From: Nannocystales bacterium
GTDB taxonomy: Bacteria; Myxococcota_A; Polyangia; Nannocystales; Nannocystaceae
Direction of reading: 5' to 3'
NCBI GenBank assembly: GCA_050633305.1
Contig: JBOEGF010000013.1
Location: 160,001-224,000 of the forward strand
DNA length: 64,000 bases
The translations under genes were made by a program, and so were the position numbers. The notes below the pieces were generated by a model. It was not told where the DNA came from and ran no database searches. It worked only from the letters and a program-made list of their open reading frames with translations. Positions 1 to 64,000 of the stretch are shown here, piece after piece. Within the stretch, counting starts at the first letter, position 1. Every line of letters starts with the position of its first letter.

Positions 1-682
1 TGGGGGTCGCGGGTGCTTGCAGTACAACCTCACCGGGCGGCGACGGAGCGGCGGGTGCAGCAGCGGCTTCGGCAGCCGGAGCTGGAGCTGCTGCGGGCGT
101 TGGAGCTGCTGCGGGAGTTGGAGCCGGAACCGGGGCCGCCGCTGGAGCGGGGGCCGCCGCTGGAACGGACTCCTCAGCTTCGGGGGGGGCCGGTGGCGCC
201 GGTTCAGCTTCAACGGCCGCGGCGGGTGGTGCCTCCTCCGCAGTCGCGGGCGTCGTTTCGGCGGCCTCCTCACCTTCAGCCTCTTCCTCGCCTGCGGTGA
301 GGCGTTCGAGCCGACTCAGCAGTTCTGAGTAGTCCGCGTTACCTTCCTCGCCGGTCTCCTCGAGTCGTCCGAGAATCGCCCGGATGGCATCGACGGTTTG
401 AAGAAGCGCGTCGACAATTGCAGGCGTGGGCTTCAGCGTGCCGTCGCGTAGAAGCGAGAGCAGGTTCTCACCACGATGGGCGACGTGCTCGAGCTGCGTC
501 AGCCCAAGGAACCCGCAGGTGCCCTTGATCGTGTGGATTCCCCGGAAGATCGAGCCAAGAAGACCTGGCTCCGAGCTGCCCTGCTCCAGATCGAGAAGGT
601 CGGAGTCAATTCGGTCGAGGTTATCCTGGCTCTCGACCAGGAACTCCTTGACGACCTCGTCGAGTTCGCGAGAGACCGTCAT
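1..682 (-). CDS. cheA: Chemotaxis histidine kinase CheA, N-terminal part (Hpt domain plus Ala/Pro-rich linker); runs off window edge
   Basis: Manual translation from ATG at 682: MTVSRELDEVVKEFLVESQDNLDRIDSDLL...IFRGIHTIKGTCGFLGL (CheA P1 phospho-His motif), then a PAAAP-repeat linker. Not in the ORF track because no stop lies in the window. Confidence 0.9.
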   Translation of the reverse strand, partial: MTVSRELDEVVKEFLVESQDNLDRIDSDLLDLEQGSSEPGLLGSIFRGIHTIKGTCGFLGLTQLEHVAHRGENLLSLLRDGTLKPTPAIVDALLQTVDAIRAILGRLEETGEEGNADYSELLSRLERLTAGEEEAEGEEAAETTPATAEEAPPAAAVEAEPAPPAPPEAEESVPAAAPAPAAAPVPAPTPAAAPTPAAAPAPAAEAAAAPAAPSPPGEVVLQAPATP

Positions 683-1218
683 GACGCACCCGAACCTTCA
701 GCGTTCGCAGAGACAAGACCGCGACGGCCGTGATGATGGTGGCCGTCGTCGCCACCATCCGCTCCGCATGGGCTGCTCTGAGGTTCCATAGAAGCTTGTA
801 TTGTGCTGCGTCCCAACGCTTTCAACCTCTGATTGTGATCAGAACTACCCCTGCTGTCTCGATATCCGCCCCGCGCTGATCGGCGTGTGGACCGCCTGAC
901 CCCGCACCTCTCGAGGGCCAAGTCCCGCGTCCGCTCGAGGACCGGTCTGCTTTGCGTTTCAGTGTTCATCTCGTCAGCTTGCTTGGGTCGCGTTCGAACG
1001 CGGCAGGGAGTCGAGGCGCGGCAACAGGCCACGCCGGAGGCGGCGGCTGCGACACACTGGACGTTCGCGTCGGTATGACGGGGTCGTCCAGCATGGCCAT
1101 CCTGGCCAGCGCCGCAGCGCTACGTAGTTGTTTTTTCGGTCGACGACTGCTCCGCATCCGGAGTGTCGCTATCCAGGTCCGAGCCCCGAAGGGGTCGGAG
1201 ACATTCAGTACAAAACAA

Positions 1219-2172
1219 TCAGAACAACATCACATCGCCGACGTCGACCTGTTCTTCATCCAGTTCTTCTTCGGCGGAGTCGTCTTCCGACGACTCCTCA
1301 GGGAGCGGCGCGACCGCAGCGAGGATAGCCCCGGCCCCGGCGTCACCACCGTCAGTGCCCGCACTGACGAGAAGGGATTCAAACTCCTCCACGAGTCGCT
1401 GAACACGTGAGAGGCTCTGCGCCATCGGGTCCTGGAACTGCAGGTGCGAAAGCGCCTTCTGAGCCATGGCCAGGTTTGCATCCGCGCTCCGCTCGTTCTC
1501 TTCCAGCGCAAGCCGTTCCTGCTTGGACACGACGGCCTCGGCTGCTGTCAGTGCGGTGACGTGTTCGCGGAACACATCCCCAAACGCCTGGCTGTCCGTG
1601 ACGAGTTGCTCGGACCCGTTCGCCAGCAACGGCATGTCCTCTGCCAGCGTCTCGGCAAGTTCGGCGACACGGTCGTTCGCCGCCCGAACACTTCGGGCCA
1701 AATCCACCATTTCGTCCGCGAGGACCGCGAACGCGCGGCCTGCCTCTCCGAGTCGAGTTGCCTCGATCCGGGCGTTGAGGCTCAGGAACTTCGTGGTGTT
1801 GGCGATGTGGGCGATCTCGGTGGCGATGCCCACGATCTCCGACGACTTCGCCCGTGCCGAGTTCGCCCGTTGTTGCTGGGTCTGCAGCTGGCCGAGGATC
1901 TCCCCAAGGAACTTCTCGGTCGTGCCACGTTGGCGATCGACGAGTTGCATGACCGGGGAGTCGCCGCCTGAGCTGTCCATCGCAACTCGGGCAGCCTCGT
2001 TCGCTCCCCGAGATCCCTCGAGCACCTCCGTGACACAGCCTCCAATGATGAGCACGTTCTCCTCGCTATCGGAGATCGCCGCTCCCAAGCGCCGCGCGAT
2101 TTCTTCACGCCTCGCCGCAAAGTCGACACACAAGGAATCGAATACAGTCACCTTGTTTGCTTCCGCGCCCAC
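1219..2172 (-). CDS. Soluble methyl-accepting chemotaxis protein
   Basis: Signalling hairpin IANTTKFLSLNARIEATRLGEAGRAFAVLADEM; LQFQD motif; no TM segments; acidic tail ending GDVMLF. GTG start at 2172 follows GGAG. Confidence 0.88.
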   Translation of the reverse strand: MGAEANKVTVFDSLCVDFAARREEIARRLGAAISDSEENVLIIGGCVTEVLEGSRGANEAARVAMDSSGGDSPVMQLVDRQRGTTEKFLGEILGQLQTQQQRANSARAKSSEIVGIATEIAHIANTTKFLSLNARIEATRLGEAGRAFAVLADEMVDLARSVRAANDRVAELAETLAEDMPLLANGSEQLVTDSQAFGDVFREHVTALTAAEAVVSKQERLALEENERSADANLAMAQKALSHLQFQDPMAQSLSRVQRLVEEFESLLVSAGTDGGDAGAGAILAAVAPLPEESSEDDSAEEELDEEQVDVGDVMLF

Positions 2173-2191
2173 AACAACTCCAACACTCAGC

Positions 2192-2554
2192 TCAGGCCGC
2201 GAGTTTCTTGGCCGCGGCGACCAGAGCCTCGGCCTTGAACGGCTTGACGATCCACCCACATGCTCCGGCCGCCCGCGCTCGCTTGATCAGCGCGGGATCG
2301 CCCTCCGTGGTCAGCATCACGACGTTGAGGTCCGAACGGACCGCTTTCGCCTGCTCGACCATGTCCAGGCCGTTCATCCGCGGCATGTTCACATCTGACA
2401 CCACGAGGGCGATGTCGGAGAGCTCGGTGATTTTCTCGAGCCCGTCCTGGCCGTCGACGGCTTCGATAATGTCGAAGCCCACGGCTTTCAGTGCCATGCT
2501 GACCTGCTGGCGAACGGTTGCAGAGTCATCCACTACTAGAATTTTTTTTCCCAT
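2192..2554 (-). CDS. CheY-like single-domain response regulator
   Basis: ILVVDDS, SDVNMPRMNG, MLTTE, WIVKPF receiver motifs; 120 aa. Confidence 0.93.
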   Translation of the reverse strand: MGKKILVVDDSATVRQQVSMALKAVGFDIIEAVDGQDGLEKITELSDIALVVSDVNMPRMNGLDMVEQAKAVRSDLNVVMLTTEGDPALIKRARAAGACGWIVKPFKAEALVAAAKKLAA

Positions 2555-2580
2555 TGTTCGTTCTCCTCAGAAACACGTGA

Positions 2581-3120
2581 TTAGAAAAGGAAACACTCGC
2601 CTTCTTGGCCGGTCTCTTCGCCTTCTTCTTGCGGCAGCTCAATCAAGTCGATGCTGCCGTCGGTCCGAACGTCGCAGGACACGGTGCAGGTAGCATCGCC
2701 GCATAGAAATGCAGCCACGCGAGTTGCGCAAGCAGAGGCCAGCGACAGGCCGGTTTCGCTCACAGCGACCACCGGGGTTCCCATGCCGACCTTGTGGCCG
2801 TAGCGGATCAGTTGGTTCTTCGTACGACCGACCAGCTGGTTGCAAAGCTCTCCCACCCAGTCGCGCAGCTCAGCGTCGGTCGGTTTGGGACTCTTTTGCG
2901 GGTGTGTCGCGAGAGCGATCGATGCCGGGACCGTCAGGCAGACGGAGCCCCGGATCTGATCCCCGCTGTACCCAATGATGCTCACCAGCGAGGACTTGTC
3001 GATGTCCATCGACTCCGCCCGCGAGTGGCCGGAAAGTGTCACTTCGACACCGTACCCATCGATGAGGTCGAGAGTCGCCTCTTCGAGGATCTTTCCAAAG
3101 ACTTCTTGTGCGTTGCCCAT
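2581..3120 (-). CDS. cheX: CheX-family phosphatase
   Basis: IIGYSGDQIRGSVCL and DWVGELCNQLVGR (E-x2-N catalytic motif); adjacent to cheY; ATG at 3120. Confidence 0.82.
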   Translation of the reverse strand: MGNAQEVFGKILEEATLDLIDGYGVEVTLSGHSRAESMDIDKSSLVSIIGYSGDQIRGSVCLTVPASIALATHPQKSPKPTDAELRDWVGELCNQLVGRTKNQLIRYGHKVGMGTPVVAVSETGLSLASACATRVAAFLCGDATCTVSCDVRTDGSIDLIELPQEEGEETGQEGECFLF

Positions 3121-3436
3121 ACGTCTGCTTCTCCGAGGGCGCGGCTCGATGCCGTCGTGCCCCACGAACTTCATCGCGCAGAGGCCGGGAAAATACAGTG
3201 GTCGAATGGGCCGCGAGTTTGGGTGCCGGCCCGGCCCGGGACACCTAGGCCCGGACCTGCACTGGTGACATCTGCCAGTTGGCCGATGAAGGTGGAGCAG
3301 GCCTCTGGCTTGCCATAGGCATCCTCGTGGATCACCGCACCATCGCAGACCTCTTCGGAGGAACCGGGCACCTGCTGCCGCAGGGCAGAGGGTCTGGGCG
3401 TGTGGGTGGGGGTCTCTCTGATACCAACCCATCACC

Positions 3437-4174
3437 GTGCAAACCGCAACAGCGCACGCACGCTGCGCCCACGAAAGGGTGCGAACCGCAGTGAAGACAC
3501 CACACACAACCCGCTTCGAGCCGGGTCAGCACCAGATCGCTGGGCGGGGTGGACCTCCGCCTGGTCGCTGGAAGGGCGGATGGAACGAACGAATCGCATA
3601 CGCCGTCGCGGCCGTATGGGTTGCCGTGTTCCTCACCGTCGGCGCCACGCTGACCGTCGGCCACTTCTACACACTCCCCCGACCGGACACCTCGGACCCT
3701 GCCGTCGCCGACGCGTTGAACTCGATGCGCGACCAGGATCAGGTCGAGGCCTGGCTAGCGGTCCATATCCTTTATGCAGATTGCCGCTGCTCGCAGCGGA
3801 TCTTTGAACACCTTCGCCTCGATGCGAGACCTTCGGATGTCGTTGAAAAGGTCCTGCTCGTCGGAGGAAGCGAGACGCTGAAGCAGCAACTCGCCGACGC
3901 CGGCTTCGAGGTCATTTCACTGAAGCGAGAGGAACTCGCTGAACGCTACGGGCTTACCGCAGCACCCCTCTTTGCCGTGCTCGACCCCAGCGGAACGCTC
4001 CGATACCTCGGCGGCTACACGGGTCGTAAGCAGGGTCTCGACGTCCGTGACACCAAAATCCTGGCGCAGCTCCGCGATGAGCAGCTCGTTGACGAGCTGC
4101 CTCTATTCGGCTGTGCCGTCGCCCAAGAACTCCAAGAACTCCTGGACCCGCTGAGTATCAAGTACGAAAAGTGA
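3437..4174 (+). CDS. Membrane-anchored thioredoxin-fold protein, RedB-like
   Basis: N-terminal TM (IAYAVAAVWVAVFLTVGATL), ADCRCS motif, LRYLGGYT and LPLFGCAV segments resembling Myxococcus RedB-type proteins; start uncertain. Confidence 0.65.
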   Translation: MQTATAHARCAHERVRTAVKTPHTTRFEPGQHQIAGRGGPPPGRWKGGWNERIAYAVAAVWVAVFLTVGATLTVGHFYTLPRPDTSDPAVADALNSMRDQDQVEAWLAVHILYADCRCSQRIFEHLRLDARPSDVVEKVLLVGGSETLKQQLADAGFEVISLKREELAERYGLTAAPLFAVLDPSGTLRYLGGYTGRKQGLDVRDTKILAQLRDEQLVDELPLFGCAVAQELQELLDPLSIKYEK

Positions 4175-4183
4175 GAACACGCC

Positions 4184-6184
4184 ATGTTTCAAAAAATCCT
4201 ACAAGCGGTGAATCTTCCCCAGGAGATCACGAACTTCGAACAAGACTACCTTCAGAGGATGAACCGCATTGGACTGATGTTCTTTGTGGCGCACGTCCCG
4301 GTCTTCGCCGCGGTTGCGTTCTTCAATGAGACAGGAGTCGGCCTCGCACTTGCGCTAACCTTGGGCGCACTGATCGGCCCCACGCTCGCCTACTTCACGT
4401 TCTCGAACCCCCGAAACGTCTCGGTCGTTCACGGGTTCACATCGATGGTCATGGGCGCGCTCTTGGTCCACTTCGGACAGGGCCCTGTCCAGATCGAGAT
4501 GCACTTCTACTTCTTCGTGCTGCTCGCTCTGCTCGCCGTCTTCGCGAACCCCAGAGCGATCATTGTCGCGGCCGCGACGGCAGCCGTTCACCACCTTGGT
4601 CTGTGGATGTGGCTGCCGACGAGTATCTTCAACTACGACGCTCCGGTCTGGGTCGTGGCGATCCACGCTGGCTTCGTCGTCCTCGAGTCGGTCGCCGCGT
4701 GCTTCATCGCGAGGAGCTTCTTCGACAACGTGATTGGCCTGGACAAGATCGTCCAGAAGCGAACCGCCGAGGTCGACCAACGCAACCGCGACATGCGAGT
4801 CGTGTTGGACAACGTCCATCAAGGCCTCTTGACCGTCTCCGCTGAAGGCGTCGTCGCTCCTGAGTACTCCGCGCGCGTCTCCGAGTGGTTCGGTGACGTG
4901 CCGGTTGGAACGACCATCTCCGAGCTCGTCGCCGGAAAGTCGCCCAAGGCAGGGGAGCTGTTCGAGATCGGCTGGGACCAGGTACAGATGGGCTTCATGC
5001 CCCCCGAGGTCACGCTCGACCAGATGCCCAAGCGCGTTGAGGTCGACGGAAAGGTACTCGAGTTCGGGTTCCGGTCCGTGGGTTCGGACCCCGAGGTGGT
5101 CGAGCGAGCTCTCATCGTGATCACCGACCGCACGGCGGAGCTGGCGGCACAGGCGACCGAGGCCGCGCAACGCGAGACGCTTCAAGTCTTCGAACGCGTC
5201 ATGGCCGACAAGACCGGTTTCTTGGAGTTCTTCGACGAAGCCAACGAGATCGTCTCCGCGGTCGTGGCGGGGAGCATCGAAGACACCGCCGTCTTCCAGA
5301 GAGCCCTGCACACCCTCAAGGGCAACGCCGCAATCTTCCAGATCAACACGGTGGCCGACATCTGTCACGCGATGGAGGACCGCCTTGTGGACGACGGAGA
5401 ACGCCCCTCGCAAGAGCAGGTCGACTTGCTGGCGGAGCGCTGGGAGGGTCTCAAGACGAACCTCGACACACTCCTTGGCAACCGCCGTCGCTCGATCGTC
5501 GAGGTCGAAGACGCCGACTTCGAAGGTCTGCTGTCTGCCGTCTTGGGAGACGCCAAGCGCGAGGACCTCGCCGCACGGATCGCGGGCTGGAAGTACGAGC
5601 CTGCAACACGACGACTCGTCGGGATCGCAGACAAGGCGCGCCGAGTCGCTCGACGCCTCAACAAGGAGAACGTCGAGATCGACGTGGAGGCCGGCGAGCA
5701 CCTGCTCGACCCTGCACGGTGGTCGGGATTCTGGGCTTCCTTCATTCACGTCATCCGCAACGCCATCGACCACGGTATCGAGTCCAGCGAGGATCGCATC
5801 GCTGCTGGAAAGTCTGCGGAGGGGCACGTGGTCCTGCGCAGCTACGTCGAGCGTGACGAGCTCGTCGTCCAGGTCCAGGATGATGGCCGCGGCGTCGACT
5901 GGGAGCGGGTCAAGAAGAAGGCAGAAGCGGCCGGCATCGGCCACAGCACCCAAAGCGACCTTGTCACGGCACTGTTCGCGGACGGCATCTCCACCAAGGA
6001 CGAGGTCACCCAGATCTCGGGCCGCGGCGTAGGCATGGCAGCGGTTCGTGCCGCATGCATCGAGCGCCAAGGTCGGGTCGAGATCCACAGCCAAAGCGGC
6101 TCGGGCACGACGGTGGAGTTCCGCTTCCCCGCCGCCGAAATGGCTCCGTCTCCAACGGAGCTGTACAACAAGATCGCCGCCTAA
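4184..6184 (+). CDS. Membrane sensor kinase: His-rich multi-TM domain, PAS-like domain, Hpt, CheA-type HATPase, no CheW domain
   Basis: About 5-6 hydrophobic helices with IEMHFYFF, AVHHLG, AIHAGFV; ALHTLKGNA (Hpt); IRNAIDHGIE, DDGRG, ISGRGVGM (CheA-type ATP lid); ends right after HATPase. Confidence 0.88.
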   Translation: MFQKILQAVNLPQEITNFEQDYLQRMNRIGLMFFVAHVPVFAAVAFFNETGVGLALALTLGALIGPTLAYFTFSNPRNVSVVHGFTSMVMGALLVHFGQGPVQIEMHFYFFVLLALLAVFANPRAIIVAAATAAVHHLGLWMWLPTSIFNYDAPVWVVAIHAGFVVLESVAACFIARSFFDNVIGLDKIVQKRTAEVDQRNRDMRVVLDNVHQGLLTVSAEGVVAPEYSARVSEWFGDVPVGTTISELVAGKSPKAGELFEIGWDQVQMGFMPPEVTLDQMPKRVEVDGKVLEFGFRSVGSDPEVVERALIVITDRTAELAAQATEAAQRETLQVFERVMADKTGFLEFFDEANEIVSAVVAGSIEDTAVFQRALHTLKGNAAIFQINTVADICHAMEDRLVDDGERPSQEQVDLLAERWEGLKTNLDTLLGNRRRSIVEVEDADFEGLLSAVLGDAKREDLAARIAGWKYEPATRRLVGIADKARRVARRLNKENVEIDVEAGEHLLDPARWSGFWASFIHVIRNAIDHGIESSEDRIAAGKSAEGHVVLRSYVERDELVVQVQDDGRGVDWERVKKKAEAAGIGHSTQSDLVTALFADGISTKDEVTQISGRGVGMAAVRAACIERQGRVEIHSQSGSGTTVEFRFPAAEMAPSPTELYNKIAA

Positions 6185-6962
6185 GTCGTCGATGACACTG
6201 CCGGGCCTCGCAGCCAACCGCTGCGTCGCCCGGCAGTTCTAATTCTCCAGGCTCCCCATCAACGGGAGGAGCCCCGCCGAACGCCCAGCGACCCGACGGC
6301 CAGGACAAGGCCACGGAGCCCGCGTGGTGAGGACCGGCGGGGCCGGGTTCGTCTCTCCGAGACGGCGCACCGCATGAGATGAAGCGGTCGAAAGCAGAGC
6401 GGGAGGGTGAGAACCTTCGAGCTCTGCTTCGGCCGTTCTCCCGGTGAGGCACTCGAGGAGTCGGCCAAGCTTGGACTCCGCCGTACAACCGAGTGACGCG
6501 CTCGACCCAACTTGGCGCTCAACAACGCGGGGAGGGGCCGGAACGTCGCAGACCTCTTATCGCCTCGATGTTGAGTCGGGAGTGCCGCCTCTCACAACCC
6601 CCCGTCACCGTCTCGGGGGCGAAGGATCTCTGCGAATCCGCACCGGGCCCTCCGTCACGAGACGCGTGCGGCCCCCCGAGGCAGACACCCGTCGGCCCCA
6701 AGCACGAGAGCACCGGTACGTGGCGCAACGGGAACCTGCAGCTCTTCCCTCCGGTACGCAGAGCAGCGTTGCACGTCGCTTCACGCGGATCTATCTCCTC
6801 AGGACGCACCTGCGCGGGCTGACCCCCTGCGCACCAACGAACGAAGACAGGAGCGCGAGTCGTCGTTCCCGACGAGTTCGCACTCCTGCCTTCGTTCGTG
6901 TCCCGATCGGAGCCGGGGTTGCTTTCGCAGCGGGGTTCGGCCGGCCGCGAGGGGTCTTCGTT

Positions 6963-7430
6963 CTAGGCGGCGAAGAGGGTCACGGTACCGTCGCCGTACC
7001 CGCCAACTTCGAAGCCGAAGCTCTCTCGAGACGAAGAAGCCTTGATGAACGCCTTGATGTCCTCGGGCGCCTTCCCGTAGTCCGCCGTCGTATACCGGCA
7101 GTGAGGTCTCTCCGGCGTGTTGAACAGCCGACTGAGAACGTTGAGGACCTCTCCAAATGCCTCTGTCAGCTCCTCCGGGAGCTCGTCTGCGCCCTTGGCA
7201 TCGTTGGCGACAGCGGCCGGCAGCATCATGATCGCCGCGCCCGTGTAGCACACGAATGGCGCGTCGGCGGAGACGACCGCGACCAAGTCTCCTTTGTCAT
7301 CCACGAACCGGCCGTACACAACCGAGCTCTTGTAGACCTGCTTGGAGAACTTCTTCGCGGAGGCCGAGCACGGTTTCTCGAACAGTCGTCCGAGCAGCTG
7401 ATGAACGTTGATGGCGTCGTTGTTCATCAT
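6963..7430 (-). CDS. CheX/CheC-like protein
   Basis: EAFGEVLNVLSRLFN (E-x2-N); overlaps upstream cheY-like gene by ATGA. Confidence 0.6.
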   Translation of the reverse strand: MMNNDAINVHQLLGRLFEKPCSASAKKFSKQVYKSSVVYGRFVDDKGDLVAVVSADAPFVCYTGAAIMMLPAAVANDAKGADELPEELTEAFGEVLNVLSRLFNTPERPHCRYTTADYGKAPEDIKAFIKASSSRESFGFEVGGYGDGTVTLFAA

Positions 7431-7804
7431 GCCGCAGCTCCAATCAATGGCTCGAGGGCAAACCGAACGTCATCCCCGTCGAAGGGCTTGACGATGAAAC
7501 GGTTGGCACCGGCTTCGTTCGCCTTCAGACGCATCTCTTCGGTGCACTCCGTGGTGACAAACACGAACGGGATGCGAGACCCATCTGCGCGCACGTTCTG
7601 GAGGAAGCCGTACCCGTCCATATTCGGCATGTTCCAGTCCGAGAGGATGAGATCGAAGCTGCCATCGCCAGCCACGAACGCCTTGTAGGCCTCCGCACCG
7701 TCGCACGCTTCGGTGATTTCTGCGTTTCCATAGCCAGCCTGCCGCAACCCGCGACGGACCAACATCCGCATTACCCTGCTATCATCTGCAACGAGGATCT
7801 TCAT
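7427..7804 (-). CDS. CheY-like response regulator
   Basis: ILVADDS, LSDWNMPNMDG, FVTTE, FIVKPF. Confidence 0.92.
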   Translation of the reverse strand: MKILVADDSRVMRMLVRRGLRQAGYGNAEITEACDGAEAYKAFVAGDGSFDLILSDWNMPNMDGYGFLQNVRADGSRIPFVFVTTECTEEMRLKANEAGANRFIVKPFDGDDVRFALEPLIGAAA

Positions 7805-7958
7805 CGTTCTTTCGTTCTCCTTCTGGCCTCCCCGCGGTCATCGGCGGCAGCAGCGAGATTCTTGAGCCTTTCAGGCGGCCCGGTGAGAGCCGCTTCGTCG
7901 GAGAACGCCGTACTTCGCGCAAGCTCGCCAAGGCCGGCAGTGGTGCTACCTTCGGGCC

Positions 7959-8915
7959 GTGGACGTGCCGGTCATCGACCCCACCCTCGACCTCGAAGAT
8001 GAGATCCAGCGGCTCCGTAAGGAGCGCAACGCTGTCATTCTCGCCCACTACTACCAGGAGTCCGAGATTCAGCACCTCGCCGACTTCATCGGCGACTCCC
8101 TGCAGCTCGCTCGGGCGGCACGGGACACCTCTGCCGATGTCATCGTTTTTTGCGGCGTGCACTTCATGGCCGAGACCGCCAAGATCCTCAACCCGGATCG
8201 AACAGTGCTGTTGCCAGATCTCGAGGCCGGGTGCTCACTCGCCAGCGGATGTCCCGGCGATCGTTTCCGCGCGTGGCGGGCCAAGCACCCCGACGCCGTC
8301 GCCATCAGCTACATCAACTGCTCCGCCGAGGTGAAGGCGGCCAGCGATCTCATCTGCACTTCGTCCAACGCGGTGAAGATGGTCGAGTCGGTGCCCGCCG
8401 ACCAAGAGATCCTTTTCGCGCCCGACAAGAACCTCGGGCGCTGGCTCATCAAGGAAACCGGCCGTGACATGACGTTGTGGCAGGGCACGTGCATCGTCCA
8501 CGAGACCTTCAGCCATCGAAAGCTGATCGGCCTCAAGGCGCGACATCCAAACGCCAAGATCATCGCCCATCCCGAGTGCGAGGACCACGTCTTGAACATG
8601 GCGGACTTCGTCGGCAGCACCAGCCGCCTGCTCGAGTACGCAACAACCTCCGAGTTCACCGAGTTCATCGTCGCAACCGAGGCCGGCATCATCACGCAGA
8701 TGGAGCTCAAGGCCCCCGACCGCACGTACATCCCGGCCCCCCCCGAGGCCAACTGCGCCTGCAACGAGTGCCCCTACATGCGGCTCAACACCTTGGAGAA
8801 GCTCTACCTTTGCCTCCGAGACATGACGCCCGAGCTCACCATGCCAGAAGAGTTGCGACTCGCAGCAAAGAAGCCCATGGACCGCATGCTCGAACTCTCC
8901 GCAGCGGTGAAGTAG
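7959..8915 (+). CDS. nadA: Quinolinate synthase A
   Basis: [49 protein letters not shown] Fe-S motifs. Confidence 0.97.
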
Positions 8916-8937
8916 CCTAGGCAGCGCCCGCCGCGAG

Positions 8938-10002
8938 TCAAAGCCCGACGAGCCGCCACACGCGGTTCGTCGGTTCGCGCTTTGCGTTCAGTCCGCCGAC
9001 CAAGACCAAGTCGCCTTCCACGTTGACCAAGCCACGGTGATCCATCGAGGGCTCGGGCAGCGGCGGAAGATCGACCCACCGCTTGGCCGCCACATCCCAT
9101 GCAAACGCCGTGTTCGTGGGCGCTGCGGGTGTGCCGTCGTATCCGAGCCCGTCGTAGTTGTAAGGATTGTCCGTGCCGCCCGCGAAGACCACCAACCCCT
9201 TGGCCGCTCCAGCCGCCATGCGGTAGCGAGCAACCCCGGGGTGCGGCGGGACAGACCGCCATTCGATCGCCCCCACGTCGTCGCCGAACTGTCCGAGATA
9301 ACACCCGGCATTCGCGACGAACGAGCGCCTCGCCTCACCGCTGGCGGGCACGACACGAACACCGTCGCAATACACGAGCGTGTCGTTCCACATCGCCCCC
9401 GCGTGACCGAACACCGCAGCTCCGGGGATCGGCGTGCCCTCGTGCCAAGACCCATCCTCGAGATCCAGAAGCTGCACGTCCGAGACGTTGTCGTCGTTGG
9501 ACCAGCCGCTGACCAAGACAACCCAGCGGTTGCGCCACACGGAAGCGACAGCGTCGTCGACCGGGATCGGCATCACCGGACCCACCGACCATGCCCCGCT
9601 CGACACGGACCACACATCGATTCCAGGCCGCGAGACCTCGGTGTGGTCTGCGCCGACGGTGTAGCCGCCGATGAGCAACAATCGGTCATCGATGCCCAGC
9701 GCAACCGAGGCGAGGCGTCCTGGCCCGGGTACTGCCGGGAGTGGCCTCCAACCCGAGGTGCCCAGGCTCCACGCATCCGAGACCACATCGGACCACAGCT
9801 TGCCGGGCGCGAGACCCAAGGCCGACACGACGGCAACCCCGGTCGGTGTGAGCACGGCCGCCACGGCGTTGTTCGAACGCGCCACTGGCAAGGCCGGCAT
9901 TCGCTCCCAGCGTGGAGCCTGCGAAGTCGCCGGGCTCCGGGGCGCATGAGCACAGCTCCCAACCAACACTGCGAACGAAGCGACAAGAAGCGAACGGCGC
10001 AT
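8938..10002 (-). CDS. Kelch-repeat (beta-propeller) lipoprotein
   Basis: Signal peptide with LVGSC lipobox; repeated LLLIGG/VVFAGG/LVLVGG...W...P kelch units. Confidence 0.8.
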   Translation of the reverse strand: MRRSLLVASFAVLVGSCAHAPRSPATSQAPRWERMPALPVARSNNAVAAVLTPTGVAVVSALGLAPGKLWSDVVSDAWSLGTSGWRPLPAVPGPGRLASVALGIDDRLLLIGGYTVGADHTEVSRPGIDVWSVSSGAWSVGPVMPIPVDDAVASVWRNRWVVLVSGWSNDDNVSDVQLLDLEDGSWHEGTPIPGAAVFGHAGAMWNDTLVYCDGVRVVPASGEARRSFVANAGCYLGQFGDDVGAIEWRSVPPHPGVARYRMAAGAAKGLVVFAGGTDNPYNYDGLGYDGTPAAPTNTAFAWDVAAKRWVDLPPLPEPSMDHRGLVNVEGDLVLVGGLNAKREPTNRVWRLVGL

Positions 10003-10097
10003 GCGAATGCTCCCGGCATACGCGACGCGTCCCAGCCACACAACTATGGCCGGAACCCCGCCGAAGATCGGCCGAGCCCAGGGCACTCGGGTCCGAA

Positions 10098-10334
10098 TCA
10101 GTCAGACTGCGTGTCGTACAGTCCGACGACGGGCTCGCGGTCCAGCGCCTCGAGACCGACGGCTTGGCGTACCAAGCTGCGCGACACGGGGAGCGGAAGC
10201 TTCGTGTTCTGAGCGAACGAGTGCGTGTGCCGGCTCAGGCTCGCCGGGTCCAGCTCATAGTTGAGGCGGATCTCGGAAGCGTTCGCCTCGAGCTGCATCA
10301 GCTCGGAGCGGAGCTCGGTAAAACGACCTGCCAT
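10098..10334 (-). CDS. Small hypothetical protein
   Basis: 78-aa ORF of plausible composition filling the gap before egtB; no motif recognised. Confidence 0.35.
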   Translation of the reverse strand: MAGRFTELRSELMQLEANASEIRLNYELDPASLSRHTHSFAQNTKLPLPVSRSLVRQAVGLEALDREPVVGLYDTQSD

Positions 10335-10538
10335 TCGCGCTCAGGATTGTACGCGCCGACACTCTCAATGCAACCGATATCAGCGTTCAAACAGCGTTCA
10401 GTGCGCCAGGGATCCTCCGAGATCGGTTCCGTGACCCGAAGCGCCCGGTACCGCTCCTTGACATCGAACGGTCGCGACGCGAGGGTCCGCGCAACATCAC
10501 CCGCTTGGGTGACGTTCCGTGCGAGCGAGGATTTGAAC

Positions 10539-11813
10539 GTGGAGAAATTGACCACGACGACGCTCAACGAAGACGGCAGGGGTGTTCGCGCGTTTTCGGA
10601 CAATCCTGCCGGTGCGTACTGGGAAGTCCGCGCGGACTCGAAGCGACTGTGTGAAACGCTCGAAGTGGAAGACTACGGGCTTCAGTCGATGCCCGATGCG
10701 AGCCCATTGAAGTGGCACCTCGCGCACACGACGTGGTTCTTCGAGACGTTCGTCCTCCGGGGCGCGCTGCCCCAGGTTGAGGTCTTCCACCCTCAGTTCG
10801 GGTTCCTCTTCAACTCGTACTACGAGAGCGTGGGCCGGATGCACCCTCGGCCCGAACGCGGTCTGCTTTCGCGGCCGACCGTTCGCGAGGTCGATCAGTA
10901 TCGGGCCCACGTCGACGAGCACGTACACGGCTGGCTCAAGACCGGCAATGCGACCGCGGAACAACTCGCGGTCGTCGAACTCGGGCTCCACCACGAGCAG
11001 CAGCATCAGGAGCTGATGCTCACGGACATCAAGCATGGCTTCTCGAAGAACGCCATGCGCCCGGTCTATCGAGAGCCCGAGGAAGTCCCGGAGAGTCAGG
11101 GCCGCGCCGTGGGGTGGATCTCGCACGAGGGTGGAATTTCGGGAATCGGTCACCGCGGCGACGCTTTCCACTACGACAACGAAGGGCCGGCCCACGAGGT
11201 CCTCCTGCCTCCGTTCGAGATCGCCGATCGCAAGGTGACCTGCGGCGAGTACTTGGAGTTCATGCGGGACGGCGGCTACGAACGTGCCGACCTATGGCTC
11301 TCCGCGGGATGGGCCACCGTGCAGAAGCAGTCCTGGCGCGCACCGCTGTACTGGGAGGAGCGCGACGGCCAGTGGTTCATCTTCACGCTCCACGGCATGA
11401 AGCCAGTCGACCCCAACGAGCCGGTGTGCCACGTCAGCCTGTTCGAAGCCGACGCATATGCCCGGTGGACCGGCTACCGCTTGCCCACGGAGTTTGAGTG
11501 GGAGAGCTCGTTGGGCGCGCTTCCGATTCATCGGCGCGACACCAGTTTCCACCCGAGCCCCGCAGGCCCTGGACCGCAGGCGTTCGGCGACACCTGGATT
11601 TGGACCGGGAGTGCCTACGCGCCCTACCCCAGCTACCGAGCTCCCCCGGGTGCCTTGGGCGAATACAACGGGAAGTTCATGTGTAGCCAGATCGTGCTCC
11701 GGGGAGGTTCTTGCGCGACCCCCCGCGGACACGGGCGTCCGACCTACCGCAACTTCTTCCATCCCCACGACCGCTGGCAGTTCTCAGGTATCCAGCTCGC
11801 GAGAGACCCATGA
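10539..11813 (+). CDS. egtB: Ergothioneine biosynthesis sulfoxide synthase
   Basis: QSMPDASPLKWHLAHTTWFFE, HHEQQHQEL iron-binding motif, FGE-sulfatase-like C-terminus with GEYNGKFM and YRNFF; GTG start after GAGG. Confidence 0.95.
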   Translation: MEKLTTTTLNEDGRGVRAFSDNPAGAYWEVRADSKRLCETLEVEDYGLQSMPDASPLKWHLAHTTWFFETFVLRGALPQVEVFHPQFGFLFNSYYESVGRMHPRPERGLLSRPTVREVDQYRAHVDEHVHGWLKTGNATAEQLAVVELGLHHEQQHQELMLTDIKHGFSKNAMRPVYREPEEVPESQGRAVGWISHEGGISGIGHRGDAFHYDNEGPAHEVLLPPFEIADRKVTCGEYLEFMRDGGYERADLWLSAGWATVQKQSWRAPLYWEERDGQWFIFTLHGMKPVDPNEPVCHVSLFEADAYARWTGYRLPTEFEWESSLGALPIHRRDTSFHPSPAGPGPQAFGDTWIWTGSAYAPYPSYRAPPGALGEYNGKFMCSQIVLRGGSCATPRGHGRPTYRNFFHPHDRWQFSGIQLARDP

Positions 11814-12781
11814 CCAACTCCGCCCCCTCCTTGGAACTCACCGATCTGGAGCCCACCGCCGCTGACATGACAACCCAGGTTGTGCGCGGCCTCTCCAAAC
11901 CGCAGAAGACGATGCCCTCGGCGTTCTTCTACGACGAGCCAGGGTCGGCGCTGTTCGACGAGATCTGCCGAGTCCCCGAGTACTACCCCACGCGCACCGA
12001 GCTCGCGATCATGGAGGCCTCGCTGCCAGAGATGGCCCAAGCGATCGGGCCTGAGGCGCTGGTGATCGAATATGGCAGCGGGACCGGGCTCAAGACCCGC
12101 CAGCTGCTCTCCGCTCTCGAGCGCCCGGTGGGGTACGTGCCCGTCGAAATCTCGCGAGAGTTCTTGATGACGTCGGCCAACGCCCTGCAGGCCGAGTTCA
12201 ACGACCTCGAGGTACTGCCGGTCTGCGCAGACTTCACCGAGCCCTTCGAGGTTCCCCAGCCCAGCAAGCCCGCCCGTCGCCGCGCGCTGTATTTCCCGGG
12301 CTCCACGATCGGGAACTTTCGGCCCGAGTTCGCGACGAAGCTCCTCCGGCAGATGCGGGAAGAAGTGGGGAGCGGCGGATGTGGACTGCTCGGTGTCGAC
12401 CTCGTCAAGGGCACGCAGTCCCTCGAGGCGGCCTACAACGACGCCGCCGGGGTCACGGCGAAGTTCAACCTCAACATGCTCCGGCGCGCCAACGACGAGC
12501 TGGGGGCCAACTTCGACCTCGATGCGTTCCGGCACCGTGCCGTTTGGGTCAAAGAGCGCAGCGCGATCGAGATGCGTCTGTACGCGCGCCGCCCCACGTC
12601 CGTGAACCTCGTTGGCAACCGATTCACCTTCGCCGAAGGGGAGTGGATCCACACCGAGGACTCGCACAAGTACACCCTCGAGGCCTTCGCCGCGCTCGCG
12701 CAGGAGGCAGGGTTCGACGTTGACCGCGTTTGGACGGACGACAAGAACCTCTTCAGCGTGCAGTACTTGCTCGCCCGGTAG
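11810..12781 (+). CDS. egtD: L-histidine N-alpha-trimethyltransferase
   Basis: FFYDEPGSALFDEIC, PEYYPTRTE, EYGSG, FPGSTIGNF, AYNDAAGVTAKFNLN, IHTEDSHKY; ATGA overlap with egtB. Confidence 0.95.
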   Translation: MTNSAPSLELTDLEPTAADMTTQVVRGLSKPQKTMPSAFFYDEPGSALFDEICRVPEYYPTRTELAIMEASLPEMAQAIGPEALVIEYGSGTGLKTRQLLSALERPVGYVPVEISREFLMTSANALQAEFNDLEVLPVCADFTEPFEVPQPSKPARRRALYFPGSTIGNFRPEFATKLLRQMREEVGSGGCGLLGVDLVKGTQSLEAAYNDAAGVTAKFNLNMLRRANDELGANFDLDAFRHRAVWVKERSAIEMRLYARRPTSVNLVGNRFTFAEGEWIHTEDSHKYTLEAFAALAQEAGFDVDRVWTDDKNLFSVQYLLAR

Positions 12782-12975
12782 AGCCTCCACGCAGCGCGTG
12801 CTTCAGCGCTGTTCGACGTCGCCCGGTCCCGGCTCAATCCAGAAGGTCTCGGAACGCAGTGAACGCGCGGGCTCTGCGCCTCGCCTTCGAGTGCCGGATT
12901 TAGATGCAGAACGCGGTTCTTCGCTTGAATCCCGACAGTCCGTGATCCTGGGCGCTGCCCTGCACCACTGGGTCC

Positions 12976-13491
12976 GTGCAGCCCATGGTCCCCTCCACAC
13001 GCGCTCACGAAACCGTCCTCCTCCGTCATCTTGCGCCCCGGTCCGGCTTCCGAGACGACCTCTACCAGGAGGTCGCCGTCCGTATCTTGGTGCGACTGCG
13101 TAGCCAAGCGCCCCCGACCTTGTCGCGAGCGTATGTACGCCGGACGGCACGCACCGCAGCCATCGACGGTGCACGTCAGCACGACCGTCGACAGCGTCTG
13201 CTCGAGACCCACGCCCGCGCATTGCGTTGGGCCTCCGACCCTCAGGACCCCGAGCGTCAGCTCCACGCCCGACACATCAAGCAAGCGATCGAAGATGAAC
13301 TCGGCAGGCTCTCACCCGAACGACGTGAACTCCTCACCCTCTTCCTCGATGGACACGGCATCACTGAACTCGCTGGCCGAAAGGGTGTGGACCGGAAACG
13401 GGTCGAGAATGGGGTTTACCGGTCACTCTCGAAGGTCCGCAAGGGTCTCCGGGATCGCGGACTGGGTCCGGAGTCGGTCCTTCGTGGATAG
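12976..13491 (+). CDS. ECF-type sigma-70 factor (divergent)
   Basis: DDLYQEVAVRI (region 2), AYVRRTARTAAID, LGRLSPERRELL...ITELA (region 4). Confidence 0.7.
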   Translation: MQPMVPSTRAHETVLLRHLAPRSGFRDDLYQEVAVRILVRLRSQAPPTLSRAYVRRTARTAAIDGARQHDRRQRLLETHARALRWASDPQDPERQLHARHIKQAIEDELGRLSPERRELLTLFLDGHGITELAGRKGVDRKRVENGVYRSLSKVRKGLRDRGLGPESVLRG

Positions 13492-13545
13492 GAGCGGCGA
13501 CCGATGTGGCTTTGGCGAACGGTGAGTCGGTACCCTGCACGGGCC

Positions 13546-14175
13546 GTGAACGATGATGGGGAGCTGCTCGAGCGCTGGCGGACCGGCGACATGGCCTCGG
13601 GGCAAACGCTTCTGCGACGCCACTTCCGGAGCGTCTACACGTTCTTTGCGAACAAGGTCAGCGGGCCCCCAGATGACCTGATTCAGGAGACGTTTCGCGC
13701 CTGCGTGGAGTCTCGCGGCAAGATCCGGGACGGCTCGTCGTTCCGCGCTTACCTGCTGACCATCGCCCGTCGAGAGCTGTATCGCAGCTACCGCAACCGC
13801 ATGCAGGTCGAGGAGTTCGACCCCAGTCGCGTCTCCGTGAGCCAGCTGGTCGCCTCCCCCACGGCGATTCTGGCGAAAGAAGAACACCAACGACACTTGC
13901 TGCAAGCGCTCCGGCAACTGCCTCTCGAGCTGCAGCTCGTCTTGGAGCTCACCTACTGGGAACAACTTCCCGCAGCGGAGGCAGCCGAAGTGCTGGAGGT
14001 TCCCATCGGGACGCTCAAGAGCAGACTTCGGCGAGCCCGAGAAGCGCTGCGGGAGACGTTCGCGGAGGTGGCCGAGGCGACGGGGATGAACAACGCAACG
14101 GCTGACGACATCGACCGCTGGGCGGAGTCATTGCGCGAAGAGCTTGCAGTCCGAGTGAGGCCATCTCGTGGCTGA
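13546..14175 (+). CDS. ECF-type sigma-70 factor
   Basis: DGELLERWRTGD, DDLIQETF, FRAYLLTIAR, EAAEVLEVPIGTLKSRLRRAR. Confidence 0.9.
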   Translation: MNDDGELLERWRTGDMASGQTLLRRHFRSVYTFFANKVSGPPDDLIQETFRACVESRGKIRDGSSFRAYLLTIARRELYRSYRNRMQVEEFDPSRVSVSQLVASPTAILAKEEHQRHLLQALRQLPLELQLVLELTYWEQLPAAEAAEVLEVPIGTLKSRLRRAREALRETFAEVAEATGMNNATADDIDRWAESLREELAVRVRPSRG

Positions 14176-17122
14176 AAACGAAGCCAATCCTTCCGCTCTG
14201 TTGCGCGACGGAGCGGAGCAACCCTTCGACACGCTGGACGAGCGACGCGCGTTCTGTGCCGTGTCCGAGAACCTGCTGGGCCGCCCTGAGGATCCTGCCA
14301 CGCTCGACCGTTTCAGGATCGAGCACCGCGTTGGATCGGGCGGGATGGGAGTGGTCTATGCGGCCTTCGACCCCAAGCTCGGCAGGCGAGTCGCGCTCAA
14401 GCTCCTCAAGCCCGATAGGTCCAGCACCAGGGACCAGGAACGCCTCGTCGATGAAGCCAAGGCGTTGGCCCGACTCAACCATCCAAACATCGTTGGCGTT
14501 CACGAGATCGGCACGGTCGAGGGGCGGGTTTTCATCGCAATGGAGTTGGTCGAGGGCGCGCCCTTGTCCACGTGGCTGCGAACGCCACGCACATGGAAAG
14601 AGGTCGCACGGGTCGCCCTCGATGCTGGACGAGGGCTCGTCGCCGCCCATGAATCCGGCCTCGTGCACCGCGACTTCAAGCCGGCCAACGTCATGCTTCG
14701 AGACGACGGGCGTGTCGTTGTTCTCGACTTCGGCTTGGCGCGCACGCATGACAGCTTCGCATCTGACGCCTCGACCGGTCACGACGCAGCCGACGAACTC
14801 CGCGAGAGCACGCTGGCCAGTGCGATCGCCGGAACGCCCGCGTACATGGCACCTGAGCAACACCTGGGACGAGTTGCGACCCCCCAGAGCGACCAGTTCT
14901 CATTCTGCATGACGATGTACGAGGCTGCGTACGGTGACCGGCCCTTCGATGCGAAGACTCGGATCGCGCTTCTCGAGGCGATTGACCAAGGGAAGTTTCG
15001 TCCCCGCCCAAAGTCTCGCAACGTACCGTCGTGGTTCCGACGGATTCTCGAACGGGGCCTGCAACCCGCACCGCGCGACCGCTGGCCCTCCATGGAGGCT
15101 CTGCTTGCATCCCTCGAAGGCAAGCTATCTCCTCCATGGCGACGCGCAGCCGTCCCCGTCGCCGTCGCAGGGGGAGCCGCAGCGATCACCTTCGCAGCAT
15201 TCGCCGACGAACCCGCTTCGTGTGCAGAGGAGGCACTGGCGATCTCCGAAACGTGGAATGACGAGGTCGCGGAGGGGATCCGCGGAGAATTGCAGAGTAT
15301 CGATCACCCTGCGGCCGCACACGCCCCCGGGGTTCTCGACGCTCAGCTCGATGCGTACGCCGACGCATGGCGCGAGCGTTGGGAGACAGCTTGTACGGCT
15401 GGCCGTCGCACTCCGCCCACGGACACCAGATCCCTGCGCGTCCTGGCGTGTCTCGAAGGACAGCGACAGTGGCTGGCGAGTTCGCTCGAGCTGCTCTCCA
15501 GCCCGACGGGCCCCGTGGTCGCCGACGCGGCCCGCCTGGTCCCAAACGCGACCAACCTTCAGGCATGTGATGACCCCGAGCAGGCCGCCCCCACCGCGGA
15601 CGGCCAGGAGGCCCTGCAACTCCACGCCGAGGTGGAATACAAGGTCAACGAGGCGCGCACCGAGGCCCGCCTGGGGAGAATCGATGGGGCTGAGCGCATG
15701 CTCGACCAGGCCGCCGAGGCCGCAGCCGCCTCCGGGGACGACAGCTTGCGATCTCGCGTCAGCCTGGCCCGCGGGCAGCTCGACGAACAACGGGGCGATC
15801 TCGTCGCAGCGCGCATCGCCTTCGAGAAGGCACTGCTCGAGTCCGAGCGCGCCCACGATACCGTCGCACGCCTCTCCGCAATGCGTCGGATCGCCCGCCA
15901 CCTGCTCGACAGCGGGGAACTCCAAGAGGCCGCGAGAGTCGTGATGCGGGTCGAGGCCGCACACCAACGATTCGAGTCTAGACCGTGGACATGGGACACC
16001 GAGCTCCTCGAACTACGCTCACGGCTCGCCGCACAGAGCAGGAAGTATGAGGAGGCGGTCACGCTAGCACGCAAGCGGCTCGACCTCGTTCGGCATCACG
16101 CCCCCGACGACCGCGACCGCAACCTACGAGCGCGGATGTTCGTCCTACGGGCCCGGATGCCCGTCACCGAGGACGAGAGCTTGGATGCCGCGATCGGGGA
16201 GGTCCTCGAAGAGGCGATCGCACTGCATGGCCCCGTCCATGAGACGACTGCCCTCGCGCACGGGTACGTTGGGCACCGAGCCTACCGAGCGGGGCAGATC
16301 GAGGCCGCTCTGGTGGCATTCGAGAAGGCCCTTGCGATCCGGGAGCGGCTGGGCACCGAGGTCACGGGCCTCCTCAAGGTCCTCAACAACGTCGCCGTTG
16401 GATATGCGCGAACCGGCGAACCGGAGAAGGCCGAAGCCGCGCTTGATCGGATTGTGGAGGTGTCTCGGGCAAACAGCCCGACGTATGACAGGCGGCTCAA
16501 CGCAGCCCTCGTCAATCTCGCGGGGGTCTACGGGGGACGGGGAGACTACGACGACGCGACTCGAACCCTGCGCGAATCCCTGAAGCTCACGAAGTCGCTC
16601 GACGGACCGAACAGCCCCACCTCGGTCATCGCCATGCTCGAGCTCTCCAGAGCGCTCGTCCTCAGCGAAGAAGTTGGCGCGGCTGAGATGGTTCTGAAGC
16701 AAGCCAGAGAGATCGAGCAGCGCGAACGCGGAAAGCAAACGGACCTGGGTGCCGAGCTTCTCGGTGGGCTGGCGAACATCGCGTATGTGAAGGGGGACTT
16801 CGAGGCCATGTTGCCGCTGGCCACCAGCGCCTACGAAACTCTGAGCCCGCGGGCCAGTGTGTCGGTGCGCGCGCAGGTCTCGACCCTCCTCGTCTCCGCC
16901 CTGCTGGGCCAAGAGTCATCCAACTCAACCCAAAAAGCAGACGACGTTCTGCATGAGCTCGAGCAGATCGGGAACGACCTCCGACTACGCGAAGGCGTCC
17001 GGATTCTCATGTCTGAGCAACGCGCCACCATCGACGCGCAGCTGGAAAAAAAGGCGGGCTCACTCAGCCGTCCCGAACACATCGCAGAAGGTGGGGCCGC
17101 CCTGCGAGAGCGACAGCAGTGA
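14168..17122 (+). CDS. Hanks-type Ser/Thr kinase with TM and TPR repeats
   Basis: GSGGMGVV, VALKLL, HRDFKPAN, DFGLAR, GTPAYMAPEQ; TM near residue 330; C-terminal TPR-like helices. Confidence 0.93.
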   Translation: MAENEANPSALLRDGAEQPFDTLDERRAFCAVSENLLGRPEDPATLDRFRIEHRVGSGGMGVVYAAFDPKLGRRVALKLLKPDRSSTRDQERLVDEAKALARLNHPNIVGVHEIGTVEGRVFIAMELVEGAPLSTWLRTPRTWKEVARVALDAGRGLVAAHESGLVHRDFKPANVMLRDDGRVVVLDFGLARTHDSFASDASTGHDAADELRESTLASAIAGTPAYMAPEQHLGRVATPQSDQFSFCMTMYEAAYGDRPFDAKTRIALLEAIDQGKFRPRPKSRNVPSWFRRILERGLQPAPRDRWPSMEALLASLEGKLSPPWRRAAVPVAVAGGAAAITFAAFADEPASCAEEALAISETWNDEVAEGIRGELQSIDHPAAAHAPGVLDAQLDAYADAWRERWETACTAGRRTPPTDTRSLRVLACLEGQRQWLASSLELLSSPTGPVVADAARLVPNATNLQACDDPEQAAPTADGQEALQLHAEVEYKVNEARTEARLGRIDGAERMLDQAAEAAAASGDDSLRSRVSLARGQLDEQRGDLVAARIAFEKALLESERAHDTVARLSAMRRIARHLLDSGELQEAARVVMRVEAAHQRFESRPWTWDTELLELRSRLAAQSRKYEEAVTLARKRLDLVRHHAPDDRDRNLRARMFVLRARMPVTEDESLDAAIGEVLEEAIALHGPVHETTALAHGYVGHRAYRAGQIEAALVAFEKALAIRERLGTEVTGLLKVLNNVAVGYARTGEPEKAEAALDRIVEVSRANSPTYDRRLNAALVNLAGVYGGRGDYDDATRTLRESLKLTKSLDGPNSPTSVIAMLELSRALVLSEEVGAAEMVLKQAREIEQRERGKQTDLGAELLGGLANIAYVKGDFEAMLPLATSAYETLSPRASVSVRAQVSTLLVSALLGQESSNSTQKADDVLHELEQIGNDLRLREGVRILMSEQRATIDAQLEKKAGSLSRPEHIAEGGAALRERQQ

Positions 17123-18820
17123 CGGGACCAGCGTCTGCTGTGTGCAGTCCGTACGGATGATCGGCTCGAACTTCACATCCTCCAACGCGTAGTGCTCGCT
17201 CTTGGCGGCCCAGAACTTCCGGAAGTGCCGCGAGAACAGCATCAGGAAGTAGCGCAGGTAGTAGTGGTCGCCTGTCGCCGCATCCTGCACCTTGTAGATG
17301 CCACCGCCGGTCGCTTGATAGAAGGCGCCGTTCGGGCCGATGGTCGTCGTGAGGCCGCCGCCCGAGTAGTACGGCCCGGTTCCGGCGAGTACGTCGAACT
17401 CGAACTCGCCCGTCTTCATCGAGACCGTCCTCATGTAGTAGGCATCGATCGGTGGGACGGCGGACTCGGTGTTGTCGTCGACGCGCTGGCCGTGGAAGTA
17501 GATCAACCCGGTCAGGGTGGAGAGCTTGGGCACGGAGTTGGTCCGCACATCGGGGTTGTGCCACTTGATGTCGCAGCCGCTCTCGTCGGGGCGGATGTCG
17601 ACACGTGTCATGCCACCCGCCATGTTGCGGTAGTCACCGAAGAACGGCGGCAACGTCTGGCCGGGCGCAACCTGGATCGGTTGAGGCGCGCCGTACCAGT
17701 TGGACACGACGATGCTGCGGCGGTCTCCGATCACAGAGAGGTCGTTGGCGCTCTGCCCCGGCTCGAACAGTGGGACCCTGCAGACCTCTCGGTCGCCCAT
17801 GACGTCGGCACCGCGACGATAGACGAGGAGGTTGACCTGGGGGTCTTCGTTGTCGGTGATCGCGATGTAGTCGCGGCCCAGCAGAGTCGGCGTGCTCCCC
17901 GAGCCGTCGGAGAAGACCCCTGCCTCGGGCGGCTTCGGGACAGACTCGTAGGCTTCCCGCCATGTCTGGACGGGCGCGCCGGTCACAGGGTCTTTGTCGA
18001 ACCGGTACAGCGCGGCGTCGGTGACGAAGTAGACCCCCTCCTCGCCCACCGCGAGGCCGTTCTCCGTCTTCTCGCCGGGAATGAACAACGTGCTCAAGAA
18101 GCCGTCGTCATCACGGACACCCACTGTCACACCGCCGATGTCGGGACCGCCCACCGTTGCGAACCAGTAGTCCCCATCGAAGTCCGGAAGCGTGTCGAAC
18201 ATCGTGTCCCCCGCCGGAATGCCCGGAGAGAAGTCGATGGGCTCCATGAACTCCCAGGTGATCTCACCGGTGATGGCGTCCTCGACCTGGATGTAGTGGT
18301 CGAGCGTTCCATCGGCGCCGCCGTTGATCACCGAGTCGTCGGCGAGCACATGCGGATAGTTGCCTCCGCCAATGTTCTCTCCGTCGAACTGCCCGGTGAA
18401 GAACTCGGTTGAGGCGAGGATGTCGAGGTTGTCGGGATCGAGCAGGTACAGCACGCCTGCCTCGGCCGCGGGATTGGCCGCAAACTCAGGGTTGCCACAT
18501 GTCGTGATGACCCGTCCGTTGGAGTCCACGCGAGGCGTGCCGCACAGGACATAGGCCCGAGACACAACGCGAGGGTCGAGCCCCAACGGTGCAGGGAAGT
18601 CGGTGACGTCCGAGTTGTAGTGGTCGTCGTGGAAGACGCTCTGTTCACCCAAGAGCGGATGCTCCGGGACGTCCTTGGGAGGCATTGGGCGAGGACGCGC
18701 TGGGCTGCCCTCAAAGACCGGGACCGCCTCGAGCCCGGGCCCATCCGGGAGCGGCATCGCGCACGCGGCGCAGCCCAACATGAGCGACGGACCAACTCCT
18801 CGTAGAACGACACGTTTCAT
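17060..18820 (-). CDS. Secreted or lipoprotein, probable beta-propeller, function unknown
   Basis: N-terminal hydrophobic stretch with LGCAAC; acidic beta-rich body with GSGSTPTLLG and ITDNEDP segments. Confidence 0.7.
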   Translation of the reverse strand: MKRVVLRGVGPSLMLGCAACAMPLPDGPGLEAVPVFEGSPARPRPMPPKDVPEHPLLGEQSVFHDDHYNSDVTDFPAPLGLDPRVVSRAYVLCGTPRVDSNGRVITTCGNPEFAANPAAEAGVLYLLDPDNLDILASTEFFTGQFDGENIGGGNYPHVLADDSVINGGADGTLDHYIQVEDAITGEITWEFMEPIDFSPGIPAGDTMFDTLPDFDGDYWFATVGGPDIGGVTVGVRDDDGFLSTLFIPGEKTENGLAVGEEGVYFVTDAALYRFDKDPVTGAPVQTWREAYESVPKPPEAGVFSDGSGSTPTLLGRDYIAITDNEDPQVNLLVYRRGADVMGDREVCRVPLFEPGQSANDLSVIGDRRSIVVSNWYGAPQPIQVAPGQTLPPFFGDYRNMAGGMTRVDIRPDESGCDIKWHNPDVRTNSVPKLSTLTGLIYFHGQRVDDNTESAVPPIDAYYMRTVSMKTGEFEFDVLAGTGPYYSGGGLTTTIGPNGAFYQATGGGIYKVQDAATGDHYYLRYFLMLFSRHFRKFWAAKSEHYALEDVKFEPIIRTDCTQQTLVPSLLSLSQGGPTFCDVFGTAE

Positions 18821-19044
18821 CAACAACCCCATCCTGAAGGCAATCCGGCTTCAAAACACGGACCACTGTGGATGCAATTTAGAGCACGACAACTTTGCGA
18901 TGCAATCACCGCCAGTCACATAAACGGGAATAGCGCGGCGTACGGACCCAAAGATGTCATCGAGGGTCGCGCTGGGAACCGAAACCCTGTAGCCCGAGCC
19001 GCCAAGCGTCTTGACCCCTGTGGTCCGCTCCCCTACTCAGGGGC

Positions 19045-19569
19045 GTGGTGGAGCCCGCGCGCCTTCCGTTCGAACGCCTCAGCGGTGGGGAGCAGTTCGC
19101 GTTCTATGCATGGGGTCCAATCCTCATCAGCCTCAACGGAGTACAGGCTTCCGATGCCTACTTCGAGAGCTTTGACCGCGCGCTCGACTTGCACCTGGCG
19201 GGCCAGCACAGCGACGTGTGGATGTACTCGCTGCATCGAATCGAGCGAGTCACCTCCCAGCCGACGGCCAATGCACGTCAGCGATCAACCGAGCTGCTCA
19301 AACGCGTCGACCCGTTTCTCCGCGCCAACGTGATGGTGTTCGACATGCGCGGGATGGCGGGCGCGATCATTCGGACGTTCGTCAGCGGTGTCTTCCTACT
19401 GACACGAACCCGGGTCCCAAACAATGTCTGCGACGATCCGGTCGAGGGCGCGCAATGGCTTCGGGACGTCGACCCGCCACCCCCCGGATTGGCGGAGAAT
19501 TTCGATGCGTTTCGGGACACCGTCCTTGAAGAGGCGGACCGTGTGCTCGGGCCCAGCCCACGACGCTGA
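19045..19569 (+). CDS. Hypothetical protein, STAS/SEC14-like
   Basis: 174-aa ORF with GAIIRTFVSGV...DDPVEGAQWL pattern seen in myxobacterial SpoIIAA-like proteins. Confidence 0.55.
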   Translation: MVEPARLPFERLSGGEQFAFYAWGPILISLNGVQASDAYFESFDRALDLHLAGQHSDVWMYSLHRIERVTSQPTANARQRSTELLKRVDPFLRANVMVFDMRGMAGAIIRTFVSGVFLLTRTRVPNNVCDDPVEGAQWLRDVDPPPPGLAENFDAFRDTVLEEADRVLGPSPRR

Positions 19570-19628
19570 GCTGGAAACTCCTCGCGCAATCCGGGGAACA
19601 TCGGCGGCCGGGGGCTGTCGGGTCATGC

Positions 19629-22600
19629 ATGCAGGTGTGTCGCCCGTCGCTCTTCATCACGCTCTGCTTGGCCTTGGGAAGCTGCACCAAAGCCCCACCC
19701 GCCCCGACACAGCAGCATCAAGCGCCCCCAGCCCCCGAGGACGACGGGCCACCCCCGGCCCCCTCGATGCGGCTGACCACGGGGGAAGGCACAGGCCTGG
19801 AGCTGACCAACCTTGAGGTGCGTGGTGTCGTCCAAGGCCCACTGGGTTTCACCGAACTGCACCTCACCTTCAAAAACCCGGAGGACAGAACGCTGGCCGG
19901 TCAGTTCGTCATCGACTTGCCTCCAGGAGCGGCACTGTCCCGGTTTGCGATGAAAATCGAGGGACAGTGGCAGGAAGGCGAGGTCGTTGAGCGGCAGGCA
20001 GCCCGACAGATCTACGATCGATTCCTCCACAACAACGTCGACCCGGCATTGCTCCAGAAGCAGGCAGGCAACCGATTCAGCGCGAAGGTCTTCCCCATCC
20101 CTGCACTGGGGCGCAAAGAGCTGGTCCTCAGCTACTCCCAGGTCTTGGACGGAACCTCGGACTACCGAGTCCCACTTCGTGGTTTGCCTCAACTCGAGCA
20201 CTTCGACGCGACGGTGTTCGTGCACGAAACGCAGGGTGCCAAGACCCGGCGCCGCGTCGTCGAGGCGCATGAGGAGGCCTACACCCCAGCGAAGGACCTC
20301 CTTGTCCCCAGCGGGAGCTCGACTCCCGAGCTTGGACTGAGGGGAGACGACGGCGTGGCCATGCGCGTCGTGCTCGGTGGTGATGTGCAGGCGCGCCCCC
20401 TACACCATCTCACCATCGCGTTCGACACCAGCGCGTCGCGAGCGAGGGGGTACGCAGGACGCGTGCGAGAGCTCGGTGCCCTCATCACGAGGTTGGGGCA
20501 GCAGCATCCCGACCTGCACATCGAAGTGGTGGCCTTCGACCAAGACGTGAAGCCGGTGTTCGAGGGACGCGCGACGGATTTCGCGGCACCACAACTCCAG
20601 GGACTGCTCTCCCGAGGGGCATTGGGCGCCTCAGACCCCGGGCGGATGCTCGAGAACTTCGTCTCCGATCCTCCAGCGCGCCTCCTGGTGGTGTCCGACG
20701 GCATCGCGACGTCTGGGAAGAGCGAACTCGCCGAGCTACGCTCGACGCTCGACGTCCTGAAAGAGGGTGGGCTCCAACGACTCGACGTTGTCCTCGACGC
20801 CTCAACCGGCAGTGACATCCTGCTCGGCGACCTGGCCCGTGGCCGACTCCCGCAAGACGGCAGCATCACCCGAAGCGACAGGCCCACAGAGGAGATCGTG
20901 GACCGCATCGGGCGCGGCATACTCGGCCCGATCTCGGTCCACGTCGAAGGTGCCACATCCGTCTGGCCCACCGAGATTCGCGGTGCACAACCTGGGGACA
21001 CGGCGATGATCTATGCCCACGGTGTCCCCAAGGGACCCATCGCAACCCGGCTGCGTGGGGGGTTGCAGCAAGACTCGAGCGTGCCCACGGTCGCAGCGCC
21101 CGGGCCCCTTCTCGCACGAGCTCTGGTGTCATCGAAGATCGATGCCCTCACCGCCGCCCACTCCGCCGCGGAGGACCCCTCGAAGAAAGCAGACCTACGC
21201 AAGCGCATCGTGGCTCTGTCCCAAAACCACCGGGTGATCTCGGACTTCACGGCGATGCTCGTCCTCGAGACCGAGTGGGACTACCGGCGCTTCAACATCG
21301 ACCGAGACGCGGTTGTCGATATTCTCGTGGTCGGGGATGACGGAGCCAGCCGCGTCCCCCGAAGCCGGAGCACACCACAACCCGCTCCGCCCCCCGCCCG
21401 AGCGGCCGAGAACGCTGTTGGAGACGCCGGCATCCTCGGGATGCTCGACACCAAGACGGGGCACTTCCTCGCATCCCCGTACGGCGCCGCCTTTGCGGTC
21501 GGCAATGATGATGAAGACGTCTGGGGTGGACTGACAGGGTCCGAAGTCGGCGAAGCCTTCGGGGTTGGCGGCTTGGGGCTCGTGGGGACCGGGCGCGGCG
21601 GCGGCGGCACCGGGAACGGGTTCGGCGAGGGAACGATCGGCCTGGGGAACGTTGGGCTCATCGGCCGAGGGGGCGGCGGCGGGACCGGGACGGGGTTCGG
21701 CCGGGGCCTCGCCTTTGCACCCCGGCAGAGGTTCGTGCCGCGAGTCCGAATCATGACGCCTCAGGTCCAACGCGGAATGCCGAAGGACTACGTCCGCCGC
21801 ATCGCGCGGGCGCACATCAACGAGCCGCGGTACTGTTACCTACAAGCATTGGACCGTGTGCCCGATCTGTCTGGAAGGCTGGATGTGAACTTCAGCATCG
21901 GGCCCAACGGCAAGGTCGCGACCGCGAAGGTGGATGGAGGCACCATGAAGGACGACAGGGTCGAAGCTTGTATCGAGCGTGCGATCGTCCGCTGGAATTT
22001 TCCAAAACCCAAGAGCAAGGCGTCTGTCGACGTGTCGCTGGCATTCAAGTTCAGCCGGAGTAAGCGGCCCCCACCTCCGCCTCCGCGGCCAGCCCCCGTG
22101 GCTCCGATCGCACGGCGTCCCAAGGCGCCAAGCAAGGCTCATTATCCTCCAGAAGACCTCGTGCAAGTGGACGCCAACCTCACCATCCCGCACGAGGGGA
22201 GGATGCTCGAGGTTTCGACCGCGCTCGAACAAGGCGACCCCGGCGGCGCACTTGCGACGGCACGCGCGTGGAGACGGGAAGCCCCTGAGGACGTCATGGC
22301 GCTGGTCGCCCTCGGCCAGGCCTACGAGGCGACGGGGCTGCGAAGCAAGGCCACGCGTGCGTACGGCTCGCTCATCGAGATGTTCCCCTCCGACGCCCCG
22401 ATGCTCAGGCACGCCTCCGCACGACTGACATCCATCGGTGGAGACGAGGCCAATGCGCTCGCGCTCGACGCTGCGCGACAAGCCTACGAAGAACGACCCG
22501 ACCACCCCTCGAGTCACCGAACCTATGCATGGGCGCTCGTCGCGATGCAGAAGTACGAACAGGCCTTTGGCATCCTGCGCGACGCCGCAAAGAAGGGGTT

Positions 22601-23111
22601 CGCGGTCCGATACGAAGGCGTGAACCAAATCCTTCGGGATGACGCCGCCGTGGTCGCTGCGAAGTGGGCCTCGGAAGTCCCAGAGCGGGCGAAGGAGATC
22701 CGGGCCCAGGCCAGGGGCTCCGGCATCCGAATCCTGCGGGAGCCGGTCACACACTTCGTCCTGTCCTGGGAGACGGACGCCAACGATGTCGACCTCCACG
22801 TCTACGACTGTGACGGCTCTCATGCGTACTACCTCCGCCGCGGACTCGAATCCGGAGGTTTTCTGTACGCGGACGTCCGGGATGGCTACGGCCCCGAATC
22901 ATTCACCATCGAAGGCGAGCCGCGTGGCTACCCGTACCGGATCGACGTGGACTACTTCCGACGAGGGCCCATGGGTCACGGGTTGGGGGCGCTGCAGATC
23001 ATCCAGACCGGAGAATCCCAGGAGACGGAGGTCATCCCGTTCGTCCTGATGATGGAGAAAGGCCGCGCTCGTCTCAAACTGATGAAGGGCCCACTCGCCC
23101 CGCCCACCTAA
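19629..23111 (+). CDS. Lipoprotein with VIT, vWA-like, Gly-rich/AgmX-PglI (TonB-C-like), TPR and YfaP-like domains
   Basis: LALGSC lipobox; FTELHLTFKN...RFAMKI...DPALL (VIT); FDTSAS and VVSDG (vWA); Gly-rich linker then RYCY...WNFPKP; LSWETDANDVDLHV...DVRDGYGPE. Confidence 0.82.
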   Translation: MQVCRPSLFITLCLALGSCTKAPPAPTQQHQAPPAPEDDGPPPAPSMRLTTGEGTGLELTNLEVRGVVQGPLGFTELHLTFKNPEDRTLAGQFVIDLPPGAALSRFAMKIEGQWQEGEVVERQAARQIYDRFLHNNVDPALLQKQAGNRFSAKVFPIPALGRKELVLSYSQVLDGTSDYRVPLRGLPQLEHFDATVFVHETQGAKTRRRVVEAHEEAYTPAKDLLVPSGSSTPELGLRGDDGVAMRVVLGGDVQARPLHHLTIAFDTSASRARGYAGRVRELGALITRLGQQHPDLHIEVVAFDQDVKPVFEGRATDFAAPQLQGLLSRGALGASDPGRMLENFVSDPPARLLVVSDGIATSGKSELAELRSTLDVLKEGGLQRLDVVLDASTGSDILLGDLARGRLPQDGSITRSDRPTEEIVDRIGRGILGPISVHVEGATSVWPTEIRGAQPGDTAMIYAHGVPKGPIATRLRGGLQQDSSVPTVAAPGPLLARALVSSKIDALTAAHSAAEDPSKKADLRKRIVALSQNHRVISDFTAMLVLETEWDYRRFNIDRDAVVDILVVGDDGASRVPRSRSTPQPAPPPARAAENAVGDAGILGMLDTKTGHFLASPYGAAFAVGNDDEDVWGGLTGSEVGEAFGVGGLGLVGTGRGGGGTGNGFGEGTIGLGNVGLIGRGGGGGTGTGFGRGLAFAPRQRFVPRVRIMTPQVQRGMPKDYVRRIARAHINEPRYCYLQALDRVPDLSGRLDVNFSIGPNGKVATAKVDGGTMKDDRVEACIERAIVRWNFPKPKSKASVDVSLAFKFSRSKRPPPPPPRPAPVAPIARRPKAPSKAHYPPEDLVQVDANLTIPHEGRMLEVSTALEQGDPGGALATARAWRREAPEDVMALVALGQAYEATGLRSKATRAYGSLIEMFPSDAPMLRHASARLTSIGGDEANALALDAARQAYEERPDHPSSHRTYAWALVAMQKYEQAFGILRDAAKKGFAVRYEGVNQILRDDAAVVAAKWASEVPERAKEIRAQARGSGIRILREPVTHFVLSWETDANDVDLHVYDCDGSHAYYLRRGLESGGFLYADVRDGYGPESFTIEGEPRGYPYRIDVDYFRRGPMGHGLGALQIIQTGESQETEVIPFVLMMEKGRARLKLMKGPLAPPT

Positions 23112-23247
23112 CGGCGCTTCATCGCGGATCAGGAGAAGTCGAGTCCGTGGGGCATCGGACGATGCCTGTCTCCAGGCCCCTCACTCGCCGGAATAGAATC
23201 GAGCGACATCACTGTAAGGGCGCACGAATCGGAGGCGTTCAGCCGCC

Positions 23248-24081
23248 GTGATGCGACAGCTTCTCTCCCTTGGCCTACTCCTGACCACGATCTCCGCCTG
23301 CGCCAGCGCACCCCGGGCGGAAGAGCCGAGTGCCCCCATGGCGGACATGGTTGCGGCGCCGGCCGCCGCCGCCCCGGTCCCGCTCCAGGAGTCCCACTTC
23401 GCCCGGACAGCCCAAGGGACTCTGTCGGAGGCGAAACTGCAGAAGATCCTCGACCAGCCGCTCGAACTCGACCTTCCCGGACGCGTGGGTGTGCTGCCGA
23501 TCGTGGAGGCCGAGGATTGGCGCGGCCCCAGCCCCTCGTATGACCGGGTCACTCCCGGCCTATCCCGGTTTGCCGACAAGCTCCCCGCTGACGATGGCTT
23601 CGCCCATGTCACCGAAATGATGCCGATCCCCTCCGGCGCGCTCGGAATGGAGGCCCTTCGGGAGGTCGCAGCCCGCTACAAGCTCCGCTACCTGATGCTC
23701 TACCGCGAGCATGTGAACGAGACTCAACGGGCCAACGGTGTGGCGGCCGGCTACCTGAGCGTCGTGGGGGCCTTCGTCCTGCCCGGCGCCACACTGGAGG
23801 TCGACGGGTACGCGGAAGCGTCCTTGTTTGACGTGAAGACCGGACTGTTGCTCTTCACTGTGCGCGAGCGACTGGGCGACCAACGCCGAAGCAACGTTTG
23901 GCAGCGAGAGCGAAAGCTCGGGGACATGCGAGAGGCCCTCGCGACCGAAGCCGCCGATGAACTCGCCAAGCGGACCCGTGTCGCGCTCGAAGAGCTGCGG
24001 CTGGCACTCGCGACCCCCACAGCCCTTCCCGCCGCCGTTGAACAGCCCTCGGAGTCCACCGTGGTCGGTGCTGGGCAGTAG
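23248..24081 (+). CDS. Lipoprotein of unknown function
   Basis: TISAC lipobox; LREVAARY...EASLFDVKTG pattern. Confidence 0.7.
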   Translation: MMRQLLSLGLLLTTISACASAPRAEEPSAPMADMVAAPAAAAPVPLQESHFARTAQGTLSEAKLQKILDQPLELDLPGRVGVLPIVEAEDWRGPSPSYDRVTPGLSRFADKLPADDGFAHVTEMMPIPSGALGMEALREVAARYKLRYLMLYREHVNETQRANGVAAGYLSVVGAFVLPGATLEVDGYAEASLFDVKTGLLLFTVRERLGDQRRSNVWQRERKLGDMREALATEAADELAKRTRVALEELRLALATPTALPAAVEQPSESTVVGAGQ

Positions 24082-26379
<2,298 letters not shown>

Positions 26380-26402
26380 CAAAGCAGCGTAGTCCCGAGC
26401 CA

Positions 26403-26427
26403 GGGCCGGGTCGAACAGGCTCGGCCC
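26403..26427. terminator. GC-rich hairpin between convergent genes, possible terminator
   Basis: gggccgggtc-gaaca-ggctcggccc stem-loop just after the katG stop; no clear U-tract. Confidence 0.35.
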
Positions 26428-26433
26428 GGAGGC

Positions 26434-26679
26434 TCAGATCCCGCCGAGGAGCTCCATGAACCACGTCGCGATCATGCCGATGCGGCGGCCCTTCCACGCC
26501 ATGAGCACGGTCGAGATGACCGCCAACGCACCGCACAGGTAGATCGAGGCCGGCCCAATCAGGTCGCCGAGCGTGATGAACGTCAGCAACGAGAGGGCAC
26601 AGCCCAGGACCAGCGCGACGATGATACGAAGCCACAAGGGGTCCGCTCGCTTTGCCTTCTCACCCATGGGCTCAACCAT
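26434..26679 (-). CDS. Small membrane protein
   Basis: Two hydrophobic helices in about 80 aa. Confidence 0.6.
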   Translation of the reverse strand: MVEPMGEKAKRADPLWLRIIVALVLGCALSLLTFITLGDLIGPASIYLCGALAVISTVLMAWKGRRIGMIATWFMELLGGI

Positions 26680-26720
26680 CGCACAGTGCAGGACGGCCCG
26701 TGCGACGGGCAGCTCGTCAT

Positions 26721-27779
26721 TCAGCGTTCCAGCAGCTTGAAGTGGCGCTCACGGGACGTCGAGCCATTCGCAGCACGGCACTTCTTGCTGCCTGGGGTTG
26801 AGAACCCGAGCTTCCCGTAGCTCTGCAGACACATGTAGACCCACTCACCGTTTCGCTTCGAGATCTGCAAACCGCGGCTGTAGTTCGCGCTCGCACTCGG
26901 CCGGGCCGAGCCCCACTTCGGAAATGCGGCCCGGTCCGGATCAGAGGCGAGATAGACCTCGAACGACTTGGTCTTGCCCGCCTTTAGAGCCCCGGAACCG
27001 TTGAGGTACGTGAAGCTGCAGTACACCGACATGCCACTTGGGCCGCTGGACTTGTGGAGCGTGCCGGGCCACTTGGCGCCGAACAGTTCGTGGGAGCGAC
27101 ACAGTGGTGAGGTGCCGCTGCGCATGATGTACGTCGGCATCTCGGGCATGCTGTTGCCCTGCCCGGGGTTCCACCAGGTGTTGGGGCTCGACGGAATCGA
27201 GATCGCATGCTTGACGATGCTCCACCTGGCGACGCCCGTCAGCTGACCCATCAGCCAGACCTTGCAATGCGGCATCGGTGCGTCGGAATGAACCGAGGGA
27301 ATGTCCATCACACCGGGCACATTCTGGCCGCCGACCTTGGCCAGGCACAGCGCCTTCAAGGAGCCGCCAGAACGAACCTTGACCGCGGCCTGGGGCAGGC
27401 GCCCGCGCGCCTTCGTGATCGTGTCGGGCTCTGCGCTGTAGCGTGACTTCATCTTGAGCGCTCTCGCCCCCTGGGCGTAGGTCTCGCCCATGCACTTCAT
27501 GCGCCAGCGGTTTCCGGACTTGTAGGGTGTTGCCCCGCTGATCCGGCCGTCGGCCGTCTTGCACACGGGCAGCAGGCGCGCCCCGGTGTTGGTCGCGACT
27601 CTCCCCCCGGTGAAGTCGATCGATCGCTTGAACAGACCGCCGTGGACCTGGCTGTCCTCCACCGAGATATCGGCCCAGACCTGCCGCTTGATCCGCCAGC
27701 TGTCTGCGGCCTCGGCGGTCGAAGCGGCGGTCGATGCGATCGCGAGGGCGAGCAGCGGGAGCAGGCTTTTTCTGAGCAC
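26721..27779 (-). CDS. Secreted basic Cys-containing protein with DM9/DUF3421-like repeats
   Basis: Signal peptide LLPLLALAIASTAA; repeated LC(R/L)...PG...C units. Confidence 0.55.
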   Translation of the reverse strand: MLRKSLLPLLALAIASTAASTAEAADSWRIKRQVWADISVEDSQVHGGLFKRSIDFTGGRVATNTGARLLPVCKTADGRISGATPYKSGNRWRMKCMGETYAQGARALKMKSRYSAEPDTITKARGRLPQAAVKVRSGGSLKALCLAKVGGQNVPGVMDIPSVHSDAPMPHCKVWLMGQLTGVARWSIVKHAISIPSSPNTWWNPGQGNSMPEMPTYIMRSGTSPLCRSHELFGAKWPGTLHKSSGPSGMSVYCSFTYLNGSGALKAGKTKSFEVYLASDPDRAAFPKWGSARPSASANYSRGLQISKRNGEWVYMCLQSYGKLGFSTPGSKKCRAANGSTSRERHFKLLER

Positions 27780-27926
27780 GGCCTCACTACGGATGCCGAC
27801 CCAGATCTCCCTCATCGCCCGGCCGCTTTTTCTACGAGACCCCACGCCAGCTCGCGATTTCGCCCGCTCGGGCCATCCCGCTCGCCGAACCCGTGAGATG
27901 TGCTCGGTTCGCGTAGGGTCCGCACG

Positions 27927-28535
27927 GTGAAACGTTCCGACGCCGAACAGCTCCTCGCTGACTTGCAACCCCAGCGGCCGAACTTCGCGAACGCGAGGGA
28001 GACCCTCGTCGACGATCTCGAAGCTCAAATTGAGGAATCGTCGCGATGGTGCGCCATCCGTATCGTCGAAGGAGGTCCGGACGCCGACCTCAGCGAGCCC
28101 GACCTCGCGCCGCGACCCCTAGAGAAAAACCGATGGAACGCGCTTCACGATGTCGGCGCGTTGCGTCGGGCGCTGCTGCCCCGAGACCAGACCGTGCCGC
28201 AGCCACAGCCGGGTCGTTTCCTCGTCTACTTCCCGGACGCCGACCTGTGCGATGGGGCAGCGGCCGTGGCGAGCGAAGAGTTCTTCGATGACTACAACTG
28301 CCCTCCGTTCGGAACGTGGGTCGGCTACTTCGACGACGCGACCGACGAAGCGGACACTGATCCCAACTACTCCGGGTACGTACTATGCTGGGTCCCCGAG
28401 CGGTTCAAGGACCTCGCGAACGCTGGGGTGAATGCCAACCCCGAAGCGTGTATCCGGTGGTTGGACGAGACCACGGTCCGCATCCGGCCCGTCCTGCAGG
28501 CTCTCGAGCTTGCGAGCGTTCGCGCGCCCTTGTGA
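27927..28535 (+). CDS. Hypothetical protein
   Basis: Acidic ORF with conserved-looking FLVYFPD..LCDGAA...FFDDYNCPPFGTWV and NPEACIRW. Confidence 0.65.
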   Translation: MKRSDAEQLLADLQPQRPNFANARETLVDDLEAQIEESSRWCAIRIVEGGPDADLSEPDLAPRPLEKNRWNALHDVGALRRALLPRDQTVPQPQPGRFLVYFPDADLCDGAAAVASEEFFDDYNCPPFGTWVGYFDDATDEADTDPNYSGYVLCWVPERFKDLANAGVNANPEACIRWLDETTVRIRPVLQALELASVRAPL

Positions 28536-28678
28536 CGCCGGATACGACACCGCTTCACCCCCGCGATAGCTACCGAACCTTCTTCCACCACCGCGGGCCG
28601 AATCGTACCGTGGTGGCTCAGCGCCGAGGGATGCGCTCCCCTCGGCCTACGCCATCTTCGACGGACAGGACTGCCTCA

Positions 28679-30898
28679 ATGATTCTCCAGACTCTCTTCC
28701 TGGCAGGGATTTCCGCCACCGTGCTTGCCCACTCTGCCGACGACGCCACGGTCTGCGAGGGGGACTTTGTGTCCTACGACGAGAGTCTCGAGCTCGACGC
28801 TCCGGCCAAGGACAAGTCCCCCAGCGCCGCCGTTCGTGCCGCTCAGGCCAAGAAGCAACGAGACAAGAAGGGGCCAGCCAAGAGCAAGAAAAAGAAGGGC
28901 AACGCGAAGAAGAAGAAGGGCAAACGGGTCAAACCCAAGAACATCGCCCAGGAGAAGAAGCGCAAGAAGGCAAAAGCGGACCACAAGGGCAACAAGGCCG
29001 CAAAGAGGAAGCGCAAGAAGATCAGCCGCAAGATGCCGGCTCGCGCATTCACCTCAAAAAAGAACCAGGTGAAGCTCGCGCAGCGCGAGAAGAAGGCCCC
29101 CAAGGCGGTCCGGGAGCGGCTCGCCGTGCAACGGGCGCTCATCAAGAAGAGGAACAAGCGCTATCGCGTCGCGTACACCAAGGCGCTCGAAATCCCCACG
29201 CCACTGCTGACCGGTCTCGAGCCGCTCAAGAACGCGAAGGCCGTCAAGCAGCGGCAGAACGCAAAGGCCGAGAAGAAGCTCGCTGCACTCGGAGTTGTCG
29301 GAGCGCCAAACATGATGCACCGGATGCTTCGCGCACCTGTCGTCGTCGAGCCCGATGGGCTCAAGGGAGCCCCCTCCGAAGGCAAGCGCTCGGATCACGT
29401 CGATGCTCCATTCCAGACCCCCGTCGGCGACGCCACCTGTTCGCCATCCATGACAGCGTGGAGCTGGAAGGAATACCTTGGCGAACCCCGCTCCCAGGGA
29501 TCATGCGGAAGCTGTTGGGCCTTCGCCGCGATCTCGGTATTCGAAGCTGTTGAGCGGATCGTCAATGGCCTCACGCTCGACTTCTCCGAGCAGCACATCG
29601 TCGACTGCGCGCGCGGGACTCACATCAACGGCTACGACATGGACGCCGGCTCGTGCAGCGGAGGGCAGATGTACCGGACCTTCGACTACCTCGAAGACCA
29701 CGGCGTCGCATTGGAGGACTCGATCCCGTACCAGGCGACAGAGCTCGCTTGCCAGCCCGACCAGGCCACCGAACACCGGGTGGGCGCCTGGGGCTTCGTC
29801 GATTCGTTCTACGCCGTCCCCAGCACAGACAAGCTCAAAGAGACGATCTGCCAGTATGGGCCCGCGGCGGTTGCCGTCCACGTCAACGACAGCTTCAGGA
29901 TGTATGCGGGTGGTGTCTACGACGACCACGTCGATGCGCAGGTCAACCACGCGGTCGTCATCGTCGGATGGGACGACCTTCGAGGCGCGTGGCTGATGCG
30001 CAATTCGTGGGGCACCTGGTGGGGCGAAGACGGCTACATGTGGATCGAGTACGGGGCCAACAACATCGGCGAGATGGCGGTTTGGGCCACACCAGAGTCC
30101 CCCGGCTCGGGGATGGTTTCCAAACGCAAGCGACGCAAGCTCAATATCCGAAACAAGACGGGGTCAGCGATCGAGGTCCAGGTGCAGTATCGCAACGGCA
30201 CCCGCTGGAAGCCCGCGCTGGGCTCTGGGAAGAAGACCTTGACGTATACCGTCGCCGACGGCGCGGAGGCGCTCGTGGGCATCGAGGGCAAGACCATTCG
30301 TGCCGACAAAGTCCGACTCTGGGCCAAGTCCACCAGCGGCGGTGGCAAGTGGTCGGAGTACAAGAAGAAGGACCTCGAGCTCGTTCCGGAGGGCACGTAC
30401 GCCTCCAAGACCATGCAGACGTTCGCGTACACCTTCGACGGCGACAACAAAGACGTCGGCGGGAAACCCAAGGGGGCCAGCAAGAGCAAGCGGTCCAAGA
30501 GCGAGTTGTTCGCCGCGGGCTATGGAGCGATCGACAGCGGAAAGCACACCAGGGGCCGCAACGTCCTCTCACGATATCTCGAGCGCTACCCTGGCGATGA
30601 CCGAGTTCCCGAGGTGATGTTCTGGATCGGCTACAGCCACTACGTCGAGGGCTCGTTCTACGAAGCTCTTGTCGAGTGGTACGACGTCGTCCTCGACCAC
30701 CCCGACCACGATTTCGTGGCATACGCGCTGTACTACTCCGGGCTCGCCTACGTCGAACGTGACGAGTGCGACCTTGCTCAGACCTGCTTCGATCTCGTCG
30801 CGCACGGCGGATATCCCTCCGCGACAGACGAATGGATCGACGCCGCGCAGAGCCAGATCTCCGACCTCGCGAGCAACGGCAAGAAATACTGCGGCTGA
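28679..30898 (+). CDS. Papain-family (C1A) cysteine peptidase with Lys-rich N-terminal region and C-terminal TPR domain
   Basis: QGSCGSCWAF (Cys), FSEQHIVDC, NHAVVIVGW (His), RNSWG (Asn); signal peptide; terminal YbgF-like TPR. Confidence 0.92.
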   Translation: MILQTLFLAGISATVLAHSADDATVCEGDFVSYDESLELDAPAKDKSPSAAVRAAQAKKQRDKKGPAKSKKKKGNAKKKKGKRVKPKNIAQEKKRKKAKADHKGNKAAKRKRKKISRKMPARAFTSKKNQVKLAQREKKAPKAVRERLAVQRALIKKRNKRYRVAYTKALEIPTPLLTGLEPLKNAKAVKQRQNAKAEKKLAALGVVGAPNMMHRMLRAPVVVEPDGLKGAPSEGKRSDHVDAPFQTPVGDATCSPSMTAWSWKEYLGEPRSQGSCGSCWAFAAISVFEAVERIVNGLTLDFSEQHIVDCARGTHINGYDMDAGSCSGGQMYRTFDYLEDHGVALEDSIPYQATELACQPDQATEHRVGAWGFVDSFYAVPSTDKLKETICQYGPAAVAVHVNDSFRMYAGGVYDDHVDAQVNHAVVIVGWDDLRGAWLMRNSWGTWWGEDGYMWIEYGANNIGEMAVWATPESPGSGMVSKRKRRKLNIRNKTGSAIEVQVQYRNGTRWKPALGSGKKTLTYTVADGAEALVGIEGKTIRADKVRLWAKSTSGGGKWSEYKKKDLELVPEGTYASKTMQTFAYTFDGDNKDVGGKPKGASKSKRSKSELFAAGYGAIDSGKHTRGRNVLSRYLERYPGDDRVPEVMFWIGYSHYVEGSFYEALVEWYDVVLDHPDHDFVAYALYYSGLAYVERDECDLAQTCFDLVAHGGYPSATDEWIDAAQSQISDLASNGKKYCG

Positions 30899-30934
30899 TT
30901 CCCCGCGTCGGTGGCAGCCGCCCTCGCGGCTACC

Positions 30935-32827
30935 CTAGTGGTCGATTTCTCCGGGGTAGCGGATCTCGATGAACCGGTCTTCGCCCACGTCCGCTCCGGA
31001 GAATGCAGCCGTTGTGCCGTCGGGCCACCGCACGTTGAGTTCGTAGTCGCAGGGGAAGTCACCCAGGCCGAAGTGCAGGGTCCGAGTGTCCTCGGAGTTG
31101 TACATACCCCGGCTGGACTTCTTCTCGCGCATCCGCTGCGTCCCATCCTCGGCGACCAACGAGACCCGAGTCCCAAATGCGTCGCGACTCACGGCGCTGC
31201 CGTCCCCCACCACCCGTACGGCAAGCCAACGGTTTTGGTGCCCGAGTTCGTTGCGGAGCAGGAAGTTTGGCCGCCCGCCACCGCGGTCACGGCCCCCGAC
31301 GAGCAGGTCGAGATCACCGTCGTGATCAATGTCGGCCCACGCGTGATTCTGGGCTCGCTTCACCCGGGCGAAGTCGGCCGTGTCATCGTTGATCCCGCTG
31401 CTGAGCCCAACGCTTCGGAACATCCCGTCGGGCTGCTGCCACGCAAGGCCGAACCATCCTTTTTGGTCGAGTTCGCTGTAGGCCTCCTCATACTTGTCTT
31501 CGCGCGACATCGAGATGTCCAACCGCCCGTCGTTGTCGAAGTCGACGAAGGCCCCATCAACGTCGCCCTCGTTGAAGGGGAGACCGGCGGCGAGCCAGCT
31601 GTTGGAGAACGCAAACCCGTCGTCCGCCCCCCCGTTGATCAGGAGCCGGCTAGGGTCCGACCATGTTCGTCCGTAGTCGCCCGCGGTCGCATGCGAGATG
31701 GCGATTGCGAGCACATCCAAGTCGCCGTCGTTGTCGACGTCCCCGCAGTCGATCCCAAATCCGTTGCTGCCCACGGCGGTCGAGGGTGTGGCGCCGGGCT
31801 CGTCGGCAAGGCCGTAGTCGGTCGCGGACATCCAGTAGTTTCCGGTCATCTCCGCCGCAAACCCACGCTCCACGCCCGTCTCGGTGAACAAGCCGGTCCC
31901 ATCCCCTTCCCACAGTCGGTTGTGGCCCAACGAGGTGCTCACCGAGTACGTCGAGACAAAGAGATCCAGGTCGAGGTCGTCGTCGAAGTCGCACGCGACG
32001 CTTCCGTTGCTTGGTTGCGCCAGTGGAGGGTCCTGGAGCGCAGAGGTCATCTCGGTAAACGTGCCGTCGCCGTTGCCCGCGTACAGACGATCGGGGGCTG
32101 CAAACGATGTCCCGCCGAAGCCGACAAACAGGTCCACGATCGCGTCTCCGTTGAAGTCGCCAAAGCTGGCGTTGGCCGCCGCGTCGGACCCTGTCGCGAC
32201 GCCAGCATCGGGAACCTCGGCGAACACGCCGTTCCCATCGTTGAGATAGATGGCACTTCCAGCGTTGGCGAGCGAGGGCAAGTCCAACCCCGCGAACAGG
32301 TCTTGGTCCCCATCGTTGTCGACATCTGCGAACGCAAAAAACGCCGCTTGAACACCCCGAAGGCCCGAGGCATCGCTGACGTCCTCGAACGTTCCGTCGC
32401 CCGCATTTCGAAACACGAGGTGTTCGAATGGCACCCCAGCTTCCGCGTTGGGGAAGAGCGAATGCATGACGATGTCGTCGAACCCATCACCGTCGATGTC
32501 GGCAAACGCCAACCGACTGTGGTCGTTGATGACGGTGCCCTCCGGCGGGTCGGTCGAGAAGTTGCCAACCTGGATCCCCGACGACTCGCTCACGTCGGAG
32601 AAGAAGCCCGAGTCGGGCGTCACAGGTGCGCGCGCATCACACTCCGCGCCGGCGCCATCGCTTGACTCCGTCGCCGTCGCGACGCCTGCACCGGAGCTGC
32701 TCCCCATCGGTCCACTGCTGCTCGATGAGACCGAGTCCGTGCTCTGCGTGTTGCCGACGTCGCTCGGGGCGTCGTCGCCTCCGCAGCCGAGCCCCACAGC
32801 CATCAACGCAATCCAAACCCGAGACAT
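30935..32827 (-). CDS. CRTAC1-family lipoprotein (FG-GAP/VCBS repeats plus ASPIC/UnbV domain)
   Basis: Multiple DxDxDGDxDL repeats; C-terminal DAFGTRV...LHFGLG...VRWPDG. Confidence 0.9.
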   Translation of the reverse strand: MSRVWIALMAVGLGCGGDDAPSDVGNTQSTDSVSSSSSGPMGSSSGAGVATATESSDGAGAECDARAPVTPDSGFFSDVSESSGIQVGNFSTDPPEGTVINDHSRLAFADIDGDGFDDIVMHSLFPNAEAGVPFEHLVFRNAGDGTFEDVSDASGLRGVQAAFFAFADVDNDGDQDLFAGLDLPSLANAGSAIYLNDGNGVFAEVPDAGVATGSDAAANASFGDFNGDAIVDLFVGFGGTSFAAPDRLYAGNGDGTFTEMTSALQDPPLAQPSNGSVACDFDDDLDLDLFVSTYSVSTSLGHNRLWEGDGTGLFTETGVERGFAAEMTGNYWMSATDYGLADEPGATPSTAVGSNGFGIDCGDVDNDGDLDVLAIAISHATAGDYGRTWSDPSRLLINGGADDGFAFSNSWLAAGLPFNEGDVDGAFVDFDNDGRLDISMSREDKYEEAYSELDQKGWFGLAWQQPDGMFRSVGLSSGINDDTADFARVKRAQNHAWADIDHDGDLDLLVGGRDRGGGRPNFLLRNELGHQNRWLAVRVVGDGSAVSRDAFGTRVSLVAEDGTQRMREKKSSRGMYNSEDTRTLHFGLGDFPCDYELNVRWPDGTTAAFSGADVGEDRFIEIRYPGEIDH

Positions 32828-33123
32828 GAACCATGGTCGCGTAAAACTCCGCCTGGCGGGTGCCCTGTCCCTGATTTCAATCCCAGGGCTGACCCCAGGT
32901 GCCGGTGTATGTCGGACGTCTGCTTCGGCACCGATCACCTACACGACAACTTGGCAGCCTGGAGCGGCACAGATGTCTGCGAGTGCAAACCCCGGGAGAA
33001 TTTCGTCCGTGGACCGCTGTGGAATCGAGCGTTCGTCCATCGCGCCTGCGGGAGGCGGACGTGCGCGGGTCCACCAAATCAACATGTGCAGAGATCAGCC
33101 CGATCTCGCATAATCGACGGCGA

Positions 33124-34707
33124 ATGGGGCACCCAAACGGGCAGGGCGGAGCCGTCGTCGGGATCGACCTCGGCACGACGAACTCCGTAGTGGCGACCGT
33201 GCTGGACAACTCCGTCGAGGTCATCCGCGACCGCAACGGCACCGGCTTGGTCCCCTCTGCCGTCGCGTTCGTGCCCAACGGCGAAACGCTCGTCGGCCGG
33301 CGGGCCCGCGAGCGTGCCTTGCTCGACCCCCAGAACACGATCTCCTCGGCCAAGCGCATCATCGGGCGCCCCTGCTCCTCCCCGGAGACCCAGCACATCA
33401 TCGGGCAGCTGCCCTACATGGTGTCCCCAGGGCAGAACGACGAGGCGATCATCCACACCCGGGCGGGCGAGGTCTCTGTCATCGAGATCTCGACGAGGAT
33501 CCTCGCGCACTTGCGCGCGGGCGCCGAACAGAGAATCGGGCAACCCGTGACCGGCTGCGTGGTGACGGTGCCCGCGAACTTCTCCGACGGACAACGCGAG
33601 GCCACGCGGCGAGCGGCAGTGGGTGCAGGGATGTCCGTCCTGAGAATCTTGAACGAGCCCACGGCCGCTGCGGTCGCGCTCGCCCTCGGTGGCGAAGGCT
33701 ACCGCCGCATCGGCGTGTTCGACCTCGGAGGAGGCACGTTCGACTTCACCGTCCTCGCGGTGCACAACGGCCTCTTCGAGGTCCTCGCAACCGGGGGAGA
33801 GCCCTACCTCGGGGGTGACGACTTCGATGCTCTCCTTGCCGACCGGTTCGCGGACGGATTCCTCCGTCAGTATCGACTCGATCTCAACGCCGACCCGAAC
33901 GCACGCGCAAGGCTCCTCGCCGCCGCTCAGAAGGCCAAAGTCTCGCTCTCCGAGCAGGGCATGCTCGATGGGGTCATCCAAGACATCGCCTACGGTGTGG
34001 ACGGCCGCGAACTCTCCCTCCACTACAGCATCTCGCGAGCCGACTTTGAGGCCCTCATCGCCCAACAGATCGACCGTGCGATGGAGACGACCAAACAAGT
34101 GCTGGCGGAGGCCGGCCTTCGGCCCAGAGACATCAACGAAGTCGCGTTGGTTGGCGGCTCAACCCAGATTCCATTGGTACGGCGCCGGGTCACGCGGCTG
34201 TTTGGACGCGAGCCGAACACCACCGCCAACCCACTGGAGACCGTCGCCGTCGGTGCAGCCCTGCACGCGCATGCCCTGTGGACAGCATCCCAGGCCCCGC
34301 CAACGTCAGCCGCGCCGCCCGATGAGCCGGGGGTCGGCTTGCTGATGGACGTCACCTCGCACGCGCTGGGTGTGGCGACGGTGGGTGACAACGTTCAAAT
34401 CCTGATCGGCAAGAACACGACGATCCCCTGTGAAGGCAACCACATCTTCTCGACGGTGCGGGACAACCAGCAGCAAGTCACGATTCGGATCTGCCAAGGC
34501 GTCGCCCAGCGCTTCAGCGAGTCGGTCCTCTTGGGAGAGTTGCACCTGACCCACCTCCACCCAGCACCCCGTGGCGAGACCCAGGTGGCAGTCGAGTTCA
34601 TTGTCGACGCGAACGGCATCCTGCAGGTGAGCGCCCGCGACCTGGCGACGGGCCAACAGACCGGCGCAGTGCTCTCCGTGCGCGGCCTCCAACCTGCAGC
34701 AAGATGA
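33124..34707 (+). CDS. Hsp70-family protein, short and lacking the C-terminal lid
   Basis: GIDLGTTNS, TVPANF, ILNEPTAAA, FDLGGGTFD, LVGGSTQIP, F-IVDANGILQVSA; ends about 527 aa. Confidence 0.92.
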   Translation: MGHPNGQGGAVVGIDLGTTNSVVATVLDNSVEVIRDRNGTGLVPSAVAFVPNGETLVGRRARERALLDPQNTISSAKRIIGRPCSSPETQHIIGQLPYMVSPGQNDEAIIHTRAGEVSVIEISTRILAHLRAGAEQRIGQPVTGCVVTVPANFSDGQREATRRAAVGAGMSVLRILNEPTAAAVALALGGEGYRRIGVFDLGGGTFDFTVLAVHNGLFEVLATGGEPYLGGDDFDALLADRFADGFLRQYRLDLNADPNARARLLAAAQKAKVSLSEQGMLDGVIQDIAYGVDGRELSLHYSISRADFEALIAQQIDRAMETTKQVLAEAGLRPRDINEVALVGGSTQIPLVRRRVTRLFGREPNTTANPLETVAVGAALHAHALWTASQAPPTSAAPPDEPGVGLLMDVTSHALGVATVGDNVQILIGKNTTIPCEGNHIFSTVRDNQQQVTIRICQGVAQRFSESVLLGELHLTHLHPAPRGETQVAVEFIVDANGILQVSARDLATGQQTGAVLSVRGLQPAAR

Positions 34708-35231
34708 CCGCATACGCCGAAGCTTTCTGGACGCGGGTCATGGAACTCGCGAAGACCCTCGATGCGATGTCGTACTACCAACTGCTCGACGTCGACGTCG
34801 CCTCGCCCCGCGAAGTGATCGAACAGGCGTACTATCGACGGGCCCGTAATATCCATCCCGACCGTCACGCGTACGAGACGGATCCCGGCCGCAAACACGC
34901 GCTGGTTCGGCTGTACGCGCGTTTTGGCGAAGCTTTTCGAGTGTTGCGCGACCCCACTCTGCGCTCGTTGTACGAGGCCGAACTCGCAGCAGGTCGAACT
35001 CGGCTGAGCAAAGACGCTGAGCAAGCATCGCGACTGCAGGACACGAGTCCCGACCCCCGGACCCCGCACGCCGCGAAACTCCTGGAGACGGCAAACACCC
35101 TCATCGCTGCGGGCAACATCGACGGAGGACGTGCACAGCTCGAACTCGCGGCACAGTTCGAGCCCGACTCATCGGCCATTCGACGGGCCCTCGTGGCGTG
35201 CGACGAGGCTGGGCGACGCTCCGGGAACTAG
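34704..35231 (+). CDS. J-domain co-chaperone with C-terminal TPR-like helices
   Basis: YYQLLDV...AYYRRARNIHPDR...AFRVLRDP..R..Y; ATGA overlap with the Hsp70 gene. Confidence 0.88.
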   Translation: MTAYAEAFWTRVMELAKTLDAMSYYQLLDVDVASPREVIEQAYYRRARNIHPDRHAYETDPGRKHALVRLYARFGEAFRVLRDPTLRSLYEAELAAGRTRLSKDAEQASRLQDTSPDPRTPHAAKLLETANTLIAAGNIDGGRAQLELAAQFEPDSSAIRRALVACDEAGRRSGN

Positions 35232-35333
35232 GCCCGCGACGGGCCGGTCGTGTCACCGGATTGTCACGGACTTTCGGCCCATCCGGTGTGGTCATCGATG
35301 CGAGCGTCAGCTCTGGCATTGCGAGCACACCCG

Positions 35334-36077
35334 ATGGCATCACTTCTTCCGTCAGTATGGTCCGTTCCTGAGATCTTCCACGAACGACTGGGAACCTCGG
35401 TTGGCCGACAGCGCCTCATGGCCCACGAGGGGCATCTGCTCCTCATCCTCCACGAGGTCCCGGAGCCGGGGGTCCCCGAGCGCCAAGGCGTCGTCTTCTG
35501 GCGAGCCCCTTCTGGGAAGTGGAGCACCAACGTTCGAGGCAACGGATTGACCGAACTTCGAGCTTTGGTCACGCGCTACATCGACAGAGTCGACGCCCTC
35601 GAGTCCGCATTCGCGGCGGCGAACTCGGTCGAGAGACTGTTTCCAGTACTGCGGGCCGCCACCCCGATCGAGCGCTCCTGCAGACTCATGCACGGGGTCC
35701 TTCAGGCCGCACGGGAAGCCCAACGGAAGGACCGCGACATCATCAACATCCGGGACCTCGCCGGTGAGGTCGTGCGTGCCGCAGAGCTGCTCAACACCGA
35801 GGCACGGACCGCCCTGGAGTTCGACATCGCCGAGAGCGCGGAGGCGCAAGCGAAAGCGAACCGCGCACTCGCGGAGGCGGGACAGCGGCTCAACCTCTTG
35901 GCTGCCGTGTTCCTTCCGCTGACCGCGCTCGCCTCCGCCTTCGGCATGAACCTCCCCAGCGGGCTCGAGAACGTCGCGAGCCCGATGTTGTTCTGGTTCG
36001 TGCTCATCGTCGGCATTACGGTTGGGATGCTTGTCCGTGGCGGACTCAACCGCCGGAATCCGGGCTCGGCGAGCTGA
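35334..36077 (+). CDS. CorA-like divalent cation transporter family protein (short)
   Basis: RLNLLAAVFLPLTALASAFGMN (GMN signature) plus a second TM helix. Confidence 0.75.
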   Translation: MASLLPSVWSVPEIFHERLGTSVGRQRLMAHEGHLLLILHEVPEPGVPERQGVVFWRAPSGKWSTNVRGNGLTELRALVTRYIDRVDALESAFAAANSVERLFPVLRAATPIERSCRLMHGVLQAAREAQRKDRDIINIRDLAGEVVRAAELLNTEARTALEFDIAESAEAQAKANRALAEAGQRLNLLAAVFLPLTALASAFGMNLPSGLENVASPMLFWFVLIVGITVGMLVRGGLNRRNPGSAS

Positions 36078-36150
36078 TGCTCGAGCAGGCGGCCGCCTCA
36101 AGCAGGAGGTCGCCTGGGCCGTGCCCGCCAATTTGCGGTAGATTCGGCCC

Positions 36151-36348
36151 ATGAACGCCGGGCAGAAAGACGAACCGGAGCCGCACGTGCACGGCCCGAA
36201 CTGCAACCACGACCACGACCACCATCACCACCACCACGCGCACCAAGAGCCGGCACGACGGGCCGAGCGCCCCGGTCGCAACGACCCCTGCTGGTGTGGA
36301 AGCGCAGTCAAGTACAAGAAATGCCACCTGCAAAGCGACAGCGCGTAG
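36151..36348 (+). CDS. His-rich SEC-C motif small protein
   Basis: HVHGPNCNHDHDHHHHHHAH and PGRNDPCWCGSAVKYKKCH. Confidence 0.85.
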   Translation: MNAGQKDEPEPHVHGPNCNHDHDHHHHHHAHQEPARRAERPGRNDPCWCGSAVKYKKCHLQSDSA

Positions 36349-36411
36349 GCGGTCGACTCGAACGACGTCGAGTTGTGGCGACGTTCTACACGTTGGCCTA
36401 AGCTGCCCGGC

Positions 36412-39333
36412 GTGGGCTTCGACGACAACACGCTGCCCATGGCAGCCTCGGAGGAGTCCGGTTCGCTACAAGCCGGGCAGCTGTTTGGGCGATACCTGAT
36501 CGTCGACCAGGTCGGGGCAGGCGGAGTCGGGGAGGTCTACGCAGCCTACGACCCGTCGCTCGATCGTCGCATCGCCCTCAAGGTCATCCGCGGGGCCGTT
36601 GACGACGACACCAGCCAGGGAGCTGCCGGCTTGGTACGTGAGGCCAAGGCCCTCGCCAGCCTCTCCCACCCCAACGTCGTGACCGTCCACGAAGTCGGAC
36701 AGGAGGACGAGCGGGTCTACGTCGCGATGGAGCTCGTCGACGGCCGAGATCTCGAACGCTGGATCGACGAGAACACCGCTCGGCCGTGGCGGGTCACGCT
36801 CGGCGTCTTCCTCGACGCGGGCCGGGGTCTTGCGGCGGCCCACGCTCGCGGAATCCTGCACCGAGACTTCAAACCCGCCAACGTCCTCATCGGGCACGAC
36901 GACTGGGTCCGAGTCTCGGACTTTGGGCTCGCCACGCTGCTCAGCAGCGACGACAAGCTCACGGTCTCACGTTCCGAAGACGAGTCCTCCTCGTCGACGG
37001 GCGAGGCTTCCAAGACCCTGGAGGGGGGCATGGTCGGCACGCCGTACTACATGGCGCCCGAACAGCTCGACGGCAACGCCACGGTCCGCAGCGACATCTA
37101 CGCGTTCTGTCTCGCCCTCCACGACGCGCTGTACGGCGTGCGCGCCTTCGAGGCGGACAGCTTGCTCGAGCTCGCCACGCTCAAGTCCACCCAGCCCCCC
37201 AGCGATCCTGGCAACACCCGTGCCGTGCCAACGTTGGTCCGCAGTGCGATCGAGCGCGGCCTACAGCCCGACCCAGGCGAACGATGGCCTTCAATGGACG
37301 CGTTGCTCGCGGAGCTTCAGCAAGCGTTGTCCCCGCCGACACGCTCGGCAGTGCCCTGGCTGCTGGGTCTTGGTGGCATCGCAGCGGGAGCGGCGTTTCT
37401 CGTCCAGAGCACTCCCGAACCCTGCACGGGCGCCGCAGAAGCGCTCGAACCCACCTGGAACTCGGCCCGCCGCGCAGCCGTCGCAACCGGGATCGCCGAG
37501 AGCACCTCGCCGATCGCCGCGGAGACCACCACCCGACTCGAGCCCAAGCTCGACGCGTTTGCCAACGCATGGACGCAAAGCCACTCTCGGGTCTGCGAAG
37601 CAACCCAGCGAGGCGAGCAATCCACCGTCCTGCTCGACCAGCGCATGAGCTGCCTGCAGCGACAACTGCTCGACTTCAATGCCGTCCTGGACGTCCTCGA
37701 GCAGGCGGATGCGCAAGTCGTCCGCCGAGCCATTCGCGTCGCCAGCACCCTCCCTCAACCCGCTCGCTGTGAGTCACAGCCCGCGGGGTCGGAGGCGGCA
37801 GAGGCTTCTCCTGCGCTCGAAAAGGCGCGAGCTCAACAAGCCCACATCGAAGCCCTCCTTGCAGCGGGGAAATACAGCGATGCGCAGCCGCTCGCTGAGG
37901 CCCTGCTTGAATCCTCCATCGCGCTGGAGGCCCCTCGGTTCCAGGGAGAAGTGCTCGTCACGTTGGGCAACAGCCTCAGCAACAACGGACGGCTGGACGA
38001 AGCCGTCAACACGCTGGAACGGGCCGCGTTTCAGGGCGTAGGCTCCAATGCCCCCAAGGTTGTGCTGGAGGCCGCCACCGTCCTGACTGTCGTCGAGAGC
38101 GAGGCCGGCCATCCAGATGCGGGACTCCGATGGTCCAGGCTCGCTGAGGCGACCTTGGAGTCCGCTGGTGGCCGCGATTCGGACCGCGCCGTTCACCACG
38201 CAAATCGGGCCGCAGCCTTCAGCCGCAAGGAAGACCACCAGGCTGCCGAGGCCGCAATTCGCAAGGCTCTCGAGTACAGCGACGACGTGACGGAGCAGCA
38301 GCGCGTGAACCTGCTGCAAACCCTCGCCGGTGTCCTCTTCTACCAGTCTCGATTCGACGAAGCGATCACCCACCAAGAGCAAGCTCTCGAGGAGCTCAAA
38401 TCGACGGTCGGCCAGGGCCACCCCGCGGTCGGGTTGGGCCTCTTCAACCTCGGAACGTTCTACATTTCGCAGGGGAAGTTCGCGCAGGGGGAGCAGCTCC
38501 TCGCCGACGCTCTCGAGATTCAAGAGCACAGCCTCGACCCGTATCACACCGACATTGCGGACACCCTCAACAGCATTGGCGCCTCCCTGTACCAGCAGTC
38601 GAAGTTTGAAGCTGCTGCGGTCCCTCTCGAACGGGCGCTCGAGATCAAGGCACGCGAACTCTCCGCGGACCACCCCCAGGTCCTCGACGCGAGCACCAAC
38701 GTTGCTCTTCTGATCGCCGAAAACGGCGAGCTGGACCGAGGTGTCACGATGCTCGAATCAGTCGTGCGCCGAATCGAAGAGTCGGAGGACACCCCTCCGA
38801 GCACACGCTCGTCAGCGTTCTTCAACTTGGCGCGCTTGTGGCAAAAGCAGGGCCGCCTCGACGAGGCTCAGGGTCTCCTCGAAAAAGTGCTCCGTATCGA
38901 TGAAGAACGACTTGGAGAAGACGCCCCGCAGCTCGCACCGCTGGTCATCGGACTCGGTGTGCTCCGGAAAGCGCAAGAGCGGCCCCAAGAGGCTCTCGCG
39001 CTCTATGAGCGAGCACTCGAGATTCAAAAAGGCACGCTCGAGCCGACGCACCCTGCGAACCTTGCCGTCCTGAACAACATCGCCGCGACTCACCTCGTGC
39101 TCGATGCGCCGCACAACGCCAAGGACGTCGCGGGCCAGCTGCTCGAAGCCAGCAAAGCACGCGAAGACTACATCGGGCGTGCCAAGTACCTACTCGCCCA
39201 GGCGCACCTCGCACTGGGCGAGCGAACCGAAGCGCGCAGACTCGGGCGCGAGGCATTGGTCCTGCACCGCGAACTCCCGGCGCTCGCCGACGAACTCACC
39301 GACATCGAAGCCTTCGTCGACAGGCTCGACTGA
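36412..39333 (+). CDS. Hanks-type Ser/Thr kinase with TM and TPR repeats
   Basis: GAGGVGEV, IALKVI, HRDFKPAN, DFGLA, GTPYYMAPEQ; kinesin-light-chain-like TPRs (HP..A..LNN). Confidence 0.93.
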   Translation: MGFDDNTLPMAASEESGSLQAGQLFGRYLIVDQVGAGGVGEVYAAYDPSLDRRIALKVIRGAVDDDTSQGAAGLVREAKALASLSHPNVVTVHEVGQEDERVYVAMELVDGRDLERWIDENTARPWRVTLGVFLDAGRGLAAAHARGILHRDFKPANVLIGHDDWVRVSDFGLATLLSSDDKLTVSRSEDESSSSTGEASKTLEGGMVGTPYYMAPEQLDGNATVRSDIYAFCLALHDALYGVRAFEADSLLELATLKSTQPPSDPGNTRAVPTLVRSAIERGLQPDPGERWPSMDALLAELQQALSPPTRSAVPWLLGLGGIAAGAAFLVQSTPEPCTGAAEALEPTWNSARRAAVATGIAESTSPIAAETTTRLEPKLDAFANAWTQSHSRVCEATQRGEQSTVLLDQRMSCLQRQLLDFNAVLDVLEQADAQVVRRAIRVASTLPQPARCESQPAGSEAAEASPALEKARAQQAHIEALLAAGKYSDAQPLAEALLESSIALEAPRFQGEVLVTLGNSLSNNGRLDEAVNTLERAAFQGVGSNAPKVVLEAATVLTVVESEAGHPDAGLRWSRLAEATLESAGGRDSDRAVHHANRAAAFSRKEDHQAAEAAIRKALEYSDDVTEQQRVNLLQTLAGVLFYQSRFDEAITHQEQALEELKSTVGQGHPAVGLGLFNLGTFYISQGKFAQGEQLLADALEIQEHSLDPYHTDIADTLNSIGASLYQQSKFEAAAVPLERALEIKARELSADHPQVLDASTNVALLIAENGELDRGVTMLESVVRRIEESEDTPPSTRSSAFFNLARLWQKQGRLDEAQGLLEKVLRIDEERLGEDAPQLAPLVIGLGVLRKAQERPQEALALYERALEIQKGTLEPTHPANLAVLNNIAATHLVLDAPHNAKDVAGQLLEASKAREDYIGRAKYLLAQAHLALGERTEARRLGREALVLHRELPALADELTDIEAFVDRLD

Positions 39334-39359
39334 GTACACTCGAGTCTCGGAGACCGAGT

Positions 39360-43808
<4,449 letters not shown>

Positions 43809-43898
43809 CGAGTGAGTGTGCCGGGTCCGGGGAAGCGGCGCCAGGGGCCTCCTGACACAGACTGTCAGCAGAGCGATGCCGGAGCTACACTGGTGGGG

Positions 43899-44465
43899 AT
43901 GTTTGCAGGGTGTCGTTGTCCACGGTGCTCGAACAGCACGCTCGCGGTTGCCACGATCGAGGGGCGCAAAGCGCTGGGCTGCCCCCACTGCTCTGGCGCA
44001 TTCGTCGGCGCCGACCTGGGCCTGCGCCTGCTCGCCGTGCTCTCCCCCGACGTCCCTCCTGCACGGGTCGGCATCCCCTCGCCCCCGTGTCCTGTGTGTC
44101 GCAAGGGCATGCGCCGGGTGGTCGCCGCGGGGCAGGATGTGGAGACCTGCAAGGTTCACGGGGTCTGGTTTGACGCGGGGGACCTTCGCCAACTGGTCGA
44201 AGCCGTCGCCGTGGCGCTTGGTAAACCCATTCCTGCGGTCGTCGAGACGCTCGAAGCGAAACAAAAATCCCCCCCGGCTGCCACTCCTGAACACAACCTC
44301 TCCGCCCCCTCTGGGCGGCGGGCTTCCGAGCCATCGGACCTCGAGATCGCGGGTGGCATTGTGGGCGAAGCGATCGACACCGTGCTCGAGCCGGTCGAAG
44401 CCGTCGCCGATGTTGTGCTCTTCCCGTTCCGCGTGGTTGGGTTGCTTAGCGAGCTGATCGACTAG
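43899..44465 (+). CDS. Double zinc-ribbon (zf-TFIIB-like) protein
   Basis: CPRC...CPHCSG and CPVC...ETCKVHGVWFDAGDL. Confidence 0.75.
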   Translation: MFAGCRCPRCSNSTLAVATIEGRKALGCPHCSGAFVGADLGLRLLAVLSPDVPPARVGIPSPPCPVCRKGMRRVVAAGQDVETCKVHGVWFDAGDLRQLVEAVAVALGKPIPAVVETLEAKQKSPPAATPEHNLSAPSGRRASEPSDLEIAGGIVGEAIDTVLEPVEAVADVVLFPFRVVGLLSELID

Positions 44466-44474
44466 CAACGCCCG

Positions 44475-44641
44475 CTAGAGCGCCGATCGGTTTGAAACGG
44501 TCTGCAGAGTGCGTCGCTGGGCGCTTTTGGCAAGGCGGGAGGCCGAAGGCGGACTGGAGGTCCGTCGAGCGCCGAGCAACGCAGCCAAAGGTGACCAGAG
44601 GGGTGCGTTGCAGGCCGAATTCAAACCGGTCGGCGCTCTAG
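44475..44641. mobile_element. Palindromic MITE-like element with CTAG at both ends
   Basis: Inverted repeat gctagagcgccgatcggtttgaa (44474-44496) / ttcaaaccggtcggcgctctagc (44620-44642), 1 mismatch; further inner imperfect IRs. Confidence 0.8.
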
Positions 44642-44730
44642 CAGAACACACGCTCTGCAATCTACGGCGATACGCGGTGGGCGTGGCTCCGCTCCATCGC
44701 ACGGAGGCCCGGGTGAAGTTGGACGCATTC
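44638..44730 (-). pseudogene. Displaced duplicate of the araC 3' end (left direct repeat)
   Basis: Encodes NASNFTRASVRWSGATPTAYRRRLQSVCSA versus NASNFTRAFVRWSGATPTAYRRRLQSACSA in the intact gene. Confidence 0.85.
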
Positions 44731-44778
44731 TGGATCCGCCAACGCCTGACGCATTCTGGATCCGCCAACGCTTGACGC
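44722..44778. repeat. 26-bp tandem duplication at the inner edge of the left direct repeat
   Basis: gacgcattctggatccgccaacgc(c/t)t twice, followed by gacgc. Confidence 0.85.
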
Positions 44779-44948
44779 GTCCCGGGAAAGCGCTCCAAAC
44801 ACCCGTTTGGAGGCAGTTAGCGTGGACTTGCGCCTACAATGACGCATCTCAAATACGACATACTGTCGCATCTTGAGCGATTTCGCGACCTTCACCTGCG
44901 GCCCTTCGAATTGCTTGGGACACTCCGGCGGGTCGCGGCAATACAGAG

Positions 44949-46370
44949 GTGCCTTCCGTGAGCCCTCCGCGCTTCACCCCCCTCATCTCCTGGCTCCTCC
45001 TCGCGCAGCTCGTGCTCGCAGGCTGTGTCACCGCCCCACACGCAAAGGACGTCCCGAGCGACCCCCTTCGCGCATTCGCGGCCTTCCTCGACGCGACCCA
45101 TCCAGCGCTCCACCGTTTCGTTGGCGCTTCCGAGTTGGAGGCGCGCGTCGACCTCGAAGTGAAGAACCTGGGCGGAGACGATGACCCCCTCGCCCTCGCC
45201 CGCGCGGCCTCACGTGTTGCAGCCGCGGTCGGGGACGCTCATCTCGCGGTGGGGTTGCCTCCGGAGGTTGCCGAAGGTTCCCTGGTGCCCTTCTTGCTGA
45301 AGCGGGCGGGCGAGCATGTGTTCCTCGACGCGTCCGAGCCCATGCTGCCGCGGGGCACCGAAGTCCTCCAGGTCGAGGGGCGGCCGGTGGGCGCGCTCTT
45401 CGAAGCGATGGCCGCGATGGCGTGCGTCGACGGAGACCGGCCCGAAGTGCGCGCGGCCGAGGTCGAACACCGCTTCGCGTTTCTCGCCCTCCTCGAACTC
45501 GGTGCCCACGAACACTACACACTCGTCGTCCGCGAACCGGGGGGAGACCCCCGAACGATTCAGCTCGAGGCGACCGATCGCGCCGGCGTCGGCCGGCTGT
45601 CTGCTCAGCGGTACTCGGCGGCCGTGTGGGGCAGCCCGCTTCCCCAAGGCGAGCCCCCTTGGCCCACGCTCACACGTATCTCGCCCACCACACAGCTCCT
45701 TCGCCTCGCGAGCTTCGGATACGAAGACGACGCGCCGTACGAAGAACGTGTCGAAGCCCTCTTCGCAACGCTGGCACCCCACGAGCGCCTCGTCGTCGAT
45801 CTTCGCGGCAACGAAGGCGGCAACAGACTGCTCGGCGTCACCGTGCTGCGGCGCTTGCTCGCGCGTCCCTTCGCGCAATGGGCAAGCGTCTCGACCCGAG
45901 TCCGCGCCATTCCTCCCGGGTTCGAAGACCTCATCGAGTTCCCCATCGTCCCAGAGGCGTCCCTCACCGGTTTTCCCGGCAAAAAGGCCGAGGGCCGATG
46001 GCTCGTCGAAGGAGACCCCCTCGCCGAGCGCATGGTCCCCGCGGCGCAGTACCACCCAGGGGAGGTCGTGCTCTTCGTCGACGCCGCCACCAACTCCGCC
46101 TCGATCGAGTTCATCGCGGCCCTGCTCGCCCATCGCGACGGCGTTCAGGTCATCGGCACCCAGACCCAAGGCGCGTGCGACCGCCACAACGGCCAACTTC
46201 CCGTGGTCTTCCAGTCGCAGTCACTCATGGTCCTCGTGTCCCTGTTCGACATCGAGTTGGTCCCAATCCCGGGATGTCGACCCGGTCACGGGGTCATGCC
46301 CGACGTCGAGGTCGTCTACTCCGAAACCGACTTCCTCGGCTCCCGAGACCCCTACCTCGACGCGCTCTAG
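44949..46370 (+). CDS. S41-family (tail-specific protease-like) peptidase lipoprotein
   Basis: LAGC lipobox; GDAH; VDLRGNEGG; ATNSAS; VIGTQTQG; GVMPDVEV. Confidence 0.85.
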   Translation: MPSVSPPRFTPLISWLLLAQLVLAGCVTAPHAKDVPSDPLRAFAAFLDATHPALHRFVGASELEARVDLEVKNLGGDDDPLALARAASRVAAAVGDAHLAVGLPPEVAEGSLVPFLLKRAGEHVFLDASEPMLPRGTEVLQVEGRPVGALFEAMAAMACVDGDRPEVRAAEVEHRFAFLALLELGAHEHYTLVVREPGGDPRTIQLEATDRAGVGRLSAQRYSAAVWGSPLPQGEPPWPTLTRISPTTQLLRLASFGYEDDAPYEERVEALFATLAPHERLVVDLRGNEGGNRLLGVTVLRRLLARPFAQWASVSTRVRAIPPGFEDLIEFPIVPEASLTGFPGKKAEGRWLVEGDPLAERMVPAAQYHPGEVVLFVDAATNSASIEFIAALLAHRDGVQVIGTQTQGACDRHNGQLPVVFQSQSLMVLVSLFDIELVPIPGCRPGHGVMPDVEVVYSETDFLGSRDPYLDAL

Positions 46371-46405
46371 CCTGTGAAGCCCCCGAAGGCGCCCCCCGGG
46401 GTTCA

Positions 46406-46570
46406 TTCGGCCGCGCCGACGAAGCCCGCGAGGCCCTCGCCGGCCCGCTCACCCACGCCAACGCGTTCGGTGTACTGAGCGAAGACGTCGGTCCGCGCAC
46501 CGAGACGCTGTGGGGCAACTTCCCGCGGACGAGCTTCCACGCCGGCGCATCAACACAGTTTTTGCGTTGA
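46406..46570 (+). pseudogene. C-terminal fragment of a glycoside hydrolase family 15 gene
   Basis: FGRADEAREAL...ANAFGVLSEDVGPRTETLWGNFPRTSFHAG matches the GH15 terminal motif (GLLSED...LWGNFPQ..SH.G); no start or upstream part. Confidence 0.7.
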
Positions 46571-46604
46571 GTGCGGTGATGGGACCCACCCTGTAGGGGG
46601 CGCA

Positions 46605-47753
46605 TCAGCGGGCCTCGATGCGAACCTCGCGGCTCCGTCCGTCACGGTCGTAGACGAACGTGCCGGCGGGGTGGGTCAGCAGCCGCTCGAGGACCGCCGA
46701 CAGCGACTCCTGATCGGTCAGCGCCTTGCCGTCGACCGACCGAAGGATGTCCCCATTGCGCAGACCGACCGTGGCGGCGAGATCGGTGCTCGCCTCCTCC
46801 CGATCGAACCCCTCCAGTCGAATCCCCGGATAGCCAGGCTCGGCCGGGTCGAGCAGTCGGAGCAGTGCGCCATCAGCTTCGACCACGCTGGCTGCAGCAA
46901 ACACGCTGTCGATGAGCGCAGGGTCGTACGTGCACGAAGTCTGGGCCTGGTTGCAATGGACGAGCTCGGCGAGCGGGCCGAACGGCGCGACTTCGCCTTC
47001 ATCCGCACCACCCGAACCTTCGTCCGCCCCACCCGAACTCTCATCCGCGCTCGAGCTCCCATCGTCTCCCGACGAATTCGGAGGCACGCCGCCGGACGTG
47101 GAGGAGCTCTCGTCCCCGCCGCCCGTAGCGTCCTCCGTGTCCGAGCCCTGCGGGGGCGGGTTCTTGTAGTAGTAGCACCAACCGTCTGCACCCTTTGCGT
47201 ATGAGCCGGAGTTCTCGGAAATCGGGCGCACGTACTCCTCACCCATGTCCAGGTCGAGGTAGCGAGCGCGAGTCGGGTTCTGCAGGTACGCGCGGCAGAC
47301 GATGTCCGCGGTATGGCTGGTACAGTTGATGTCTTCGTCAGAGAGATAGACGACGCATTCGTCGTGCATTTGCGCCACCATTGTCTCGATGACCCCCGTG
47401 TAGTAGTTCTGATCAGCTGCAGGCATCGAGGAGCCGACGCCGGCCTCGATCGCAGTCATCATGTGATCGAGTCTCTGGAGGTCGGCCTGGTCGGAGATCT
47501 CTGTCTGTCCGGAATGGACTTGCTCGACCGCGCCGACTTCATCTTCGAGGTTGATCTCGAAACCGCTCGAGGCGTCCACGCACCGAAGAGCCAAGTCCGC
47601 TGGCAGCAGCTCGTCATTGAGAGGTGCGCTGCCAAACATCATTCCGCTCACCGAGTAGGTTTTCTCATAGCAGATGACGTTTGGAACGAGGCAGGCGGTG
47701 GCCATGAGGCCAAGGAGTGAGATACTCAGGGTTCTGGTTGTTTGGGTGCTCAT
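46605..47753 (-). CDS. Lipoprotein with C-terminal PDZ-like domain
   Basis: LMATAC lipobox; Ser/Gly/Asp linker; VGLRNGDILRSVDG...YDRDG. Confidence 0.75.
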   Translation of the reverse strand: MSTQTTRTLSISLLGLMATACLVPNVICYEKTYSVSGMMFGSAPLNDELLPADLALRCVDASSGFEINLEDEVGAVEQVHSGQTEISDQADLQRLDHMMTAIEAGVGSSMPAADQNYYTGVIETMVAQMHDECVVYLSDEDINCTSHTADIVCRAYLQNPTRARYLDLDMGEEYVRPISENSGSYAKGADGWCYYYKNPPPQGSDTEDATGGGDESSSTSGGVPPNSSGDDGSSSADESSGGADEGSGGADEGEVAPFGPLAELVHCNQAQTSCTYDPALIDSVFAAASVVEADGALLRLLDPAEPGYPGIRLEGFDREEASTDLAATVGLRNGDILRSVDGKALTDQESLSAVLERLLTHPAGTFVYDRDGRSREVRIEAR

Positions 47754-47798
47754 CTCGCGACTTCCTGTTGCGAAAGCTTGTGGTGTTGTTTGTGCGAT

Positions 47799-48212
47799 CT
47801 AATCGCGGTATTCGCCCTGGCAATCTCCGTATGCCTCGCTCGTTGCGACGCACGGCGTTTCCGAGATTCGCGCCGGGTTGTTGGTGATGATCCAGCGTGC
47901 GTCGCAGGAGGAAGCGGCCGCACATTCGTAGTGCTTCGTGAACTCCTCACCGCACGCGTCGGTTCCATCGTCCTGGAGGAACCAGTACTCCGCGTCTTCC
48001 GACAGACAGAGGTCCATGCAGTCCTGCCTGGTCTCGTAGAACTCCACGTCGGAACCACACTCCGGATCCAAGACCAGGTCACAGAAGACCTCGCACGCGG
48101 GACGCCGTCGCTCGAAGGTTCGAACCTCCTCTTCTTCCTCCACTTGCGGGCCGCACGCGCCAAGGGCCATGACGAGAGGAAGGGCGTGTTGGAAGAGATT
48201 GCGGCGGTTCAT
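47799..48212 (-). CDS. Cys-rich acidic lipoprotein
   Basis: ALGAC lipobox; many Cys in CxxxC pairs; GGAG upstream. Confidence 0.72.
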   Translation of the reverse strand: MNRRNLFQHALPLVMALGACGPQVEEEEEVRTFERRRPACEVFCDLVLDPECGSDVEFYETRQDCMDLCLSEDAEYWFLQDDGTDACGEEFTKHYECAAASSCDARWIITNNPARISETPCVATSEAYGDCQGEYRD

Positions 48213-48876
48213 TGGAACTCCTGTATGGGCCGGCAGCATACGCGGTCATGCAGTCGTGGACCATTCATGCCACCTCGGAGCCGGGGTGGCACTCCGGAAA
48301 CGAGGTTGGGGTCGCCTGTCCGCACGTCCCCGTAGGTGTTGACATACCCAGAACCGGCCCGCGGTTCGAAACGTAGGCCCCCCTGTTGAGATGAGATCGG
48401 TCTTGGGCCCACTTGGACTGAAGGACTACGATTCGAGGCGAACCACCTGCAGCGTCGCTTCGTTGGGCGGTGTCCGAGCGTCGGCCCAAAGGTGAATCAT
48501 CCCGCCTTCGTTGAGCGCCCGGACTGTGAGCCGTTCAAAATCGAAGGCGCCGCTTGGAATGTGAACGTCGAAGCCGTGCAGGATCCCGCGGCCGTAGTCG
48601 CCGTCGAGCTCGTCGATGACGAACCGAACCCGGCTCGCTGGGGTGTTGTCGGTCTTCGTTCTCCTCACCAAGGACGTGGAACTGAGACAGCCCGGACGCG
48701 GCGCCGCCAGCTGTGGGGTGCCAGATCGTGGCGCTGTGCCGACCCTCGTCCGCCCGGCGGACGGGCTCGGCGGCGGCGACCACGGAGGGAAGGGATACAG
48801 ACCATGTCGACCCTGTTCCCGAAGGCACGAGAACGTTCCCGCCCGTTGACGCCCCAGGTCGTCGTGCCGACGTGGG

Positions 48877-49245
48877 ATGGCCGCGCTCGTGGCCCGCAGC
48901 GCCTCGCCCGACCGAGTCGTCGCCAGCCGGGTCGCCGAGACGCTCCGGGGCCTGTCGCTCGATACCTATCTGCGGCTGAGCCGGGAGATCGCGACCTATG
49001 ACTACCGACCGACGCTGCAACGCAGCACGGCGCCCTACCTCTTGCTGCGCGGGGAGAAGGAACGCAGCATCAACGCCGCACTCGCCTCGACTCTGGCCGT
49101 GGTCGACGTTCACCCCACGGCCCGGTGCATGGAGCTGGCGAAGGCTGGGCACTTCGCGAACCTCGAGGTCCCGGAGGCTTTCGAGCGAGCGCTCCAGGAC
49201 TTCTGGAGCTCGCTCGATCCCGCAGCCGACGCGGCGATGACGTGA
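48877..49245 (+). pseudogene. C-terminal fragment of an alpha/beta-hydrolase
   Basis: PYLLLRGEKE...ELAKAGHFANLEVPEAFERALQDFW (catalytic His region); upstream portion frameshifted or absent. Confidence 0.65.
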
Positions 49246-49347
49246 ATCGTCGCCCGCAACGTGCCACTCCCTGCGCGCGTGGCTCCGTACGTTCGCATGC
49301 CGACTCCGCTTTCCTGGCTGGTTTTCTCCCAGCTGTTGCGCGAGGCG

Positions 49348-49896
49348 CTAGAGCTGAACGAGCTCGACGGACAGCTTGTCCTCGCCGAAGTCCGGGTCGC
49401 AGGCCCGACCGAACCATTGGGCGGAGATCGACGCGTTGACCTCTACGAGCTCGACGACCTGACCTTCGGCGAGTTCGGCGACGGAGACCTGAACGACCTC
49501 CGCCTCGGTACAGCGCCTTCCGGAAGAGTCCAAGTCTGCCTCGGCGACGAGCGCAATCGAGTGCCAGTTGCCGAGATCGTTGCGGGCCCAATCGACGTTT
49601 GTGTGAACCAACTCGTCGCCATCGGGTTCGAGCGCAAGCGACTCGACGGTGAGTTCGACGCTGCTGCCACCATTCGTGAACGCGCGTAAGCTGAATCTTC
49701 CGCTGACTGTCAGGCCGTGGGGCGGCTCTCCGGTCGCGCACAGCGTGACCTCGAACGCGGTGACGGGGGCGTCGGCGGTGAGCATCGCGGGTTCGGCCGA
49801 CGCCGACACGCTCGCGCCCCCGCCGGGCTCGCAGGCCCCCGCGAAGAACATCGCCACGAGAGAACCTTTGAGAATCTTCCGGATGCGGTTGACCAT
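49348..49896 (-). CDS. Lipoprotein of unknown function
   Basis: MVNRIRKILKGSLVAMFFAGAC lipobox. Confidence 0.65.
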   Translation of the reverse strand: MVNRIRKILKGSLVAMFFAGACEPGGGASVSASAEPAMLTADAPVTAFEVTLCATGEPPHGLTVSGRFSLRAFTNGGSSVELTVESLALEPDGDELVHTNVDWARNDLGNWHSIALVAEADLDSSGRRCTEAEVVQVSVAELAEGQVVELVEVNASISAQWFGRACDPDFGEDKLSVELVQL

Positions 49897-50191
49897 GACG
49901 GACGCCACGATTCGATAGTAGCCGGCGGCCGCCAAACGATCACGCGAGCGGTGGAATATGCGCCACCGCGCTGTTTTCCGTCATCCGAAGCAACTCCCTC
50001 CGCGAGTGCTTTGACGAAGGCAACCATTCTCGAGCGGCGTGGTGTTGGCCGGGACGATCGTGCGGGCGCGGGGATGACGAGCGCAAGCGGCACGGGCTGC
50101 GCCTACTCCCGCGGGGCGAGGGGTGAAGAGGGAGCGCAGGGCGTGGTGTCCTGCGAGGATGCCGTAGTACCTCTCGACTCTCGGCGCTCAA

Positions 50192-50249
50192 AGTGAAACG
50201 AGCAGGGGAAAGCCGGCAGCGGCATCGGCGCAGATGGCCGGAGACGAGT
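50192..50249. repeat. Copy of the element's transposase-downstream non-coding sequence
   Basis: 58-bp near-identical to 53286-53343, with a 41-bp exact core aaagccggcagcggcatcggcgcagatggccggagacgagt. Confidence 0.85.
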
Positions 50250-50517
50250 AAGAATGGCGAGCAGCTAAAGGACTTCAATGGAGTTGCCGCAGAACTCCGC
50301 GGGGTTAGGTTCACAAAGCCCGGCGGGGGGAACTGGGACCACATCACGGAGATGGAACAGAGCGTTGTTGGGCTGGAAAAAGCGGTCCGCGAACTCCAAG
50401 GAAGCCTGCGAAACCCCAACTTGGCCCCGGCTGCGGCTTCTCTAATTCGTGAGACAATAGCAAGGGCCGAGACGGTGACTTCGCAAAATGCCTGCTACCC
50501 TTGCTGGCGGCGTCTGA
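50250..50517 (+). pseudogene. Orphan polymorphic toxin C-terminal fragment, Ntox28 (CdiA-CT EC536-like tRNase)
   Basis: DFNGVAAELRG...KPGGGNWDHITEMEQS..GL...LQGSLRNPNL; 5' truncated; apparent 1-nt insertion near 50478. Confidence 0.75.
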
Positions 50518-50528
50518 GGGAATGTGTC

Positions 50529-51026
50529 ATGAGTGCACCGGGGTATCGTAGGATTCATCACGAGCTGATGAGTGGTGATGTCGACCGTACGCTGGACGCT
50601 TTATTTCTGATAGGTGGACGGACCGACACTCCTCCGCCCCCGGAGGTTGTGGCTTGTTGCAATCGGCTGATGCGTCACTTTGATGAGGATGTCCGAATTC
50701 AGAGCATAATGGCGGTCGGGATTCATTGGGCGAGTTCCATGTCGCTAGATTCGCTGCTGGAGGTGGCTTCTCTGGACGATCTGGTTGAGGTTCGAACTGC
50801 TGCCGTGCGAGCTCTTACTCGCTATGCGGAATCGAAGAAGGAGGACGTGTGTAGGGTGCTCGCGAGAATTGCGGCGGAGCCTAGCGAGGATCCGGGCTTG
50901 CGTGCGGTGGCATACATTGGCCTCCTCCGCGCGGAGGGCCTTATTACGGCTCGCGAAAAAGCCAGTCTTCCGCAGGATATAGGCTCTCTAGAGGTCGATG
51001 AGCGACTGCTCCGTCGCTGGGTATGA
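50529..51026 (+). CDS. HEAT-repeat protein, probable cognate immunity protein
   Basis: ATG preceded by GAGGGA; DEDVRIQSI, LVEVRTAAVRAL, DPGLRAVAY HEAT-like units; directly follows the toxin fragment; lower GC. Confidence 0.7.
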   Translation: MSAPGYRRIHHELMSGDVDRTLDALFLIGGRTDTPPPPEVVACCNRLMRHFDEDVRIQSIMAVGIHWASSMSLDSLLEVASLDDLVEVRTAAVRALTRYAESKKEDVCRVLARIAAEPSEDPGLRAVAYIGLLRAEGLITAREKASLPQDIGSLEVDERLLRRWV

Positions 51027-51496
51027 CAGGCGACGGCCAATCGCCGACCCCAGCACCCCGCAGTCAATCGTCGCAACGCTCGGGCTGGCCGCCATCGCAC
51101 CACACGATGGCGCAGCCAACAGTTGAGCCACACTCCCCCCTGTGTTGTCCTCGCAGACGTCTCCGATGTCCTCCCCTACACACAGGCTGCTACGGAAGAG
51201 CACGATCTCGCTCACCGTCTCGGACGATTCAGGAGAAACTCGAAAGCTCCGATACCCCGTGTAGGAGAGGAAACCGTCTTGGTCGCACCGAGGCTGCGAA
51301 AACACGACAGACGTCGGATGCTCGTCCTGGGAGTCGTCGAGGCGGATAGTGCCGTCATCCTGCTTGATCCACGTTACGGGCAGTTCTGTCTCGTCGCAAC
51401 CCAGGGATACAACGAGGGGCTCACCATTGGGCCGCAGCTCGTAGCGCAACCCTCCTACATCCACGAACCACCTGGTCTCGGCAAGGTCACCGTCTG
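50988..51496 (-). pseudogene. 5'-truncated Cys-containing secreted-type protein fragment
   Basis: Open frame begins directly at transposase-associated sequence (~51497) with no signal peptide or good start. Confidence 0.45.
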
Positions 51497-52044
51497 ATGC
51501 CGACGCGCTCGCGAGGAGCGAGAGCGTGATGGGGCCAGAGCTCAGGCCAGAAACAACATCAGCTGTCCGCGAGGTGAGGGTCGCGGTGGGGGCCGAGCGG
51601 CATCCAGCGCTTCGGCTATTTCATCGGGGCTGCTCACCGCACGGGCCACCCGCATCGGACCTTGGCACCGCTGCCAAACCGAGACGTCGAACCGGAAGAC
51701 CCGGGCGAGCAAGCTCATCCACGAGAGCCGACGCGGCGCAACATCGAGCAGCTGTTTGTCGAGGGCCGGCCCGGTGTTGGCTGTGAGCTCGAGCTGGCCT
51801 TGCGGGACAAACAACGAGAGCTGCTTGGGCGGGATGCTCGTGGCCTCCGGCGTGGGGACGACGCGAGCGCGCAGCGCGTGCCGGGGGCAAGAGCGCCGTA
51901 GTACCAAACGGTGTGGGCACCCGGCGGAGGCACCAGGGCACACAACCGAGCCAAGAACCGCTCGGGGCTCATCTGGGCATAGGTGGCTCCATTTCGGCTG
52001 GGCCTCTTGAAGTGGACGCGGACCTGTCCGTCGGTGGTCCGCTG
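51497..52044 (-). mobile_element. ISCR/IS91-like transposase remnant C (3' part plus downstream non-coding sequence)
   Basis: RTTDGQVRVHFKRP...FLARLCALVPPP..H..YYG...RLSWMSLLARVF...RPPPRP..GQLMLFLA*; frameshifted. Confidence 0.85.
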
Positions 52045-52174
52045 TCGCATCGGGGTCGCCGACGAGCAGCAGGTCGATGGAAGTGTCTTTGGAGACCGCA
52101 GCGGCGGCCTCCATCGTGACCGCGGCTCCTTGGTCCCCTCCCATCACGTCCAGCGCGACCCGAGTTTCCGTCAT
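52045..52174 (-). pseudogene. plsX: N-terminal fragment of phosphate acyltransferase PlsX fused to the transposase remnant
   Basis: MTETRVALDVMGGDQGAAVTMEAA...LLLVGD matches the PlsX N-terminus (IALDAMGGD...ILVGD). Confidence 0.75.
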
Positions 52175-52275
52175 CGGGCAGAGTGTACCGCTGCTGTCGG
52201 GGTACCATTGGGGGGATGGAGGGATCGGCCGATGCTGCTCCGTCTGAGTCGGACCTGCCCTCTGAGGCGTACGGC

Positions 52276-53058
52276 TCAACCGTCCGACGCATCCGTCGTG
52301 ATCAGGTCTGACAATGCGTCGACGACCTCGGTCCCCGTTCCCTCTCGGGCAACCTGACAGACGTCGCTGAAATCGTACGACGCAAAGCCGCCGCGGACTG
52401 AGAGTACTGTCGCCCGCTGCTCAACCTTGCGCGAAGTCTCCCACTCGATCGGTTCTTCGCCCCACCCCCACACGCAGACGGCGCCAACGTGCCCGCGAAC
52501 CTCCTGTTCTTGGGACACATCCAATGACTCAGGATCGGTTCCGCAAATACAGGCACCTCGCCCGAAACCGACCCGTTCATGGCGACTTGGGACCCAGAAA
52601 TCCACCCGCTCTTCGATGCTCCCGCCCTGGATGCACTCGAACCGAGAGAACCCTCGGTCGCGATGCGTTTCTACGCAGATTCCATCATCCCAGGGAACAA
52701 AGGCGCGGTCGCGCAGCCTCTCAACCGGACCCGACTGGAAACGAGTCCAGAAGAACACGTTGCGACAGTCCACCCCCCGCGCATCAGAGACGACGCAAAC
52801 GCACCGTCCCGCTTGGACGACGCCGTGTCGGCGCAGGTCCGCCGCCCCGCCCCGCAGCGAAGTCTTGATGGAGCGATCGACTCCAATGCCTCGGCGGCGG
52901 CACTCAACCTGAGTCCTCCCGGCCACGGCACACGACAGCTCCTCCTTCGCCTGAAGGTCCTCCGTCACGCGAACCCGTACGCACCCCGACGAGGGCCCGA
53001 AGACACCAATCACGGCGAACGCGAGAGACGATGCGGTGTACGACCAACGTTCGATCAT
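52276..53058 (-). CDS. Hypothetical Cys-rich exported protein
   Basis: N-terminal hydrophobic stretch and SGC; repeated C-x-C pairs. Confidence 0.5.
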   Translation of the reverse strand: MIERWSYTASSLAFAVIGVFGPSSGCVRVRVTEDLQAKEELSCAVAGRTQVECRRRGIGVDRSIKTSLRGGAADLRRHGVVQAGRCVCVVSDARGVDCRNVFFWTRFQSGPVERLRDRAFVPWDDGICVETHRDRGFSRFECIQGGSIEERVDFWVPSRHERVGFGRGACICGTDPESLDVSQEQEVRGHVGAVCVWGWGEEPIEWETSRKVEQRATVLSVRGGFASYDFSDVCQVAREGTGTEVVDALSDLITTDASDG

Positions 53059-53285
53059 GACGCAGGCTCGAGAATACTATCCTCGATCGGCCCCGAACGT
53101 TCCGGGGCCCCTTGGGCAGCCCACGCCGCCCTGTCGGTCGACCGGAGCGTCGCAAAGGCGTAGCCCCTCTCGCGCGTCGACGACGAGCAAGGTTTGGCCG
53201 CCATCTCGGCTTGTCTTCGCACACCTCCTTTCGAGGAACCCAATGGCGCAGGACGCTAAGGACATGCGGGTGGCACGGTCGCTTG

Positions 53286-54036
53286 AGTGAAACTAGCTGG
53301 GAAAAGCCGGCAGCGGCATCGGCGCAGATGGCCGGAGACGAGTCACAGGCAACGCGGACGGTGCCCACCGGAGCCGCGCTGAGGACAGAACCGGGCGCGC
53401 CGAGGGCCGGATGGGCGTCTGAGGGACGCTCGAGGAGTTCCGTAGTGTGCCAATGCCCGTACGGATGCCGACCCGCTCGCGAGAGCGAGGGCGTGATAGG
53501 GGCCAGAGCTCAGGCCAGATACAACATCAGCTGTCCGCGAGATGAGGGTCGCGGTGGCGGCCGAGCGGCATGCAGCACTTCGGCGATTTCATCGGAGCAG
53601 GTCACCGCACGGACCACCCGCATCGGGCCCTGGCACCGCTGGCAAACCGAGACGTCGAACCTCGAGCTGGCCTTGCGGGACAACCAACGAGAGCTGCTTG
53701 GGCTCGATGTTCGTGGCCTCCGGCGTGGGGATGATGCGAGCGCGCAGAGCGTGCCGGGGCGCGAGAACGCCGTAGTACCGGACGGTGTGGGCACCCGGCG
53801 GAGGGACCAGGGCACACAACCGAGCCAAGAAACGCTCGGGGCTCATCCGGGCACACGTGGCTCCACTTCGGCTGGGCTTCTTGAAGTGGACGCGGACCTG
53901 TCCGTCGGTGGTCCGCTGCACGGCACCGAGCGCAAACGGGGGACGCAGCAGATAGCGACAGACCCGTTCGAGACGCTTTCGGTCGCGACCATCGACACAG
54001 ACGGCGGCATGAAGCTGCATGGCGAAGCCCGAGACA
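53286..54036 (-). mobile_element. ISCR/IS91-like transposase remnant B with ~95-bp internal deletion and downstream end region
   Basis: MQLHAAVCVDGRDRKRLERVCRYLLRPP...HTVRYYGVLAP; deletion at 53660/53661 relative to copies A and C; stop at 53510. Confidence 0.85.
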
Positions 54037-54160
54037 GACGGAAGTGTCGCTGACCGAGGTTGCGAGCAACAGCAAAGTCCTCGGTACCGATGACCGCATC
54101 ATTGAGCCCGACGATGTCGGGGAGCCCGTCTCCGTCGAAGTCGTGGACCAGGATCCGTCC
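54037..54160 (-). pseudogene. FG-GAP repeat fragment joined to transposase remnant B
   Basis: LVHDFDGDGLPDIVGLN...VARNLG. Confidence 0.55.
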
Positions 54161-54420
54161 CTCGAGGAGGCTGAAGACTCTCGGACCGGGACCGAGCTCG
54201 TGCACCCGGGTCCCGCCCAGTGGGCTGCATACCTCTTCCACCAGCCGCCAGAGCTCCTCGCGCAGTGACCTATCGCCGAACGCGGCATTCATCGGTGTCT
54301 GATCCACCAGCTCCCCAGCGCCCTGCCCTCGGGTGCCCCGATGATGTCGCCGCTGTTCCCGATCGTCCGCTCGAGGCAATCGGCGTACTTGCGTGCGCCA
54401 TCCCGTGGACTCTGAGCCTT

Positions 54421-55260
54421 CCACCCGCATCGGGCCCTGGCACCGCTGGAAAACCGAGACGTCAAACCGGAAGACCCGGGCGAGCAAGCTCATCCACGAG
54501 AGCCGATCCGGCGCAACATCGAGCAGCTGTTTGTCGAGGGCCGGCCCGGTGTCGGCCGCGAGCTCGAGCTGGCCTTGCGGGACAAACAACGAGAGCTGCT
54601 TGGTCGGGATGTTCGTGGCCTCCGGCGTGGGGACGACGCGAGCGCGCAGGACGTGCCGGGGGGCAAGAACGCCGTAGTACCGAGCTGTATGGGCACCGGG
54701 CGGAGGGACCAGGGCACACAACCGAGCCAAGAACCGCCCCGGGCTCATCTGGGCGTAGGTGGCTCCATTTCGGCTGGGCCTCTTGAAGTGGACGCGGACC
54801 TGCCCGTCGGCGGTGCGCGCCGCGGCACCCAGCGCAAACGGGGGACGCAGCAGATAGCGGCAGACGCGTTCGAGCCGCTTTCGGTCGCGACCATCGACAC
54901 AGACGGCGGCATGAAGCTGCATGCCGAAGCCCGAGACAAGCATCGGTTCGATGGCACAGGGCGGGGTGCGCACGGGCCCAGGGCCAAGTCCGGATAACCC
55001 GAGCTCGACGCATGCCGCGACGCCATCCTCGGCCGGCTCGCCTTCGTCAACGGCACACTCGGCGAGGTCCGCGTACAGGCGCTGCAGCGTGCCCAAAAGG
55101 TGCTCTCCACCCAGCTGCTCAGTCGGCCAGAAGCGAACCTCCTGCGCGTCGTCCTCGGGAGCCTCGAAGCAACCGTCGGTCCCCAACGCGTGCAGGTGCA
55201 CGAACAACCCGACGTCACTGCGGCGACCGCCTGAACACTCGCCGTTTCAGAACCTCGAGT
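54421..55260 (-). mobile_element. ISCR/IS91-like HUH transposase remnant A (5'- and 3'-truncated)
   Basis: VHLHALGTDG (HUH), GFGMQLHA, LERVCRYLLRPP (catalytic Tyr), FLARLCALVPPP, HTARYYGVLAP. Confidence 0.88.
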
Positions 55261-55267
55261 ATCAGGC

Positions 55268-56401
55268 CTATCTACCGCCCCGTGGCCTCCTACCCACCCG
55301 TGCTGATCGACTAGCAGAACACGCGCTCTGCAATCTACGGCGATACGCGGTGGGCGTGGCTCCGCTCCATCGCACGAAGGCCCGGGTGAAGTTGGACGCG
55401 TTCTCGAAGCCCAGGCTGTGCCCGACTTCGGCGACAGACAGATTCGTCGACTTGAGGAGTTCGCATGCCCGCTCGTACTGGAGCTCGCGGCGAAGCGCCT
55501 CGAAGCGAAATCCACGTTCACGCAACCTCCGAGAAAGGGTGCGCTCGCTGAGACTCAGCTCCGAGGCCACCTCGGCGAGGGAGAGGTCGAGGGCAGGAGC
55601 CCGCAACACGGACCGGCGGACGAGTGCTTCGATCTGCGGTCGCTCGACGACCCGGTCGAGCGCTGAGTCGCAGCGTTTGGACAGCAACGCTCGCATCGTC
55701 CGATTGGCCAGCGCGTAGGGTTGGTCCAGAAAGTCCGAACCCAAGATGACGCGGCACCGCGCGTGCCCGAAGGAGACCCGAGAGCCCAAGACCCCACGAT
55801 GACACGTCAAGTCGTCTGGCTGGGCGTAGGCGAGCTCGTAGCGCGGGGGCGTGTGCTTCGCGTTGCTGTTGAGCAGCTCGACATTTCGCGCCATGCCCCC
55901 GAGCAAGAGCTCGTACTTGAGCCGCGACTCGACCGTGTGCGGCGCGCAGCTCTGTCGTAGCTCAATGGACGCATCGCCATCGTCGTGCCAGTGCAGACGC
56001 AGCTGGGTGCCGCAGCTGAGGATCTCGTAGAACTTGCACAGGCGGGGCAACGCGTCCCGACCATTGGTGCAGGCTTGGAGGAGCAGTCCCAGCTCGCCGA
56101 TCGCAGGAAAACTGAACTGCTGGCCGAGCGCCAACCAGAAGGCGGAGTCATCGCGCTGCTCCGCAATGGCCATCAGCAGACTGGTGTAGGCCTGAGCCGA
56201 AGCCCGTGCATCGGGGACCTCGAACTGCGTCCGCTGAAGGCCGAGGCGCTGCAGCCATGGCCGCGTCTCGATCCCGACATCATCAGCAAACCGAGCCACG
56301 ATCGCGACGTGGCAGTACGGGACCGTCCGCGTATCGGTAGCGACCCGCGCTTCGGCTGCGTCCGTCGAGTTGGGGGGAGGTTGGCGGGCGAGGACTGACA
56401 T
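55268..56401 (-). CDS. AraC-family transcriptional regulator
   Basis: N-terminal ligand domain (GELGLLL...ALPRL); SLAEVASELSLSERTLSRRL; VAEVGHSLGFENASNFTRAFVRWSGATPTAYR. Confidence 0.92.
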   Translation of the reverse strand: MSVLARQPPPNSTDAAEARVATDTRTVPYCHVAIVARFADDVGIETRPWLQRLGLQRTQFEVPDARASAQAYTSLLMAIAEQRDDSAFWLALGQQFSFPAIGELGLLLQACTNGRDALPRLCKFYEILSCGTQLRLHWHDDGDASIELRQSCAPHTVESRLKYELLLGGMARNVELLNSNAKHTPPRYELAYAQPDDLTCHRGVLGSRVSFGHARCRVILGSDFLDQPYALANRTMRALLSKRCDSALDRVVERPQIEALVRRSVLRAPALDLSLAEVASELSLSERTLSRRLRERGFRFEALRRELQYERACELLKSTNLSVAEVGHSLGFENASNFTRAFVRWSGATPTAYRRRLQSACSASRSARVGRRPRGGR

Positions 56402-56495
56402 TTGGCGGACGAGGAGCGTTGCAGGCGAGGGGCCAGCTCGTAGCTTCAGACCAGAAGATAGACGCTCCCAACGAGCTTTCAAGACAGGACCACCC

Positions 56496-56846
56496 GTGAA
56501 TCCAACGTTCATTCTCGGCGGACTTCTTGCGGCGTCGGCTCCCCTCAGCGGCTTCGACGAGCCCCCGAAGACCCAGCCCATCATCGACCAAACCTCACTC
56601 CAAACCCCTCGCGTTCGGGCCGCGTTGCGGGCCACTGAAACCCGCTACAAGGCGACGTGTCGCGATACCGCACTGGGGCGACCGCAGATGTTCCTGTTGT
56701 GGACGCTGCAATGGGCGTCCGCAGAGTGCCCGTTCGTCGACGACCCGAGCCGGGGTGTGCGCGTGACGTTCCGATTCGCGCAGATGCTCGATGGCACCGT
56801 CGACCTCCGGCGAACCCGGGTTCGCCTGATCGACCTCGCGCGATGA
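56496..56846 (+). CDS. Small exported hypothetical protein
   Basis: GTG start after AGGA; signal-like TFILGGLLAASA. Confidence 0.5.
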   Translation: MNPTFILGGLLAASAPLSGFDEPPKTQPIIDQTSLQTPRVRAALRATETRYKATCRDTALGRPQMFLLWTLQWASAECPFVDDPSRGVRVTFRFAQMLDGTVDLRRTRVRLIDLAR

Positions 56847-56856
56847 ATGCAGCCGT

Positions 56857-57783
56857 CTACAGGACGCCCGCGGCTTCGGCGAGTTCCGTCGCCGAGCGCG
56901 CCACGCTCCACACCCGAACCCCGCCCAACAGGCCGTCGAGCGGCTCATTGAACCCGGGACTGGTGTCGGCCAAGCTCATCTCGAGCATGTTCCCAGCCGG
57001 GAGAGAGCCGCTGCTGGGCTCGCTTTCTTCCAAGACGCCGTCGACCCAGAGGGTCACATCGCTCCCGTCGTTGACACATGCGACATGAAACCACTGGCCA
57101 GTCACAACCGGGGCGGAGAACACCGCCGCGCCCGCAGCGTTGCACCGCAACCCTTGGTCGGCGTAGACCATCAGCGAGTACTGTCCATCGTTGTCGAGGA
57201 TGCCCGCACGGCCGGCTTTGGGGAGTGAATCCAGCCAAACCCAGGCCTCGAACGTGATGTCACCGACGATGTCCAGCGTCGCCGAGTCGGGAACGGAAAT
57301 CATGGAGGAATCGGCTCCCCGGGCGGCGACACCAAATGGACCCCCTTCGAGCGTCAGCGCGATGGTCGTGCCGTCGTTGCCATGCATGGACCCATCCGAC
57401 AGCGTTCCGGAATCTGCATCTGCGAAGTCGTAGCAGGCGCGCAGAGCGGCGAGCGAGTCGTCGCAGAGCTCAAACGATGGGCCGCCGGTCGAAGAGGACT
57501 CGCCCGTGTCCTCCCCCGAGGTTGTGCTGGTGTCGCCCGACGACGTGCTCGTGCTCTCTGTCGAGGATGGGTCGGTGGGGTCCGTCGGGTCCGTCGGGTC
57601 CGTCGGGTCCGTTGGATTCGTCGTTCCACTGGGGCCGGTCGAGTCCGTCGTGTCCCCTGTGGACCCGGTCGTGCCCGTGGTCTCAGTATCCCCGATCGTC
57701 ATCCCGGAGGCCGCTCCAGCACCGCCACTCTCGAACGCACACCCCACCCCAACCAAGGAGAGCACCACACTCCAGCGAATCAC
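56857..57783 (-). CDS. LamG/concanavalin-like domain lipoprotein with Thr/Ser/Asp linker
   Basis: VGVGC lipobox; ITFEAWV, WFHVACV, LWVDG, GVRVWSVARS. Confidence 0.85.
   Translation of the reverse strand: MIRWSVVLSLVGVGCAFESGGAGAASGMTIGDTETTGTTGSTGDTTDSTGPSGTTNPTDPTDPTDPTDPTDPSSTESTSTSSGDTSTTSGEDTGESSSTGGPSFELCDDSLAALRACYDFADADSGTLSDGSMHGNDGTTIALTLEGGPFGVAARGADSSMISVPDSATLDIVGDITFEAWVWLDSLPKAGRAGILDNDGQYSLMVYADQGLRCNAAGAAVFSAPVVTGQWFHVACVNDGSDVTLWVDGVLEESEPSSGSLPAGNMLEMSLADTSPGFNEPLDGLLGGVRVWSVARSATELAEAAGVL
57567..57620. repeat. 9-bp coding tandem repeat (TDP)n
   Basis: gggtccgtc repeated, encoding TDPTDPTDP. Confidence 0.8.
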
Positions 57784-57849
57784 GCTGCGATTGTCCCCCG
57801 CACGCCCGCGAGGCACAACACTGCAACAGTCACGCGTCCAAGACCGGGT

Positions 57850-58806
57850 CTACTCTGAGCCGACCCAGGACACCGGAGGCTTCGGAGCCGGAAAACGCGC
57901 GCTCGGTTTCCGAGCGCGCGGCGGTTCTCCAACTGCCGACTCCGCCAACTGCCAAAGCGTCTGTGCGCCCCCGTAGATCGAGGAGGTGAGCGGAACCCGC
58001 TCTTCGAGATCGGGCACGCCGGGGAAGGTACTCGCCATCTGGCGGTGGAGAGAGACGAGGCCATCGAACGCAGTGTCCAGCCGCATCACGGGCTCATCCC
58101 GCAGCCAGGCGCTGGTCAAGTTTCGACTGGCCTGCATCGCTGCGGGCTCTCCTACGGCAAGGTCGAGGATCGCCAGTCCCAGGGGTGGGGCCTTCGGTGC
58201 TCCTTGGCGCCAGAGCTCGAACTTCTGGATCTGGACCTCAGACTCGCTCTCGAACGTCATGCCCCAAGAGGACACATCCTGCATCGGCGAGAGCAACGCC
58301 ATGGCGAGACTCTCTCTCCCCGGAAGCCGCAGAGAGACGTTCTTCCAGCGGTTGTCGACGAACGTGACCGACCGCGACCACTCCACGGCCCCAGCAGCGC
58401 TGAAGAATTCGAAACGCACGGTGACCGGGTGCGCCGGCGAAGCATCCCGCGCACTCAGACGCACCTTGGCCTTCGTCGCCCGACCGAATGTCCCGGGCAA
58501 CGCTCCGGTGCGCGCCCGAACCCGGCCTCCTGCTGCCGCGTGGAACGACACCCCTCGGTGTCGCTTGCTGACGAATCGACCGACATCCACACCGGAAGAC
58601 GCACGCCAGTTCTTCCCGAGCTCTCCAACCTCGAGCGCAGACTCTTGGAAGAGCAGTGTTCGTCGCGAGACGGCCTCAGAAGCTGCGTTGGAAGCAACTT
58701 CTCGAGACGATGACGCGAGCGACTCGGCCGCGTTGCACCCCGAAAGATGGACGAGTGCACCCGCGAACAGAGCCGCCCCAAACCCTGGGAACCAGCTCGA
58801 TCGCAT
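57850..58806 (-). CDS. Lipoprotein, possible carbohydrate-binding beta-sandwich
   Basis: LSGC lipobox; W..SVTF...WKNVSLRL segment. Confidence 0.55.
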   Translation of the reverse strand: MRSSWFPGFGAALFAGALVHLSGCNAAESLASSSREVASNAASEAVSRRTLLFQESALEVGELGKNWRASSGVDVGRFVSKRHRGVSFHAAAGGRVRARTGALPGTFGRATKAKVRLSARDASPAHPVTVRFEFFSAAGAVEWSRSVTFVDNRWKNVSLRLPGRESLAMALLSPMQDVSSWGMTFESESEVQIQKFELWRQGAPKAPPLGLAILDLAVGEPAAMQASRNLTSAWLRDEPVMRLDTAFDGLVSLHRQMASTFPGVPDLEERVPLTSSIYGGAQTLWQLAESAVGEPPRARKPSARFPAPKPPVSWVGSE

Positions 58807-59090
58807 ACCGATGAATTAACTGTGATGCACCTGTCATGGTTTCGCCATGGGGGCGGAACGAAACAGGCCGTTCGAGATAGCGAAACTTCGCCTGCGCGCG
58901 GTCGTGCACCGCGAATCGGCCGGCCTGACAGTCGTGCCCTGCGCTGCTCTGCCGTCCCCCGCTGTTCTCGATCCGGTCACGACAACCATGTCGCGGTTCC
59001 GGCCGATCGATCCAAAACGGTAAGCGCTACGTATACAGAAGGTGGATCACGTAACGCGACCAAGCCCAGACACGTTGCGCAGATACCACC

Positions 59091-60023
59091 ATGGCCCACA
59101 ACCGAACTGGCGGACCTCTCCGTCGGGCCGCACGTAAAAGCGTACAGAACACGATGTGGGCCGAACCAAACGACGACGTGATCCCGCACCTCGACTGCCC
59201 GCTGTGCCACAACCAGGACCGGCGCTTCATCGTCGGGACGTGGGAAGATCCCATCGGCGTCGCGCGTTGCACCGCATGTGGCCTCGTCCACACGACGGGG
59301 CGTCATGCCACACAGCCCGGGACCTCCGCGCTCGTGCTCAACGGCGCAGCACGGCGGCAACATCGCCGGGCGTTCGACCTCTACGACCGACTGCTGCACG
59401 GCCGCCTTCGCAGCCCCATGCAAGGCGCCACCGCCCTCGACATCGGGTGTAGCGACGGTGCTTGGCTGGATCAGCTCCGGCTTTGGGGATACGAAACCGA
59501 GGGAACCGACACGGATCCGACCCTGGCAGCCGCGAACCATCACGTCTACGAAATGGACGCTGACGGTGGCGCTGACCTGGGTCAACAGTACGAGGTCATC
59601 TCGCTCATCGACCAGCTCGACCTGGTCGAGAGACCCGCCGCCGCGCTGCACTTTGCGGCTCGCCACCTCGCGCCCGGCGGCGTCGTGATCATCGAGGTCC
59701 CCAACTGGAATCACAAGCGGGCGAACTCCGAGCTTCCCGATGGCGTCGAGCTGGGACGGCAGGTCGCGTTCTACGACCGAGACTCGTTACGAGATGCCGT
59801 CGTCGCGGTGGGGCTCGAGCCCCTCGCGGTTTGGAGCGCACCGGGCGTCCTGGGCCGAGCGATCGCGACGACACGTGCTCAGCAAGCCCGACACGGTGCC
59901 TCCGACTTCCTGCGACGCACGCTTTCACTCGCCGAGCGCGCCCTGTGCCACGCCAGCGATGCATCCGACCAGGGCGCCAAGCTTGTCATGGTGGCCCGCC
60001 GCGTGATGGACGAGGCGCACTGA
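59091..60023 (+). CDS. Class I SAM-dependent methyltransferase with N-terminal zinc ribbon
   Basis: CPLC...CTACGL; ALDIGCSDG; LAPGGVVIIEVPN; true start may be ~59154. Confidence 0.85.
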   Translation: MAHNRTGGPLRRAARKSVQNTMWAEPNDDVIPHLDCPLCHNQDRRFIVGTWEDPIGVARCTACGLVHTTGRHATQPGTSALVLNGAARRQHRRAFDLYDRLLHGRLRSPMQGATALDIGCSDGAWLDQLRLWGYETEGTDTDPTLAAANHHVYEMDADGGADLGQQYEVISLIDQLDLVERPAAALHFAARHLAPGGVVIIEVPNWNHKRANSELPDGVELGRQVAFYDRDSLRDAVVAVGLEPLAVWSAPGVLGRAIATTRAQQARHGASDFLRRTLSLAERALCHASDASDQGAKLVMVARRVMDEAH

Positions 60024-60051
60024 GGCAGCTCTCCCCGGAGATCCCCCAGCC

Positions 60052-60570
60052 TCATCCGCCCGAGTACGGGTCGTGGGAGAACGGGTCGTCACACGGGCTC
60101 GGCCCCACACCACACGTCATGCAGACGCCACCTTCCGCGACTCGCTGGCCCTCGATCTCCCACTCCTGAGTGAGGTCGATGAACACCGCGCCCCACGCCC
60201 CGTCACCCTGCGGGACGAGGCGCACCTCTTCGCTCATCGAGGTCAGACCAGACCCTTCCGGTCCGATGTACGACCACGATAGGCACTCACTCGGACACAA
60301 GCCCTCGCGCCAGTTCATCGGAGTCTCCGGGCCAGCCTTCAACACGATCTCCCCCTCCACGACCGACCACAGGCCCGACGTACCGCCCTCGAAGTCGCAC
60401 CCGACGGTGATCGTTCGAAACGTCCCATCTTCGAGCAACTCGAGGTTCGTGTTGTCGTTGACGTCGACCACGTTGTAGACACCCGCGAACTCGTCGTTCG
60501 CAACGACCTCCTCCGGGTTGGCAACACACGCGGCGAGCATCAGCAAAGGTAAGAAGCTTCGATAGTCCAT
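60052..60570 (-). CDS. Lipoprotein of unknown function
   Basis: LMLAAC lipobox. Confidence 0.7.
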   Translation of the reverse strand: MDYRSFLPLLMLAACVANPEEVVANDEFAGVYNVVDVNDNTNLELLEDGTFRTITVGCDFEGGTSGLWSVVEGEIVLKAGPETPMNWREGLCPSECLSWSYIGPEGSGLTSMSEEVRLVPQGDGAWGAVFIDLTQEWEIEGQRVAEGGVCMTCGVGPSPCDDPFSHDPYSGG

Positions 60571-60576
60571 GCTGGG

Positions 60577-61827
60577 TCAGTCTCCGCCTGCCGGGGATTT
60601 CATGACGCCGCCGTCGTTTTTCTTGCATCGACGCTCCGTCCAGGCCTTGGCGTCGACACCCGGGAGATGGGCGCGAACGAAGGCAGTCGCCGCGCCGATA
60701 TCGTCGGCGGCGCAGTGAACCCGGACCGCAACTCGGACCGCATCTTGGGCCAAGGGCCCGGCAGGCCACGATTCCAAATACGATGTCGAAGCCGCAAGTG
60801 CCTCCTGCCATGCACCTCGACCCAGGTGCCCTTCGGCCAGCCCAAGAAGCGCAACCTGAGCGGCCAGATCGCCCTCTCGAAGCGGAGCCTGGACGGGACT
60901 CGGCATGGACGGCCGCGGTGGTGTGGGAGACACGTCTCCCACCTCGTCCACCACCTGCACCTTCGGGTTGGGCGGCGCCGGTCGGGTCGGAGCTGGAGCC
61001 GCAGCAACTCGACGCTTGGGAGCAGCGGCCGCAGGCGCGCCGACCGGTGCGGCAGGCGGTGGGACGGACCCTGTGAACCCCGGGCTTGCCAGCACCGCAG
61101 CCGAGGAGATCCCCACGCCTCCAACGACAAGGGCAGCCAAGAACACTGGCTTGGCGAGCAGCACGGTGGAGGCGCCCGCGGACAACAGCTTGGGAGCGAG
61201 CAGCACCCACCCACGCATCGCGGCCCGCGAATCGGGGGCGTTCGACTGCTGATGAATCGCGGCCGCGTGCTCGGGTTGCACACGAATCCCGTCCCGCTCG
61301 AGCGCAGCGCACATCGACACGAACGACGACCGGGCCACCCGAAGTCGCGAGTACAGCGTCGCCTGGTTGACTCCCGTCGCGGCGGCAGCTTCGCGCGCGC
61401 TCAGCCCCTCCAGTTCGCAGAGCACAAAAGCTTCCCGCTTCGGAGCGTCGAGCGCCTCGACAAACGCATCCAGCACCGCCTGTGCCTCGCGGGTGCGCAC
61501 CCAGTCTTCGAGGGAGACGACCTCCGGCCGAACGGTGGCAAGTGCGTCCACACGTCGGTCGTGCCGCTCACGAGTCCGGCGGTGCCGCGATGCGATCCGC
61601 CGCGAGATGCCGGCCAACCACGCTCGCATCGACGCTTGATCTTCGACCGTATGCATCCGGCGGTACGCGGTGAGAAACACGTCCTGCCGCGCGTCGTCCA
61701 CAGCAGCCGGGGCGATTCCCCATCGCCGCAGGCAGCGGCCCACGAACGCGTGGTGCTCAAGGTACAACGCCTCGAACTGCCCGCGCATGGGCTCCGGGAC
61801 GGCCCGGGATTTGGCGCGACGACTCAT
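60577..61827 (-). CDS. ECF sigma factor with C-terminal extension (TM, Pro/Ala linker, TPR-like helices)
   Basis: FEALYLEH..FV, DDARQDVF, RAWLAGI, REAFVLCELEGLS, TLYSRLRVAR; then a hydrophobic segment and helical domain. Confidence 0.85.
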   Translation of the reverse strand: MSRRAKSRAVPEPMRGQFEALYLEHHAFVGRCLRRWGIAPAAVDDARQDVFLTAYRRMHTVEDQASMRAWLAGISRRIASRHRRTRERHDRRVDALATVRPEVVSLEDWVRTREAQAVLDAFVEALDAPKREAFVLCELEGLSAREAAAATGVNQATLYSRLRVARSSFVSMCAALERDGIRVQPEHAAAIHQQSNAPDSRAAMRGWVLLAPKLLSAGASTVLLAKPVFLAALVVGGVGISSAAVLASPGFTGSVPPPAAPVGAPAAAAPKRRVAAAPAPTRPAPPNPKVQVVDEVGDVSPTPPRPSMPSPVQAPLREGDLAAQVALLGLAEGHLGRGAWQEALAASTSYLESWPAGPLAQDAVRVAVRVHCAADDIGAATAFVRAHLPGVDAKAWTERRCKKNDGGVMKSPAGGD

Positions 61828-61858
61828 CTGCCCGGGTAGTCTCCACCATCGCGGGGAT

Positions 61859-62884
61859 TCATGAACCCCAGCGAAATTCGACGAACCCCAGCGCCCGCGC
61901 CGCGACCGGAGACGGCGTGTAGAGGCCCGGACGCCCCTCTCCGTCGAAGGCGGGCCGCCACAGCGCCACCGAACCGTCCACGGACGCCCCCACCCCGACG
62001 TTCGGATGAGGGAGCCACACCAACCCAGAAGCGACCACGGCCCCGACCCACCAGCTGCTCACGTCTCGATTGCGAGCCCCGCCGAACCCCTCCGCGCGAA
62101 TCAGGCTCGCCGACGCGCCCCCACACACGGGGAACTCGAGCCGTGCACGCTTGGGTACGTAGCAGCCACGCGCGGTTCCGGACCACAGTGTGAAACGAGC
62201 ACCAACCTCGGGCTCCGAGGGAAACGTCGCCTGGGTCTGGAACGCACGGTCGGCCCCCACCTCAGCCCGCCAGCGACGGCCCAGCAACCCGACACGAACA
62301 CCCGCACTTCCGGAGACGCCGGGGAGCACCCCGACGCCAGCGCCTCCGTGCAGGCGGACCACGCCTCGCAGTGAGTACGGGGCCCGAGACCTTGCTGGCG
62401 GCACCTCAACCGCGTCGCGGACCTCGGGCTCGGGTTCGGGTTCGGGTTCGGGTTCGGGTTCGGCAGGACTCGGCGGGATCGGAGCTTGGGGCACGACGAC
62501 AGCGTCCGCGGTCTCGACCAACTCCGCGGTCCGCAAGGTGTCGACCGAGGCCGCGGGCTGAACTGCGATACCGACCACGACCGCAGTCGCGTCCACGAGA
62601 ACGTCGCAGTCGGCGGACTCCAGCTCGCGATGCACCGTCTCACCGTCCACCTCGACATCCAGCGAGAGACCGAAGTCCCCCGCAGCGTTCGAGACCAGCG
62701 CAATCACGACCGACGCTCGCAGCGGCCCCTCGCGGTTCTCGAGGCGCGTCGCGATACGGGCCTCTACGGTCGAAGCGTCGGGGCAGCCAGGGGCGCCAGA
62801 CCATTCCACTTGCACGCCGTCGGGCAGCGCAGGCTCGGCCCCCACCAGCGTGAGCGCCGAAGCCAGGACAGCCAGCGCGCTCAC
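61859..62884 (-). CDS. Exported protein with probable C-terminal beta-barrel
   Basis: Signal peptide; W...GCPD; (EP)n linker; alternating beta-strand pattern ending FVEFRWGS. Confidence 0.7.
   Translation of the reverse strand: MSALAVLASALTLVGAEPALPDGVQVEWSGAPGCPDASTVEARIATRLENREGPLRASVVIALVSNAAGDFGLSLDVEVDGETVHRELESADCDVLVDATAVVVGIAVQPAASVDTLRTAELVETADAVVVPQAPIPPSPAEPEPEPEPEPEPEVRDAVEVPPARSRAPYSLRGVVRLHGGAGVGVLPGVSGSAGVRVGLLGRRWRAEVGADRAFQTQATFPSEPEVGARFTLWSGTARGCYVPKRARLEFPVCGGASASLIRAEGFGGARNRDVSSWWVGAVVASGLVWLPHPNVGVGASVDGSVALWRPAFDGEGRPGLYTPSPVAARALGFVEFRWGS
62424..62463. repeat. 6-bp coding tandem repeat (EP)n
   Basis: tcgggt repeated. Confidence 0.8.
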
Positions 62885-62885
62885 G

Positions 62886-63152
62886 TCACTGATCGTTTCC
62901 GGAACGTACCCGGGACACCCACGCCGTAGCGTCGACGCAGGTGTCAGTACCGCGATGCCGATCGTAGGCTCCGAGGCAGCGCCGAGCATCTCGCTCGGAG
63001 TGCACGTCCGGGTCGTGTTGGCAGTCGTTGAGGCGGTCGGCCTTTTCGGACTCCCAGTCCGCGACGGTGGGCTTTCCAAAGACCGTGCCTGGCTTCGCTC
63101 GGGCGCAACCGACGAGGCACAGCAGAGAGATCATGGCGGCGAACCGGTGCAT
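62886..63152 (-). CDS. Small Cys-containing lipoprotein
   Basis: LLCLVGC lipobox. Confidence 0.5.
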   Translation of the reverse strand: MHRFAAMISLLCLVGCARAKPGTVFGKPTVADWESEKADRLNDCQHDPDVHSERDARRCLGAYDRHRGTDTCVDATAWVSRVRSGNDQ

Positions 63153-63218
63153 GGCAGAACCTGATCCTACCGACTTCTGACGGGCCGCCAAGATTCACCC
63201 TTCACGCGCCGTTTGCGC

Positions 63219-64000
63219 TCAGCCGGCGGGCAGGCTGTTGATCCACGCGTCCACCGCTGCGACCCCTTCGTCGTCTACGACCTCGGTCGCCAAAGGGGGC
63301 ATCTGCGCAGCTCCCATGCCGCCACCGTCCCGCTGGCCCATCCGCCACGGCACCGCGCTGTCGGCCGGGCTCCCCGCGAGAATTCGATAATCCGGGATGC
63401 CCATCACCGCCGACATCCCGATATCGACGCCCACCGTGTCGATGTACGTCGGCGTCTGCGTGACCGCATCGTGGCCCACCGTCACAAACAACCGCATCCC
63501 GCCCGAGGGGGTGTCACCACCATGGCAGTGCCCGCAGTTTGCGTGCAGCACTCCCAGCGCCGCCTCAGCTGTGGCGTCGCCCGGAATGACCGCATCTGCG
63601 GACGCGACCGCGGTGGTGAGCAGCCCGTCCGCTGCGAGCGAGTCCAGCGTCACGTCCGTGTCGTCGTGGTTGAGCTGCAATGCGCTGAACCCGAGCACCG
63701 CGTCGTGCGTCGCCCCCCCGCCTCCCATCCCGCCTTCACCACCGTTGTGGCACTGCGAGCAGTCCGCCACAGCAGGAATGTCGTGGTCGGTGCCCAGCAC
63801 ATTCTCCGAGCCGTTCATGACCGCGGTCACCGCATCGCCCGCCTCGTTCCACTCGAACGTCTCGAACGCCCACGCACCTGGCCCGACGTCGTCGGACATC
63901 TTCTCGATGCGCCGCGTCTCCAGCCGAGCCCCGTCGGCCGTCTCGAAGTGTTTCCACAACACGGTGCCGACAGGGAACGACCAGTAGTCCGCGTCTGAGC
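63219..64000 (-). CDS. Diheme c-type cytochrome domain protein (partial, starts beyond the window)
   Basis: WSFPVGTVLWKHF...ETR; CSQCH and ANCGHCH heme motifs; QMPPLA...AWINSL. Confidence 0.85.
   Translation of the reverse strand, partial: SDADYWSFPVGTVLWKHFETADGARLETRRIEKMSDDVGPGAWAFETFEWNEAGDAVTAVMNGSENVLGTDHDIPAVADCSQCHNGGEGGMGGGGATHDAVLGFSALQLNHDDTDVTLDSLAADGLLTTAVASADAVIPGDATAEAALGVLHANCGHCHGGDTPSGGMRLFVTVGHDAVTQTPTYIDTVGVDIGMSAVMGIPDYRILAGSPADSAVPWRMGQRDGGGMGAAQMPPLATEVVDDEGVAAVDAWINSLPAG

Follow-up and report, generated by a model that had tools for sequence, protein, structure and literature searches.

Elements of the ISCR type are defined by a transposase motif, CRYxxRP, with a single catalytic tyrosine, and the clinical examples of DNA acquired through them are few and filtered by drug selection. 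In complex class 1 integrons, ISCR1 is followed on its oriIS side by a variable region and then by a partial duplicate of the sequence left of ori (PMC6218425, PMC3575428 and PMC7707992), for which the standard explanation, as outlined in PMC7707992, requires two aberrant transpositions plus recombination. For ISCR28, a 'sandwich' capture between two oriIS copies was described by Yuan et al. 2024, as relayed by bioRxiv 10.1101/2025.01.22.634252; there, a remnant with an extra oriIS lies on one side of the captured gene, as in the arrays described below. IS91, IS801 and IS1294, members of the same Pfam family as the element described here, insert at and terminate on a tetranucleotide (PMC13181058 and PMC3189936), IS801 being known also from right-end fragments of variable length (PMC3189936), and IS91 has two catalytic tyrosines, Y249 and Y253 (PMC5714925). 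The Helitrons of eukaryotes, finally, are HUH rolling-circle elements that carry gene fragments (same source).

Here we analyse a stretch of 64,000 nucleotides of a Nannocystales genome (the window), in which a preliminary description had reported broken transposase copies interspersed with foreign gene fragments. That observation is real, the repeats being far above chance, and the window is a worn example of a kind of array of which younger versions exist in sister genomes. These suggest that each piece was added in one step at the origin end of the element, a testable account of gene pick-up. The preliminary description suggested a possibly undescribed diversification hotspot, but the geometry is already visible in ISCR1 complex integrons and ISCR2 structures; since an ISCR2 resistance plasmid has the same geometry, what is new here is the mechanistic reading and not the array itself. 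Our literature searches, whose reach excluded most subscription papers (Toleman 2006 and Yuan 2024 among them), listed no publication that describes arrays of this kind in myxobacteria or proposes re-sealing in one step.

The element and its fixed end

The intact transposase of the congeneric copies has 496 aa and aligns end to end with that of ISVsa3 (31% identity over 96%, E 3e-67). It shares the N-terminal Cys, HxH and CRYxxRP motifs with ISVsa3; CRYLLRPP aligns with CRYISRPA of ISVsa3, with one predicted catalytic tyrosine in the motif. In the window, Pfam Y2_Tnp is matched with 66 bits (cut-off 20.9), and remnants A, B and C all lie above the cut-off; they derive from an element 31% identical to ISCR2/ISVsa3, which bears out the earlier assignment to an ISCR-like element. 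Against NCBIfam the intact protein falls short both of ISCR clade Ia (NF052416, 214 bits versus a curated cut-off of 925) and of the canonical IS91 family (NF033538, 83.8 bits versus 125).

Downstream of the transposase gene we found 91 exact ends, beyond which the bases are random, with no fixed target duplication. Its position and its likeness to the end of ISCR2 (ISVsa3) point to this fixed end as the putative oriIS: the ISCR2 terminus ...TTCCTATACGT is similar to that of G007, ...TTCCTATACGC, and to that of the G002/G004 family, ...TTCGCTTAAACGC. No fixed tetranucleotide follows ori (the commonest 4-mer occurs in 6 of the 91 cases) and none marks the starts of the truncated copies, or stubs (21 different 4-mers at 27 stub starts). 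The arrays differ from the IS91 group in having no tetranucleotide at either seam and one tyrosine, and their stubs split no pre-existing locus. CAAG beside remnant B was considered as an IS91-type target and rejected: it is part of the conserved terminus, and the bases after the terminus are random. The left ends of near-intact copies vary, an 8-bp tandem repeat among them, and show no sharp shared end; the 407 bp left of the G004:C27 copies, at one point taken for element, are gene sequence absent from other copies. Terminal inverted repeats are lacking, as are long inverted repeats in the array. All five ori regions folded no better than their shuffles (z -0.6 to 0.7), giving no hairpin, and the ori end carries only a short terminal palindrome. 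Unlike Helitrons, the arrays contain no Rep-helicase gene and no terminator hairpin, and cargo accretes in place and not inside a mobile unit; the likeness to Helitrons is one of analogy only.

A worn array in the window

Five same-strand remnants of the element, all on the reverse strand, lie in the window, E being additional to the four copies previously counted. Remnant A (54421..55223) is the middle of the transposase with the HLH and CRYLLRPP motifs and has no ori end; it had been given as extending to 55260, but transposase homology stops at 55223, and the loss of about 820 bp at this point (55223/4) has joined the transposase to a 5′ leader piece (55224-55302). The junction of B with an internal piece of an FG-GAP repeat gene (54037..54196, reverse strand, 69% over 54 aa) at 54036/7 stands; the A–B spacer is not that single fragment, since the FG-GAP piece joins, with no element DNA in between, a frameshifted 3′ piece of a short-chain dehydrogenase gene (54200..54420, reverse strand, 81% over 43 aa). 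Remnant B (53280..54036) is a 5′-truncated duplicate which repeats the 54421-54938 span of A and has an internal deletion of 95 bp. Its left limit at 54036 is as first described, whereas at the other side it does not stop at 53510: the sequence runs on beyond the stop codon and reaches the ori end near 53280 (...TTTCACTCAAGCG).

Immediately after this ori end lies captured DNA (53059..53279) for which our search found no homologue, followed by an apparently whole 260-aa gene (52276..53058, reverse strand); three of its four homologues are 73-84% identical over 99-100% of the length, while it gave no Pfam match and its atlas matches were all below 0.8. The B–C spacer ends with the 5′ piece of plsX and its upstream DNA (52045..52238, reverse strand), 90% identical to the host's own plsX, with six synonymous changes and one non-synonymous change in 43 codons. 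As previously noted, it abuts C at 52044/5, with 0 bp of microhomology; this is the sole window spacer with a known donor, donor searches for the others having found nothing close in G000 or six congeners. Remnant C (51496..52044), again a 5′-truncated duplicate without an ori end, is followed by a piece of a gene for an exported protein of about 177 aa (50988..51495, reverse strand, 73% to residues 45-161 of the 178 of P0010), which is cut at both ends and runs into unrelated sequence.

On the forward strand, the tip of an interbacterial polymorphic toxin gene (50250..50532), cut at the junction with D, continues in one frame into a HEAT-repeat gene (50529..51026; HEAT_2, E 4.5e-9) which, from its position, is the probable immunity partner. 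The junction at 50249/50 is as reported; the toxin call leans on an Ntox28 match (E 3e-4) below the Pfam cut-off plus one homologue at 41%. Remnant D is a 66-bp ori-end stub (50184..50249), for which the limit at 50249 holds and that at 50192 shifts to about 50184; the previously reported match between 50192-50249 and 53286-53343 is confirmed at 94.8%. Joined directly to D's ori end is E (about 50030..50183), a transposase piece from a more distant ISCR relative (70-75% identity). A solved-structure search gave no match.

The junctions at 54036/7, 52044/5, 51495/6 (first given as 51496/7) and 50249/50 are base-sharp against the element reference, as had been claimed. Not every breakpoint is a capture, as was supposed: the ten window junctions comprise two ori ends, three cargo-to-stub joins, two internal deletions, two joins of element to cargo, most plausibly the result of later deletions, and one edge of the inserted block. 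Two of the spacers are mosaic in turn, the two ori junctions are the only ones in the window, and no intact copy of the element was found there.

The copies are diverged as described, with A and B 90.7% identical over 376 bp, A and C 93.0% over 398 bp, and B and C 92.6% over 258 bp and 91.5% over 199 bp. The window copies resemble the copy in C63 (94-95%) at least as closely as they resemble one another (91-93%); seven sites tie single window copies to C63, compared with five that tie window copies together, and among sites unique to the window copies one is common to A, B and C and two further ones to A and C. The array is old, because private substitutions are even across the codon positions (A 5/6/6, B 2/4/3, C 3/4/2, versus 6/1/14 in the copy of G001). 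Most pieces of cargo are truncated within a gene, and the copies in the window are drifting neutrally; we see no support for the use or selection of the cargo that the 'cassette-like library' proposed earlier would imply, and regard it as an unselected sample of DNA and not as a curated collection.

Younger arrays in congeneric genomes

Younger arrays in G002 and G004 show the geometry; in these genomes we counted 143 pieces in 890 kb of stretches chosen for holding copies of the element. A unit consists of the element up to ori, cargo, a copy of the ori-proximal part of the left neighbour, again up to ori, and then the older flank. The ori end is exact, while the other seams fall at random places with 0-5 bp of microhomology. 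The exact ori end is reached by 92 of the 143 pieces, the left end by 20 and both by 13, so that 79 pieces are ori-only and seven left-end-only, and 51 lack ori; neighbouring pieces are opposed in 27 of 109 pairs. Stub density falls from 18 per 100 bp below 100 bp to 0.5 per 100 bp at 1200-1600 bp, and the shortest stubs have about 11-19 bp. The longest run, in G002:C18, has at least 13 units over about 65 kb. Other genera show this geometry too, as does a plasmid record with annotation.

Of 72 stubs, 40 have their nearest relative within their own stretch, where 6.8 would be expected, and in 39 of these 40 cases the two share a strand; the other 32 have it in another stretch. A strict, CRISPR-like polarity with the newest cargo beside the intact copy was not supported, as the partner lies upstream in just 10 of 19 cases; 100% cargo is found after a near-intact copy and after a mid-array stub alike. 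In four cases the duplicate (98.3-99.8%) extends beyond the stub into older cargo and still ends at ori. Bare tandem duplicates of the ori end also occur, with six clear examples in G002 and one of 60 bp in G009. Many spacers are mosaic, the youngest piece abutting the left end of the stub and not ori.

An ISCR2 plasmid (NZ_ON390809.1) provides the closest parallel. It has the order ISCR2, cargo, truncated ISCR2, with same-strand 5′-truncated copies after the cargo and a 103-bp tandem ori duplicate, and the bases after ori vary, all as in the myxobacterial arrays; the latter differ in holding unselected chromosomal scrap, in their longer unit runs, in stubs down to 11 bp and in having intact donors in the same genome. 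ISCR1 complex integrons share the oriIS-side cargo and the partial duplicate; here there is no integron or 3′-conserved segment, and the duplicates mostly end inside the element.

Donors of the cargo

Three cargo pieces have donors at or near 100%. G002:C18:126558-127482 equals G002:C17:275778-276702 at 100% and fills the whole gap from ori to the next stub, G002:C18:139552-140090 equals a part of G002:C12 at 100% and begins at ori with 5 bp of microhomology, and G004:C27:92498-94089 matches G004:C39 at about 100%. No element was found in any of the eight donor stretches; all three loci at about 100% are empty, and the donors are intact. In G002, a cargo of 7.8 kb that stops at an 11-bp stub matches DNA of G004 at 97-99% (G002's own orthologues are at 77-81%) and includes a 410-bp segment absent from G004. 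For most of the cargo no donor was traced; the matches to a 15-kb spacer reached only 69-76%.

At none of 11 stubs does the sequence on the right carry on the donor locus of the sequence on the left, and on this test we reject the view that the stubs are inserted mini-elements; in this comparison five cases used G000 orthologues (about 74-87%) and one a plsX orthologue (90%) in place of true donors.

A proposed mechanism of capture

Foreign DNA has accreted repeatedly beside the element, at junctions tied to it, as the preliminary description held; the read-through that it invoked does not fit in the simple form of passage beyond terIS, since the cargo lies on the oriIS side, between an ori end and the truncated duplicate. 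We lean towards reading the window block as an old, eroding array built by a single-tyrosine HUH element of the ISCR type that added unselected DNA at its own oriIS in one step. The transposase would nick at ori and keep hold of the 5′ end, while host polymerase would begin rolling-circle synthesis at the 3′-OH and copy a variable length of the element. The nascent strand would then switch template, to the cell's own chromosome or incoming congener DNA, or be joined to a loose fragment, and its 3′ end would be sealed to the ori end held by the transposase, the insertion being fixed by replication. If neither template switch nor fragment joining took place, the ori end would simply be duplicated in tandem, with nothing in between. 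Random deletions would later have taken the ori ends of A and C and fused pieces of cargo. More tentatively, and with the balance tipped slightly against, ISCR-type transposases at large may capture DNA in this way, by nicking, aborted rolling-circle synthesis, template switch or fragment ligation, and re-sealing to the phosphotyrosine-held end. The mechanism proposed by Yuan et al. 2024 for ISCR28 may overlap with this account. In favour of the one-step reading are the excess of ori ends, the fall in stub density with length, the local same-strand relatives, the empty donors and the bare tandem duplicates; against it stand the pieces without ori, the opposed pairs, the stubs whose nearest relative is in another stretch, the mosaic spacers and, in the window, the small number of ori junctions and the closeness of its copies to C63. 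The G004:C27 case is not well explained by one event, the cargo being about 100% identical to its donor and the flanking duplicate only 98.7%.

The strongest competitor, which we judge unlikely, is a two-step model of the Toleman type, published for ISCR1 complex integrons (PMC7707992): in the first step a truncated copy with an ori lands next to what will become the cargo; in the second, rolling-circle replication starts at this ori, passes into the adjacent DNA and yields a circle, which is taken up into the array through homologous recombination or an exchange between ori ends. The final geometry is the same. It accounts for young cargo that abuts the left end of a stub and for the 32 of 72 stubs whose nearest relative lies elsewhere, and IS801 makes right-end miniature derivatives at high frequency (PMC3189936). 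Against it, copy-out transposition should leave a stub at the donor, yet the three donors at about 100% are empty, and the 11-32 bp of some stubs would not suffice for RecA recombination, nor probably for an origin. With no stub between contiguous flanks (0/11), no product of the first step is seen. Empty donors and very short duplicates thus sit badly with a circle-plus-recombination route, and the one-step reading appears to account for the empty donors better.

An improbable alternative is a graveyard of independent insertions in a neutral island, trimmed by random deletions and host illegitimate recombination, with junctions that have no special link to the element. Such processes suffice for about half of the window's own junctions and for cargo-cargo joins without element DNA, the block sits in a 13-kb island absent from G001, G002 and G006, and Bardaji et al. 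judged most genomic IS801 fragments to be products of rearrangement. Random trimming would not yield the excess of ori-only over left-end-only pieces, and it fails on stub lengths that decay from one base, on same-strand local sisters and on host DNA copied exactly between ori and stub.

Assembly or binning artefacts, with element repeats gluing unrelated contigs or species together, are very improbable: the genomes are incomplete bins and chimeric joins would likewise give cross-species cargo, but the window copies differ by 7-9%, too much for collapse, the joins fall at many different points inside the element and not at repeat edges, the G004-like cargo is 1-3% off G004 and has a segment that G004 lacks, and the geometry recurs in other genera and an annotated plasmid record. 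In a check against read data, one window junction, 51495/6, is bridged by a single contig of run X1 (51255-51560, one difference), and the others are not bridged in the 8 of 55 pieces that were displayed. This run is possibly the source sample; it contains 0.37 of the words sampled and its coverage of the region is patchy, and junctions left uncovered prove nothing.

In the myxobacterial arrays dozens of events can be studied that no selection has filtered, with donors that can be traced and are empty, with stubs of very few base pairs and with ori ends duplicated in tandem without cargo. They limit the mechanisms that can be considered and lead to sharp predictions for a simple assay. If the one-step reading is true, arbitrary DNA of the host or its congeners is copied into arrays that keep growing and whose units are separated by origin repeats of varying length, the arrays preserve in layers the foreign DNA that has come into the cell, and the model of two transpositions plus recombination would be replaced for the oriIS-side genes of ISCR1 and ISCR2.

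Boundaries of the inserted block

A 105-bp direct repeat (96%) encloses the entire block (44735-55302). Its first copy (55303..55407) lies at the 3′ end of an araC-type gene with AraC domains; judged from this left flank of A, there is no linkage to a class 1 integron 3′-conserved segment. This duplication is not anchored at ori, so that illegitimate recombination by the host, too, can bring in DNA and leave a duplication. The adjoining non-coding leader (55224..55302, reverse strand) precedes the same element family in C63 and C9, and in five other copies such a leader precedes a frame whose start, we presume, resembles Rpn/YhgA. That it is the ori end of a third element is not supported, because in three further copies the same 5′ region follows it. 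The second copy of the repeat (44455..44734) is split into 44455-44468 and 44638-44734 by a 169-bp multicopy repeat at 44469-44637. Near this edge of the block, 44770-44790 has a weak likeness to an ori end.

The element and its relatives

The window holds broken minus-strand copies (remnants A-E, 50030..55223) of an ISCR-type element, near-intact copies of which (~1.84 kb, with a frame of ~495 aa) are found in congeners. The congener transposase is 31% identical to that of ISVsa3/ISCR2 across 96% of its length, with the Cys, HxH and CRYxxRP motifs aligned. It scored below both NCBIfam cut-offs, for ISCR clade Ia and for canonical IS91, and the element lies outside both groups; the nearest taxon-titled transposase relatives are in records of Nannocystaceae, Sandaracinaceae and Myxococcales. 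Element matches were found in 29 of the 40 relatives searched (the source genome, G000, included), with 31, 63 and 45 in the congeners G001, G002 and G004, respectively. G000 itself (11 Mb, ~65% GC), whose contig C13 carries the window at 160001-224000, has 96 merged element pieces in two subfamilies, and none of these pieces holds an unbroken gene of the window's subfamily. The end downstream of the transposase gene is exact: the commoner subfamily ends ...TTTCGCTTAAACGC and the window's subfamily ...TTTCACT(C/T)RAGCG. It resembles the ISCR2 end, ...TTCCTATACGT. By its position and its likeness to ISCR2 we take this end to be the putative oriIS (hereafter ori). Judged from sequence, the element has the main ISCR features and would work like ISCR2.

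An open frame of 494 aa at G000:C63:4565-6046 joins the C-terminal half of the ISCR transposase to an N-terminal part that is presumably RAYT/Y1-transposase-like; the site is a 1.95-kb insert between copies of a 57-bp exact duplication. Separately, a conserved ~130-bp leader, itself repeated in clusters, precedes G000 frames starting VTKTPHDALFKSVF, presumably Rpn/YhgA-like, on contigs C55, C56, C66 and C70 and at C63:19033; it also stands before the window's element family.

Young arrays are anchored at the ori

Polarity was assessed in 890 kb of G002 and G004 near copies and donors, a sample biased to copies. Of 143 pieces, 92 reached the ori, 20 the left end and 13 both, with 51 lacking the ori. 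The longer the ori-bearing stubs (short ori-bearing copies), the fewer there were, from 18 down to 0.5 per 100 bp; full-length copies formed a second peak. Of 109 pairs of neighbouring pieces, 82 had both members on the same strand, and 40 of the 72 stubs had their nearest relative within the same stretch (6.8 expected), on the same strand in 39 of these 40 cases. No base preference followed the ori at 91 exact ends in the G002/G004 stretches, no motif was seen at stub starts, and at none of 11 stubs did the right flank continue the donor of the left flank. In four duplicates the copied DNA continues beyond the stub or element into an older flank, yet its end is still at the ori; bare tandem ori duplicates number six in G002, plus two probable ones (G002, G004).

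The same layout recurs in other genera and in a 35%-identical relative. Same-strand ori-anchored arrays were found in G007 (record L040, end ...TTCCTATACGC) and G009 (L038-L039, end ...CTCTTAAGCGC), and in G009 a duplicate of 2758 bp, 99.9% identical, takes in left flank as well. The distant relative (L161:11588-17886, in a record titled Rickettsiales) is followed on the same strand, 1.3 and 6.2 kb further on, by two exact downstream-end stubs of 57-59 bp. At G002:C18:91901-137719 an older minus-strand stub lineage is interleaved with a young plus-strand array; some of the older stubs match G004 copies at 96-98.5%.

Donors of the captured DNA

In G002, the 925 bp from the ori of a near-intact copy to the next stub match a locus on another contig at 100%, with microhomology of at most 1 bp at either end. 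A 539-bp piece behind another ori is host DNA (100%, microhomology 5 bp), and in G004 a 1592-bp piece of ~100% host DNA adjoins a duplicate, the microhomology there being 3 bp. G002 also has a 7.8-kb piece that is 97-99% G004-like, with 0 bp of microhomology at its ori start and an 11-bp stub at its end. In G000, at least 8 remnant-adjoining pieces match other loci of that genome at 83-96%; for much of the cargo (the DNA between pieces) no donor was found among the genomes searched.

A proposed one-step model of capture

In IS91 the ori is nicked, the 5' end is covalently linked and synthesis proceeds from the 3'-OH (accessible parts of PMC5714925 and PMC13181058). If synthesis aborted and the nascent 3' end were then sealed onto the 5' end still held, the result would be a tandem duplicate that stops at the ori; if the nascent strand first copied, or was joined to, other DNA, the product would read ori, cargo, stub-ori. 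Such a process would explain why the ori is exact, the far seams are random and stub lengths decay, and likewise the local same-strand sisters, the duplicates with older cargo and the untouched donors. On the sequence patterns, we lean modestly towards such nicking, aborting and re-sealing at the ori as the process behind these arrays; that ISCR-type transposases in general may capture DNA in one step at their own origin we propose tentatively, as slightly short of an even prospect.

A two-step circle model would give the same layout, and it copes better with young cargo at the left end of a stub and with G004:C27, where a duplicate at 98.7% stands next to cargo at 100%. However, it requires homology or a working origin within the stub and predicts occupied donors, whereas none of 8 donor stretches carried an element match (scraps in the G004:C39 donor region, at 793.4 and 797.1 kb, lie away from the junction points); we regard it as unlikely.

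In the accessible parts of the respective sources, the variable side of ISCR1 is the oriIS side (PMC6218425), partial 3'-CS duplicates stand behind its oriIS-side variable region (PMC3575428), ISCR2-cargo-ISCR2 units are common (PMC7722449) and IS801 makes right-end miniatures that start at a tetranucleotide (PMC3189936). The Toleman model for ISCR capture is relayed there by PMC7707992, and an ISCR28 'sandwich' between two oriIS copies by bioRxiv 10.1101/2025.01.22.634252; PMC13393415 and PMC5737581 gave further background. An annotated ISCR2 plasmid (L180) shows the geometry of the myxobacterial arrays, with the ori end in a 103-bp tandem duplicate (11857-11959). Since post-ori bases vary in this plasmid too, the missing tetranucleotide is no difference from ISCR2. 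We found no paper on myxobacterial arrays or one-step re-sealing, which is weak evidence given gaps in coverage. The young arrays turn the old question of ISCR gene gain at the origin side into a direct test.

The array in the window

The three transposase pieces and the copy of the non-coding end reported in the preliminary description all lie on the minus strand, with identities of 91-95%; A, B and C each pass the Pfam Y2_Tnp cut-off, and alignment to the element copy on G000 contig C63 confirmed the sharpness of every junction described. Remnant A (54421..55223) stops at both coordinates, with ~820 bp deleted at 55223, and B, with 95 bp deleted inside it, extends from 54036 as far as the conserved terminus at ~53280. 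By comparison with the C63 copy, C spans 51496-52044 and D 50184-50249; directly adjoining D is a fifth piece, which comes from a more distant relative. Between A and B, the 3' piece of a dehydrogenase gene and an FG-GAP piece are fused; between B and C lie 220 bp for which no homologue was found, a whole 260-aa gene and a plsX 5' piece; and between C and D lie a cut gene for an exported protein, a HEAT gene and the Ntox28-like tip. Compared with the host gene, the plsX piece has 90% identity and shows six synonymous changes and one non-synonymous, so that its probable donor is a working orthologue in another lineage.

Read by the rule of the young arrays, B is a duplicate of the right part of A that bears the ori and sits behind cargo, C a duplicate behind the cargo of B, and D a 66-bp stub; most simply, A and C lost their ori ends to later deletions, and cargo pieces were fused in the same way. 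In A, B and C private substitutions fall evenly on the codon positions, so these copies decayed as dead DNA; the G001 copy differs. Local common descent is weakly suggested by one site common to A, B and C and two common to A and C, against seven conflicting sites linking window copies with C63. The window array is a worn specimen; the value rests with the young arrays. A plain graveyard of element copies would explain much of the window but leaves the polarity unexplained, and is improbable. The 51495/6 junction is bridged by one contig of run X1; the feature is real, an artefact being very improbable indeed.

The array sits inside a strain-specific island. The 13-kb stretch from the Lhr helicase gene to the LamG-domain gene (43872-56850) is missing in G001, G002 and G006, and in G001 the two genes are 33 bp apart. 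On both sides of a 10.6-kb block (44735-55302) stands a direct repeat of 105 bp from the 3' end of araC (44455-44734 and 55303-55407); this repeat resembles an unusually long target duplication and is left unexplained by the ori model. At its inner edge is a 26-bp tandem repeat (44722-44773), and a MITE- or REP-like 169-bp multicopy repeat (44469-44637; 18 matches in G000) has CTAG-containing sequence at its bounds. Block genes at 46605-48239, PDZ-domain and Cys-rich lipoprotein-like, have homologues in G004 and G006 at 66-73%. Elsewhere on contig C13, small remnants lie at 244313-244400 and 28725-28920.
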